A DNA stretch of 64,000 nucleotides from contig NIVC01000368.1 of assembly GCA_002269645.1 (NCBI GenBank), positions 1 through 64,000 on the forward strand, read 5' to 3'. The stretch comes from Macrostomum lignano (taxonomy: Eukaryota). The notes beneath the pieces were generated by a model, which saw nothing but the letters and a program-made list of their open reading frames with translations, ran no database searches and was not told the origin of the DNA. Shown here piece by piece: positions 1 to 64,000 of the stretch. How positions within the stretch are numbered: the first letter of the stretch is position 1; every line of letters begins with the position of its first letter. Position numbers and translations under genes: made by a program.

Positions 1-108
1 ATGCATAGCACTTCACACTCTGCAGGCATAATGCTAGGCTGGGTTTTCAAATAGCTCGTTAAGCAGGTATATTTATAGCTACTGAGGCTTCCATATGAAT
101 AGGTTTTT

Positions 109-3100
109 ATTTGCTGTCTAAATTAAACGAGTCAAATTTTCAACATTAAAACAGTACGTGCAGTGACAGAGACTAACGTCTACAAAACTATACGAGTACA
201 CCTCTTGTTTATAACTCGATTACGCTTATCATATTTATAACTCCGGTTAGCGCAGAGTTGTGCAGCTCCACAACGACACTGCCCTAATCTTTAACATTGC
301 CGCCTATCTCCCTAGGGAAAGTGCGTCAGCGTTCAACTAACCCACACTACTATCCGCTCAGTCCATTTAAACAAATTTCTCTGCACAGAGAGAGCTCAGA
401 GATTTCAGTCCGTGACAGCGGGACTTTTGCTGCTGCTGCTGAGCTGGCAGGCAAATTCGCTTGAAGAAGAGCAAAGCACTCAGTTTGAAGCCGTGTGGAA
501 CAGCTGCGGCAGACAGCAGATCGGCAGAGAAGTGCTGCTAGGAGAAGCAGTGTAGCCATGGCAACAGAGATGGAGCAGAAGCTGAGACAGGCGCTGGAGT
601 CTGGAGACAGCGAGGAGCTGCAGCGACTGTGCGGTGAGGTCGGCAGCAACATCGAGCTGAAGGTGGGCGGGTTCGACAAGCAAGAATATCCCTTTAGGCA
701 GCGTCGCCGAATGCCGCTGGCCCATCACGTGGCCTGCAAGCCGGTGAGTTCGTCGTGTCTGGAGCTGCTGATTGACAGATTCGGACCCGGCTGTCTGACA
801 TATATAAATGACAGTGATCAGACTCCAGTGCACTTGGCAGCCCAGCATCAGGACGAGTCTTGGATGAAGCTGGTTAAAGAGAAAGGAGGCAGAGGCTGTC
901 TTAGAAATGTTGATCAGTGGGGGCAGACAGTCGCTCACTTTGCCGCTATGAACAGAAAAAGCAGTTCTTGTCTAAAGTGGCTGGTGAAGGAGCTCAGCGG
1001 CGACTATCTTACAGCTCCTGATAAAGACGGTGACACGGCCGTTCATTTGGCCGCTAGGCATAAGGGCATCGAGTCGCTGGAGTGGATCAAGAGACAGATC
1101 GGAACTGACTGCTTCCGGCTGAAGGGGTGGTTGGATAGAACAGCATTACACTTTGCTGCTCAGAAGTCTGACAATTCAAACCTGAAGTGGCTGGTGAAGG
1201 AGCTCGGCAGCGACTGTCTCACAGTTCCTGATGAATACGGGAGCACGGCCATCCATTTGGCCGCTCTGTATCAAGGCATCGAGTCGCTGGAGTGGATCAA
1301 GAGACAGATCGGAACTGACTGCTTTCGGCTGAAGGGATTTTGGGATAGAACAGCATTTCACAGTGCTGCCTGGAAGTCTGAACAATTCAAATCTGAAGTG
1401 GCTGGTGAAGGAACTCGGCAGCGAGTGTCTCACAGTTCCTGACAAAGAAGGTGACACGGCCGTCCATTTGGCCGCTCAGCGGCAGCCAGTCGACTCTCTT
1501 CAGTTCATTTTTGATCAAATCGGAGCCGAAACGTTCAGCTTAAAGAACAACAAGGGCAAAACACCGGCTAATATTGTTGAAAGTGATCGTGCCGAACAGA
1601 CCAGTCAGCAAAGCGGGCCTTGATTCCCTCTACGCAGCGGCGGCTCGAAGCCTCTCGGCCTCCCGCTGGCAGTTCAGCGCCGACTGCCGCCTCAGCTGGG
1701 TGAGTCCTGACTGAGAACTGCAGCCTGACACTGAAAATACTAAAAATATTTTTGGTGAGAATTAATTGCGCTTTGATGATCGGCGCCCTGAAATTCTCAT
1801 CAGAGCCACAGTAAAGTGAGGGCGTCACGAATTTGTCAGGGCAGCTCCTCATGGCGCTTCAACCTCCTGATGGAAGATATTCGCCTCATTCGCTTCCCAC
1901 AGCGCTGCAGCTCCGCGTCCCCGCCCCCGAGCGCGCGAGCGGGTCAAGCCGTCTGGGCCGTCCGAGGGGGGACTTTCTGAGGAGACTGGGTGAGTCCACG
2001 CGGGGAGACACGGAAGGTTGGTGACACAAAGGCTGAGTGACTCCAAAGTACCAGTACTTAGGAAGCCCTAATCAACACAAAATTCATCGGATTCCTTCAC
2101 CTCAATGTTTTCAGCGCCAAGAAGCAGCTGGACCCCAGCTTCACCGACTGGGACTTCATCCTGCAGGACAGCAAGAAGCAGCTCATCGGCCGTGGTGCAT
2201 TCGGTGAGGTGTACAAGGCCCTTACAGATCGTATCCAGACGGTGGCTGTCAAGGTGCTGCCCCTGAGCGACACCGGACAATCGGGGAAGCTGCAGAAAGC
2301 CGTCGAGATGGAGAAGCGGGGAGTTGAGATTCTCAAGCGACTCTCACATCCCAACATTGTGCAGTTCCTCAAGTGCGAGCAGAAGTCGGATGGGCTGTAC
2401 ATTTTCACCGAGCTGGTCTCGGGTCACAGCCTCTTTGAGCTGATGAAGCGTCAGAACAAGCCGTTCCAGGAGTCCTGGGTCAGGGACTTCTCCAGACAGG
2501 TGCGTCTCTGGGCTCTCTGGCATTGCCTGGCATGTGTGGAATCAGGTGGGATCAGTGTGGGATCAGTTTGCGATCAGTGTGTGCGATCAGTGTAGGATCA
2601 GTGTGGGATCAGTGTGGGTGAGATCCAGAATGGATAGATGCATTCTCATGACTGCTCAAAACTGCTACACCTGCAGATCTGCTCAGGCCTGAACTTCCTG
2701 CACTGCCAGCCGGAGGGCGCTATCTTGCACCGAGACATCAAAAGCGGAAATATAATGCTCACCAACGAGGGAGTCATCAAGCTGATCGACTTCGGTCTGG
2801 CCAGGGAGATATTCACCACCTGCGGCTGAGCGCAGGCAACCCGCCAAAAGGCACCTGGCACTTCATGGCGCCCGAGCTGTTCATGGGCGAGGGTGACTCG
2901 ATTCCGTACTCAGCCAAGACCGACGTGTGGGCCTTCGGCTGCACCGTGTATGAGCTGACGGCCATGCAGCCTCCTGACGCGAACGTTCAGAAGTTCAGGA
3001 TCGCCGTTCTGAGGTGCGGAGGGCGGGCGATGCCTCGGATTGCGGATGGGTTCTCAGCCGGCCTGAAGGACTTCTACCTCAGGTGCGTAGACTATGACCC

Positions 3101-3340
3101 GAGGGAGCGAGCGGACACTGCGGAGCTGCTGCGGCACAGCTTCCTGAGTGCCTCATCGTGACTGCGAGCGATGGGCTGTGAGGGAGCGGAGCGACTTTCG
3201 GTCGGTCTGTCGGTTTTGCTTGCTGACACAGAATGTTGTCTGTTAATCATTGAGTTTGATAGTTTATTTGATTATTAGTGCTCTTTTTCTTTATCTAATT
3301 GCAATTTTTTACCCGATTGCCCTTTGCCTTTTGTTATCTA
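109..3340 (+). repeat. Segmental duplication unit A (paralog of 9602-13870)
   Basis: Homology starts at ATTTGCTGT(C/A)TAAATTAAACGAGTCAAATT (109 vs 9602) and runs through the upstream region, exons, introns and 3' flank. Confidence 0.85.
570..3161 (+). pseudogene. Ankyrin-repeat + Ser/Thr kinase (STE/MAP3K-like), copy 1; frameshifted, either a pseudogene or assembly indel errors
   Basis: Exons about 570-1699, 2115-2499 and 2677-3161 with GT-AG introns at positions matching copy 2 (phase 2, phase 0). ANK motifs TPVHLAA, TAVHLAA, TALHFAA. Kinase motifs [26 protein letters not shown]. Relative to copy 2 there is +1 nt near 1381 (stop at 1440-1442), -1 nt near 1598 and -1 nt near 2825 (stop at 2827-2829). 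Upstream in-frame starts at 495 and 558 are possible. Confidence 0.85.
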
Positions 3341-5304
3341 ATTTTTGCATCCCTGGGCTTCGAGGTCTGTAGCGAGCACAGGGTACACATTAGTATACAG
3401 TCCTTGCTTGCATGCGTCACGACACACTTACATAGTTAGCGCCTTAGCGGTAGAGGCTGACGCCCAGCCGGTGTCAACTTTTGGCCTTGCTGATTGTTTA
3501 GTTGCTTCACAAGTAATCTGGCAGTAAGGAACTGTCTTGTGCGCAGAGCGGGAAGGAGGGACAGAGAAGCGAGAAAGGCACTTCCCCAAGACCGGAGGGA
3601 GCCGCTATAGCCACTGCCTGGAGAGTGGGAAAGGCCACAAACCCTCTAACCTAGCACCCCAACACCGACCCAGCCGAAGGCCGCCCAGCCCAGCCCACCA
3701 CAGACACAATAACAACAAAGGGCAAAACTGGCCGCAGCCAATCAGCAATGCGCTAATCACAAAGCACCCATCCAGTGCCGCACAATACTAGGGGGGGACC
3801 ACTACGAGCATACTTACAAAGCCTGAGCGGCCGCCAACCGCACCCCAGCAAACAATCCCCAAGCAGCCCCAAAAAGGTAAACAGTAATAAAGAGAAGCGG
3901 TTTAAGCCAGCTGTCTGAGGCAGACACAAGGGTGGAGGCAGGGGCGCCCAGCTGCCTCTACGGGAGCTGACTCCAAGCATGGTTCATGTGATCTACCAAG
4001 TTTTTCAAGTTATGTGATTTGAAAATGATTGTAAGAGAGTTGAGAAAAATTCGGTACTGAATTCCGTCTCAACTTTTATTTTTGTTGTTTTGAAATGACA
4101 CACTTTACGATACCAAGATCACTATGTATAACATAAATTGCATGACGATGAGTGCCCTGCTCGAAGGCATGGAAATGAAAGTAAGAGAGAAAACTCGAAC
4201 AAAATAGAATGGCAATTGGTTAGGATAAAGTTAGTGTCAGATAACTTATAAAGCTGGGTAGTACAGTAGAATAAAATTTAGATCAAAATTCTAAAAAAAG
4301 CAAGCACATATTGTAAGACAGTAGATACTCAAATAGATATTGTGAAAGGGGAATTCCAAAATGGAGGCCTAGAAATACCTAAAAGTGGCACTAAGCAGAA
4401 TTTTTGTTCTGCTCCTTCTTGAATCAAGTGTGTATATAATAATGATAGATTTTGTGACGAAAAATTCATTTTTTCCTATCTCCGCATTGTATATTTTCGA
4501 AAATCGGCCTCCAAAAAGTACTCAATATTTGACTTTTACAACCTGTTGCACTACAGTGGTCCGTGCATAGTTACCAAACGTTAGGCTTGATTTTGGTCCC
4601 GGCCAAGCCCCTTTGACTTCCCAAATCGTTGGTTTGCTCCATATAGTGAAGAGCCTCTGAAGTCTGAAGACGACTGCCGATTAGCCTAACTTGAAATTCC
4701 ATCAGTTTCAGCTGCTCATATAGCTACTCGTAGGTCTGCTAATAATCATCGTGCGAATTTCAGTTTGCAGCACTGATCTTTGTATACCTCTAGCCGTCTG
4801 TTTAGCATTGTGGTTGACTTTCGTAGAGTACAGTTTCGGTCGCAGCAGAATCCATTCCTTTGTGCCAACCAGCGGGTGCATCCTCCATGCAACCTAAATA
4901 TTGAGCCTTCAGGTCATCCCACTTTAGTGGATGTTAAGCTGGGTAGTTGGACGTCTCTAGCAGATGTTGTTCGACTAGTTTAGCTGCAAGATGTAACCGT
5001 GAAAATCAAGTCTCTTAAAACTCAGAAAGAAAGAGTCTGCCTCTCCCTTCTACTAAAAACTGCTTCGAAGTAACGTAACTAGCTAAAAAAAAATCTGTCA
5101 CAACCTAATTGTACGAGCGGAACACTACTTTCGAAAACTGCAACTTTATATTTGATTATTACAAAGTCGTAAATGAGCAAACGACATATTTTTCACTGAG
5201 ATGTTATTACGAATATATTTAAAGCAGAATCTCAGCTTTCTGGGATAGAATGCAGGTGAAAATCAGTAATAAAAACAAAGGAAGAAACTTTGATTGGAGG
5301 CGTG

Positions 5305-5900
5305 GCCGCAACCCTAAGGGTCTCTTGCCTGCCGCAACCCTAAGGGTCTCTTGCTTGCCGCAACCCTAAGGGTCTCTTGCTTGCCGCAACCCTAAGGGTC
5401 TCTTGCTTGCCGCAACCCTAAGGGTCTCTTGCTTGCCGCAACCCTAAGGGTCTCTTGCTTGCCGCAACCCTAAGGGTCTCTTGCTTGCCGCAACCCTAAG
5501 GGTCTCTTGCTTGCCGCAACCCTAAGGGTCTCTTGCCTGCCGCAACCTTAAGGGTCTCTTGCTTGCCGCACCCCTAAGGGTCTCTTGCTTGCCGCAACCC
5601 TAAGGGTCTCTTGCTTGCCGCAACCCTAAGGGTCTCTTGCTTGCCGCAACCCTAAAGGTCTTTTGCTTGCCGCAACCCTAAGGGTCTCTTGCTTGCCGCA
5701 ACCCTAAGGGTCTCTTGCTTGCCGCAACCCTAAGGGTCTCTTGCTTGCCGCAACCCTAAAGGTCTTTTGCTTGCCGCAACCCTAAGGGTCTCTTGCTTGC
5801 CGCAACCCTAAGGGTCTCTTGCTTGCCGCAACCCTAAGGGTCTCTTGCTTGCCGCAACCCTAAGGGTCTCTTGCTTGCCGCAACCCTATGGGTCTCTTGC
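5305..5900. repeat. 26-bp minisatellite (GCCGCAACCCTAAGGGTCTCTTGCTT), about 23 units
   Basis: Directly visible, highly homogeneous tandem array. The unit contains the near-palindrome ACCCTAAGGGT. Confidence 0.95.
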
Positions 5901-6308
5901 TGGGCGCCGATGTCTTTTGTTAAACCCCGCTGTCTCCAGGTGTGGACCGGTATCTCGGGCCGGTTGGAGGTACATCCAAGAGTGGCAAAAGTTGAGCTCG
6001 GTCATCTCATTTATCAAGTTTTGTTGCCTCGCATTTTTTCTTGGAGTAAATATGGGGAAACTATAGGAGATTCATCATGGGAGAAATTTTATTTTTTTAT
6101 TTAGTTTTCAAAGTATGTGCCTTCACCAAGCGCCACATGGAAATCTCCTGTTAGACATGGGAGTCTCCTGTTAGATGTTTGAGAGTAAGCATTTTCCAGT
6201 TTTCAACAGTTCAGTACAGGAGAATAAAAAATTTTTTATAGCTATTACAGAGTTCCAACGATGTATCAAAGCTTTATATAGGAAAGGTAATGACCTGCGT
6301 GTGGACAT

Positions 6309-7681
6309 CTAACAGGAGACTCCCATGGCTAACAGGAGACTCCATGGCTAACAGGAGACTCCATGGCTAACAGGAGACTCCCAGGGTTAACAGGAGACTC
6401 CCATGGCTAACAGGAGACTCCCATGGCTAACAGGAGACTCCCAGGGTTAACAGGAGACTCCCATGGCTAACAGGAGACTCCCAGGGTTAACAGGAAACTC
6501 CCATGGCTAACAAAAGACTCCCATGGCTAACAGGAGACTCCCAGGGTTAACAGGAGACTCCCATGGCTAACAGGAGACTCCCAGGGTTAACAGGAGACTC
6601 CCATGGCTAACAGGAGACTCCCATGGCTAACAGGAGACTCCCAGGGTTAACAGGAGACTCCCATGGCTAACAGGAGACTCCCATGGCTAACAGGAGACTC
6701 CCATGGCTAACAGGAGACTCCCATGGCTAACAGGAGACTCCCATGGCTAACAGGAGACTCCCATGGCTAACAGGAGACTCCCAGGGTTAACAGGAGACTC
6801 CCATGGCTAACAGGAGACTCCCAGGGTTAACAGGAGACTCCCAGGGTTAACAGGAGACTCCCATGGCTAACAGGAGACTCCCAGGGTTAACAGGAGACTC
6901 CCATGGCTAACAGGAGACTCCCATGGCTAACAGGAGACTCCCATGGCTAACAGGAGACTCCCATGGCTAACAGGAGACTCCCATGGCTAACAGGAGACTC
7001 CCAGGGTTAACAGGAGACTCCCATGGCTAACAGGAGACTCCCATGGCTAACAGGAGACTCCCATGGCTAACAGGAGACTCCCAGGGTTAACAGGAGACTC
7101 CCATGGCTAACAGGAGACTCCCATGGCTAACAGGAGACTCCCATGGCTAACAGGAGACTCCCAGGGTTAACAGGAGACTCCCATGGCTAACAGGAGACTC
7201 CCATGGCTAACAGGAGACTCCCAGGGTTAACAGGAGACTCCCATGGCTAACAGGAGACTCCCATGGCTAACAGGAGACTCCCATGGCTAACAGGAGACTC
7301 CCAGGGTTAACAGGAGACTCCCATGGCTAACAGGAGACTCCCATGGCTAACAGGAGACTCCCATGGCTAACAGGAGACTCCCATGGCTAACAGGAGACTC
7401 CCATGGCTAACAGGAGACTCCCATGGCTAACAGGAGACTCCCATGGCTAACAGGAGACTCCCAGGGTTAACAGGAGACTCCCATGGCTAACAGGAGACTC
7501 CCATGGCTAACAGGAGACTCCCATGGCTAACAGGAGACTCCCATGGCTAACAGGAGACTCCCAGGGTTAACAGGAGACTCCCATGGCTAACAGGAGACTC
7601 CCATGGCTAACAGGAGACTCCCACGGCTAACAGGAGACTCCCACGGCTAACAGGAGACTCCCACGGCTAACAGGAGACTCC
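6309..7681. repeat. 20-bp minisatellite (CTAACAGGAGACTCCCATGG, variant TTAACAGGAGACTCCCAGGG), about 68 units
   Basis: Tandem array of two interspersed variants. Two inverted units lie upstream at 6136-6178. Confidence 0.95.
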
Positions 7682-7722
7682 TATTGCTGCACAACTGAGC
7701 GTGGTTGCAGCGGTAGGTATGA

Positions 7723-8135
7723 GCAAGTCAGGATACAATGGGTCACGTCACGGCAGGTCAGGACACAACGGGTCACGGCAAGTCAGGACACAACGGGTCA
7801 CGGCAAGTCAGGACACAGCGGTCACGGCAAGTCAGGACACAGCGGGTCACGGCAAGTCAGGACACAGCAGGTCACGGCAAGTCAGGACACAGCGGGTCAC
7901 GGCAAGTCAGGACACAGCGGGTCACGGCAAGTCAGGACACAGCGGGTCACGGCAAGTCAGGACACACCGGTCACGGCAAGTCAGGACACAGTGGGTCACG
8001 GCAAGCTAAACGGTGTCTGTATATTTAACTGAGAACTCTTGAGTAAGCACTGGGCTTCCTGCTCCAACAGTTGCTAGTAAAAGTTCAGTCCAAAAATCAT
8101 GCAAACACAAAAATCAGTTGCTCGGAAAAAGCGCC
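7723..8135 (+). repeat. Left arm of a long inverted repeat: 25-bp array (GGGTCACGGCAAGTCAGGACACAGC, about 11 units) plus about 130 bp of unique sequence
   Basis: Reverse complement of 15361-15681, including the unique part (AACTGAGAACTCTTGAGTAAGCACTGGG...GAAAAAGCGCC). Confidence 0.9.
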
Positions 8136-9180
8136 TCTGACGAGGGCGATGGCTCTGGTGGTGTCGGTCGCGCAAAGGTACATAACTTGGTAGCCTGGTC
8201 CGTCCAAACGACCTGTTGCGCCCTTCGGCGACTCCAGCAGGCAGGCCACATCATCCGCGCCGAGTCGTACTGACCAGAGCCGGTGCAGGCCGGTGCTGCT
8301 GCTAACGCTATACAGGCCACCCTATCGGCCGGGGCAGGCGCGCACTCGGCGCCTGCTGGTTGACGCCGGCGCCCCGGATTCGACCGGCGGCGTGGCGTTC
8401 ATTCGCGACCTGGCCTTGAAGAGCGCCCTGCGTATTCTGTTGTTGTTGTTGGTAGCCTGGAAGCATGCAGGTCGGCTTTTCCATGCGGGTATACGGTTAA
8501 TGAATAAGGTAGATGTCAACATCCTTGTTGTCGAAAGTGCCTGTAAGGTTGCCAGATGCTGCGAGAGCTTGGAACAGGTTGATATGAATAATGTGCAGGT
8601 TTACTGGTTGGTTCGCCGGAGGCGGATTGCCAATGATTTGGTTGCTGGTCGCAGTGTCATATTTCGGCTGGCCAGCAGGGTTCGCCCTCAGAGCCCCGCT
8701 CCTAGTTTGACACAGCGTTGCGAACGGCATTACTCGTTCCCAGAGCTATCCGAGCTCGCGGACTCGCCTCTGCGTCGATCGCCAACCGGGCGACGCCTGG
8801 GCAGCAGGTGGAAGACGATCTTCCACGCCCCGACGTAGGCTTCCAAATCGCTCTTTCCGAGGACGTTTTCCCACTCAGCCGAGAAACCCATGTACGGGGT
8901 CTTACCGGGGAGCCCGGCGCGAATCTCCTCGATGCACCTCGAGCCGGAGTAGAAGGCTCGGTAGCGCCTACAGGGCGGCGTGGTCGGGCACGCTCAACGA
9001 CCATGGGTGGGAGAGCGGTCGCGCAGGTGTCCCAGGAGATGGACACAAGCTTTGCCAGCGCGAGCTCAAGCTGGGCCTCGTCCTTGAAGGCGAGGATGAC
9101 GCTGCCGCGGAATTTTCGTCTCTCGAGCCGTATCGAATGGTCTAGAAATCCATGCAGAGTAGGCTGGAATGGAGAAAACT
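8136..9180 (-). other. Degenerate GC-rich coding-like segment of unidentified origin
   Basis: Short minus-strand frames look protein-like ([22 protein letters not shown]; [51 protein letters not shown]; LHRLWSVRLGADDVACLLE) but are broken by stops and frameshifts. Confidence 0.3.
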
Positions 9181-9987
9181 GAATTGTAGAAAAATGGGGT
9201 AGGTAACCGCGCGGGGACTGGATATACCCCAGCCAGCTCCGAGGAGCTACCCTCTGTCACAGTAAACAACAGAGAAGCTTTGGATTCCAGGCGAGGCCCC
9301 GGCAGGCCCCAGGTCAACACTGCAAGATCAGGGGGCGGGAGGCCGGCTGTAGGTTTGGGACCAGACGCCAGGTCAGAGTGACAGCTGACGCCCAAGCCCT
9401 CCTCCACAGAAGTGGCCCTTGAGAACAGTCAGCAGCCAACTACTCAGCAGCCACCTGCCCAGCAAAAAGGCAGCAGGGGGGATCTGTTCTCCCACAGCCA
9501 GGCCTGAGCGAAAGAGGATGGAGAAACCTCCTCGGAAACGAAAAGCTGGCAGATGTCACTGAGTCCCTCGGTTTAAGTTGCCATTTCCCCCCCCATCCCC
9601 CATTTGCTGTATAAATTAAACGAGTCAAATTTCCAACATTACAACAAAACTCGGAATGCCACAGCCTAATGTTTACAGCGCTATGCGACTCTCAGGTAAA
9701 ACTCCTGCTTATCTTATTCAGAACTCCGCTTATCGCACAGTGGTGCTGCTGCACACCGACACTGCCCTATCGTTTAAGACTGCCGTGCCGCCTATTTTCG
9801 AAATGCAAGTGCGTCAGAGTTGAACCAAGACATGCTACTTTTAAGGACAGATCACTTTTGCTGCTGCTGCTGAGCTGGCAGGCAAATTTGCTTGAAGAAG
9901 AGCAAAGCACTCAATTTGAAGCCGTGTGGAACAGCTGCGGCAGACAGCAGATCCGCAGAGAAGCGCTGCTAGGAAAGAGAAACCGGC

Positions 9988-12667
9988 ATGGGGAACACTC
10001 GAAGTGTAGCCAAGGCAACAGAGATGGAGCGGAAGCTGAGAGCGGCGCTGGAGGCTGGAGACAGCGAGGAGCTGCAGCGACTGTGCGGTGAGGTCGGCAG
10101 CAACATCGAGCTGAAGGTGGGCGGCTTCGGAATGCAAAACCTTTTCTTTAGAAAGCTTCTTAAAATGCCGTTGGCCCATCACGTGGCCTGCAAGCCGGTG
10201 AGTTCGTCCTGCCTGGAGCTGCTGATTGACAGATTCGGACCCGGCTGTCTGACACATATAAATGACAGTGATCAGACTCCAGTGCACTTGGCAGCCCAGC
10301 ATCAGGACGAGTCTTGGATGAAGCTGGTTAAAGAGAAGGGAGGCAGAGGCTGTCTGAGAATTGTTGATAAGTGGGGGCAGACAGTCGCTCACTTTGCCGC
10401 TATGAACAGAAAAAGCAGTTCTTGTCTAAAGTGGCTGGTGAAGGAACTCGGCAGCGACTGTCTCACAGCTCCTGATAAAGACGGTGACACGGCCGTTCAT
10501 TTGGCCGCTAGGCATCAGGGCATCGAGTCGCTGGAGTGGATCAAGAGACAGATCGGAACTGACTGCTTTCGGCTGAAGACAAAGTGTGATAGAACAGCAT
10601 TTCACTTTGCTGCTCAGAAGTCCGACAGCTCAAATCTGAAGTGGCTGGTGAAGGAGCTCGGCAGCGACTGTCTCACAGTTCCTGACAAAGAAGGTGACAC
10701 AGCCGTCCATTTGGCCGCTCTGTATCAAGGCATCGAGTCGCTGGAGTGGATCAAGAGACAGATCGGAACTGACTGCTTTCGGCTGAAGACAAAGTGTGAT
10801 AGAACAGCATTTCACTTTGCTGCTCAGAAGTCCGACAGCTCAAATCTGAAGTGGCTGGTGAATGAGCTCGGCAGCGACTGTCTCACAGTTCCTGACAGAG
10901 ACGGTGACACGGCCGTCCATTTGGCCGCTAAGCATCAGCCAGTCGATTCTCTTCAGTTCATTTTTGACCAAATCGGAGCCGAAATGTTCAGTTTGAAGAG
11001 CAACAGGGGCATAACACCGGCTGATGTTGTTGAGAGATTTTGGTTACTCAATGACCAGTCAGCAAAGCAGGCCTGGATTTCCTCCACACAGCGGCTGCTC
11101 GAAGCCTCTCAGCCTCACGCTGGGTGAGTCCTGGCAGAGAGATGCTGCATGACTGACGCTAAAATGCTGAAAATATTTTTGGCGAAAATTCATTGCGCTT
11201 TGATGATCGGCGCCCTGAAATTCTCAGCAGCGCAGCAGTCAAGCAAGGGCGTCACGAATTTCTTGGGGCAGCTCCTCATGGCACCCCCAAACTTCCTATG
11301 GCATCCCCAATCTCTTCATGGCACCCCTAAACCATGCCCTGGCGCCCCAATTTCAAGGTGTTTTTGGAAGGTAAAAATATGACAGTACAGATGTCGGCAT
11401 TTAAGGTGCGACTCAGTGAGTCCGCGCTTAAATATGGGGCCAGTGTAGGTGAAGCAGAGGGTTGTGCCGCGGAATGCTGAGTGACTCCAAAGTACTCCGA
11501 AAGCCTCAAACAACTCAAAATTTATTGAATTCCTTTACCTAATATTCCCAGCGCCAAGAAGCAGCTGGACCCCAGCTTTACCGACTGGGACTTCATTCTG
11601 CAGGACGAAAAGAAGCAGCTCATCGGCCTTGGTGGATTCGGTGAGGTGTTCAAGGCCCTCACAGACCGCAACCAGACGGTGGCTGTCAAGGTGCTGCCCA
11701 TGAGCCAAGCTGAGCAAGACGCAGAGGAACTGAAGATAAAAATTCTGATGGAGAAGCGGGGAGTTGAGATCCTCAAGCGACTCTCGCATCCCAACATTGT
11801 GCAGTTCCTCAAGTGCGAGCAGAAGTCGGATGGGCTGTACATCTTCACCGAGCTGGTCTCGGGTCACAGCCTCTTTGAGCTGATGCAGCGTCAGAACAAG
11901 CCGTTCAAGGAGTCCGGGGTCAGGGACTTCTCCAGACAGGTGCGTCTCTGGGCTCTCTGGCATTGCCTGGCATGGGTGGGGTGAGTGTGGGATGAGTGTG
12001 GGATGAGTGTGGGATGAGTGTGGGATGAGTTTGGGATGAGTGTGGGATGAGTGTTGAATCAATGTGGGATCAGTGTGGGATCAGTGTGGGATCAGTGTGG
12101 GATCAGTGTGGGATCAGTGTGGGTGGGATCTGGAATGGCTAGATCCAACTTGATGACTGCTTAAAACTGCTCCACCTGCAGATCTGCTTAGGCCTGAACT
12201 TCCTGCACTGCCAGCCGCAGGGCGCCATCCTGCACCGTGACATCAAGAGCTCTAATGTGATGCTCACCAACAAGGGTGTCATCAAGCTGATCGACTTCGG
12301 TCTCGCCAAGGAGATCGTCGGCACCAGCGACCTGAGCGACGGCGTCGATCCCAAAGGCACCTGGCACTTCCTGGCGCCCGAGCTGTTCATGGGCGATGGC
12401 GAATCGATTCCGTACTCAGCCAAGACCGACGTGTGGGCCTTCGGCTGCACCGTGTATGAGCTGACGGCCATGCAGCCTCCTGACGCGAACGTTCAGCAGT
12501 TCCGGATCGCCGTGCTGAGGTGCGAAGGGCGAGCGATGCCTCAGATTGCTGACGGGTTCTCAGCCGGCCTGAAGGACTTCTACCTCAGGTGCGTAGACTA
12601 TGACCCGAGGGAGCGAGCGGACACCGCGGAGCTGCTGGGGCACAGCTTCCTGAGAGTCTCATCGTGA
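9988..12667 (+). CDS. Ankyrin-repeat + Ser/Thr kinase (STE/MAP3K-like), copy 2, intact, about 669 aa
   Basis: Exons 9988-11123, 11552-11939 and 12182-12667 total 2010 nt and are in frame across GT-AG junctions (GG|C, CAG|ATC). About 8 ANK repeats, including 210-nt two-repeat units. Kinase motifs GLGGFGEV, VAVK, alphaC E (VEIL), HRDIKSSN, DFG, GTWHFLAPE, DVWAFG. The ATG shared with copy 1 is at 10024. Confidence 0.9.
11983..12125. repeat. 11-bp repeat (GGGAT[C/G]AGTGT) in kinase intron 2 of copy 2; shorter version at about 2547-2618 in copy 1
   Basis: Visible tandem units. The intron is 242 nt in copy 2 versus 177 nt in copy 1. Confidence 0.85.
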
Positions 12668-12744
12668 CTGCGAGAGCGACGGGCTGTGAGGGAGCTGAGC
12701 GACTCCTGAAGCGGGCGGCTTTGCTTGCTGATGTTGTCTGCTTT

Positions 12745-13870
12745 TGTTTATCTGATTGCCGTTTTTGTTTATCCGATTGCCCATTTTGTTTATTCGATTG
12801 CCCTTTTGTTTATCCGATTGCCCTTTTGTTTATCCGATTGCCCATTTTGTTTATCCGATTGCCGTTTTTGTTTATCTGATTGCCCATTTCGTTTATCCGA
12901 ATGCCGTTTTTGTTTATCCGATTGCCCTTTTGTTTATCTGATTGCCCATTTCGTTTATCCGATTGCCGTTTTTGTTTATCCGATTGCCCTTTTGTTTATC
13001 CGATTGCCCATTTTGTTTATCCGATAGCCGTTTGTGTTTATCTGATTGCCCATTTCGTTTATCCGATTGCCGTTTTTGTTTATCCGATTGCCCTTTTGTT
13101 TATCCGATTGCCCATTTTGTTTATCCGATAGCCGTTTGTGTTTATCTGATTGCCCATTTTGTTTATCCGATTGCCGTTTTTTATCCTATTGTCATTTTTG
13201 TTTATTCGATTGCCGTTTTTGTTTATTCGATTGCCGTTTTTGTTTATTCGATTGCCGTTTTTTATCCGATTGCCGTTTTTGTTTATCCGATTGCCGTTTG
13301 TTTATCCGATTGCCGTTTTTTATCCGCGATTGCTGTTTTTGTTTATCCGATTGCCGTTTCTGTTTATTCGATTGCCGTTTTTTATCCGATTGCCGTTTGT
13401 GTTTATCTGATTGCCCATTTCGTTTATCCGATTGCCGTTTTTTATCCGATTGCAGTTTTTGTATATTCGATTGCCGTTTTTGTTTATTCGATTGCCGTTT
13501 TTGTTTATTCGATTGCCGTTTTTTATCCGATTGCCGTTTTTGTTTATCCGATTGCCGTTTGTTTATCCGATTGCCGTTTTTTATCCGCGATTGCTGTTTT
13601 TGTTTATCCGATTGCCGTTTCTGTTTATTCGATTGCCGTTTTTTATCCGATTGCCGTTTGTGTTTATCTGATTGCCCATTTCGTTTATCCGATTGCCGTT
13701 TTTTATCCGATTGCAGTTTTTGTATATTCGATTGCCGTTTTTGTTTATTCGATTGCCGTTTTTGTTTATCCGATTGCCATTTTTGTTTATCCGATCGCCG
13801 TTTTTGTTTATTTGATTGTCGTTTTTGTTTATTCGATTGTCGTTTTTTATCCGATTGCCGTTTTTGTTAT
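12745..13870. repeat. 20-21-bp minisatellite (TTTTGTTTATCCGATTGCCG-like) with a 261-bp higher-order duplication
   Basis: Tandem array directly 3' of the copy 2 stop codon. Blocks 13150-13410 and 13411-13671 are near-identical. Confidence 0.9.
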
Positions 13871-14329
13871 CCCAGTGTCATTTTTTTTATATAACTGTTT
13901 TGTTTTTTGAACTGCTCAGATTTGAATTTATTATCCATTTCTCTATCAATTTTCCTGCTGCTATCAGATGTTCGAATCAATTATCCAATCATAGTTTTGT
14001 TTATTCAGCTGCGACCCGCAACTTAAATTTTGACTTCCGGGTTTGTTTTACTGGTTGCTCCTTTCACAATGAGACATTTTTGTGCTGACTTGAGTGCTAT
14101 TTCAGTTTTAAGCTGATCAAGGTTGATTTTGAAACTCTGGCACAAAGACAATCCCAATTCTCTAATCTACTCAGACTGCTCAATGCCTACTCCAGTGTAG
14201 TGTGAGCGTCTTGTGTTAATTTTTGAGTTCTATTAGCTAGTTGATTGTATTGTTGTCGATAATTAATTTGCTTATTTTAGTCACGCGTTTTTTCAATGTA
14301 CTTTTTGTTAGTTAGAGTTTATTTTTAGT

Positions 14330-15170
14330 GTAAACAGGTCAGAAAGCTAGACGCAAATTTCCAGTCAAGAGTGACTCAGCGGAGGGTCAACGGTTTGCAG
14401 TGTACCCCGACTTTGCGCGGCCAGCCAATCACGATCATTCTAGCCTGAGAGAGCGCCGCGGGTCCAATGTGAGTCGGCTTAACGAGTGGCCGGCCAGACA
14501 CCCACCACCCGGCGTGAGGAGGGGTTTGAATGGTTTGGAAGTGACTATATATATGAAAGTGTGTTTTTGGCGGTCGGATCTCAGAGATCTCACTCTCGTT
14601 TTCTCTTCTCGTTTGTCCCGTTCCCGGCCATTCTACCTTTGCGCTTTGAGGCGCTCGATTTGAATCGACCCCCGGTCTTTGCTTTGCTTTGCTCCCCCGC
14701 CCAACCACAATAGCCTTTCCAGTGAAACGCTCGCGATAACCTTGTCCAGAGAGCGTGGCCTCGACCCCGAGGGCCTCAGTGTTGCACTGAAGGGCAGAGC
14801 TGGTAGGACTTAGCCAGAGCTCCGCTGAACTGTCAATCCGTCAGGGTCCTCGCCTGAGAGTAGGTTCTGGGAATTAGGCCAGTGGTTAGGGATCTTTCTC
14901 CGTGGTCCTGTGTCGGTCCTCTCTTCTTCCGTTCTTCAGAGCTGAAATCCGCTCACCAATCTGCGTTATCTAATTATATCGTTATTATTATTATCAGTGC
15001 TCAAATATTAATTGCGTTGCGAGTTGCGTTATTAAGAATTGTGTAATTTGGATCAAATAATAAAAGCGTCAAGTCTATCAGTCATTATCAATTAGGATTA
15101 TCACTCTCTAAATCTGCCTGGAACAGCTTAAATCACGTTCGTTATATACTTGTACCGTACCTGCAACTAT
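14330..15170 (+). mobile_element. Possible solo LTR or other interspersed repeat
   Basis: Starts TGTAAAC and contains TATATATGAA and a downstream AATAATAAAA, an LTR-like composition. No matching 3' end or TSD found. Confidence 0.25.
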
Positions 15171-15360
15171 TGGAGAAAGTCTGGTAGAACTCGCCGACCG
15201 GCGATAGGCAAATAGGACTATAAGCTTTAAAATCTCTACATGCTCCAATAATAGGTTTGTTTAGGGCCTAAACTACATGTATTTGCCGTACCGCAATATA
15301 TCAAATATTGCACCAGATTTTATGTTGCCGAGAATTTTTCACATTTTCAGCCACAGGTTT

Positions 15361-15681
15361 GGCGCTTTTCCGGCACTGATTTTTGTATTTGATTTTTGGA
15401 CTAACTTTTTATTAGCAACTGTTGGAGCAGGAAACCCAGTGCTTACTCAAGAGTTTTCAGTTAAATAATAGAGACACCGTTTGGCTTGCCGTGACCCGCT
15501 GTGTCCTGACTTGCCGTGACCCGCTGTGTCCTGACTTGCCGTGACCCGCTGTGTCCTGACTTGCCGTGACCCGCTGTGTCCTGACTTGCCGTGACCCGCT
15601 GTGTCCTGACTTGCCGTGACCCACTGTGTCCTGACTAGCCGTGACCCGCTGTGTCCTGACTTGCCGTGACCCGCTGTGTCC
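15361..15681 (-). repeat. Right arm of the long inverted repeat: unique segment plus about 8 units of the 25-bp array
   Basis: GGCGCTTTTCCGG...CCCAGTGCTTACTCAAGAGTTTTCAGTT...CCGTTTGGCTTGCCGTGACCCGCTGTGTCCTGAC is the inverse of 7723-8135. Confidence 0.9.
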
Positions 15682-15916
15682 CATTTCATATTTCAATATT
15701 TCGCAGCATCATTTCTGAGCCCCACTCAGTGCAATGCACACAACAGTGTGGGGAAGTCAGAGCTGATGAAGCAGGCATGCAATGAAGCTGGCCATTGTTT
15801 TCAAAGGGCTTGCAGAGTGTCATGAGGTCTGAGGCTGCCTCACGGCTCGGCCCCTCACGCAGTGAGCAGGAGATGTGCAGAGCCCTTAACTGCACAGACG
15901 CTGCAGAGCTGCTCCA

Positions 15917-15930
15917 GTTGCCATGGCAAC
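15917..15930. promoter_or_regulatory. Perfect RFX X-box palindrome GTTGCCATGGCAAC
   Basis: Exact match to the X-box consensus. Related motifs at 552-565 and 23928-23941 lie in coding sequence. Function not demonstrated. Confidence 0.25.
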
Positions 15931-16769
15931 GGGGGAGACTCGAGCTCGGAAAGACGCAGAGAAGTCTGTGGACAGCTGAGCAATCTGCTCACCTGGAGGC
16001 TGGGTGGTGCGGCTTGTTGCTTCATCTGCACAAAAATGAGTTCGAACGAGCATCAGCCATTCTGTGCGTCTTTTGCATATAGCCAGATGTGCATAATGTG
16101 CATAAATAAGTGTTTGCAGTAGCTTCGCATTCCATTGAACTTGGGACATAAAAGTTCCCATTTAGTTGGGAAGTAGTAGTCCCATTTGAAATGTAGCCAT
16201 TTCCACCGCATGCGTTTTAGCACATAACTCCATCTATGCACTTTCATCTGCTGATTCGCTAAACGCAGGCTACCAATAGCAGCCTAACATCGCGCTGTAT
16301 TTCAATGCACGAAAGTACGAAGCAGTCCTTAGACCTCTCTTGGAACTCCCCTTGTACTTCTTACACTCTAGCCAGCTCACAGACCCTTTATCCATTTCCT
16401 CTACTTCCGACTCATTGGCAAAATAATTAGACATTGATAGAAACCAAACCAATCAAATCTACAGTTCACACCCGATCGACAAGCAATACAGGCTTAGCCT
16501 CGAACACCAGATCAGCCGAGAGTACTGATAAGTATCGATAAATTCCGTTTCTGACTGCTTCATACTTCGTACTTAAGAAGCTTACATCCTTTGTATTTAC
16601 GTGAACTCCATCAGTGATTTAGATTGGAAGTATACCATCTCAAGAGAAGGGTTTAACACCGCAGGAAAACACAGTCGGACTTGCCGCTCATTGTTTAATC
16701 TTAGGATAATCGGACCGAGCCCAAAAGCAACTGGCTCTGCCTTCTTCACCGGCCGTCGGACGCCATCAG

Positions 16770-19319
16770 ACCGCAGGCAGCTCCGGCTCCGTACCCTGCC
16801 TCCGCCGCGACCGAGCACTGCAGATGCACCGTCTGCTTTCGCTGCGGCAAAGCGGCAAAGCTTTCCGCCGTGGTGCTTGCCACCTTCACTGCTCCGTCCC
16901 GGGATGCGATTCGGCGTGCCACTGCTCCTGCTCCGGGGCCTCGCGTTACGCCCGGAATCCTTCCTGGACCTGTTCGCTCCATCCTGACCGCGATGCTCCT
17001 CCCAACTCCAGCATCACCACCTTGGCCGGCCGCCACCCCTGGCTGATCCGGCCGATCCGGCTACGCCCGCTAACCGCCCCGCTCAGCCTTGCATCATCTC
17101 GCTTCTGACCGGGACCGTCCCGGCTCACTGGCGCCGCGCCACCATCATCCCGCTGCTCAAGCACGGTAAGCCGGCCTGCCGCGTCGACAGCTTCCGCCCA
17201 GTTAGCCTCACATCCTGTGTGGTCAAACTCCTTGAGCGGATCATCTTCATCCGGCTTTACGATCTCGCTGAGAGTCACGGCTGGATCCATCACTGCCAAG
17301 CTGGCTTCCGCCGCCTCCGCTCCTGTAAGGACCTCGTCCTCGAGCTTGTCCAAGCCATCAGCGACGGCTTCCAGCTTCGTCCACACCTTCGGACACTCGT
17401 CGCCCTGCTCGACTACAGTAGAGCGTTCGACTGGACTTCCAGGCCCCGGCCCCGCTGGTGAGATGGTGTTTCGCCTTCCTATGCGACTGCTCCGCCCGCG
17501 TCAACGTCAATGGCGCCTTGAGCCACCCTCTGCCTCTCCGCCAAGGCCTGCCCCAAGGTTCGGTGATCGCCCCGTTCCTTTTTCGGCTCTTCATCGATGG
17601 CGTCGCTCGCACCATGCCTCCCGCGATCACCCCCTCACTCTACGCCGACGACCTCACCATCCGCGCGTAGCACTCATCGGTCGCTTCCGCCACGGAGTCC
17701 CTCCAGGCTGGACTCGACGCTGCTGCTGAGTGGAGTGCGCGCATGAAGATGACGCTAAATCCGTCCAAGAGCGTGGTGTCGCTCTTCTCCAACTTGACCG
17801 CGGAGGCGTCACTTCAACCACAGCTGCTTCTCAACGGCTCGTCTCTGCCCTTTGACGCCAACCCGCGCTTTCTCGGCGTCGTCCTGGACCGCACCCTCAG
17901 CTTTGGCCCTCACGTCAGGGACCTCGTTTCGAAGGCCCGCAGCCGCTGTCGCGTGCTCGCCGCGCTTGCCAACCAGGACTGGGGCTGGCGCAAAGATAAA
18001 CTCCGCTTGGTCTTCAACGCGCTGATCCGCTCAGTGCTGGACTATGCTGCCCCCGCCTGGCAGCCCTGGCTGAGCGAGTCCCGCTAATTGATGACCTCGA
18101 TCGCTGTCAAAACCGGGCGCTCCGCATCATCACGGGCCAACTCCAATCGTCCCCGGTGGACGCCATCAGACTGGAGGCCGACGTTCCCAGCTACAGAACC
18201 CACAGCCTGCGCCTGCTCGCCCGCTCCTGGGAGAAGGCCCTTCGCCTCCCGCCGAATCACCCTCGACGACGTGCCGCGGATGGTACGGTACAGCACCGCC
18301 TGGTCAGATCCAGCTGGCGCCAGGCCGCTTCTCGCCTCTTGGAGCGTCTTCCGTTGACCATGGCCCCCCGCCTTCCGCTCTACCCTGCCGATGCCGTGAT
18401 TCCTCCTCCACCGCCTGATCGCACCCGCGTGTTCGACCACTCCCTCGGTCCAGCGTTGGTGCTCTCCGACTCGGACTTCCGCGCCCGCGCCTTGGACCGG
18501 GTCCGTGACCACCTGCACAGCCCTCCAGGCACCTCCCTGGTCATCTACTCTGACGGCCTCGCCCAGAAAGGGGTCTCGGCCGGCGGCCACGCCTTCGTTG
18601 TCACCCAAAGCGACCCGGCCCACCCATCCGTCTTGCACTCGGCTTCCTTCCGCGGCGCCCCTGCTACCTCCTCGTTCGATGAGGAAGTCGCCGCCTTCGC
18701 CTGGGCTGCCGATTCTGTTTCTATTCGCCGTTTCGTCTTCTGCACCGACAGTCAAAGCCTGGTGGTGGCCCTGTCTAACTCCAACCGCTCGATGGGCCGC
18801 GCCCTGACCTCGCTCGCCCGCATCGCCCGGGTTCAGTGGATCCCGGGGCACTGCGGAATTCCCGGGAACGAGCTCGCCGACCACCTGGCCAAGGAGGGGA
18901 GTCGCCTGCCGACCCCTCGTCTCCTATTTCCTTCCGCGCGGCCGCGGCTGCCTGTCAGCGCCATATCGTTGACCATCCTAGCCACCCGCGCACGTCCGCC
19001 GCCTACGAACTCGTTAGTCATGCTCAGGACCGCGCCGCCGTCACCTGCCGGGCCGACCAGCGCCTGCTCGCCCAACTCCGGGCTGGCCACTGCCGGTCGC
19101 TCCGCGCTTACCACGCCTTACTTGACGCGTCGGCGGACTCCTCCTGCCCCTTCTGCAACCTGGAACCTGAAACCGTGGAGCACTGGCTCTGTGCGTGCCC
19201 GGCCCTGTGTGGTCGTCGCACCCACCAGTTCGGCACCCCGTGCCCCCCCCCCCCTTGCGGTCCTCAGCTCCGACCCTCGTCGATCGCGGTGCGCATGTCT
19301 GAAGAAGAAGAAGAAGAAG
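16770..19319 (+). mobile_element. Decayed non-LTR retrotransposon (I-group-like: RT + RNase H + C-terminal CCHC) with an N-terminal PHD-like finger; endonuclease missing
   Basis: RT motifs WRRATIIPLLK, FRPVSLTSCVVKLLERII, QAGFR, LDYSRAFD, GLPQGSVIAP, YADD (17641-17652), FLGVVLDRTLSF. RNase H motifs YSDG (about 18546), E, CTDSQS, WIPGHCGIPGNELAD. CPFCx8Hx4C at 19145-19198. (GAA)n tail at 19300-19319. In-frame stop at 17668-17670 and several frameshifts. Confidence 0.88.
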
Positions 19320-19422
19320 CAACAGCAGTGAAGTTGCAGCCGCTTCCGGAGCAGCAGGACCCGCCGCCGCCGCCGCCGCCGCCACTGAAGCCGCCACCGG
19401 CACCCGCAGCACCGTAGAAGGG

Positions 19423-19820
<398 letters not shown>

Positions 19821-20372
19821 AGGCCATAGACATATTGATGAGCAGTGCAGCCTTCTCCAGAGAGATAATGTTTCAAGGTAATTACCGATGATATTATCGA
19901 TTCTACAAGTCTAAAGATTTGTTGGTCGTGACATTTGATTGTTTTTGCACCGGGAAATTAGCAACAAATGCCGACATCAGAGCTGGCCGCTGCCTCAGTC
20001 ACTCTGCTGCTCTGCATCTGGGCTGCTGAAACTTTGACCATTTCGTTGGAAATCGATTCGCCCCAGCCAGAGACCAACAGTGGCAATCGAAGTGCTACTA
20101 ACAGTAGTTCTGGTGAGCATTCATTTCTGAATTAAAAATTGCGTATTGAACGCAGATAACCAAGAGCCCTGATGACAACCGAAAAGTCCCTAAAAACAAT
20201 GATAAAACAAAGTCGAAGACCACCATAATAAACCCCTAATGAAGACCCATGTGATGATAAAACTCACACTGAATGAAACTAAATGTACAATAAATCAAAT
20301 GAAAAATGAAAAACAAGAATGCGATTATTCTATCTGAGACGCAATATTTCGCACTTAAATCATCTCTTTGGC

Positions 20373-23300
20373 ATGACAGAAGCAAATGCTACGGACGGGC
20401 AGCCGAACACTCCCGAGCCATCAAAACCCCGGGTAGCAACTCAAGGCGGTGACAAAAAAATCGCCAGTCGCATTTCGCCAACATCTCAAATTTGCCGCAG
20501 ACTCACCAGCTCCATCAGCGACAGCCTCAGCAGTCTGCAGGGGCTGCTCGCTCGGCTGTCGCTGACCAAGCAGGACCAGCTGCCGCAGGTGGTACCGCCA
20601 TCCACGCTGGCCCATTTCAGCACAGGTACTTGGCGCTTAACCTCGCCTTCGGGCAGGCGACTCGAAGTTCGACATCTGCAAGACGTTGCCAGCAGAGCTG
20701 CATCCATGAGCAGCCCCGTGCCCAATGTTGCTCACTTTGTGCTGCCGCGAGTGCGCAGTGCAGATTCCGATGGGTCTGGCGGGACCGACTTGCGATTTCA
20801 CGAATTGGTGAATGGACATGATGGGTTCATAATGTCATTCTGTGTATGCATTTGTTAGCATTCAGCATGGCTTAATAGACATGGTGGATTCATAATGTCA
20901 TTCTGTGTATGCATTTGTTAGCATTTAGCATGGCTGAATAGACATGATGGATTCATAATGTCATTCTGTGTATGCATTTGTTAGCATTCAGCATGGTAAT
21001 TAAGACTGATAAAGTTAGGCATTGAGAAAATGAGATGGATTACATTTAACTGTAGCTGCTTTACATCTTTGTTTCAATCAGGGGTCGAGAAACTTTTTAC
21101 CTCAAGGGGTCGAGAATCCAGACCATGACTGAGGAACACAGGAGGAACGAGAGGAGATGCCAAAGGGAATACAGAAGAAGGATAGAAGGAAGAGAAGGCA
21201 ATGGAATGAAAGAGAGGAGAGGCGAAATTTGACAGGAGAGAGGAGAGAGGAGAGGAGAGGAGAGGAGAGGAGAAGAGAAGAGAAGAGAAGAGAAGAGAAG
21301 AGAAGAGAAGAGGAGAGAAGAGGAGAGAAGAGGAGAGAAGAGGAGAGGAGAGGAAAGAACAGGAGAGAACAGGAGAGGAGAGGAGAGGAGAGGAGAGGAG
21401 AGAGGAGAGGAGAGGAGAGGAGAGGAGAGGACAGAGGAGAGGAGAGAGGAGAGGAGAGGAGAGGAGAGGAGAGGAGAGAGAGGAGAGGAGAGGAGAGAGG
21501 AGAGGAGAGGAGAGGAGAGGACAGAGGAGAGGAGAGAGGAGAGGAGAGGAGAGGAGAGGAGAGGAGAGGAGAGGACAGAGGAGAGGAGAGAGGAGAGGAG
21601 AGGAGAGGACAGAGGAGAGGAGAGAGGAGAGGAGAGGAGAGGAGAGGAGAGAGGAGAGGAGAGGAGAGGAGAAGAGAGGAGAGGAGAGGAGAGGAGAGGA
21701 GAGGAGAGGAGAGGAGAGGAGAGGAGAGGAGAGGAGAGGAGAGGAACGGAGAGGACAGAGGAGAGGAGAGGAGAGGAGAGGACAGAGGAGAGGAGAGAGG
21801 AGAGGAGAAGAGAGGAGAGGAGAAGAGAAGAGAAGAGAAGAGAAGAGAAGAGAAGAGAAGAGAAGAGAAGAGAAGAGGAGAGGAGAGGAGAGAAAAAGAG
21901 AGGAGAGAAGAGGAGAGGATTACTGTAACTCTTCTGACTCAAAAGCCACTGCAATCACAAGTGAGCCTGCTCAGCTGTGCTTGGATAATGCAGCCTCAGC
22001 TCATCTTCATCTGGCTGCCAAAGGGCGCGACTCCGGCTGGTAAAAACTGGGAGCGCCTCAGACGGAACCTCACCAGCGCCCACCTCTGGGAGTCGACCAT
22101 CGTTCTGTCGCATAGACACGACCTACTGAGCGAATATTTGACAGAGAGCAGTCAGCAGAGAGCAAAGATGATGCTGACAGTGAAGCTGGAAGCGGTGCTG
22201 ACTTTCGGCGGAGCAGCTCTGACAACCGACTCGCTGATAGTGAAACCGGTCTCTCAGTTGCGAAGGTTCCACTTTGTAATTGGGCAGGTAAAATGTGTCT
22301 GTAAAATGTGTTGGAAGGGTCCTGCATGAGGCTCTCTTGGACACACTGGGTGGCCGTGCGATTCCCAGCCATGAGGGCCAGCCCCAAGGCACTGACAGTG
22401 TACATGTCTGAAGATTAGAAGGTCAAAAGGCCGCTGTACACCCTTTGTGAGCGTTTGTATGAGTTCGTGCCACTTGCATGTGCTCAGGAGTCAGCAGGAT
22501 TGGCAAATTTGGCTCAGCTAAAGAGTGGGGCGCCAGCCACAGAAAAAGGGGCACCAGCTACAGAGTGGGGCGCCTGCTACAGAGTGGGAATGTCAGCTAC
22601 AGAGTAGGGCGCCAGCTACAGAAAGGGGGCGCCAGCTACAGAGAGGGGCGCCAGCAACAGAGTGGGCGCCAGCTACAGAGAGGGGCGCCAGCTACAGAGT
22701 GGGTGCCAGCTACAGAGTGGGTGCCAGCTACAGAGAGGGGCGCCAGCTACAGAGGGGGCGCCAGCTACAGAGAGGGGCGCCAGCAACAGAGTGGGCGCCA
22801 GCTACAGAGAGGGGCGCCAGCTACAGAGTGGGTGCCAGCTACAGAGTGGGTGCCAGCTACAGAGAGGGGCGCCAGCTACAGAGGGGGCGCCAGCTACAGA
22901 GAGGGGCGCTAGCAACAGAGTGGGCGCCAGCTACAGAGAGGGGCGCGAGCTGCAGAGGGGGCGCCATTTACAGATTAGGGCGCCAGCTACAGAGGGGGCG
23001 CCAGCTACACAGATTGGGGCGCCAGCTACAGAGGGGGGCGCCAGCTACAAAGGGGGGCGCCAGCTACAGAGAGGGGCGCCAGGTACAGAGAGGGGCACCA
23101 GCTACAGATTAGGGCGCCAGCTACAGAGGGGGGCGCCAGCTACAGCCAGCTACAGAGGGGGACGCCTTCTACAGAGAGGGGCGCCAGGTACAGAGTGGGC
23201 GCCAGCTACAGAGAGGGGCGCCAGCTACAGAGTGGGTGCCAGCTACAGAGTGGGTGCCAGCTACAGAGAGGGGCGCCAGCTACAGAGGGGGCGCCAGCTA

Positions 23301-25161
23301 CAGAGAGGGGCGCTAGCAACAGAGTGGGCGCCAGCTACAGAGAGGGGCGCGAGCTGCAGAGGGGGCGCCATTTACAGATTAGGGCGCCAGCTACAGAGGG
23401 GGCGCCAGCTACACAGATTGGGGCGCCAGCTACAGAGGGGGGCGCCAGCTACAAAGGGGGGCGCCAGCTACAGAGAGGGGCGCCAGGTACAGAGAGGGGC
23501 ACCAGCTACAGATTAGGGCGCCAGCTACAGAGGGGGGCGCCAGCTACAGCCAGCTACAGAGGGGGACGCCTTCTACAGAGAGGGGCGCCAGGTACAGAGA
23601 GGAGCGCCAGGTACAGAGAGGGGCGCCAGCTTCAGAGGGGGCACCAGCTACAGAGAGCGGCGCCAGCTACAGAGAGAGGCGCCGGCTACAGAGGGGGTCG
23701 CCACCTACATAGAGAGGGGCGCCAGCAAAAAGCCTGTATCAAAGCCATTCAGCACGGGCAATTCTCAGACTCCCAAGCAAATCCCCAGCTCAAACCCCAG
23801 CCGATCCCTGATTGGTTGCAGGACCACAGGCGGCACGGCCTCAGCGATGGCGTATTCCTGGCCGCTCGAGGTTCGACCCTGGCCTCAGTCTGGCATTCAG
23901 TTTTGCAGCGCCAGTCACCTACAGTTGGTCACCATGGCAACAGCAGAAACGATACTCACAGAAATCCAAAGGCATGGAGAAGCGGCATGCTGCCCAGCGT
24001 GCTGTGCCACTGCATGCCAACACTGTGCCACATTGAGTCCATGAGCTTGACTCGACCAAGCTGGACTCAGAGAGAGATCGGCTGGCTCTACGATGCAGGC
24101 CGGCTGTGGAACTGGCGCAGGTACAACTTCGTGGTGAGGCTGTGGCTCGGCGAGGGCGAGGGCGAGCCGGCAGACTGGCTGGGCACAGCTGAAAGCATCT
24201 CACCTGTGGCAAACTCAACACTGGACCAGCTGTACAGGTTTGTGCTGCTTGGAGCTGGGTCTGCGTGACTTTGGACCTGTTCTAGACTGATAAAGAGTTT
24301 AAAACTTTTTTTGATTTTTCTGTCTGATTTGCATTTAATGAATACACAGAGTGCGCGAAGTCCCTTGCTTTCACGACATGCGAATGCGAGCTGTCGGCTC
24401 CGTTTTTGAAGAAAAAACATCTTTGAACTGAATTTCTTATTTACTCTTGACGAGGATTCTAAGAAGTGCTCAAGACACCAAAATGATCCCGATCTGACCA
24501 ACTAAAATACCCCAATGACCTACCAAAATACTCCAACAACAACGACAACAACAACAACAACAAAATAAATTGTCAGCTAGTCAATCGTGGGACAATGTCA
24601 CAAGGGCGCGTTTCAAGGCACGAACGTACGAACGTAGACCGTACCGCTGGCAGTGTCCGGGGCGCCGGCATCAGCCAGCAGGCAGTCGAAACGTCGAGTG
24701 CGGGCCTGCCCCACCGGTAAGGTGCCTGCAACGTCAGCAGCGAGCCAGTGTGCGCCGCATCGACCTGCTGTTCGAGCGAATCCTTGATGCAGCACTTGAT
24801 GCAGCATCAAGGTGGTTGGGTGCTCAACCCGCTGTTCGAGGAGATCCTGCTCAAGACCACGGCGAGACGAGTTGTTGACATCCTAGATGAGTCTGAGTGG
24901 GGAGCTTTCTGGTTCTTCATCATCTTTCCACACTGGATTGACTGCGACGGCTGGCAGATGCCGGACGAGTCCGTGTGGAAGCTGGACAGAATCGATGAGA
25001 AGCCAGGAAATCGGCTTCAGATGCAGGACTGCTACGGCTCCCCGCTGCTTGTGCAAATCCCGGTTAGCCTGTTTGCCATGGGCGAGTGGCCCGACTGCGT
25101 GAACCTTGGCTCGCTCTGGGACGGACTGAGGCGGACCGCTGCAGATGGGGTTCGGCGTTGA
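20373..25161 (+). CDS. Five-exon gene of unrecognised family, about 550 aa
   Basis: Phase-consistent GT-AG model: 20373-20807, 22000-22287 (alt acceptor 21994), 23801-24237 (alt 23789), 24581-24716, 24805-25161 (alt 24793). Total 1653 nt with no internal stops. Exons are GC-rich coding-like islands between repeat-filled introns. No motif recognised. Confidence 0.55.
20815..20997. repeat. 63-bp tandem repeat, 3 copies
   Basis: GACATGATGG(G/A)TTCATAATGTCATTCTGTGTATGCATTTGTTAGCATT(C/T)AGCATGG repeated immediately after the exon 1 donor. Confidence 0.9.
21230..21912. repeat. Polypurine (GAGAG/GAAGA)n pentamer microsatellite
   Basis: About 680 bp of almost pure G/A. It explains the spurious 390-aa and 285-aa ORFs. 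Confidence 0.95.
22525..23725. repeat. 18-20-bp GC-rich minisatellite (GGGCGCCAGCTACAGAGAG) with higher-order blocks
   Basis: Tandem array filling intron 2 of the unknown gene. Repeated ORF translations show block duplications. Confidence 0.92.
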
Positions 25162-25706
25162 TTTTTTCTTCGAGTCTCAACACAAGCAGGACTCTCGAAG
25201 GTGGTGAAACTATACTCATCTGTTTCATTCAAGAGACAAAAGACAAAATAGAAACGTGAAATCTTTTTAAATAAAATCTGATAGTTAAAGCCTTATAAAA
25301 GCTTTTGAGAGGTTTAGTATCCAATACAAGCATTCAAGCAAGCAAGCATACAAACCTTAGAGATTTAGTATAGGTGGATTGCAACGTTCCATTACTTTGT
25401 TGCTCTGTCCCTAAGCTTTCATCATAGAAAACCGCCACCTTTAGAGCGTTGGCAGATCGATTGACTTCAGCTCAATACACTGCAAATGGCACAAGGTCCT
25501 GCTTACTTTATAAAATGTAATCAAGCTTCGATTAATCCACTTTAGTTACCTAGGGATGTTAAATGATGGAAGTTTATTAGATTCGCACAAAAATCTTTTT
25601 AAGCCATGTGTTAATTACCAAAAAGTAAGACTAGGGAGCCATTGTGTTATCACATAAGTTTAATTAGAAGCAGCAACTATTAAGGAGTATAATTTCGAAC
25701 AACAAA

Positions 25707-26054
25707 TCAGTCACTTGTCTTTGGTTTCAAATTCGGATTTCGGACCAGCCGCAGTTCCCTGGTCACTCGGACGCCGTGCCAGGCCGAACCGTACGCCAGC
25801 TGCTGCTCTTCGACGCGTCGTCGGACGGCCGATGATCCGAACGTCTGCCGATTGATGAGCAGCGAGAACAGCAGCAGGGCCAGGACAAATGTTGTTAGAA
25901 TTGTTGAAGCCGAGATTAAATTCCATTTATTGTGAATTAATGCTAGCGGGTTTTCAGTTTTTGTACCGGCAATTCTAACCATTGCTTGGTTATTGATTGA
26001 TCGATGCAGCTCAGTGTGCTGAAGTATAAAACGTACGGCGTAAGGGAACTTCAA
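25707..26054 (-). CDS. Candidate small ORF with a hydrophobic segment followed by RRR
   Basis: GC-rich 3' part encodes ILTTFVLALLLFSLLI followed by AVRRRVEEQQLAYGSAWHG. An overlapping alternative frame (25711-25926) is equally open. Confidence 0.25.
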   Translation of the reverse strand: MKFPYAVRFILQHTELHRSINNQAMVRIAGTKTENPLALIHNKWNLISASTILTTFVLALLLFSLLINRQTFGSSAVRRRVEEQQLAYGSAWHGVRVTRELRLVRNPNLKPKTSD

Positions 26055-26169
26055 AATGTCAGTCTTCTCTTGAATTTTCCTATTGTCTATTTACCATAGA
26101 CTATTTGAAAAGAGAATTAAGATGGTTTAAAGTCATTTTACATTCCGAATTAAAGTTATTTTGGTCAAG

Positions 26170-26770
26170 GAGTGTCATTGTGGACTCAGAAGCGTGATTG
26201 TAGAGTCAGAAGTGTCATTGTGGAGTCAGAAGTGTCACTTTGGAGTCAGACGTGTCATTGTGTCATTGTGGAGTCGGGAGTGTCATTGTGGAGTCAGAAG
26301 TGTCATTGTGGAGTCAGCAGTGTCATTGTGGAGTCAGGAGTGTCATTGTAGAGTCAGGAGTATCATTGTGGAGTCAGGAGTGTCATTGTGGAGTCAGGAG
26401 TGTCATTGTAGAGTCATAGTGTCATTGTGGAGTCAGTAGTGTCATTGTGGAGTCAGGAGTGTCATTGTAGAGTCAGGAGTATCATTGTGGAGTCAGAAGT
26501 GTCACTTTGGAGTCAGACGTGTCATTGTGGAGTGAAACGTGTCATTGTGTCATTGTGGAGTCAGTAGTGTCATTGTGGAGTCAGGAGTGTCATTGTAGAG
26601 TCAGGAGTATCATTGTGGAGTCAGAAGTGTCACTTTGGAGTCAGACGTGTCATTGTGGAGTGAAACGTGTCATTGTGTCATTGTGGAGTCGGGAGTGTCA
26701 TTGTGGAGTCAGAAGTGTCATTGTGGAGTCAGAAGTGTCATTGTGGAGTCAGGAGTGTCATTGTGGAGTA
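26170..26770. repeat. 20-bp minisatellite (GTGTCATTGTGGAGTCAGGA)
   Basis: About 30 variable tandem units. Confidence 0.92.
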
Positions 26771-27604
26771 TCATCGTGGGCTCAAACTACGGAAGGTACC
26801 AATTACAAGCTTAAAGTGGTTGCCCAACGGCTAAGCAAAAGTTATTGAATTTTTAATTCATCTACTACTGATTTTACTATCGACGAGAATATTGACAATA
26901 TATTAAATGATTGACAGAAAATACTTTGTAATCTAACCAATTTCCAGTCTTTAATTTGTCATTACATGTTATTTGCAAGTCCTAGAAAACAACTCAAAGG
27001 TCGTTTCGGACCTAGAAAACAGGTTGTTGCTAAAGATCTGCGAGCATACGACGTATCAGGCAGTTCATTTCTATCGGAAATTTTCTAGACATTAATAGCA
27101 GCATTTCAACGAATGGTCACGCAATGGAAATGTACAGCCGCATTTTATTGGGTTTTACCCAGTAATTTGCCACCCGAACCTGCCTCTCTCTCTCTCATCT
27201 CTCTTAAGTCTCTTCAAGCGAAAAACTTGTCTGTCCAAACACCCCCTTTTGCATACACAGCTGAACTCAACCAAATTAGCCCCTTAGCCCCTCAACCCTA
27301 CCCCCCCCCGCTGAGCGCGAGCAGTCACGTGATGTTCTAAAACAACACCGTACTCGCCTAGGCATAGCCAGAGACAGAGCTGCAGGGGTATGACAAGTTA
27401 AATAAAATATATCAATGTATTTCTCGGTCCTGCCCGCCCCTCTCTCGGCACACAAAATGTAGCTCTTCACTTTAAATAGTTTAAGAGTTGAAGTTTTGCT
27501 AACTTTTTGCGTGCATTTTGTGCAGTCTTTTTTCTGTTAGAGCTCTTCATAAGGCTTGAGTCTCAAAACAGCGCGAAAGTACCTGTTGCTCTCTGTTGAG
27601 TAAA

Positions 27605-30600
27605 ATGAACCGATACCAGAACGTGTCACCGGAACAAGTCGAAAGCAATCGTCAGCCGCAAGGAGCTGATCAATCGGCTTTCGCGGCATTCGCGTCCTGC
27701 TTCCGCTGCGGTCAAAGCCACTCCTCCGCGGGCAGTTGCAGCAGCGGCAGCAACAGTTCGCCATCGGCCGCAGCTGCCGATGGGTCAACCGATCGACACC
27801 GAACTCGAGCAGAGTCGCGTCGGGAGATTCGTCGATTGCGTACTCGACTGTTTGAGTTTATTAACAGCAAACAGCAGCCGAGAAACTACAGTCTGATGAT
27901 CAGGTACCTGCTGCACTGGCAGGTCAGCGTGTACAGTCTGGTTTGGACTGACGTCCTGCTGTGGATCGGTCTGTACACCGTGGTCAACGTGCTGTACAGA
28001 CACGCGCTCGACCCGAATCAACAAGCAACATTTGTAAGGATTGTACATTCAGTTGGAGTCTGGCAGTCTAATGTGCCCGTTACGTTTCTGCTTGGTTTCT
28101 ACGTCAGCACCGTGGTTGATCGCTGGTGGAAGGCCTACCTGGTTAGTATGGATTTATTTACCTTTAAAGGCATGGAATGTTTTTGTAACTAAATGATTTT
28201 AAGATAGGATTATTGGGTGCATGTCTAATTGATCATGGATTGGACTGTTGGGTGTTTAATTGATCATGGATTGGACTGTTGGGTGTCTAATTGATCATGG
28301 ATTGGACTGTTGGGTGTTTAATTGATCATGGATTGGACTGTTGGGTGTTTAATTGATCATGGATTGGACTGTTGGGTGTCTAATTGATCATGGATTGGAC
28401 TGTTGGGTGTGTAATTGATCATGGATTGGACTGTTGGGTGTTTAATTGATCATGGATTGGACTGTTGGGTGTCTAATTGATCATGGATTGGACTGTTGGG
28501 TGTGTAATTGATCATTGATTGGACTGTTGGGTGTGTAATTGATCATTGATTGGACTGTTGGGTGTCTAATTGATCATGGATTGGACTGTTGGGTGTGTAA
28601 TTGATCATGGATTGGACTGTTGGGTGTCTAATTGATCATGGATTGGATTATTGAGTGTCTAATGGATCATGGATTAGATTATTGGGTGTCTAATGGATCA
28701 TGGATAGGATTATTGAGTGTCTAATGGATCATGGATTGGATTATTGGGTGTCTAATTGATCATGGATTGGATTATTGGGTGTCTAATTGATCATGGATTG
28801 GATTATTGGGTGTCTAATGGATCATGGATTGGACTGTTGGGTGTTTAATTTATCATGGATTGGACTATTGGGTGTCTAATGGATCATGGATTGGATTATT
28901 GGGTGTCTAATGGATCATGGATTGGATTATTGGGTGTCTAATTGATCATGGATTGGATTATTGGGTGTCTAATGGATCATGGATTGGACTGTTGGGTGTC
29001 TAATTGATCATGGATTGGACTGTTGGGTGTGTAATTGATCATGGATTGGACTGTTGGGTGTCTAATTGATCATGGATTGGACTGTTGGGTGTGTAATTGA
29101 TCATGGATTGGACTGTTGAGTGTCTAATGGATCATGGATTGGATTATTGGGTGTCTAATTGATCATGGATTGGATTATTGAGTGTCTAATTGATCATGGA
29201 TTGGATTATTGAGTGTCTAATTGATCATGGATTGGATTATTGAGTGTCTAATGGATCATGGATTGGATTATTGGGTGTCTAATTGATCATGGATTGGATT
29301 ATTGGGTGTCTAATGGATCATGGATTGGACTGTTGGGTGTGTAATTGATCATGGATTGGACTGTTGGGTGTGTAATTGATCATGGATTGGACTGTTGGGT
29401 GTGTAATTGATCATGGATTGGATTATTGAGTGTCTAATGGATCATGGATTGGATTATTGGGTGTCTAATTGATCATGGATTGGACTGTTGGGTGTTTAAT
29501 TGATCATGGATTGGACTGTTGGGTGTGTAATTGATCATGGATTGGACTGTTGGGTGTGTAATTGATCATGGATTGGACTGTTGGGTGTGTAATTGATCAT
29601 GGATTGGACTGTTGGGTGTGTAATTGATCATGGATTGGACTGTTGGGTGTGTAATTGATCATGGATTGGACTGTTGGGTGTGTAATTGATCATGGATTGG
29701 ACTGTTGGGTGTCTAATTGATCATGGATTGGACTGTTGGGTGTGTAATTGATCATGGATTGGATTATTGAGTGTCTAATGGATCATGGATTGGATTATTG
29801 GGTGTCTAATGGATCATGGATTGGATTATTGGGTGTCTAATGGATCATGGATTGGACTGTTGGGTGTTTAATTCATCATGGATTGGATTATTGGCTGTTT
29901 AATTGATCATGGATTGGACTGTTGGGTGTTTAATTGATCATGGATTGGACTGTTGGGTGTTTAATTGATCATGGATTGGACTGTTGGGTGTTTAATTGAT
30001 CATGGATTGGACTGTTGGGTGTTTAATTGATCATGGATTGGACTGTTGGGTGTGTAATTGATCATGGATTGGACTGTTGGGTGTGTAATGGATCATGGAT
30101 TAGATTATTGGGTGTCTAATGGATCATGGATTGGATTATTGAGTGTCTAATGGATCATGGATTGGACTGTTGGGTGTGTAATTGATCATGGATTGGATTA
30201 TTGGGTGTCTAATTGATCATGGATTGGACTGTTGGGTGTGTAATTGATCATGGATTGGATTATTGGGTGTCTAATTGATCATGGATTGGACTGTTGGGTG
30301 TGTAATTGATCATAGATAGGATTATTGAGTGTCTAATTGCTCCCGATTAGAGCTGTACCTGCAATCACCATGAACCCACCCGACAATGCTACAGGACATT
30401 CCAACGATGTCAACGCCCGCCCTGAGAATCGAGTCTGCCGTGTTTAACAATCAGGATCCGAACAAAGCTGAGCGCATCCGCTTGACACTGTCCCGTTACA
30501 TGAACCTGGCATGGCTGCTCTACATGTGGAAAATTAGCGAGAAAATTAAGCAGAGATTTCGAATTTTGAAAAGTCTGATTGGCGAGAAAAATCGATACCC

Positions 30601-33600
30601 AGATAAGCGAACTGTTGGTGAGTGATTAGAGAGGCCGTGGCTTTAATTTGATTCCGATAGTGAGGTACGATTTAAAGTGGGAGAATCTCCTGAAGTGGAA
30701 TTATCCGTCCTGAAGTGGGATTATCTGTCCTGAAGTGGAATTATCTGTCCTAAAGTGGGATTATCTGTCCTGAAGTGGGATTATCTGTCCTAAAGTTGCA
30801 CTGTCGGTATTGAAGGCTTCTATGTCAATAATCTAGTTTCGCTATCCTAGAAACGGTCGAGCTTGGGAATTTTCGCGGTTCCTTCCACAGACTGGGGCAG
30901 CATACCATCGGCCAGACGTACCGACCAACGCAACGAGCGCGATCAGCACCATCACACTAAACTGCTAGCCGCCTCCGCTGGCCATCTGGAGAATTCCGGC
31001 AATGCTGAGGACGCCTTTCACTCCCGGGTTGGCAGTAATGGCCGGGCCTATCCGGCTTTGCATCGAATCCAATCGGAGTCCGTGCGACCCGAAGTCAAAG
31101 CGAATCAGGTTTGGCTGGGGAAGCGGGCGCAGAGCGCTGTACTTTTTGGTGTTTCTATTTTTAGAAACAATGTACAGTGAATTGGGAGTGAGGTGGTTGA
31201 ATAGAGAGGGTTAGAGAATTTTTTTGGGTTTTAAAAATAGAAACAAAATGTACGCCCGGTTGAAGCCAATAAATAGGAGAAAAACACTTGATGCTAAATA
31301 TAGAAACACAATGTACATAGGCGATAGTCTATTCTTTCCTCCATGGTCTAGGATTAAAAGGAGTCTAAAAAATAGTAGATTTTGCTGGGAGCAATGAGTG
31401 ACCAAAAGGGTCGTGGTAGGTTAAAGGTTTCACTGCCTATTCATTTTTCTGCTTTTTATGTAGAAACTATTTATAACCAAAATGAAGAAATTTGAGTACA
31501 TTAATTTAACTTCTACGAGTATAAAGTGCAGCATGTACGGTAAACTTGAACTTTATATAGTGGATAAGATTCCTTCATAATTTTTCCGTCATTCATTTAC
31601 ATCTAGGTTGAGCTGCTAGTCCAGGACCTGGTGCTACTCAACCAGGACCCGGTTGTTCAAGAAAACTACGGCGAAATCATAACGCCAAGCGAGATTGCCG
31701 TGTTCGAAGCTCGAGCCTGGCAGTCGCCAGGTCATTATTCGATTGAGTATGAGCTGCCGCTTCACTGGGCCAGCGCCGTGGCCTGGCAGGCAGCCAGGGA
31801 AGGCTTCGTTCACGGCCACGAAGGCTACGAGACCATTGTGCGAGTTCTGTGCGACTGGATGAGCCTGTTGGGAGCGATTAGCAAATATGCTAATAAGAAC
31901 CTGCCGCTTGTCTACACACAGGTTAGTGAGGGGGTAGCGATACTTGCACGACATGGGTAGGGGCGCCAACCAGGAGACAGGGGCGCCCACCAAGAGACAG
32001 GGGCGCCAACCAAGAGACAGGGGCGCTCACCAAGAGACAGGGGCGCCAACCAGGAGACAGAGGCGCTCACCAAGAGACAGGGGCGCCAACCAACAGACAG
32101 GGGCGCTCATTAAGAGACAGGGACACTCATCAAGAGACCAGGGCGCTCACCAAGAGACAGGGGCGCCCACCAGGAGACAGGGGTGCCCACCAGGAGACAG
32201 GGGTGCCCACCAGGAGACAGGGGTGCCCATGACCAGGAGACAGGGGTGCCCACCAGGAGACAGGGGTGCCCACCAGGAGACAGGGGTGCCCACCAGGAAA
32301 CAGGGGTGCCGACCAGGAGACAGGATTGCCCACCAAAACACCAAATATGACACTGCATGGCCACCTTAGGGCTACCGCTCTCCAATTAAAGTTCTTGCCT
32401 AAGCCATTGCACTAATTCAATAATTCACTGATCGCCCAACACTTACACAGGTAGTAATAATCGCAGTGTACACCTGGTTCTTCATCGAAGTGGTCGCCTC
32501 CCAGAATCTCATGCAGCCGCACGTGGCCAATTTGACGTCCAGTTTAGTGTTCGCCAACTCATCATCGGATATAGCGTCGGCTTCGGGCGTGGAAGTTCCG
32601 GAAACCGATCACGGACTGCCGCACTCTCGGTTGTACTCGATGCAGTACTGGACTGATTTCTATGTGCCAATATTTGCGCTGGTTAAACTGCTGTTTGTAC
32701 TTGGATGGTTCAAGGTTTGCATTCTTGAATTTTTTAATTCTGTGGGCTTGCTAAATGTACAAGCGTCCTTTGGTGTTGTAATGGACGTTTATAGGAGTGT
32801 ATTGGATTAACCGCAACGGAGGTATTGGAATGTACATGTACATAATATACGACCTTGGTAAATAAAGATGTTACAATGAACGTCTAAGGTTTGCGTTGGA
32901 ATAGACAATCCATTTGTATGTTAGTTTACGTCGGAAAGTCCAATGAGTTGGAATGAATGCTCATGAGTGTGTTGGAATGAATGTCCATGATCAGTGTGTT
33001 GGAATTGAATGTCCACGAGTGTGTTGGAATCAATGTACACGAGTGTGTTGGAATGACTGTACACGAGTGTGTTGGAATGAATGTCCACGAGTGTTGAAAT
33101 GAATGTACACGAGTGTTGGAATGAATGTACACGAGTGCGTTGGAATGAATGTCCACGAGTGTGTTGGAATGAATGTACACGAGTGTGTTGGAATGAATGT
33201 CCACGAGTGTGTTGGAATGAATGTACACGAGTGTGTTGGAATGAATGTCCACGAGTGTGTTGGAATGAATGTACACGAGTGTGTTGGAATGAATGTCCAC
33301 GAGTGTGTTGGAATGAATGTACACGAGTGTGTTGGAATGAATGTCCACGAGTGTGTTGGAATGAATGTACACGAGTGTGTTGGAATGAATCTCCACGAGT
33401 GTGTTGGAATGAATGTATACGAGTGTGTTGGAATGAATATACATCATTGTGTTCGTGTGGATGTCGATGAGTGTGTAATTGGATTGGACGTCCAGGATAT
33501 TTTGAGACTGACGCCAAATAGTAAATGTACATTGGAATAAAATTCCGTGGGCGGGCTTGAACTTGCATTCGGTAGAAATCTACCACGGTAGTAAACAGAT

Positions 33601-34205
33601 TTACATGAGCTACTATACAATGTAAGCTTACATGTCAGATATAATACAGATATAATACAAGGACATTTGTAATTTGTGCCGTATATGCAACTTACCAGCT
33701 GATGTCAACCAAGTGTTCTCAACAATACTCTAAAATATAGGTCGCATTTCTCCTCATGGACCCTTACGGCGACGATTTGGACGGCTTACCATTTAGCGAC
33801 GTTCTGAACTCGAATCTGCGCCGCGGCCGCACAATGGCCGGCTTTCCCAGCCGAATGCTACCGAAAAAGTTGCAACAGCCGCGCCAGAAACGAAAAGAGC
33901 ATCAGCACCAGGATCAGACCTCGGCGTCACCTTCAACAACATCGTCAGTGTTACTGTGCTATGCATGCGCGACGAATCAAGGCAAAACTAACAAAGACAA
34001 CGGAGATGTCGATGACAAAGACTACGACGACTATTTGAGCAGCGACGAGGAGCAAACTCGGGAGCTTCGCAGCCGACAAGCTGGACCGTGGCGGGAGGGT
34101 CCTGAAGGCAGCGGCAGTGGCCACCAGTACATGCACTATGCCGCTGTAGACAACTGCGGACGCTGCTGTCAAGGAGAGCGACCGCCGCCCGAAGATCTGC
34201 CATAG
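27605..34205 (+). CDS. BEST: Bestrophin-family anion channel, divergent, 6 exons, about 673 aa
   Basis: Exons 27605-28141, 30395-30617, 30891-31108, 31607-31921, 32451-32714 and 33741-34205 total 2022 nt, all GT-AG and phase-consistent. Family motifs PVTFLLGFYVSTVVDRWW, RLTLSRYMNL, KQRF, GEIITPSE, LPLVYTQVV, FYVPIFALVKLLFVLGWFKVA, MDPYGDD. AATAAA at 34269. Confidence 0.9.
28218..30340. repeat. 31-bp minisatellite (AATTGATCATGGATTGGACTGTTGGGTGT(C/G/T)T), about 68 units, bestrophin intron 1
   Basis: The array occupies about 94% of the 2253-nt intron. Confidence 0.95.
30672..30798. repeat. 20-bp repeat (TCCTGAAGTGGGATTATCTG), about 6 units, bestrophin intron 2
   Basis: Visible tandem units. 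Confidence 0.85.
31960..32335. repeat. 20-bp minisatellite (GGGCGCCAACCAGGAGACAG), about 19 units, bestrophin intron 4
   Basis: Visible tandem units. Confidence 0.9.
32945..33440. repeat. 24-bp minisatellite (GGAATGAATGT[A/C]CACGAGTGTGTT), bestrophin intron 5; alternating variants give a 48-bp higher-order unit
   Basis: Strict GTAC/GTCC alternation over about 33060-33380. Confidence 0.92.
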
Positions 34206-35666
34206 ATACTACTTACAAACAGCACTAGATATAATAGAAATCAAATACAGCTGTAACAGAGGCGATCCAATAAAATGAGGAGACGTACGTTCACATTATT
34301 GAATGCCATATGTCATAAATACCATTGACCGCTTCCTGGGCACAACATTTACATACTGCTCCAAGGTATAGTACATGTAAAGGCAAGATTTTTTGACGCG
34401 ACTGTCTGCAAAAGGCTTTTAAAAATATTTGGCAGGTGTGCTGTCTCTAGCCTCGCTTAGTACTTTTTACCTTGGAGCAGTAGTACAATAGTTTAAGTTC
34501 GTCAATTTTATTGGATCCCTATAGTTACGGGAAACCTTTGTTTCTTGGAAAAATTTAGAAGGCAGGTTTTTCCCAAAAATACACTACGGAGATTGGAAGT
34601 TTTCATTTCTTCAGCAGAAAATTTATTTATTGATTTCGATAGGAGGCAGACCTAGCTAATGTTATTTTTTATAGCTCTATTGATATTCGTGGAGCTTTTT
34701 GTTTAGAAAATGAGGATTCTATATGTTAAATTTTTTATTCTACGTCGCGTACATTCCATGTACCTAAAAATCATAAAAATGCATGGCACAGCTCGACTCG
34801 TTGGTTTATTTTAATGAATCGATTTCTATCATCTGTGTTACAAATATTGTCAGCTAAGCATGAATAAAAAAGATACATAAAACCAATGAGCTGAGCCGTT
34901 CCATTTTAATGGTTTCTGACACAGGACATGTACAATTAGTACGATTTTTTGTGCTGAAAGAAATAATGGTAGCTAAGGTGCAGTGAGACCTAAATAAACT
35001 GGCATCTGGACTAGGAAGCATCTTAGCTCATACAGAGAGCATTAAGGCACCTTGAAGTTCACTAACATCTTCCGAAATTTTATAACATTACAGATTAACA
35101 AAACTATATACGTGATTTTGTAGCCATAAATGTACCTTTCAAATAACAATTTCTAAAAAAAAAACAGGTGTACAAAATTGATCTCATCACTATTGCAGAA
35201 TTCCAAAATCACTTGAAGACTAACATAACATGCTACTATTAGTAAGTGCATTAACGATGCTGCTACAGATTAAAAATTATTTTTATTAAGCTGCCTTTCA
35301 ACGAATGTAACTTTTTCCAGTTTGTTTTGCTAGCTGGATATTTCATTAAAAAATTAAGCCATGTTATATTGCTATATCTAATCATATAGATAATAATTCA
35401 CTGATTTTGTTCGTTTTCATATCAAGCTTTTAACTTCCATATTGATATTCCTATCATTTGTATCTCTGTTCGTTTTCGCGCTATCGTCAGCGGAGTTTGG
35501 TTTAGCCATCGTTAATTTCTTCCTGTCCATGTATTTGTCTGGTGTTTCCCAACTAGTCACTGGTTTGGTTTCGATACATTTCTTTAACAATAAAGTTTTG
35601 TATTAATATACATTAAATACATATTTCGTTGGACGAGCTAAACAACATTGATGTTATGATAATAGC

Positions 35667-35924
35667 ATTATTATTATTAATTTATTACACATGTCCTAAT
35701 GCAGCTATTGCACGACGCATTTGAAGGCTGCGTACGGCTGTTCAGTCCAAGCTGACGGTGGGGTTGCCCAGCTAATGCTGGCGCCAATTTTACAGCTGGG
35801 TGAACTGAAGCAATGCAGAGTTGAGTGTCTTGCTCAAAGACGGATTGTGTTCGAGTGGGTCGAAAATCGAACCCCGACCTTTCAGACGTGAGTCCGACGC
35901 TCTAACCACTAGGCTGTAACCCCC
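35667..35924 (-). mobile_element. tRNA-derived SINE with a conserved-domain-like body and (TAA)n tail
   Basis: Minus strand: A box CAGCCTAGTGG, tRNA-like arm GAGCGTCGGACTCACGTCTGAAAGGTCGG, B box GGTTCGATT, body TTGAGCAAGACACTCAACTCTGCATTGCTTCAGTTCACCCAGCTGTAAA, tail AATAATAATAAT. Confidence 0.7.
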
Positions 35925-36787
35925 AAGTTATATTCAACTAAAGATTTCTATCTCAAGTCTAGTCACTTCGTATGGTTTTTAAGAATCGCAGTGCCATTTG
36001 GCATCGGGGGTCCAAGTATAAGTCTTTGAATGTCAAAGTCTAGTTTAATGATGTCATAACACAAGAAACCTATCTGTAAAACGGAAATAATGAAAAAAAA
36101 ACAAAACAATGAATTTTGCTTTTTTTCATTTTACACACAACAGCCAAATACCACAAAAATAGATTTTTAGAGTTTAAAACAAAACGTTTTATTTGGATTA
36201 GTTTGCTTCTTAACAACAAAATTTGTGTAAGTTGTATCAATAATTAAAACGACAAAAAGAATTTGCTGTTTTTTTCAAACCTTCTTAAAGTGCAAGCACA
36301 AACAAGCGTACTAATTAGATAATTAAAAGCTATTGGTGCAAAATGAACAAAGAAACCGGGGTCTTAGACTATTAATACAATAAAATTTAATATCGTTACA
36401 AACTTTTGAATAAACGACAATTACAAATTATTAAAGGGTCACATTAAACAACACTACTTAAATAATTAAAAAGCATGCATAAAGTATAAATGACGCAGGT
36501 AAGTTATAAAGTTACAGCAAGCTCAAATACACAGTTTCATAAATAGATTTTCATACACAAATGTTTAGATTTAACAATGTGAAGCTTATAATGACTAAAC
36601 AAGTGGTTCGATTGGTCACTACGATAGGAAAAGTTTCAGGACAAACAAGAGAAAACAAAAATAATTGATTAACCGACCATACACCCAGAAAAACAATAGA
36701 AAAAACGTCCCTTTTTAATAAGTACTAATTACTACTATTTAGTAGCATGACAGCATGTTGTCTTGTTGCATTCGTGTACAAACTGGA

Positions 36788-38070
36788 TTACTTTTTCTTC
36801 TTGCGAGCATCAGCGGCTGTGGCGGCGGCGGCAGAGCGAGAGCGCAGCTGCCAAATATCGGCGAGCAGCGACAGGACATTCAGGCAGTACATCGGCACGC
36901 ACACGATGCACATGTGCTTGATGACAAACACCAGGGTGTAAGCTAGCCAACCGCAGCCGATGGTCAGAGCGAGTGAGTTCAGTACGCGGAGGTGCATGCC
37001 GATCTTGCCACGAAAGAATAGCACTGCAGAGTTTAAAGGGAGTGGAAGTTCATGCTATGCAGATATGGCACTTCTGATATGGAAATGGCACTTGTGAAGT
37101 GGAAATTAATGGCACTTGTGATGTAGAAATGGCACTTCTGGTGTGGAATTAGAACTTGTGATGTGGAAATTAATGGCACTTGTGATGTGGAATTGGCACT
37201 TCTGATGTGGAAATGGCATTTGTGATGTGGAAATGGCACTTTTGATGTGGAATTGGCACTTGTGATGTGGAAATTAATGGCACTTGTGATGTGGAAATGG
37301 CATTTGTGATGTGGAAATGGCACTTCAGATGTGGAAATGGCACTTCTGGTGTGGAATTGGCACTTCTGATGTGGAAATGGCATTTGTGATGTGGAAATGG
37401 CACTTCTGATGTGGAAATGGCACTTGTGATGTGAAAATGGCACTTCAGATGTGGAAAATCGCTATTGTGATGTAGAAATGGCACTTTTGAAGTTAAAGTG
37501 ACACTTCTGATGTGGAAATAAGTTATAACAGTCTATAGAAGTCGGCACAATTATGAACATAGTAACTAAAATGCTGAGAATATGATCTCATTAAGAAGAC
37601 AATAATAATGTAAATTACAATCAGATTTTTGGCTTACCCAGTAGCAAGTGCAGTACATAGAACACGGAACCGTAGATTCCATTTGGCTGATTCAATGGAT
37701 GCTTTTCGCCAAGTAGATCACCGATAAGACCGAAGCCTTTGCCATACCTAATGAGTGAATGGATGGACATAAATGTAAGTAATATGTACCATTATCCTAA
37801 AGTACAACATTACCTAAAAGGTCATATGGGACAAGACATTTTACATACTCTCTATTTACAACCCGTTTTAACTGTCTCGAATGAATAAGTAAATCAAATA
37901 ACTCACTTTGAGGTGAATGTTTTTGAGCAACTGACATAATCAGATATGTCGCACTGGGCCTTGTATTTCGGCTCAGTGTTGATCATTTGGGTGACATAAA
38001 TGCTGTAGATGGCCAGTGCAAGTCTACTGAGATCCAGTAGAACAGACAGCAACACTCCAGCTTTGCCCAT
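36788..38070 (-). CDS. VKORC1: Vitamin K epoxide reductase (VKORC1/VKORC1L1 family), 3 exons, 169 aa
   Basis: Exons 38070-37907, 37747-37638 (110 nt) and 37023-36788 total 510 nt. Loop cysteines QCDISDYVSCS, YGKGFG, LNQPNG, active-site CIVC, C-terminal KKKK dilysine signal. Confidence 0.93.
37068..37520. repeat. 20-bp minisatellite (GTGATGTGGAAATGGCACTT), VKOR intron 2
   Basis: About 22 variable units. Confidence 0.9.
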
Positions 38071-39218
38071 GTCCAAGTTTGATAGTTGATTTCTTGAATA
38101 ATTCTTAGAGATCAATAGAAAATTGTATAAAAAAGAAGAGATTTTTCAAAACTATTGCATGCATGATGAAGAATGAAAATATCTTCGTCAATGTATTAAT
38201 ATTAACAAAACATAAAAAATCAGGAAAATGGGATAAGGATTGTGGTCTAAATTTCGAATTATTTTTTCTTGACTGATTCAAGGCTTTTCTGCCTATTTGT
38301 CGCAACTCTCCTTGTAATTTCTTAGTTCACCTTCACTTGTCTCTGTTTACTCTGTTTTCTCTCTCTCTGTCTAGCTCAATCTTGTTATTCTTATCTCTCT
38401 CTCCCTTGCTGCCTTCTGATTGGCTCTCCATTCTTGCCTCTCTCTTCAGTCGCGCACTCCACTTCTCTCCTTATTATTCTGGGCTCAACCCCCCAAAGTT
38501 AATACTCTATAAATATATTGGTTTTGGACCCTGCACCCACTTACTGCTCTTCTTAGTATTCAATTTAACTTTACCTGCCTAAATGTTCAGCTACTACAAG
38601 GTTATGCCTTCTAATTTGCAGAAAGTATATTTCACAGAGTCTACAGAGCTTAGTCTTGCTACATCCTATGCAGGAGACAATGGCACAAGACTTTCGCAAA
38701 AAGCTGAATGGTGCTAATTCACTTTCTTGCCAAATGCATTTATATAGCATTTAGCACTCCGCCACTATATAGACATAATGTGGCTCTTTAGCAGTAAATA
38801 AAATCTTAAAGAGCTTTCTGTCTACCACAAAAAAGAATGCATCAACAACTCTGTCGAAGGATGTCACATGGCCTTCAAAGGAAAGCAAGATATGGCAAAC
38901 TTAAATCAATATGCCATAGCAAATTTTCTACATTAGGAGTTCTTGAAACCCATCAATTGCAAGCATTGGAAAGTAGTATTAGGCAAGGCAAACTAATCTA
39001 TAAGTGGTGTGAAGAGAAAATTAAAACTACCTAGTAGGAATTTAATAGCAATGTATGCCAACTTCATAGTCAAGTTTGTTAGGTAGCCTTCTGTACCTAA
39101 CAATAGTTGAATGAATTGATAAGTTTCATAACTGAATAATCATTATCAATAGCATCTTTAAGCATGGTTGCACCCTTTCTTACACTTATATTTTGTCACT
39201 TAAACAAAAATTAACATA

Positions 39219-39860
39219 TCTCAGTCTAGTCAATATCAGTTAAAGTTAATAAAATGATTGTGCAATCTAAATCAACCCTCTAATACACAGCGGCAGTTAT
39301 TCAAATAGAAGTTGAAGCCTCTAAATTTATCTATTGCATCTTACAAAAGTGAGTACAATCTTTGCAGAAAGTTAAAAGTATGGAAATCATTTTTTGAATG
39401 CTTTGCTTTTTGTTTTCATACTTAAAGTAAACAACTTATATCCCCAAACTTAGCATTGAAAGATCCTTCTAGCAGTATAAGTCTCTTTTCTTAAAGTTCA
39501 AAACTTGAAGAACAGTTAGCATTTGAAATTGCCTAGTTTAAAGCATTGAATTTTTTAGTGTACATTCACTGCCTGCTACAGTGAAAGGCTTGCAAATTTA
39601 TGCATTCAATTTCACTGTCCACTAGTTAGCAAGGGTCCAAGTGTACACATGCAGCCATTTAAAATACCACTATCCCCCCACTGGCAAGAAAATACACTTC
39701 TGAGATAGGAACAAATTGTGGCGCAATCACTCAAAATTGATGCAAATTTTCAGTTCAGAGCAGAAAAAGTTGCCAAAGAAGGTTAAGAAAACAGTTTTCT
39801 GCTTTTTAACAGACTGAATTTTAAAAAAATCAACATTAAAATAGCCTATTTTTTGCGTAG
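39219..39860 (+). repeat. Old dispersed repeat; related copies at about 48575-48640 and 49490-50330
   Basis: Shared blocks such as CAGT..GT.A.TATCAGT...AGTTAA...ATTG.GCAA.CTAAATCAACCCTC.AATACACAGCG and GAAAGTTAAAAGTATGGAAATC.TTTTT.AATGCT.TGCTTTTTGTTTTCA. Confidence 0.65.
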
Positions 39861-42800
39861 GAAAATTTTGCCAGGATATATATATGCTTTGCATTTGAGT
39901 TGGTAGTCATCTAGGAAGAGATACGCATTAAACCCATCTGGTCGATTGATCCACTTAGCTTTAGGGTCGATTGATCCACTTAGCTTTAGATATAAGATGA
40001 TATAAATTTTTTTATACAATAATAATTATAAATCAAGTTATTTAATTATATGCCAAATACTCTAGAATATATATGTAACCATTTTTGCATTGGTTAAACT
40101 ATAAAAAACCAGTTTACCTATTTATTTTTATTTGATTAGTATAGCTAGACAACATAGGCATATATAATAGATTTCTTATCATTTACATTACACTATGCAA
40201 AGATAATGTATTTACTTAGCTAGTCCAATTGGATTAAAAGTTTGCCTCTTGTTATATTTATTCAAGATTAATATTAACAATAGAAAATTAGCTTAGGATT
40301 AGGAAGTAAATCTAAGTTACTAACATTATAAGTAGTAAGAGACTAAGAATTGCAAATTAATGGCTGTATTAAAAATAGATTATAGATAAATAAGCTATGC
40401 TATAATAATGACATATAGCATACATAACATGGCCAGCCATCTTTGCATTGCATGCTCATGCATTAAAATGAATTTAGATAATTCTTAAGTAGTATGATAA
40501 ATGACAGTTATACTTAATTTAACTAGACTTAATTTATCCCTTAAATCATAATTCACATTATACATATAATAGGTATTTTCAATAGCAAGGCCTATCTTTG
40601 TACTTAAGATAGGCCTAGTAATAAGATACTCATTTTTTTATTATAGGCTATAGTGCAATATTATAATTCCTTTTATAATTGTTACTTATATTTTTTAAAT
40701 CATGAATAATAATAGGCAAAAGCCATTTATATTAGAATATATCATAAAAAGTCTAGTATTACTAGTTTTTTGTCTAGAAATATATAACTTTTTCTGTCTA
40801 GTTTAATCTTATTGCTTTTTCTTTATTCTCATTGCCTCCTAATATGCTCTTTGGTTTTTTTGTTGTATATTCTACATTTTTGTCTTATTCTTGGGGTAAA
40901 TCTACTAGATAGATACCTATCAACAAGCCATTTTAGTAATATTAAATGGATTAACAACCACTTTCCTTTAAATACTTTAAATATATTCCATAGTCTAGAT
41001 CATGCTAAGTGCATGCCAGAATTACCCAAACCAAATTCAAGAATACACTAGAGAGCAACTGTGATCACAAATGTTATCATGGTCATATATGATCAGGACT
41101 TTTTGTCCTAACCATATATGCCTAATACCCGTTTAACCTGTCTGAACTAAATAAGTGAAATCGCCACTGGCCAAGGACAAAATAAAAAATTTAAAAAAAA
41201 GAAAAATTAGAGGAAGAAAGAAAGGAAAGAAAGAGAAATAGTAAATAAAAGAGGGAGAAAAGAGAGAGTGAAAGAAAAAAAGAAAAAGGCAAGAAAAGTC
41301 ATATACAAAGTAAAAATTAAGTTGCAATTTAGGGAACTAAGTCACAATTGCAAGGAACTATGTTGCAATTGGGAGAAACTAAGTTGCAAATCTGGGCAAA
41401 ACTAAGTTGCACTAGATGGGTAAAATTTTAAGGCTGGGCATCTTACATGTAGGCCCCCTATGGTCTTAACCATAGGGCCTAGTTTAAAATATCATGTCTA
41501 TGAATGATAAATCTATTAAAAACAAATTCTAAAAATTGCTAGTCATAAATTAAGATTTAAGCATTAAATAATGATATATTAACTATAAACTTGCTTGTTT
41601 TATTTTTTCCATTTGTTATATCTTATTATATTTTAATGTTATATTTTACTTTGTCCTATTTTATCACTTAATAAAAAAGGAATGGTATTTAATAAAATTT
41701 GATGACAATTATTTACTAAATCCTATATTAGATACTAAGTGTATCTATCTATCATGTATTTATCATGATATCAGATTACAAATCAAGCCATGATTGGTCA
41801 GTCTCTAAAATACATATATAGGCCTAGCCATAGGGCCTATGCCATTGCCAACAAATCATACTATAGTAGGGCCTATGCGTGCCAACAGACCAGGAGACGA
41901 GCAGAGAGAAAGCCAATGGAATAAACAACAGGGTACAGGCCTAGGCGCTAGGCCTAGGCCTAATCATCCTAATGTAACTCTAAAAAAATTATAAGCAATC
42001 TGAATCATATAAGCCTATACTTTGCATATGATATGCAAACATTGGAATGAAATAACATGCATAATGCACATTGACAACTAGGGCCTACTCACTACTATAC
42101 ATTTTCTTCATTTGCACACTGTAGGGCCTATATCATGCATGAGCATGCTGAGGCTGAGGTTTAGGCCAGAAAATTCTGATGTGCATGATGCACTAGGCCT
42201 ACAAGTCCTACATAGTATGAGTGTAGGCATATTAATTTATTGTAAAGTCTAGCACTTAGGCTAGGCCTAATTTCCAGACAAATGCATCGGAAATATCAAT
42301 AAGATTATAAGAATAAATGTGTTGATATTGTGCAAACTTGATAATTTTCATTTACGGGGTCATTCCAAGGACTACTTAAGTCGTCCTTGGGTCATTCATG
42401 AATCATTCATTTATTTTGCCGCCAACAATTAAGAGCGAAAACAGTATCAATGCAGTGTTTGTACTTTCGTTAAAATAGGGCCTAAGCAATTAAAAGCTAC
42501 AGAAAAGTATATTCTGCGCTAAAAGTAAAAAAACATATTGAAAAATTGTTAAAATTATTTTAAACACTAATCTTGGAAAACGAGTTTAAACTGAATGAGG
42601 AGTGCTCAAGATTTTCTAAATTAGCTTAGGCTTAGATAGACAGTCTAGCGACTATCCAAACAATAATAGCTAGGGCCAAATCAATCGTATTTAGGCCCCC
42701 TATAATTCAAAAGAAGTCTCATTTAATAATTTTTTTATCCGATTGCTAGAGCATTGAATTCTGGCTTAATATACGTTTTACATGCTATTGCCTATTAGGC

Positions 42801-43138
42801 TATTAGTTATGTCATGTGTTATGTCCTAGTCCTATGTCTAATTCTAGCTTTTTCTTTTGATATTCTATGTACTGTATGATATGTACACAGTTTTAAAAAC
42901 ACTAGGATCATTTTTCCATAAAGGCCTACTTTTGGATTTTATTTACTTGTGTTTTATGTAGGCCAAGCTAGTTTATTTTCCTAATTCCTGGTAAATTTTT
43001 GTGATAGGAATTTTTATGTCATATTTTTATTCTTTAAATGGTTAGGCCTAGGCTTAGGCTAGATGCTTTTATTTTGGGTGCCCTTGAATTTAGTAACCGA
43101 AATTTAGTAACCGTGAATTTAGTACCGCCTGAATTTAG

Positions 43139-44320
43139 GGCAACCGATCAAAAGGGCGACAGATGAAAAGGGCAACAGTTAAAAGGGCGACAGTCAAAAG
43201 GGCGACAGTCAAAAGGGCAACAGGGTATTAGACCAAGAACTACTTAAGTGGAAGGATGGGAAACCTCGTTTCTTAGAAAATCTTAGAATCTTAGCAATAA
43301 CAATTTTTGTGCTGACAATTTGTACTTGTATGTTAGAATGGGGTTCTAATATTTAATGTACGCTCATACATTGTACATTGAAACATAGATCAGTGGGGTT
43401 TATTTATTTCATTCACTGAAATCACTTTACCATATAAGTGCTGAGTGTGGTTGCCACGCCTGAATTTAAAATTCATTGCAATCTTGGAGAGAACTTGGAA
43501 AAGACAGTACAATGCATGTAAAAAGTACATGTACAAGTAAAGTGCACATGTAGGAGTAAAAGTGCACATGGACGCAGAGTACTAATTAAGGTGCATATCA
43601 TGGTGTACACGTATATGTACCTGAAAATGTGTACTTTCCATAGAAAAAAAAGAAAAAATCAAACTCGACGGGGTGCACGCGCCCTGTGCGCCCCCTTTAA
43701 ATCCGCTACTGCTAGGCAGCCAGAAAAAATATATTTTTCTTTACTTCAACAGGCGGTTAAGACCAACAACGACTTAGAGAGCTGGCATCGCGCTCTAAAC
43801 TACAGAGCCCAGCGAGGAAACATCCAATTCTACCTGCTCATCAAGCTCCTATTCAATGAAGCGCGAATGATCCCCATAGAGGTGCAGCTCCTCTCCCAAG
43901 GAGTAATGCGCCGCGTACAGCGCAACAGATACCAAAGTATGCAGGCCCAGTACTTCAAATACTGGAGAGAATTCAGGCGTGGTTGCTCGGCGGATGATCT
44001 ACTGAAGGCGGTTAGTGAAATAAATGGACCTCACTGAACCACATTTTAACATTTAATAGTGTGTCCAATACGTGTCCAGCTTTTATACAACCCCATTTTA
44101 ACTGCTCGTACAATTTTAACAATGCATTTTAACAAATACAAGTATGATACATGTTTACTGCTTTTAACAAATACTTTTAATGTACGTGGAACTCGTATTT
44201 TCAATATACATACACTGTAACTGTCGCCCTTTTGACTGTCGCCCTTTTGACTGTCGCCCTTTTGACTGTCGCCCTTTTAACTGTCGCCCTTTTGATCTGT
44301 CGCCCTTTTGACCTGTAGCC
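43139..44320 (+). mobile_element. E2: non-autonomous Mutator-like (MULE) DNA transposon, 1182 bp
   Basis: TIRs GGC(A/T)AC(C/A)G(A/G)TCAAAAGGGCGACAGAT with 15-bp subterminal repeats. 8-bp TSD GAATTTAG at 43131-43138 and 44321-44328. Carries the transposase C-terminal motif KTNNDLESWHRALN. Confidence 0.88.
43753..44037 (+). pseudogene. MULE transposase C-terminal exon fragment
   Basis: AVKTNNDLESWHRALNYRAQRGNIQFYLLIKLLFNEA... matches the TNNxxExWHxxLN pattern of MULE transposases. Preceded by an acceptor-like TTTTCTTTACTTCAACAG. Confidence 0.75.
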
Positions 44321-44426
44321 GAATTTAGTACTGCCTGAATTTAGTACCACCTGAATTTAGTACTGCCTGAATTTAGTACCACCTGAATTTAGTACTGCCT
44401 GAATTTAGTACCACTTGAATTTAGTA

Positions 44427-44723
44427 CATACATGCGCAACCTCCAAAATTCGGTCGGCCATGCGACTTAGTTTTAACAAAAATGCGACGTAGTTTTTGGC
44501 CAAAAATGCGACTTGCATGTAAAAAAACCCTAAAGCAAAATCAACGCAACTTTGGGTAAACGGCAGGAGTAACTATGACTGTCTTATTAATTAAAAATGC
44601 CTCGTCATCTACTTAGTACTACTAGTTTGGTATTTTTTGGGTGGGCATTTTTGCGACTTCCTTGATTGGCCGCCAAATCGGTCGGCCGGATCGGCCGACT
44701 CGGCCGACTGTTGCGCATGTATG
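44427..44723. mobile_element. E3: 297-bp MITE, hAT-like
   Basis: Perfect 14-bp TIR CATACATGCGCAAC. 8-bp TSD ATTTAGTA at 44419-44426 and 44724-44731. Subterminal CGGCCGA motifs. Confidence 0.88.
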
Positions 44724-45659
44724 ATTTAGTACCACCTGAATTTAGTACTGCCTGAATTTAGTACCACTTGAATTTAGTACCACCTGAATTTAGTACTGCC
44801 TGAATTTAGTACCACTTGAATTTAGTACCACCTGAATTTAGTACCACTTGAATTTAGTACCACCTGAATTTAGTACTGCCTGAATTTAGTACCACTTGAA
44901 TTTAGTACCAGGCTCATTCCATATAAGCATGGTCGTAACATGACAGGTTATTTTTACTTATAAAATGAAATCTAATAATAGAATATACTAAACCAATATT
45001 TTAAATGAAAGATTATTTTGTCTAGAATATATTTATAGAGTTTCATATAGATATCATCATTAGTATAGATGCTATTAAACCTTAAATGACACTTATGGTC
45101 GTAACGACAGGATTTTTGACATATAGAAACTAAAAGGTAAAAGTCTTATAACATTTTTCATTTTTGATATTTTGCAATACATTTTTAAAATTTGACTAAG
45201 AACATCTTTAGAAATCATACTCTTTTATTAGAATATATAAACTCAAAAGGCAACAAAGATACAAAAGAAAAGGCAGCCTTATGGTCGTAACATTATGGTC
45301 GTAACATATTTTTTTCTGTCAATTCAGTAACTTTGAGGTACTAATACATTAAAAATATAATAGATTATTTGGTCACCAATGCTTTTATCTGATGATGCAA
45401 GTACTATACTTTTATCTATAGTTTGTTTCAACCTTCAAAAGCTTTCTATTTGTTTTTAAAAGGTACAAAATCTTAATGATGTCTTTTGCTTCGAAAAATG
45501 TCCAAATTTTTACAAAAATGACTTTTTGCCAATTGATAACATACTAATCCAACATTTTACCATTCCTTTATTCTTATTGCATTGCCAAAGAAATGCAATA
45601 CACGTTTTTTAATAAGCTACATGTATCCTTGAAATCTTAAAAAATCTCCTATCAAACCT

Positions 45660-46103
45660 TGTAAGCCTTGACATGTCAGTAATTCCCCCCCACAAGCTTT
45701 AACATATCAACTTCCCCCCTTGACATCTCAGCCATGCCCCCAATAAGCCTTGGAAATCTAAAAATATCTGTCAACCTTCTAACCCTAACCCTAACCTAAC
45801 CCTAAAGCATTGAAATTTCAGTAATTCTCTTTAAGAGTCATTATAGCACTACTACAGCATTATAGCGATTCCCTGCAAGCCTCGACATCATAGGGATTCC
45901 CAAATGAATATCTTAACTTTGACATGAAGCTTCTTTTATTTTTTACATTACACTTTTTTAATCAGCGATCCCTCCCCTGAGGAGGCATCAAATAATGTAA
46001 TAAAAAGTTTTCAATAAACTACATGTAGCTTCTGACTTTAGCCTTGAAATCTCATTTATACCCCCGTGAGCCTTGACATCTCAGCTATTCCCCCCGTAAG
46101 CCT
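45660..46103 (+). repeat. Dispersed repeat with internal TAACCC tracts; second copy at 62158-62589
   Basis: About 440 bp collinear with 62158-62589 (GTAAGCC.TGACATGTCAG...AGAGTCATTATAGCACTACTACAG...GCCTTGACATCTCAGCTATTCCCCC.GTAAGCC). Confidence 0.85.
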
Positions 46104-46699
46104 TAACATGTCAGCGATGGCGCCCATAAACCTTGAAATCTGAAAAATCCCCTGCTAACCTTGAAACTCGATAAAATATAACCCTCAACCCACACCTGAC
46201 CTAAACCTAACTTTAACCCAACATAAAGCCTTGAAATCTCAGCAATTCTTCTCCCCTAAGCCTTGACATTTTAGTGATCCCTTCTTTAAGAATCACAGCA
46301 CTATAACGATTTCCACCTAGCTTTGACATCGTAGCAATTCCCAAATGAATCTTTTAACTTCGACATGACTTTTCTTTTATGTATACATAGTGCTACTTTT
46401 ATTTTTTACATGACTCTTCTTCTATCAGCGCCTCCCGTGGCGAGCCAACAAAGAATGCAATAAAAAAAATTGAGTAAAGTACATGAACCTTGAATTAGCT
46501 TCTGACTTTTGCTTTGACATCTCAGAAACCCCGCCCCCCCCCCCCCCCCCCCCGTAATCTCAGTTATTCTCTGAGAGCCTTGACGTCTCAGTTTTTCTCC
46601 CCAGCACAGCATTATAGCTGCATTTAATTTTTCCATGACACCTTTCATGTCTGACATGACGCTTCTTTTATTCTACTATGATGCTTCTTAATTTTTTAA

Positions 46700-48362
46700 A
46701 TGACACTTTCATTAGTTTTTAAATGACGCTTCTATGATTTTTTCATGACGATTCTATGATTTTTTACATGACGCTTCTATGATTTTTAGATGACGCTTCG
46801 ATGATTGTTTACATGACGCTTATATGATTTTTAACATGACGCTTCTATGATTTTTAAAATGACGCTTCTATGATTGTTTACATGACGCTTCTATGATTTT
46901 TTACATGACGCTTCTATGATTTTTAACATGACGCTTCTATGATTGTTTACATGACGCTTCTATGATTGTTTACATGACGCTTCTATGATTTTTTTAAATG
47001 ACGCTTCTATGATTTTTATATTACGCTCTTACGATTTTTTACATGACGCTTCTATGATTGTTTACACGATGCTTCTATGATTTTTACATGGCGCTTCTAT
47101 GATTGTTTACATGACGCTTCTATGATTTTTACATGACGCTTCTATGATTTTTACATGACGCTTCTATGATTTTTTACATGACGCTTCTATGATTTTTTAC
47201 ATGACGCTTCTATGATTTTTTACATGACGCTTCTATGATTGTTTACATGACGCTTCTATGATTGTTTACATGACGCTTCTATGATTTTTTAAATGACGTT
47301 TTTTGATTTTTATATGACGCCTCTATGATTTTTTACATGACGCTTCTATGATTTTTTACATGACGCTTCTATGATTGTTTACATGACGCTTCTATGATTG
47401 TTTACATGACGCTTCTATTATTGTTTACATGACGCTTTCATGATTTTTTACATGACGCTTCTATGATTTTTTACATGACGCTTCTATGATTTTTTACTTG
47501 ACGCTTCTATTATTTTTTACATGACGCTTCTATGATTTTTTACATGACGCTTCTATGATTTTTTACATGACGCTTCTATGATTTTTTACATGACGCTTCT
47601 ATGATTGTTTACATGACGCTTCTATGATTTTTTCATGGCGCTTCTATGATTTTTTACATGACGCTTCTATGATTTTTTACATGACGCTTCTATGATTGTT
47701 TACATGACGCTTTCATGATTGTTTTCATGACGCTTCTATGATTTTTTTACATGACGCTTCTATGATTTTTTACATGACGCTTCTTTTGATTTTTACATGA
47801 CGCTTCTATGATTTTTTATATGACGCTTTCATGTTTGTTTACATGACGCTTCTATGATTCTCTACATGACGCTTCTATGATTTTTTACATGACGCTTCTA
47901 TGATTGTTTACATGACGCTTCTATGATTGTTTACATGACGCTTCTATGATTTTTTAAATGACGTTTTTTTGATTTTTATATGACGCCTCTATGATTTTTT
48001 AAATGACGCTTCTATGATTTTTATATTACGCTCTTACGATTTTTTACATGACGCTTCTATGATTGTTTACACGATGCTTCTATGATTTTTTACATGACTC
48101 TTCTATGATTTTTACATGACGCTTTAATGATTTTTTCATGACGCTTCTACGATTTTTTACATGAAGCTTCTATGATTGTTTACATGACGCTTCTATGATT
48201 GTTTACATGACGCTTCTATGATTGTTTACATGACGCTTCTATGATTTTTTACATGACACTTCTATGCTTTTTACATGATGCTTCCACGATTTTTTACATG
48301 ACACTTCTACGATTTTTTACATGACGCTTCTATGATTTTTTACATGACGCTTTTATGATTTT
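46700..48362. repeat. 23-bp minisatellite (CATGACGCTTCTATGATTTTTTA), about 72 units
   Basis: Tandem array with variable T-run length. Confidence 0.95.
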
Positions 48363-48891
48363 TTTAGTTTTCTTGGCGTTAAAAAGCTTTAATTAAAAAA
48401 ACTCTACTCTCTAAAAATTCGAACCATCGTTTCTGCATTTAGCAGTTCAGTCTGTTTACCTCTAGGCTAGCTCTCATCGTTTTGATAGCATGAATTCAGC
48501 ACTTATAATTATAAGTTTCAAAACTCCAAGCATAGAGTAAATCACACGAGGCAGTTATTACATAATCAATTTCTCAGTCAGTCAGTATCAGTTAACAATA
48601 TTGTTGCGCAATCTAAATCAAGTCTGCAGTGCTACGCTTCCACACTGCATTTTCAATACTGTGAAGCAATTCAAGTCGGAGTTACAATTCAGTTATGATG
48701 TAATCTATTTCAGAATCAGAATTCAACCAGTCAGTTTTTTCTCTAGCATTCTTACAATGCATTTCAAGTCGAAAAGTTTGCTTGACCTTTGCAAAAAAGC
48801 ATGTTTTTCGAATATTTAATCGCTTTAACATGGAGCAATTTCTTAGCCAAGATGCATGTACCGTCCCAGGAAAATTTCTGATCGAACAGTG

Positions 48892-48970
48892 CAAGTTCGA
48901 AGAAAATCGGTCCAGCCATTTTTTCTCTAATCGATTGCATACAAACAAACAACTCATTTTTAGTATATAC
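48892..48970 (+). mobile_element. Possible 3' end of a non-autonomous Helitron-like element
   Basis: CAAGTTCGAAGAAAATCGGTCCAGCC...CATACAAACAAACAAC...TAGTATATA resembles invertebrate Helitron-type 3' regions (from memory of the family). 5' end not located. Confidence 0.3.
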
Positions 48971-48999
48971 GAGGCCAACTCCTCCTCTGGAGGAGAAAG

Positions 49000-49435
49000 G
49001 GGAAGAATTCCCATCACCGGAACTCCATTCCCTGAAATGCCATTCCCTGAATCCCATCATCCAACTCCTCTCCGCGAAACTGAACATCATCGAAATCTTC
49101 TCCGTAAAAGAAAACTCCATCAAACACCTCTCCGTGAAACTGACATTCATCAAAATCCCCTCGAGAAATAGAAATCCTCTCCGTGAAACTGGACTCCATG
49201 GAAATCCTCTCCGTGAAACTGACATTCATCAAAATCCCCTCCGAGAAACAGAAATCCTCTCCGTGAAACTGGACTCCATGGAAATCCTCTCCGTGAAACT
49301 GACATCCATCAAAATCGTCTTCGCGAAACAGAAATTCTCTCCATTAAACTGGACTGAATCGAAATTTTCTACGTAAAAAAGAATCAACTCTCAGGATTTA
49401 GTGGTTAGGGTTGGGGTTAGGGTTAGGGTTAGAGC
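49000..49435. repeat. Short repeat cluster (CTCTCCGTGAAACTG core) ending in a telomere-like (GGGTTA)n tract
   Basis: Recurring AATCCTCTCCGTGAAACTG units and GGTTAGGGTTGGGGTTAGGGTTAGGGTTAG at about 49403-49431. Confidence 0.6.
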
Positions 49436-52400
49436 TACAACGCAGCAGCGTGTTGAACCAATTGAATTAATTGAATGCGCAACCGATTTCACAGTCAGTC
49501 AGTATCAGTCTCGGTAAAAGTTAACAAAAAGATTGCGCAAACTAAATCAACCCTCCAATACACAGCGACTGACCCCCTTCCAATACGCAGTGGCAATTAA
49601 AAGTTGAACCCCCCCCCCCTCCCACCAACTGTTGGGGGGTTGGTCGAACCCCCATTGAACTCCAAAATGAGTACACTGCCGAAAGTTAAAAGTATGGAAA
49701 TCGTTTTTTAAATGCTGTGCTTTTTGTTTTCACATTTAAAGCAAACAACTTATATCCCCGAACTCAGTATTGCAAGATCTTTCCAGTAATATAAGTCTCT
49801 CCTCTGAAAGTTTAAAACTCGAGGAACAGTTAGCGCTTGAAATTTCCTGATTTAAAGCATTAAAGTATCGAGTGTACGTTCACAGCCTGCTAAAGAGGCT
49901 CGCAAGTTTATTCATTAAATTTTACTGCCCAGCAAATACACATGGCTGCCTATTGAATGCCGCCGATAATAAAACCAATTAAATCTCGACACAGTCCTAG
50001 CTATCTCCTTACACTGTACAACTGCTATGTACACTCAGCCCAAGCCCAACCCCCTCCCATTCCGGGGGAATCGTTAAATTTAATTGAACCCCCAACACGC
50101 GGGGGGGGGTTATTTGCATTGAACGCGGAACACGCGCACCCACCACCCCTCAATACACAGCGGCCCGCGGGCGGAGGTTGGGGTGGCTATTTTTACAAAC
50201 TGGCTGCAGCCCCAGGCAGAGTGGCCAAAGAAGGTTATTGAGGGTTAAAAAAACAGTTTTCTGCTTTTTTAGGGATCTTAAAATGTAAAAATGAAAGATT
50301 AAAATAGCTATAAACCCAATCCGGAAAATTTGCAGTTTTCCCATATAAGTTTCAACGCTGACTTGCCAGTAGTTTAGGAGAAAAATTGCAACACACAAAC
50401 AAACATCGCACCAGTTTTAGTATTAAGAAGGAATATTGCACAATATAAACATTTGGTAAAAAAATAGGCTAATTAGGCAATGGCAAGCAAAAATATTGAC
50501 TTTTTTCTATTTTCCAAATATGTCCATCTTATATGGAATGAGCCACCACCTGAATTTAGTACCACTTGAATTTAGTACCACCTGAATTTAGTACCGCTTG
50601 AATTTAGTACCGCCTGAATTTAGTACCGCCTGAATTTAGTACCACCTGAATTTAGTACTGCCTGAATTAAGTACCGCTTGAATTTAGTACCACTTGAATT
50701 TAGTACCACCTGAATTTAGTACCATTTGAATTTAGTAACGCCTGAATTTAGTACTGCCTGAATTAAGTACCGCTTGAATTTAGTACCACTTGAATTTAGT
50801 ACCACCTGAATTTAGTACCATTTGAATTTAGTAATGCCTGAATTTAGTAACACAACAAATGGTGCAGCTGAGAGATATTCCTTATGTTATTTGTATAATA
50901 TGAAGGAAAGGAAGTGAATATGAAGTGAAGGAAAGTTCTATTGTTCTGCAACTTCACTATATATATATATATTACTATTCATTGTAATATTATGACTTGT
51001 ATCATTAACATTGTTGGAATAAAATATCTACAGTTGCGATTTGCCTTCCAGTCTTCAATTCTAAAAAATCTTAAAAATTCTTAAATTTATGCATACAGTA
51101 AAATTGAAATCTCCCATATAAATGATAGGTGCATGATGAAACTTTATATTATAATAATACATATGGGATATCTCTCAGCTGCACCATTGTTGCGTTACTA
51201 AATTCAGGTGTTACTAAATTCAGGCGTTACTAAATTCAAGTGGTACTAAATTTGAGCGGTACTAAATTCAAGTGGTACTAAATTCAAGCGGTACTAAATT
51301 CAAGTGGTACTAAATTCAAGTGGTACTAAATTCAAGTGGTACTAAATTCAAGTGGTACTAAATTCAAGTGGTACTAAATTCAAGTGGTACTAAATTCAAG
51401 TGGTACTAAATTCAAGTGGTACTAAATTCGAGCGGTACTAAACTCAATCAGTATTAAATTCACTGTTACTAAATTTCGGTTACTAAATTCACATAGACCC
51501 TTTATTTTTATTTAGGCCTATGTGAATGTCTGCTCTAATTAGCCTTGTTTACCTGAAATTTTGCACTTTCTCTTTAATGAATTTTGTAGAAGTGGTTAAT
51601 AGTTTCTAGGAATATAATAGTTTGAATCTGCGCTAATAATTTGTTTTACTCTACAAAATATTCTATATATTCTACATATTCTATATATTCTCAATATTTG
51701 ATATTTGTTAAAAATATACACGTTCGAATAGTATAAATAGGAGCAGGCTGAGAAGAAGAAGAGACAACTTGTTTGCTAGCTATAAGCTCAAAACCTGTTC
51801 AATAAATCTTTCTCAGATCATTGTTCATTTCTAAAAGTATTGTGAAGAAGATTAAAGGTTGCACTTGGGATTCATACAAAGAGTAGGCCTAGTACTAAGA
51901 GTAACTGCTATGACCCTCTAATCTTGATAATGCCCAGACTGGAGAGAGAAAATGCATATACCAGTACTAGACTGCTCAGGCCATAAGCTACTAGAATGCT
52001 ACCAGAAACACTACTAAGAATGCTACTCAGAAATATTTGAATGAAATTCTAAGAAACAGTTAGAAACATTAAGGCAAGATTTGGTGTCAGCAGTAGAAAT
52101 TTAATAGAAAAAATTATAAACCTGTAACAACTTGGTGGAAATTAGTGGGATAGTTGGAGGACAGAAGTAACCCCTACAATAAATGGTTGACTATCAATTA
52201 GAAGTTGGGTCATAATATCCTAGTATCCTATAGGCCATAACCCAGTGGGATATATTTGATTTTGAAAAGGGAGAGGGATAACTTTTAGACACAAAATGAT
52301 AGACTAATAAAATGTTTTTTGCAATTTTTTGCTACGAGTATATTTAGAAAGTACAAAAATTATGTTTATTTGGCTAAAAAAACTTTACTTTGTTAAAATA

Positions 52401-55400
52401 AAAAAAGCCAATAGACGTCTGTCCTGTTTGTAGCATTTTAGGAACTAGGGATTCATGGAAATATTGTTTAAAACATTTTAATATTACTTTATAGGTAAAA
52501 TAAGCCAATTTTTGGCAATTTTGCTAAGTCTAAGCTGCTTCATTTTGCATTTAAAAAAACTGAATGCTTGTTTCTTATAAATTATCAAAATGGGAGGATC
52601 CCCCCTATTTATGCCACTGTCATAACCTAACCTTAAATATATAATTATATTATTGACCATTATCTATAATATCACCTAATTGACTTTAAAAGCAATTCAT
52701 TTCAATATTGATAGGCCTATAGCCTTACATATCATATAAGTTGACATTTTTATCCTTGTTTTTATTTTATCCTTTGGCGTTAAAAACCAACTTCATTCTT
52801 AGAATTAATATCAAGTAAACATTAAAAATTATGCAAGATGACTAATATAAAAATACTGATAGTAATGGGCTCAATTTATGTATGCATTAAGAAAGATATC
52901 TCATTTGACATACATTAAAACTTCTCAAGGGAAAAAAGAGTGAGTAGGCAGCTTAAAGTACTTTTGCTATGATGCAAAAGCAAAAAATGGGCAAAAAAGT
53001 ACATAAAAATCATGATCTTTAGCAACATGCATAATGCCATCAAATTTGATAATACACTAGTCTTTTGATGCTTTCTAAATAATCTCTTACTCTTAGTTTG
53101 CACCACACAAAGAAACTTAGCTTGTTGTTTTATTATCTGTAAATAAACAAAAAAATTAAATTGATTTTTAATTTGGAAAGTACAATTCTAATGTGCACAC
53201 AAAGAATCAATACAATATAGCAAAATATACTATTTTGAATCACAAAATCAATCACAAAAAGCAGCATTTATGCTATAATACAATTATGATGCACCAGATA
53301 TGCTAAAAAGTGATAGACAAGTTCCAAGTTGAGATCCGAAGCAAATACATGTTTTAAATTTATGCAATCCTAACCATATGGACTGACTTCTTAAATTTGT
53401 AGAAGTGAGCAGCAATTTATATGACATTAAATTGCTAAATATTTTAGTTCAATTTCAGTACTATTTGAAGCAAACTAGGAACCAATTTGCATAGAACATT
53501 CTAGAACATGATTTGCATGGCATATTGACATATGCATGGGGACAAACTTCCAAAGTCAGCCAATGTAATCCTAATAGAAAATACTTTGAAAGTATTGCCA
53601 AGTAAAGATACATTCAAACATGACAAACTTCCAAAGTCAGCCAAGGTAATCCCAACAGGAAATACTTTGAAAGTAGCAACCTACAAAGCTTTGAAAACTT
53701 TGTAAATAATCAGATTATTCAAGTTAAAACATTGGTAACTTACTAAGTATAGCAAAGTAGAAAAATACCCTCTTAATTAATGGTATTAATTTTTGCTTAA
53801 GGGTTTCTTTTACAGATAATTTGCATATTTGGTCACAAAATAAATCACATATCAAGTATAAATTAGGGGGTTATGCATAGTATGTATTTGCATGATCATT
53901 ATCATAAACAGAAATTAATTAGTATGCATTTGCATGATCATTATCATAAACAGAAATTAATTAGACACCTACATTAATTAAAATAAAAATGCCAATATTA
54001 GGATTCTCAAGATTAATGCTGTTAACATTAATGAATTTAGTTCCCACTAGCAATCTAATGCCTCTCTTTAGGGTGCCCAATAAGCAATGAGCAAAAAAAT
54101 ATTCTTGCAAATCCATCCAAAGCACATTTTCTTAAGAACTAATTCCTTTTTCAGGTTTATAAGCCACCTTATTTGAGTAAAATTTTCATGGACAAAGATG
54201 TTTGCTATGAATCTACTTTTTCTAAAAGTAACATAATGACAGTGAAATAAAGCTTTCACAAAGATTGCAGACATTTCCCCTAATGAGAAAACATCCCCAA
54301 GATAGCAAGCATCCCCCCCCCAGATAGCAAGCATCGCCTAGATATTTTCACTGAATATTTGCTGATTTGAACTCAATTCACTTTAATTCACTTTAATCAA
54401 TTCACTTTAATCAATTCACTTTAGTCAATTCACTTTAGTTTAATTGTTTAACAAAAATTAGTCTCACGAAGAAAATTTATTCAGTAAGATTTTCATATCG
54501 ATTTCCTTGCATTTCTACTTTAAGTAGTGTACTCAGCTTTCTTAAGTTTTTTTGTTTGAATTCTCGTGTGCAATTATTTGCTCATTGCAGTTAAGTAATC
54601 GTTTTATGTTTTTGAGTCAAGTTAATGTTACGAGCGTACATACCTTTTTATTTTCTTAGTCTATATTCCTTCACAAATTACGAAAATATCATGCAGTGTA
54701 CTCGTAGCTTTTAAAGTGCTTTTTAACCTTGTTTAATTTCGTGTCGCAAGTTTGTTGAGTGTATGAAGTCTCTGCACTTTTGGTCACAACCTCGAAAGTC
54801 CCCAAGACTAAAAGTTTACTCAACAACTTAAGATTTCGAGCTTAGAGTAAATTTTTGCTCTGTACATCTAAGTGTAATCTGGTATAGCCGTTTTGCAGCT
54901 GTTGATTATTCAGTTAGCACTGGCGTTTTTGTGGCAATTATGATAATTTCGAGCTCTATTTATTACAGAAAAGCTATCTGAAATTGTTCCGCGACAAAAA
55001 ATTCTATTTTACTTTTCTAGACTGTAGGCTGAATAGTTATTTCTCCAAATATGACGGCTATGTAGAAGCGGCTGCGTTTCTTTGACTTTGTAAATTGGTA
55101 ATTGATAGTTAGGGAAAATTTAATTATCGTTTGATGATTGCGCTTCTCCCTCTGTCTGTGTGCCACCTGCTCTTTCTGTGCTGGAGAACAAGTCTTAGGA
55201 TTAAAGCAAAGCGACAGCACCCTACTGGGGAATGGAGAATTGATACCCCTTCTGTAAAGCATTCTGTATTGAGTCCACGTCGCAGCTGAGCTTCAATGTA
55301 CACTTGTACTTTTACAATGTACTACTCTACCATGGCAACATAGTTACGTCGTATTAAAATTACTTCTACTGGTTACGGCACAACACCAAAACGAAACCAA

Positions 55401-56787
55401 CAAGCGAAGTATATTAACGCAGTAAATCCGGGATCGCAAAAAACCGGGATTTCGCCATCCCTATTCTGAAGGTTAGAGCTTGTAAGTTCGAGCTGCAAAT
55501 TCTTTTTTTTTCAACCAAATCCCTTTTCCCAATAGCTTTATAGCTAGCTCTTATACCACTTGACTAAAATGGTTTTACAAGGCAAGTTTAGTTCAGCTGC
55601 GACTTCGCGACTTTTTCTCGCCCGTCCTGAATCGATAGAAAGTGACTGCACTGGAAATGAAAGGTCGGTCGTATACATTGTTAGGAAAGGTTTTCATTTT
55701 GTACTTTATTCCTTAAAGCGGATTGGCTGGCTAGATCTGTCAATACTCGGGTAAGGTCAGCGTACTTGCTAAATGGAGTTCTCTGGTTTGAGTGCTTGGG
55801 CCTTTCTCTTGCCCCACATTTCTCTGCGAGTGCACACTTTATGTACTCTTTCCAAAGGGCTCATACTACTACATTCCGTCTTCATTTCCGACAGTCAAGA
55901 ATTAACCGGAAAAGAAAGTTTCTAGGCATCATTCTTCACCCGCGCGTGCTCCCGTCCAGTTTGAATTGTTATTGGATTTTCGAGTGAAAAAATATCTATT
56001 CTTTTCGTTACCGTTACCGTCCTAAAAAACCTCTATCTATCCATCGCCCTACTCGCAGAGGAGGTTTAGGCACTCCACTAGGATCGTGTGCGCTGCGCTT
56101 CCCTCCATTTCTCTACCTTACTCTATAAGCACTCGACGCGCCTGACTGATTCTCCGTACCCGAACCCTTCCTCCCCTCCCTCGGGAGGTCGGTTGGTTGG
56201 TTTTCTTATCTCAATAACGCTTTCCGATTGAAGGCATGGACGGGAGGACGGGCGGAATGGCAATTATTTGCAGGATTGGGGTGTGGGTCTATGGGGTGGG
56301 CTATAGGCTCTTCCATACCCCGGCCCCGCGCTATTTTCGTCCTTAGTGCTCCTCCGCGAGCAAATGTACATTCTTGTGAAATATACAGTGAATTCCCTTA
56401 CCTACCAGCCTCCCTCTGTCCTGATAGATAGGCCTTTGCTTTAGGAGCCCAAATTCCCTTCCTATCCGATCTCTACGCTTTTGATATAATCCGTGTCAAG
56501 CCTCTTTACTCTACTTCCTTCGCTTCGTCCTCTCGCTGTCTTTTCACAAGCGATTTCAGCTTATAAAAGCGTTTGACATTTTTATTACTCCTTGAAAAAG
56601 TTTCATAAGGAGTTGACCCTCTATTGCTACACAACTGTGTACTCTGTTTTAGTGAGAGCGAGAGAGAGAAAGAAGTCGTCTCTAACCACCCCCTGGCCCC
56701 CTATTTTAACTTATTCTTGTTTAGTTTTTTGAAATGCCAGAATTTATTAGACAGTAGATATAATTTATTTCCTTAATTGATTCGAGC

Positions 56788-57345
56788 ATGAGCAGCAAAG
56801 ATAATTTAGAACCAGAAATTAACAATGGCAATGAGCCGATGGAAGCAACGGAGTCAGAATCTTTTGCTAGCCCAACTGAATCGCAATATCAACAGCAACC
56901 GTGTTTTCCAAGCTATCGCACTAGATATCAGCAAAAAGCAGCCAGTTGTAATGCTATCAGTCTCAGCAGCAGCAGCAACAGCAGCAGCAATACTAGCGTG
57001 GAAGCAGTTGCCAGTCAACAGCAACAACAACAGCAACAGCATCCACATCAGTTGAAAATCGATCACCTGTGTCGTCGATTACAGCAATGCCGCCGGCATC
57101 AAAGCCAAAGTCAGCTTCACCGTCAGAGTCGCAATAGTTATCATAACGGTGGCTCTGTTGGCGGCGGCAGCAGTGGCGCAAATCGCAGGCGCAGCAGCGC
57201 GATCTCTGCCAAGTCGAAGCATTGCTACTTGTCGCAATACAAAGTCGATAAAACTGCTTATTTTAATGGCGTCCTAGTTAGTGGACGATTGCCTAATAAT
57301 AATTTCGTTGCAGCTAGCAGCAGCAGTAGAGGTTGCGGTCTCTGA
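56788..57345 (+). CDS. Low-complexity Q/S-rich ORF, 185 aa, function unknown
   Basis: ATG-initiated open frame in AT-rich surroundings with poly-Q and poly-S runs. No domain recognised. Confidence 0.4.
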   Translation: MSSKDNLEPEINNGNEPMEATESESFASPTESQYQQQPCFPSYRTRYQQKAASCNAISLSSSSNSSSNTSVEAVASQQQQQQQQHPHQLKIDHLCRRLQQCRRHQSQSQLHRQSRNSYHNGGSVGGGSSGANRRRSSAISAKSKHCYLSQYKVDKTAYFNGVLVSGRLPNNNFVAASSSSRGCGL

Positions 57346-59556
57346 ACATTTACATTATCTTCTTGAGCACATTACCTAATTTTGCTTCTAGTTTACGTAC
57401 GAGTCTATATGTCTATATGAATAGACACTCTTTAGAATCAAGCGCATAACATATTCTTAATGTTGCAATTTTGTTAATTCAGACGATACTCAAAAACGTG
57501 TTGTGAAGTGATGACATTCAATATAGACTAGACTCTACACCTGACAACTGACTGTTAGTGTTGTGTTTTTGTTTTATTTAATATACTTGACGTCAATGCA
57601 ATGTCTGCTTTTTAATCACTATTTCTAAAGTAATAATACATGTCATAAGAAATAACTTTCACTCCCGAATGAAGTAGATTTTGTCGGTGTACTTTTGTAA
57701 TAAATATTCGTCACTAAATTCGAATGCAAAAAATTAGCATTAGTGTGTATAAATTTTATCATTGTATCGTTGCGTCTTTTTTAATTTTTACACAAGTTCG
57801 TTTTTTGTGTTTTACAGTAATCTTGCCCAATGCCCATGCCATTTATTTTATTCATGTAAATCATGTAAACAAATCTTTAAATATGCTGTAGTAAAAATGA
57901 ACCTACACTATATTACCACTACAGCTATAGTAGTATTATTTAAGAGACGGCTATAAAAATTCATTTTAGTATATTGGACTAGCAATCCAGACCTCTTCGG
58001 GGGAACCTGTACCTTCTTTGAGGCTAATGTTTACCAAATGACCAAGTTGTTAGCCAGATACAGTGATTTCAGTCTTCTTTCCTCTTGAATTTGTGAAAAA
58101 GTGTTACATTAAGCTTGTACTTGTACATTACACCATTCAGCAGTGATGGATAATTGTCGAAGTGGTGATAGTAGTCAGATAGTGGTATAGTAAGTAGTCA
58201 TATTAGAATGCAGTAGTATAATCCGACCTAAACGTGATATTAGACTTGACTGAATTCTTGGAAGATATGCCTTATCTGGGTTCTTCAGCGTCAGAATCAG
58301 GATGCCAAATTAAAAAAAGGAAAATGCTGTCTTGTATCAGTCAAAAGGTTCAAAATAAAATAAACTACAAACGCATCTAGCGTATACTTTACATTGCTAA
58401 GCCTCTCTGACTCGAAGAAGTTGCTTTGCGAAAGTCTTCAGAGTTATTTAGTTTACAGATTACTCAAATTTGATTACGGATACGAGCTCTTTGTTTTGAA
58501 AAATCTATGTTCCATTTTTTTCAACTAAAATCATCTCTGTGGCACATTAATTTATTACACAGCCAGCTAAGAATGAAAAAAGTTATAATAAAACCAATGA
58601 GCCGAGCCGTGCCAATTTAATAGTTTTTAGGCATAGGAAATGAAATTGTGTGTAAAGTAAAAACATAGAATCCTGATTTTCTGAACGAAAAGCCTTATGA
58701 AAATCGATAGAGCTATAAGAAAGGCAAGACACATCAAAATATGAACATTGGGTCTGTCTCCTATCGAGAGCAATAACAATTTATTTGCTGATTTTGTATG
58801 ATTTTCTGTCAAAGTACATTAAGCAGTACAAATAATGCATAATCTTGAAAACTTTTTTTTCAATTTCAGGCGCCAAAGTTTAGATTTCAGCTAAAGAATC
58901 GTCGCTTACATGCTACATAGTTTATATAAAAAAGTATTTGCAAAGTCTTCCAATTGTTTGGGTTCAGCATCAAGTCTTTCATCCTGTTACTCATTTTACT
59001 AAGCGAGTATTCTAGTACTATTATTCTATAGTCAACTAGAACCCGGTGTTTCAATTAATTTTTTAATTAATCTACAAAGCGAAAAAGAATAATGCTAGAT
59101 CTACCTTAAATCTACTGTTGATTCCTGCTGAAGGCTACTATTGCTGGCTGAGTTACTGTTGGTAAGTGAATTTAAGTGTTATTGTTCTCTAATAGTACAA
59201 TGGCTCTTGACGACAGTTTTTTGTCTAAATTACTTCGCCTTTGACTGTAGGATTTTTCGTTACCACGCGCTCTTTTAAAGTACTTGTGCACTTTTTACCA
59301 TTGGACTAGAGGGACTAGAGATGAACGGATGGTCTGTCTGCAACGATGGTTGTGATGATTTAGTGGTTTAGAATCTGCTTTTTAGCGCGCAGTAGTACAC
59401 ATCGACAGTTCTTTAATTATTATGTATTGAAATTCAGACAGGCAGTCATAAATCACTCCTTTCTGTCTGTCTGCTGCTACCAAAATGCTCTAATACTGCT
59501 AGGCAGGCAAATTTGCGTATAGCGTCTGCTAGTGCTTTGCTTCAACAGTTGAGTAA

Positions 59557-60085
59557 ATTCTCCAAATTTTACATTCTCCAAATTTATATTCTCCGAATTT
59601 TACATTCTCCGAATTTTACATTCTCCGAATTTTACATTCTCCGAATTTTACATTCTCCGAATTTTACATTCTCCGAATTTTACATTCTTCAAATTTTACA
59701 TTCTCCGAATTTTACATTCTCCGAATTTTACATTCTCCGAATTTTACATTCTCCGAATTTTACATTCTCCGAATTTTACATTCTCCGAATTTTACATTCT
59801 TCGAATTTTACATTCTCCGAATTTTACATTCTCCGAATTTTACATTCTCCGAATTTTACATTCTCTAAATTTTACATTCTCCGAATTTTACATTTTCCGA
59901 ATTTTACATTCTCCGAATTTTACATTCTCTAAATTTTACCTTCTCCGAATTTTACATTCTCCGAATTTTACATTCTCTGAATTTTACATTCTTCGAATTT
60001 TACATTCTCCGAATTTTACATTCTTCAAATTTTACATTCTCCGAATTTTACATTCTCGGAATTTTACATTCTCCGAATTTTACAT
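59557..60085. repeat. 16-bp minisatellite (CATTCTCCGAATTTTA), about 33 units
   Basis: Visible tandem array. Confidence 0.95.
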
Positions 60086-62157
60086 TTCATATACACAGAT
60101 TAGAAAGAAGAGTCTAATAGAGTATAGTTTTCAAAGTAATAATTAATCAGCGAGTTGCAAGCGTACCGCAGTGTGCAGCCCTTTGATTATTCTATTGTAG
60201 CATTCGAATAGAGAACTGCTTTAGTCTCGCATGCATTGTGCTAATTACAGCAGCTGTTCTAGGCCTTACCTTTTAGTCACGCCGTCTTTGCTCGTTAGTC
60301 CTATAGCTTGTTATTTCTAAGGGAAAACGTTAAAGTTCGTAGGATTTTTATTAGTACACGGTGTTCTTCATTTTTTAGAGATAAGGACTGGAAAGGGCCG
60401 TTCTTTCAAACAAATTAATAAGACGAGCAGCTCTGTGTTATAACAATTAAGTTCTGAGTATTCCAGATTAAATATTTAGGCTAAGGACTACTAAAGTAGA
60501 AGGATGAGAAACAACGTTTCTTGTGATAATAATCTCCTGATAGGTTTATTGTTTTGACATATTAATATTCATAGAGCCTTTTGTTAAAAGAAATTTGGAC
60601 TTTATGTTTAAAACTGTGTGTAACAAAATAATAAAATAGATGTATAAAAACAAATGAGTCTAGTTGTGCACAAGGACCGCTAGAAATACGGCGATAACTT
60701 TTAGTGGTCTTTGGCGCAGCCATTTTTTGATTTTTAGGCAGACTAATATAATGAAAGGCAAGACATAAAATATGAACATTGGGTCTGCCTCCTATAAACT
60801 AAAACCTCCTATCTCCGTGATGTATTTTTCGGTAAAACCTTGTAAAATTTTCAAAGAATCGTAGTTTTCCTATCTTACTTAAGCAGTCCTTGATTTAGAC
60901 ATTTATGCTTTACTCGACAGAGTGTACTTTTTAGTTAAAAGAATAACCTTCATGCGCTCGAATTTTAACTGAAATGCTTCTAAAGCTTTTTAACTGTATA
61001 ATTGCCTAGATTTTCTTATCTTACTTGTCTTACTTAGTGTTATACGAGTATGTAGCTTGTAGGTTAGGGTTCAAACTTCAGCGCTAAAGCCGGGTTAACA
61101 TATTGTTGTTAAAAATTATATGGATAAGAGCCGGAATTAAATTGGAAATATATAAAATTAGATAGAATTATTAAATCTACTTTAGCCAGGGGTCGTCTCC
61201 ATCTGGCTTTCGGGGTTCTTTGAAACTTCTCTCCTCTTACGAGCTATCTTCGATCTTCTATCTCATCCCATCTCTCGTCTCTCCTCTCTTCCCTCATCTC
61301 TCATCTTTGCCGACCCATGGCGTCTCGCATCATACTACTTCTCGTTGCTTTATAGTTTTTCAGTAGTCTGTAAAGCAAATTTATCTTAGTTAAGAAAAAT
61401 GCTCGAAAACTGAAAAAATTACTACATTAGACTGCCTAGAAGGTTATATGGCGGTAGCTAAATTGCTTGTAAAGCCTGTACTATATACACATATGGGCTA
61501 AGCTTGTTTTCTGTTTTTCCTTGGCTTCAGGGGACCGATTTCTGGGTCAGCCTGTAGATCCTGCGCTCCACTAGCCGATGCCGCTGCCAGGGGGGGGGGT
61601 CACCGTCTTTTTTGAAGCAGAAATGTTACAGTTGCTAGATTTGTTACAGCAATACTCTCAGTCTATTCCTAGAGTGTGTGCAAAACCGGATGCTGAGAAA
61701 TTGTAGCATTCTTGGAAAAAAAGTTGAAACACATTCTAGGACGCATTCGGGCCTAGATTTGAACTGGATTAGTTTACTTTTTTCCTAGCTATATCACACG
61801 CGCAATCGGAATTGGGAAAGGAAGAAAGTTGAGGGTGGAGAATAGAAATCGATACAAAATCATTGTACCAATTTTCTACTCTCCATGTAACTCTCGAACT
61901 CGTAAGAATTAATTGCTAGAAAGTCACTAAATAAGTTTCTAACCAATTGACATGATTTAAATCGATCCGTGTTTTTTTAGCTGAGTTGGAATTGTTTGTT
62001 CTATATTATTATTTTGAACTGACTATGAGTGAGTCGTGCTATGCGTTAGCTGATTGACTAGCAATCAGCGCCCCCCGTTGGGAGCCAAAAAATGCAGTAC
62101 AAGTTGTTTTAATAAACTACATGTAGCGTCTCTTTGAATTTTACTCCAGCAGTCCCT

Positions 62158-62589
62158 TGTAAGCCATGACATGTCAGCAATTCCCCCCACAAGCCTTAAC
62201 ATATCAACTCCCCCCTTGACATCTCAACGATGCCCCCATAAGCCTTAAAATCTTAAAAAATCTGTCTACTTTCTAACCCTAGCCCTAACCGTAAAGCATT
62301 GACATTTCAGTAATTCTCTCCAAGAGTCATTATAGCACTACTACAGTATTATAGCGATTACCTGCAAGCCTCGACATCGTAGGGATTCCCAAATGAATCT
62401 CTTAACTTCGACATGAAGCTTCTTTTATTTTTTACATTACGCTTTTTCTATCAGCAATCCCTCCCGTGAGGAGCCAACAAAAAATGTAATAAAACGTTTT
62501 TATTAAGCTATATGTAGCTTCTGACTTTAGCCTTGACATCTCATTTATTCCCACGTGAGCCTTGACATCTCAGCTATTCCCCCCGTAAG
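62158..62589 (+). repeat. Second copy of the dispersed repeat at 45660-46103
   Basis: Collinear, high-identity match by eye. Homology extends somewhat upstream (about 62065). Confidence 0.85.
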
Positions 62590-62625
62590 CCACACTATGC
62601 CACACTTATGCCACACTCATTGGAT

Positions 62626-63115
62626 CTGTCACTAGGTCACTCTGTCACTAGGTCACTCTGTCACTAGGTCACTCTGTCACTAGGTCACTTTATCACTAGG
62701 TCACTCTGTCGCTAGGTCACTCTGTCACTAGGTCACTCTGTCGCTAGGTCACTCTGTCACTAGATCACTCTGTCACTAGGTCACTCTGTCACTAGGTCAC
62801 TCTGTCACTAGGTCACTCTGTCACTAGGTCACTCTGTCGCTAGGTCGCTCTGTCACTAGGTCACTGTCACTAGGTCACTCTGTCACTAGGTCACTCTGTC
62901 ACTAGGTCACTCTGTCACTAGGTCACTCTGTCACTAGGTCACTCTGTCACTAGGTCACTCTGTCACTAGGTCACTCTGTCACTAGGTCACTCTGTCGCTA
63001 GGTCACTCTGTCACTAGGTCACTCTGTCACTAGGTCACTCTGTCACTAGGTCACTCTGTCACTAGGTCGCTCTGTCACTAGGTCACTCTGTCACTAGGTC
63101 GCTCTGTCACTAGGT
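62626..63115. repeat. 16-bp minisatellite (GTCACTAGGTCACTCT), about 30 units
   Basis: Visible tandem array. Confidence 0.95.
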
Positions 63116-63312
63116 CAATATGTTACTCTGCCACTCTGTTACTCTGTCAGCCTCTCACTAGATCACTCATAAAGTCACGCTCTCATAAATATAGATATAT
63201 CCTCAATACGTTACTAGGTCACCTCGTCAGTCTGTCATTAGGTCACCTCTTTACACATATACTAGACAGGCCCTAAGTCCAGACAGAATGGTCTCTTAAT
63301 TCAATTTCCAGC

Positions 63313-63493
63313 TGTAAACTGAGAGAAGGCGAGAGTTAAGCGAGACCAAAAACACACGAAGTGGCTAAAGCCACGCGCAACGATTTATATATTTGCAATG
63401 TACACCAATCAATGTACATCGCGATTATTTGCAGATGAATAACTCCGACCCAATAACAACCACACAACAGCGAAAACATTCACGCCTCTTACA
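63313..63493 (-). mobile_element. 3' LTR (181 bp) of a Gypsy-type retrotransposon
   Basis: Ends TGTAA...TTACA. On the minus strand it follows the polypurine tract AGGGAAGGAG (plus strand 63497-63506) and the pol stop codon. Confidence 0.7.
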
Positions 63494-63601
63494 TCACTCC
63501 TTCCCTAAATTGAGGATAATAAAAAAAACTGCGAAAATACAAAAGAGGCAGTAAAACCATGAGAATTAAAAATGCACGAATAGCAAAAATGAACCAGTAA
63601 A

Positions 63602-64000
63602 CTAGTTTTGCGCAGCATAAAAATCAGGCGGTCTTCGAGTCCTTGCCGAACGCCGAGGGCCGACTGCGGTCGGCTCATCCAGCAAGTCCGTCCAGGTCAG
63701 CCGCGGATCGACAGCCGGGCTGGGCGGTCGGCCGGCCTCTGCAGCGGGCGGAGTCGGGGCGGACTGCCAGGAAGCGGGCTGCGGCCGCCTGCGCACGAAC
63801 AGCTTGAGCCGGTCGTGATGCACCACCGTGCTTCGTCTCCGGCCGGCGGGTTTTGAGATCCGGTAGGTGACGGGGCCCAGCCTCTCCAGCACGCGGTACG
63901 GTCCCAGCCACCGCCGACGGAGAGCCTTGGACTGGCCCTTCAACACCGCCGGGTTGCTGAGCATCACCAGCTGCCCGACTTGGATCGGCGTGAAGTGCTG
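63602..64000 (-). mobile_element. Gypsy/Ty3 pol C-terminus (post-integrase GPY/F region), truncated by the window edge
   Basis: VGQLVML...KALRRRWLGPYRVLERLGPVTYRI...VVHHDRLKLF...RRSARTRRPPDFY. The frame is open to the window end. Confidence 0.85.

What the first reader, a model, noticed from the sequence alone, without database searches (positions are those of the whole stretch)
570..12667. Tandem ankyrin-kinase paralogs with hypervariable blocks at the ankyrin hairpin tips, a possible diversifying sensor-kinase family
Seen: the two copies are nearly identical over long stretches, yet differ in sharp blocks. The 9 nt at the ANK hairpin position encode GWL and GFW in copy 1 versus TKC and TKC in copy 2, with identical flanks (AAG...GATAGA). 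Other blocks are FDKQEYPFRQRRR vs FGMQNLFFRKLLK, the beta3-alphaC linker and the activation loop. Within copy 2 the 210-nt two-ANK units are homogenised. Known: ANK hairpin tips form the ligand-binding surface, and K/E/HRD/DFG/APE indicate an active kinase. Inference: a fast-evolving recognition module fused directly to a MAP3K-like kinase, as in immune or allorecognition receptors.
Basis: partly seen in the sequence, partly recalled or inferred. Interest (0 to 1): 0.7.

Follow-up and report, generated by a model that had tools for sequence, protein, structure and literature searches.

The report
Flatworm ankyrin-kinase genes with hypervariable binding face
Two neighbouring genes of the flatworm Macrostomum lignano belong to a large species-restricted family in which nearly identical ankyrin repeats vary mainly at the residues that normally touch a ligand and are fused to an ASK1-like protein kinase; this is the evolutionary pattern of a diversifying recognition receptor, but its function is untested.

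Summary
The window is the start of Macrostomum lignano contig NIVC01000368.1. It carries two tandem ANK-kinase genes: copy 1 at 558-3161 and copy 2 at 9988-12667. They are 87-90% identical, and their differences cluster in sharp blocks (P<2e-4).

Copy 2 is an intact 669-aa protein, already annotated as hypothetical. In this assembly copy 1 has three 1-nt frameshifts. A 99.7%-identical intact copy lies on a sister contig, so these may be consensus errors.

Across 10 paralogous genes I extracted 39 di-ankyrin units of 70 aa, 2 to 13 per gene. Their frameworks differ by 3-5% per nucleotide; the ligand-face codons differ by 43%. At positions chosen beforehand (those randomised in designed ankyrin libraries), pN/pS is 3.0 (bootstrap CI 1.8-6.2). 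Elsewhere it is 0.59.

The variable blocks in the kinase also have raised dS, so they look like gene-conversion mosaics, not selection.

The kinase keeps all catalytic residues and is closest to ASK1/MAP3K5 and STE20 kinases. Close relatives were found only in M. lignano.

Best reading: concerted evolution plus diversifying selection on a cytosolic recognition module wired to a kinase. This resembles fungal NLR repeats, but without a NOD domain. A sensor or immune role is inference only.

The parts
558..3161 (+). Copy 1 of the ANK-kinase gene. Exons 558-1699, about 1904-1990 (87-nt mini-exon), 2115-2499 and 2677-3161. Out of frame in this assembly.
   Evidence: Landmarks and translations. The intact allele P0007 on sister contig L001 was mapped exon by exon. 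NCBI calls only a 294-aa product at 558-1442.
1381..1381 (+). Extra A, a +1 frameshift in copy 1. Two further 1-nt deletions follow 1588 and 2826.
   Evidence: Base-by-base comparison with the sister contig: 7-8 substitutions and three 1-nt indels in 2.6 kb. Flanking non-coding DNA has 10 one-base indels in 2.1 kb, so assembly error is plausible.
1020..1440 (+). Copy 1: two internal 210-nt di-ankyrin units. Tip codons at 1125-1133 (GWL) and 1335-1343 (GFW).
   Evidence: TRF period-210 array 975-1477 at 87% matches. Unit extraction. Tip coordinates.
9988..12667 (+). Copy 2 of the ANK-kinase gene, intact. Exons 9988-11123 (N-cap plus about 9 ANK repeats plus linker), 11552-11939 (kinase N-lobe) and 12182-12667 (kinase C-lobe). 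Product 669 aa.
   Evidence: The spliced translation is open and identical to P0001 / BOX15_Mlig032061g1. Pfam gives Pkinase at 399-665 (E 2.7e-55) plus Ank families. The AF2 model has pLDDT 90.7.
10474..10893 (+). Copy 2: two internal 210-nt di-ankyrin units. Tip codons at 10579-10587 and 10789-10797 (TKC twice). A-type variable codons of unit 1 at 10477-10482, 10486-10488 and 10510-10512.
   Evidence: TRF array 10425-10938 at 93% matches. The units differ at 9 of 210 nt. Coordinates.
10126..10164 (+). N-terminal variable block of copy 2 (FGMQNLFFRKLLK). The copy 1 counterpart is 672-710 (FDKQEYPFRQRRR). It is the hairpin before the first ANK helix.
   Evidence: Alignment. Family-wide excess of non-synonymous change at these columns. 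The model shows strands 41-44 and 58-61 with lower pLDDT. This block is unique to P0001 in the family.
11700..11747 (+). beta3-alphaC linker block of copy 2 (MSQAEQDAEELKIKIL). The copy 1 counterpart is 2263-2307.
   Evidence: Against copy 1, dS is 0.77 and dN 0.58, against kinase background dS 0.137. The motif occurs in no other family member.
12293..12382 (+). Activation segment of copy 2, DFG to APE. The copy 1 counterpart is 2788-2876. It includes the 4-nt cluster 12362-12365.
   Evidence: dS is 0.30 here against 0.137 background. GTSDLS is shared with P0009 and KGTWHF with the copy 1 type. TGGC (WH) in the window stands against CTCT (LY) in the otherwise about 99.7%-identical sister copy.
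9976..10000 (+). Copy 2-specific insertion that creates a new start codon (ATG at 9988, MGNTRS...). The family's usual ATG reads AAG at 10012-10014.
   Evidence: Alignment of the 5' regions of 10 paralogs.
9854..9987 (+). Conserved 5' leader or promoter-proximal region. The copy 1 counterpart is 423-557.
   Evidence: 4.8% divergence between the copies, against 9-10% in exons and 12-22% in introns. The last 70 nt are nearly invariant in 10 paralogs.

Best explanation
These are two adjacent members of a multigene family, found only in Macrostomum lignano, that encodes cytosolic ankyrin-repeat/protein-kinase fusions.

Shown. Each protein has an N-terminal ankyrin solenoid whose core is a tandem array of near-identical 70-aa (210-nt) di-ankyrin modules. 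The array holds 2 modules in the window genes and up to 13 elsewhere. A short linker joins it to a C-terminal kinase domain that keeps all catalytic residues and is most like ASK1/MAP3K5 and STE20-group kinases. The module frameworks are kept almost identical within and between genes. The codons at ANK positions 2, 3, 5 and 13 (plus 1, 4 and 10 in the second repeat of the unit) are highly diverse and accumulate about three times more non-synonymous than synonymous change. These are the beta-hairpin tip and the end of the inner helix, which together form the canonical concave ligand-binding face.

Inferred mechanism of evolution. Unequal crossing-over and gene conversion among repeats and among tandem or dispersed paralogs homogenise the scaffold, change module number, and move short blocks between genes. 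Diversifying selection retains and reshuffles variants on the binding face.

Inferred mode of action. The variable ANK face binds a changing set of protein ligands. Binding then either recruits a substrate to the kinase or controls the kinase itself, for instance through relief of autoinhibition or through clustering. Recognition would thus be turned into phosphorylation signalling, in the manner of an intracellular non-self or stress sensor.
For: Organism, gene models and annotation status.

Domain content: Pfam Pkinase E 2.7e-55 plus Ank families. The AF2 model has pLDDT 90.7, with the solenoid (residues 60-350) at 95-98.

Kinase class: the best PDB sequence hits are MST3/MST4/STK25, SLK and ASK1 at E about 1e-34. 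The best fold hits are ASK1 with target TM 0.86-0.90. K425, H526/D528, N533, D546-F547-G548, E575 and R653 are invariant or nearly so in a 36-sequence alignment. All 9 paralog kinases are open and carry the motifs.

Repeat architecture: 39 units from 10 genes, 2-13 per gene, with all exon-1 ORFs open apart from a single in-frame stop codon in L008b and the broken copies excluded from the set.

Framework versus tips: framework nucleotide divergence is 2.7% within genes and 5.0% between genes. There are 27 and 30 distinct tip combinations among the 39 units. In the 43 unit pairs with 3 or fewer framework differences out of 186 nt, the eight pre-chosen codons differ at 38% of nucleotides.

Selection: at the DARPin positions (2, 3, 5, 13, 14 of each ANK), Nd/Sd is 176/10 and pN/pS 2.98, with binomial P=5e-5 against neutrality. 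In the other columns pN/pS is 0.59. Fisher P=1.6e-13. These 10 of 70 columns hold 55% of all non-synonymous changes. The bootstrap CI is 1.83-6.15, and the result survives removal of the 13-unit gene and use of the alternative published position set (positions from PMC4308713).

Replicates: in the non-repeated flanking ANKs, the pre-chosen positions give pN/pS 1.59 against 0.65 elsewhere, Fisher P=2e-5. A second subfamily, P0016, shows the same pattern at the protein level.

Gene conversion and mosaicism: differences are clustered. The kinase blocks have raised dS. Block states are shared with other paralogs. A 4-nt cluster separates otherwise near-identical sister copies.

Restriction to M. 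lignano: every named hit down to E about 1e-70 in two database searches is from this species.
Against: No functional, expression or ligand data exist, so the sensor step is analogy.

Gene-wide and pairwise dN/dS is below 1.

The site test is a counting method (Nei-Gojobori on minimum-spanning-tree edges), not a likelihood model. It ignores recombination among units, and multiple hits at the tip codons make the N/S split approximate.

In the flanking ANKs, pN/pS above 1 is not significant (P=0.066).

M. lignano has a recently duplicated genome and a long-read assembly with many 1-nt indels. Some 'paralogs' are therefore homeologs or haplotypes, and the copy count is inflated.

One window copy is frameshifted, and the sister contig's copy 2 has a 16-nt deletion. 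If these are real, they argue for gene turnover or relaxed constraint on individual members.

pTM is 0.60, so the ANK-kinase orientation is not defined and no autoinhibitory contact can be claimed.
Confidence: 0.6

Rival explanations
1. Neutral mosaic. The sharp blocks and hypervariable tips reflect only gene conversion and recombination among diverged paralogs, together with relaxed constraint at surface loops. The scaffold is homogenised, and there is no diversifying selection and no recognition function.
For: Pairwise dN/dS is below 1 in every segment. The kinase blocks have dS raised together with dN. Block states are shared between paralogs in a mosaic fashion. A microconversion-like 4-nt cluster separates the sister copies. 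Differences are strongly clustered. Some copies appear broken.
Against: At binding-face positions chosen beforehand, N:S is 176:10 and pN/pS 2.98 (CI 1.83-6.15), significantly above neutrality. pS at those same codons (0.061) is close to the framework value (0.046), so the excess is specifically non-synonymous. Relaxed constraint alone gives omega near 1, not 3. All examined exon-1 arrays, including a 3.4-kb one, stay open, except for one in-frame stop in L008b.
Confidence: 0.15
2. The evolutionary regime is the same, but the role is endogenous. The variable ANK face diversifies substrate or partner choice for a house-keeping or reproductive function, for example sexual conflict or germline processes in this hermaphrodite, or control of the genome's abundant repeats and transposons. 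It does not sense non-self.
For: Nothing in the data ties the family to immunity. The proteins have no signal peptide-like or death-fold/NOD domains (Pfam). ANK domains commonly act as substrate adaptors (established knowledge). The M. lignano genome around these genes is saturated with repeats and retroelement remnants.
Against: There is no direct evidence either way. The combination seen here (high internal repeat conservation, repeat-number variation, positive selection on the binding face) has so far been described mainly for non-self recognition receptors (Dyrka et al. 2014, PMC4986451).
Confidence: 0.2
3. Artefact or decaying locus. The tandem pair is a pseudogene cluster or an assembly duplication, and the pattern has no biological meaning.
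For: Window copy 1 has three frameshifts, and the sister contig's copy 2 has a 16-nt deletion. The assembly shows many 1-nt indels. Annotated models of three paralogs skip whole units.
Against: Copy 2 here and copy 1 on the sister contig are intact. Eight further loci on separate contig regions have open reading frames with all catalytic motifs, and one more (L008b) carries a single in-frame stop. Tip sequences are identical between the two sister contigs, so they are not sequencing noise. Framework pN/pS of 0.59 and kinase pN/pS of 0.33-0.61 indicate purifying selection.
Confidence: 0.04

Closest known systems
Hypervariable ANK/TPR/WD repeat domains of fungal NOD-like (STAND) receptors, such as the Podospora HET-E/NWD family and Pa_3_8560 (Dyrka et al. 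2014, PMC4986451)
   Same: [quoted passage not shown] Repeat number varies. Repeats evolve in concert within and between paralogs. Positive selection acts on a handful of positions per repeat, which map to the concave face (inner helix and beta-hairpin) of the ANK domain (compared).
   Different: There is no NACHT/NB-ARC nucleotide-binding domain and no HET/HeLo-type effector (Pfam). The repeats are N-terminal and fused directly to an active-looking kinase. The repeating unit is a pair of non-identical ANK repeats (70 aa). The host is an animal.
Designed ankyrin repeat libraries: DARPins (Binz et al. 2003, from memory) and ANK-N5C (PMC4308713)
   Same: A constant consensus scaffold carries diversity confined to positions 2, 3, 5, 13 (plus 10, 14 or 33) in beta-turn 1 and helix 1. 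These are the positions that vary naturally here. The ANK region aligns to NI3C and other DARPins.
   Different: This is natural, genomically encoded diversity spread over paralogs and repeats, not a synthetic library. The framework sequence is unrelated to the DARPin consensus beyond the ANK motif.
ASK1/MAP3K5 and the STE20-group kinases MST3/MST4/STK25, SLK/STK10 and TAO3
   Same: These are the best sequence and fold matches to the kinase domain (E about 1e-34, 28-30% identity, target TM 0.86-0.90). The catalytic loop is of the HRDIKxxN Ser/Thr type.
   Different: Identity is only about 30%. ASK-type TRX-binding/TPR/PH regions and the coiled coil are absent, as are the GCK regulatory tails. 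An N-terminal ANK array is not a feature of these families. No kinome-level classification was run.
RNase L
   Same: It has the same domain order: an N-terminal ANK sensor domain followed by a kinase-fold domain. Foldseek aligns about 690 columns. In RNase L the ANK face binds the activating ligand 2-5A (established knowledge).
   Different: Global TM is only 0.26. RNase L has a pseudokinase and a C-terminal KEN ribonuclease, whereas this protein ends with the kinase domain and keeps its catalytic residues. There is no evidence for a nucleotide ligand.
Other animal ANK-plus-kinase proteins: RIPK4/ANKK1, ILK, TNNI3K, DAPK1
   Same: They combine ANK repeats with a kinase domain. RIPK4 proteins appear as weak hits (25-31% identity).
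   Different: RIPK4/ANKK1 and DAPK1 have the kinase first and the ANK repeats after it. By established knowledge (not tested here), ILK and TNNI3K kinases belong to the TKL group; what was tested here is only that the best hits to this kinase are STE-group. All of these are conserved low-copy genes without homogenised or hypervariable repeats.

Membership tests
Eukaryotic protein kinase superfamily (Pfam PF00069) | Kinase domain profile match above the curated threshold | tested here: met
   188 bits against a cut-off of 31.7, E 2.7e-55, residues 399-665.
Eukaryotic protein kinase superfamily (catalytically competent) | Gly-rich loop, beta3 Lys, HRD Asp, catalytic Asn, DFG, APE | tested here: met
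   G404/G406/G409, K425, H526-D528, N533, D546-F547-G548, E575 and R653 are conserved in a 36-sequence alignment and in all 9 paralogs. Enzymatic activity itself was not tested.
STE group / MAP3K (ASK-like) | Kinase domain closest to STE11/STE20 members | tested here: inconclusive
   The best PDB sequence hits are MST3/4, STK25, SLK and ASK1. The best fold hits are ASK1. Identity is only about 30%, however, and no kinome HMM or phylogeny was run.
ASK1/MAP3K5 orthologue | N-terminal TRX-binding/TPR/PH regulatory region and C-terminal coiled-coil/SAM | tested here: not met
   The N-terminus is an ANK solenoid, and the protein ends 4 residues after the kinase profile.
Ankyrin repeat proteins (Pfam Ank clan) | Repeated 33-aa helix-loop-helix-hairpin motif (GxTPLHxAA...) | tested here: met
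   Ank_2, Ank_4, Ank_5, Ank and Ank_3 are all above threshold. The region aligns to Espin, NOMPC, ankyrin and DARPins. The model shows paired helices at pLDDT 95-98.
NOD-like receptors / STAND (including fungal NLRs) | Central NACHT or NB-ARC NTPase domain | tested here: not met
   No such Pfam match at E<=0.01. The whole sequence is accounted for by ANK, linker and kinase.
Fungal-NLR-type hypervariable repeat regime (a way of evolving, not a family) | High internal repeat conservation (>85% identity over >=100 aa) | tested here: met
   Unit frameworks are 95-97% identical at the nucleotide level. Whole units within copy 2 are 95.7% identical.
Fungal-NLR-type hypervariable repeat regime | Repeat-number variation among genes or alleles | tested here: met
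   2, 2, 3, 5, 2, 4, 13, 2, 3 and 3 units in 10 genes. Allelic polymorphism was not testable.
Fungal-NLR-type hypervariable repeat regime | Positive selection on positions that map to the binding surface | tested here: met
   pN/pS is 2.98 (CI 1.83-6.15) at pre-chosen positions and 0.59 elsewhere. This is a counting method, so a likelihood test is still needed.
RNase L | C-terminal KEN ribonuclease domain and pseudokinase | tested here: not met
   There is no sequence after the kinase domain, and the catalytic residues are intact.
RIPK4/ANKK1 | N-terminal RIP-type kinase followed by C-terminal ANK repeats | tested here: not met
   The domain order is reversed. RIPK4 proteins are only 25-31% identical hits, covering about a third to two-fifths of the query.
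N-myristoylated proteins (copy 2 only) | N-terminal M-G-x-x-x-S/T | not tested
   MGNTRS fits the consensus by eye. No predictor or experiment was used.

The most novel reading that the evidence does not exclude
An animal class of NOD-less intracellular immune receptors: a germline-encoded 'natural DARPin library' of homogenised ankyrin modules, whose hypervariable concave face binds pathogen-, symbiont- or transposon-derived proteins. Binding would directly switch on a fused ASK1-like MAP3K and so start stress or cell-death signalling without an adaptor. New specificities would arise by unequal crossing-over and microconversion among dozens of paralogs.
Probability: 0.2. Interest if true: 0.85.

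Novelty: new variant of a known kind. Interest (0 to 1): 0.62.

Why it matters
Highly conserved repeats that carry hypervariable ligand-contact residues are a hallmark of receptors that must keep up with changing targets. Examples are fungal NLRs, lamprey VLRs and plant NLR LRRs. Flatworm innate recognition is poorly understood.

If this family is a recognition system, three things follow. It would be a compact receptor design, with the binding scaffold fused straight to a MAP3K-like kinase and no NOD domain. It would be a natural counterpart of engineered DARPins, built on a different scaffold. And it would be testable in a flatworm where RNAi and transgenesis are available.

Even if the function is endogenous, the locus is a clear case of concerted evolution combined with site-specific diversification in an animal. 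It also shows that current gene models collapse these repeats: a 13-unit gene is annotated with 5.

Tried and rejected
1. Pseudogene cluster. Rejected as the general explanation: copy 2 here, copy 1 on the sister contig and eight other loci are open with conserved catalytic motifs, with one further locus (L008b) showing a single in-frame stop. The status of window copy 1 itself stays open.

2. RIPK4/ANKK1, ILK, TNNI3K or DAPK membership. Rejected on domain order and on kinase class as indicated by the best hits.

3. NLR/STAND membership. Rejected: there is no NOD domain.

4. Bacterial or viral origin. Many bacterial Ser/Thr kinases appear as weak hits, but the genes have GT-AG introns, the closest kinases are eukaryotic STE-group members, and all close relatives are from the flatworm.

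5. Positive selection on the kinase blocks. Rejected because dS is raised as well.

6. Exact spliced mapping of annotated proteins P0004, P0005 and P0011 failed. The cause was gene models that skip whole repeat units in frame, so I used the genomic ORFs instead.

7. Literature searches returned nothing on this family. I searched by gene identifiers, by 'Macrostomum lignano' + ankyrin + kinase, and by kinome.

8. A donor-cassette model (silent ANK pseudogene arrays next to the genes). tblastn finds no further ANK or kinase fragments in the 64-kb window.

Full report
**What the sequence is.** ORFs in the region are split and joined by GT-AG introns, so the DNA is eukaryotic. A three-exon model for the downstream copy (9988-11123, 11552-11939, 12182-12667) gives an open 669-aa protein. 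[quoted passage not shown] A look-up of that protein shows that the window is the first 64 kb of contig NIVC01000368.1 of assembly GCA_002269645.1. The gene is therefore already annotated, but only as hypothetical. No paper in the held library mentions it or its family.

**Checking the observation.** The two copies align over about 2.7 kb, introns included, at 87-90% identity.
- GGGTGGTTG and GGATTTTGG in copy 1 (GWL, GFW) against ACAAAGTGT twice in copy 2 (TKC, TKC), between identical CTGAAG and GATAGA flanks.
- The N-terminal block FDKQEYPFRQRRR against FGMQNLFFRKLLK.
- The beta3-alphaC linker.
- The activation segment.

The clustering of differences is statistically real. In exon 1 the variance/mean ratio of the spacing between mismatches is 31, against 10 for random placement. 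None of 5000 randomisations reached the observed value. Adjacent mismatch pairs number 38 against 20 expected. TRF finds the 210-nt period in both genes, at 87% matches in copy 1 and 93% in copy 2. The two copy 2 units differ at 9 of 210 nt, against 26 in copy 1.

- Window copy 1 is out of frame three times, and NCBI annotates only a 294-aa stump.
- A second contig, NIVC01003511.1 (L001), is collinear with window 1-13222 at 97-99% identity and holds the same tandem pair. It also has part of a third copy upstream.
- On that contig copy 1 is intact (P0007, 699 aa, four exons including an 87-nt mini-exon), while copy 2 has a 16-nt deletion.
- Window copy 1 differs from the intact copy by only 7-8 substitutions plus the three 1-nt indels.
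- One-base indels are even more frequent in the adjacent non-coding DNA between the two contigs (10 in 2.1 kb). The frameshifts may therefore be long-read consensus errors, and I leave the status of copy 1 open.

For all evolutionary comparisons I used the intact sister copy of copy 1.

**The family.** A word-indexed search and an exhaustive HMMER search of 1.84 billion representatives both give the same picture. A dense series of M. lignano proteins runs from 80% down to about 33% identity. After that come only generic kinase or ANK hits: bacterial Ser/Thr kinases, RIPK4, and an oomycete protein. I fetched seven more loci, giving ten analysable genes. Tandem arrangement recurs, in L008 and on the sister contig.

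The genomic exon-1 reading frames are open, with one in-frame stop in L008b. They contain 2, 2, 3, 5, 2, 4, 13, 2, 3 and 3 internal units of 70 aa. Three annotated proteins skip whole units in frame, so current gene models under-represent the arrays.

**Anatomy of the protein.** Pfam finds a protein-kinase domain at 399-665 and ankyrin repeats. An AlphaFold2 model built on a 36-sequence alignment has mean pLDDT 90.7. Its features are:
- a continuous helical solenoid from about residue 60 to 350, at pLDDT 95-98;
- a lower-confidence beta-hairpin at 41-61, which is the N-terminal variable block;
- a disordered activation loop;
- pTM 0.60, meaning that the domain orientation is undefined.

The kinase keeps the glycine loop, K425, HRD, N533, DFG, APE and R653. 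By sequence it is closest to the STE20-group kinases MST3/MST4/STK25 and SLK, and to ASK1. By fold it is closest to ASK1/MAP3K5, with target TM 0.86-0.90. 'MAP3K-like' is thus reasonable, though at about 30% identity it is not an orthologue of any named kinase. RNase L is the only solved protein that aligns along the whole length, which reflects the shared ANK-then-kinase-fold order.

**The central result.** Aligning the 39 units shows an almost invariant framework (DxxGxTAVHLAAxHQGIESLEWIKRQIGTDCFRLK xxx DRTAFHFAAxKSDNSNLKWLVKELGSDCLTVP) with variation confined to a few columns.

The register against canonical ankyrin repeats is unambiguous, both from the T-x-x-H-x-A-A motif and from alignments to Espin, NOMPC and DARPins. 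The variable columns are ANK positions 2, 3, 5 and 13 of the first repeat, and 1-5, 10 and 13 of the second.

To avoid circularity I fixed the test set in advance. It comprised the positions randomised in designed ankyrin libraries: 2, 3, 5, 13, 14 (DARPins, from memory) or 2, 3, 5, 10, 13 (ANK-N5C, PMC4308713). These lie in beta-turn 1 and helix 1 and form the binding surface.

I counted Nei-Gojobori synonymous and non-synonymous differences along the 38 edges of a minimum spanning tree:
- The ten pre-chosen columns carry 176 non-synonymous and 10 synonymous changes. pN/pS is 2.98, with binomial P=5e-5 against neutrality.
- The other sixty columns carry 144 and 74, giving pN/pS 0.59.
- Fisher P is 1.6e-13.
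- 55% of all non-synonymous change falls in 10 of 70 columns, a share that no random set of ten columns reaches.
- The bootstrap interval is 1.83-6.15.
- Removing edges internal to the 13-unit gene gives 3.24, and the alternative position set gives 3.12.
- pS at the tip codons (0.061) is close to that of the framework (0.046), so the excess is specifically non-synonymous.

In the non-repeated flanking ankyrins of nine paralogs, the same positions show pN/pS 1.59 against 0.65 elsewhere. The enrichment has P=2e-5, but 1.59 is not significantly above 1. A second subfamily, P0016, has its own homogenised 70/71-aa units that vary at the same kind of positions.

**How the pattern is produced.** Framework divergence between units is 2.7% within genes and 5.0% between genes. 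This is lower than intron divergence between the two window copies (12-22%) and lower than their exon divergence (9-10%).

Among the 43 unit pairs that differ at 3 or fewer of 186 framework nucleotides, the eight core tip codons differ at 38% of nucleotides. One pair has 1 framework difference against 14 of 24 tip nucleotides. Uniform point mutation cannot produce that. It needs continual homogenisation of the scaffold by unequal crossing-over or gene conversion, which also explains the 2-13 range in unit number and the duplicated sub-arrays in L007. Tip variants must meanwhile be retained and reassorted.

Tip combinations do reassort. The same first-repeat tips pair with different second-repeat tips, and vice versa, giving 27 and 30 distinct combinations in 39 units.

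There are also direct traces of short-tract exchange:
- The activation loop of copy 2 is P0009-like in its first half and copy 1-like at KGTWHF.
- The sister contig's copy 2 differs there by a 4-nt cluster (TGGC to CTCT, WH to LY) in an otherwise about 99.7%-identical gene.

**The kinase blocks.** Between copy 1 and copy 2, dN/dS is below 1 in every segment: N-terminus 0.75, units 0.64, C-terminal ANK plus linker 0.79, kinase 0.49. In the beta3-alphaC block, dS is 0.77 and dN 0.58. In the activation segment, dS is 0.30. The rest of the kinase has dS 0.137 and omega 0.33.

Raised synonymous divergence means these blocks have a different, older ancestry than their flanks. That is mosaic structure from gene conversion, or escape from it, not positive selection. 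The beta3-alphaC and N-terminal blocks of copy 2 are unique in the family, so a donor was not found.

**Interpretation and limits.** Shown:
- the architecture;
- conservation of the catalytic residues;
- restriction of close relatives to M. lignano, and the expansion of the family;
- the scaffold/tip contrast;
- the site-specific excess of non-synonymous change on the canonical binding face;
- signs of conversion.

Inferred:
- that the ANK face binds diverse ligands;
- that binding is coupled to kinase signalling;
- that the ligands are non-self.

The closest evolutionary analogue is the hypervariable ANK/TPR/WD repeats of fungal NLRs. These combine high internal repeat conservation, repeat-number polymorphism, concerted evolution and positive selection on the concave face (Dyrka et al. 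2014). This family lacks the defining NOD domain, so it works like them but is not one of them. An endogenous role (substrate targeting, reproduction, repeat control) fits the data equally well at the functional level.

Caveats:
- The selection test is a counting method without a recombination-aware likelihood model.
- The genome is recently duplicated, and the assembly is indel-prone.
- No expression or biochemical data were available.

**Verdict.** I rate it a new variant of a known kind, of moderate to high interest.

Noticed in passing
window 9976-10014: Copy 2 has a 23-25-nt insertion that supplies a new ATG (9988). It gives an N-terminus MGNTRS that fits the N-myristoylation consensus. 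The start codon used by all other paralogs reads AAG at 10012-10014. This may mark a copy 2-specific change of localisation.
   Followed up: partly
window 423-557 and 9854-9987; L001, L003-L009 upstream of position 10001: The roughly 70-130 nt upstream of the start codon are 96-100% identical in ten paralogs. That is better conserved than the coding sequence or the introns. It could be a shared 5' UTR or promoter, or a conversion hotspot.
   Followed up: partly
window 12362-12365 versus L001 21726-21729: A 4-nt cluster (TGGC versus CTCT, WH versus LY in the P+1 loop) separates two otherwise near-identical sister copies of copy 2. Each state matches a different paralog, which looks like a micro gene conversion.
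   Followed up: partly
window 1381, 1588/1589, 2826; L001 near 19881: The damage is reciprocal: copy 1 is frameshifted on this contig, and copy 2 carries a 16-nt deletion on the sister contig. One-base indels are also very common in non-coding DNA between the two contigs, so at least the 1-nt changes may be assembly errors.
   Followed up: yes
L007 10001-13428 (NIVC01000558.1): One paralog has an uninterrupted 3.4-kb first exon with 13 di-ankyrin units (about 30 ANK repeats). Its annotated protein has only 5. Proteins P0004, P0005 and P0011 all skip whole units in frame, so gene models collapse the repeats.
   Followed up: yes
window about 1904-1990: An 87-nt mini-exon (AAAPRPRPRAR...) is used in copy 1-type genes and in several paralogs. 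It is degenerate in the first intron of copy 2.
   Followed up: partly
proteins P0014, P0016, P0035/P0034: P0014 joins the same ANK array to a clearly different kinase domain, which suggests domain shuffling. P0016 is a second subfamily with its own homogenised units. P0035 has ordinary diverse ANK repeats with the same kinase type, and it has an 80%-identical relative in a Logan assembly of unknown origin; it may be the conserved ancestral-type member.
   Followed up: partly
L001 2-877: The sister contig carries kinase exons of a third tandem copy upstream. The window begins at a contig end, so the array here may also be longer.
   Followed up: partly
window 5305-5901, 6309-7681, 7747-8005 (inverted copy 15485-15681), 12742-13890, 22515-23726, 28222-30339, 46654-48364 and others: The window is extremely dense in minisatellites with periods of 16-31 nt and tens of copies each. 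They include the whole spacer between the two genes and the 3' flank of copy 2.
   Followed up: no
window 18156-19331, 19423-19706: An ORF with an RNase H-like motif (…DSQSL…WIPGHCGIPGNELAD…) ends in an A-rich stretch followed by (CTA)x95. It is probably a remnant of a non-LTR retroelement.
   Followed up: no
window 27596-28192; L005 1-7532: A bestrophin-like ORF lies downstream of the pair. A paralogous ANK-kinase locus (L005) also has a bestrophin gene as neighbour, which suggests that a larger segment was duplicated.
   Followed up: no
window about 34000-62000: G+C falls from about 52% in the first half of the window to about 35% in the second half.
   Followed up: no
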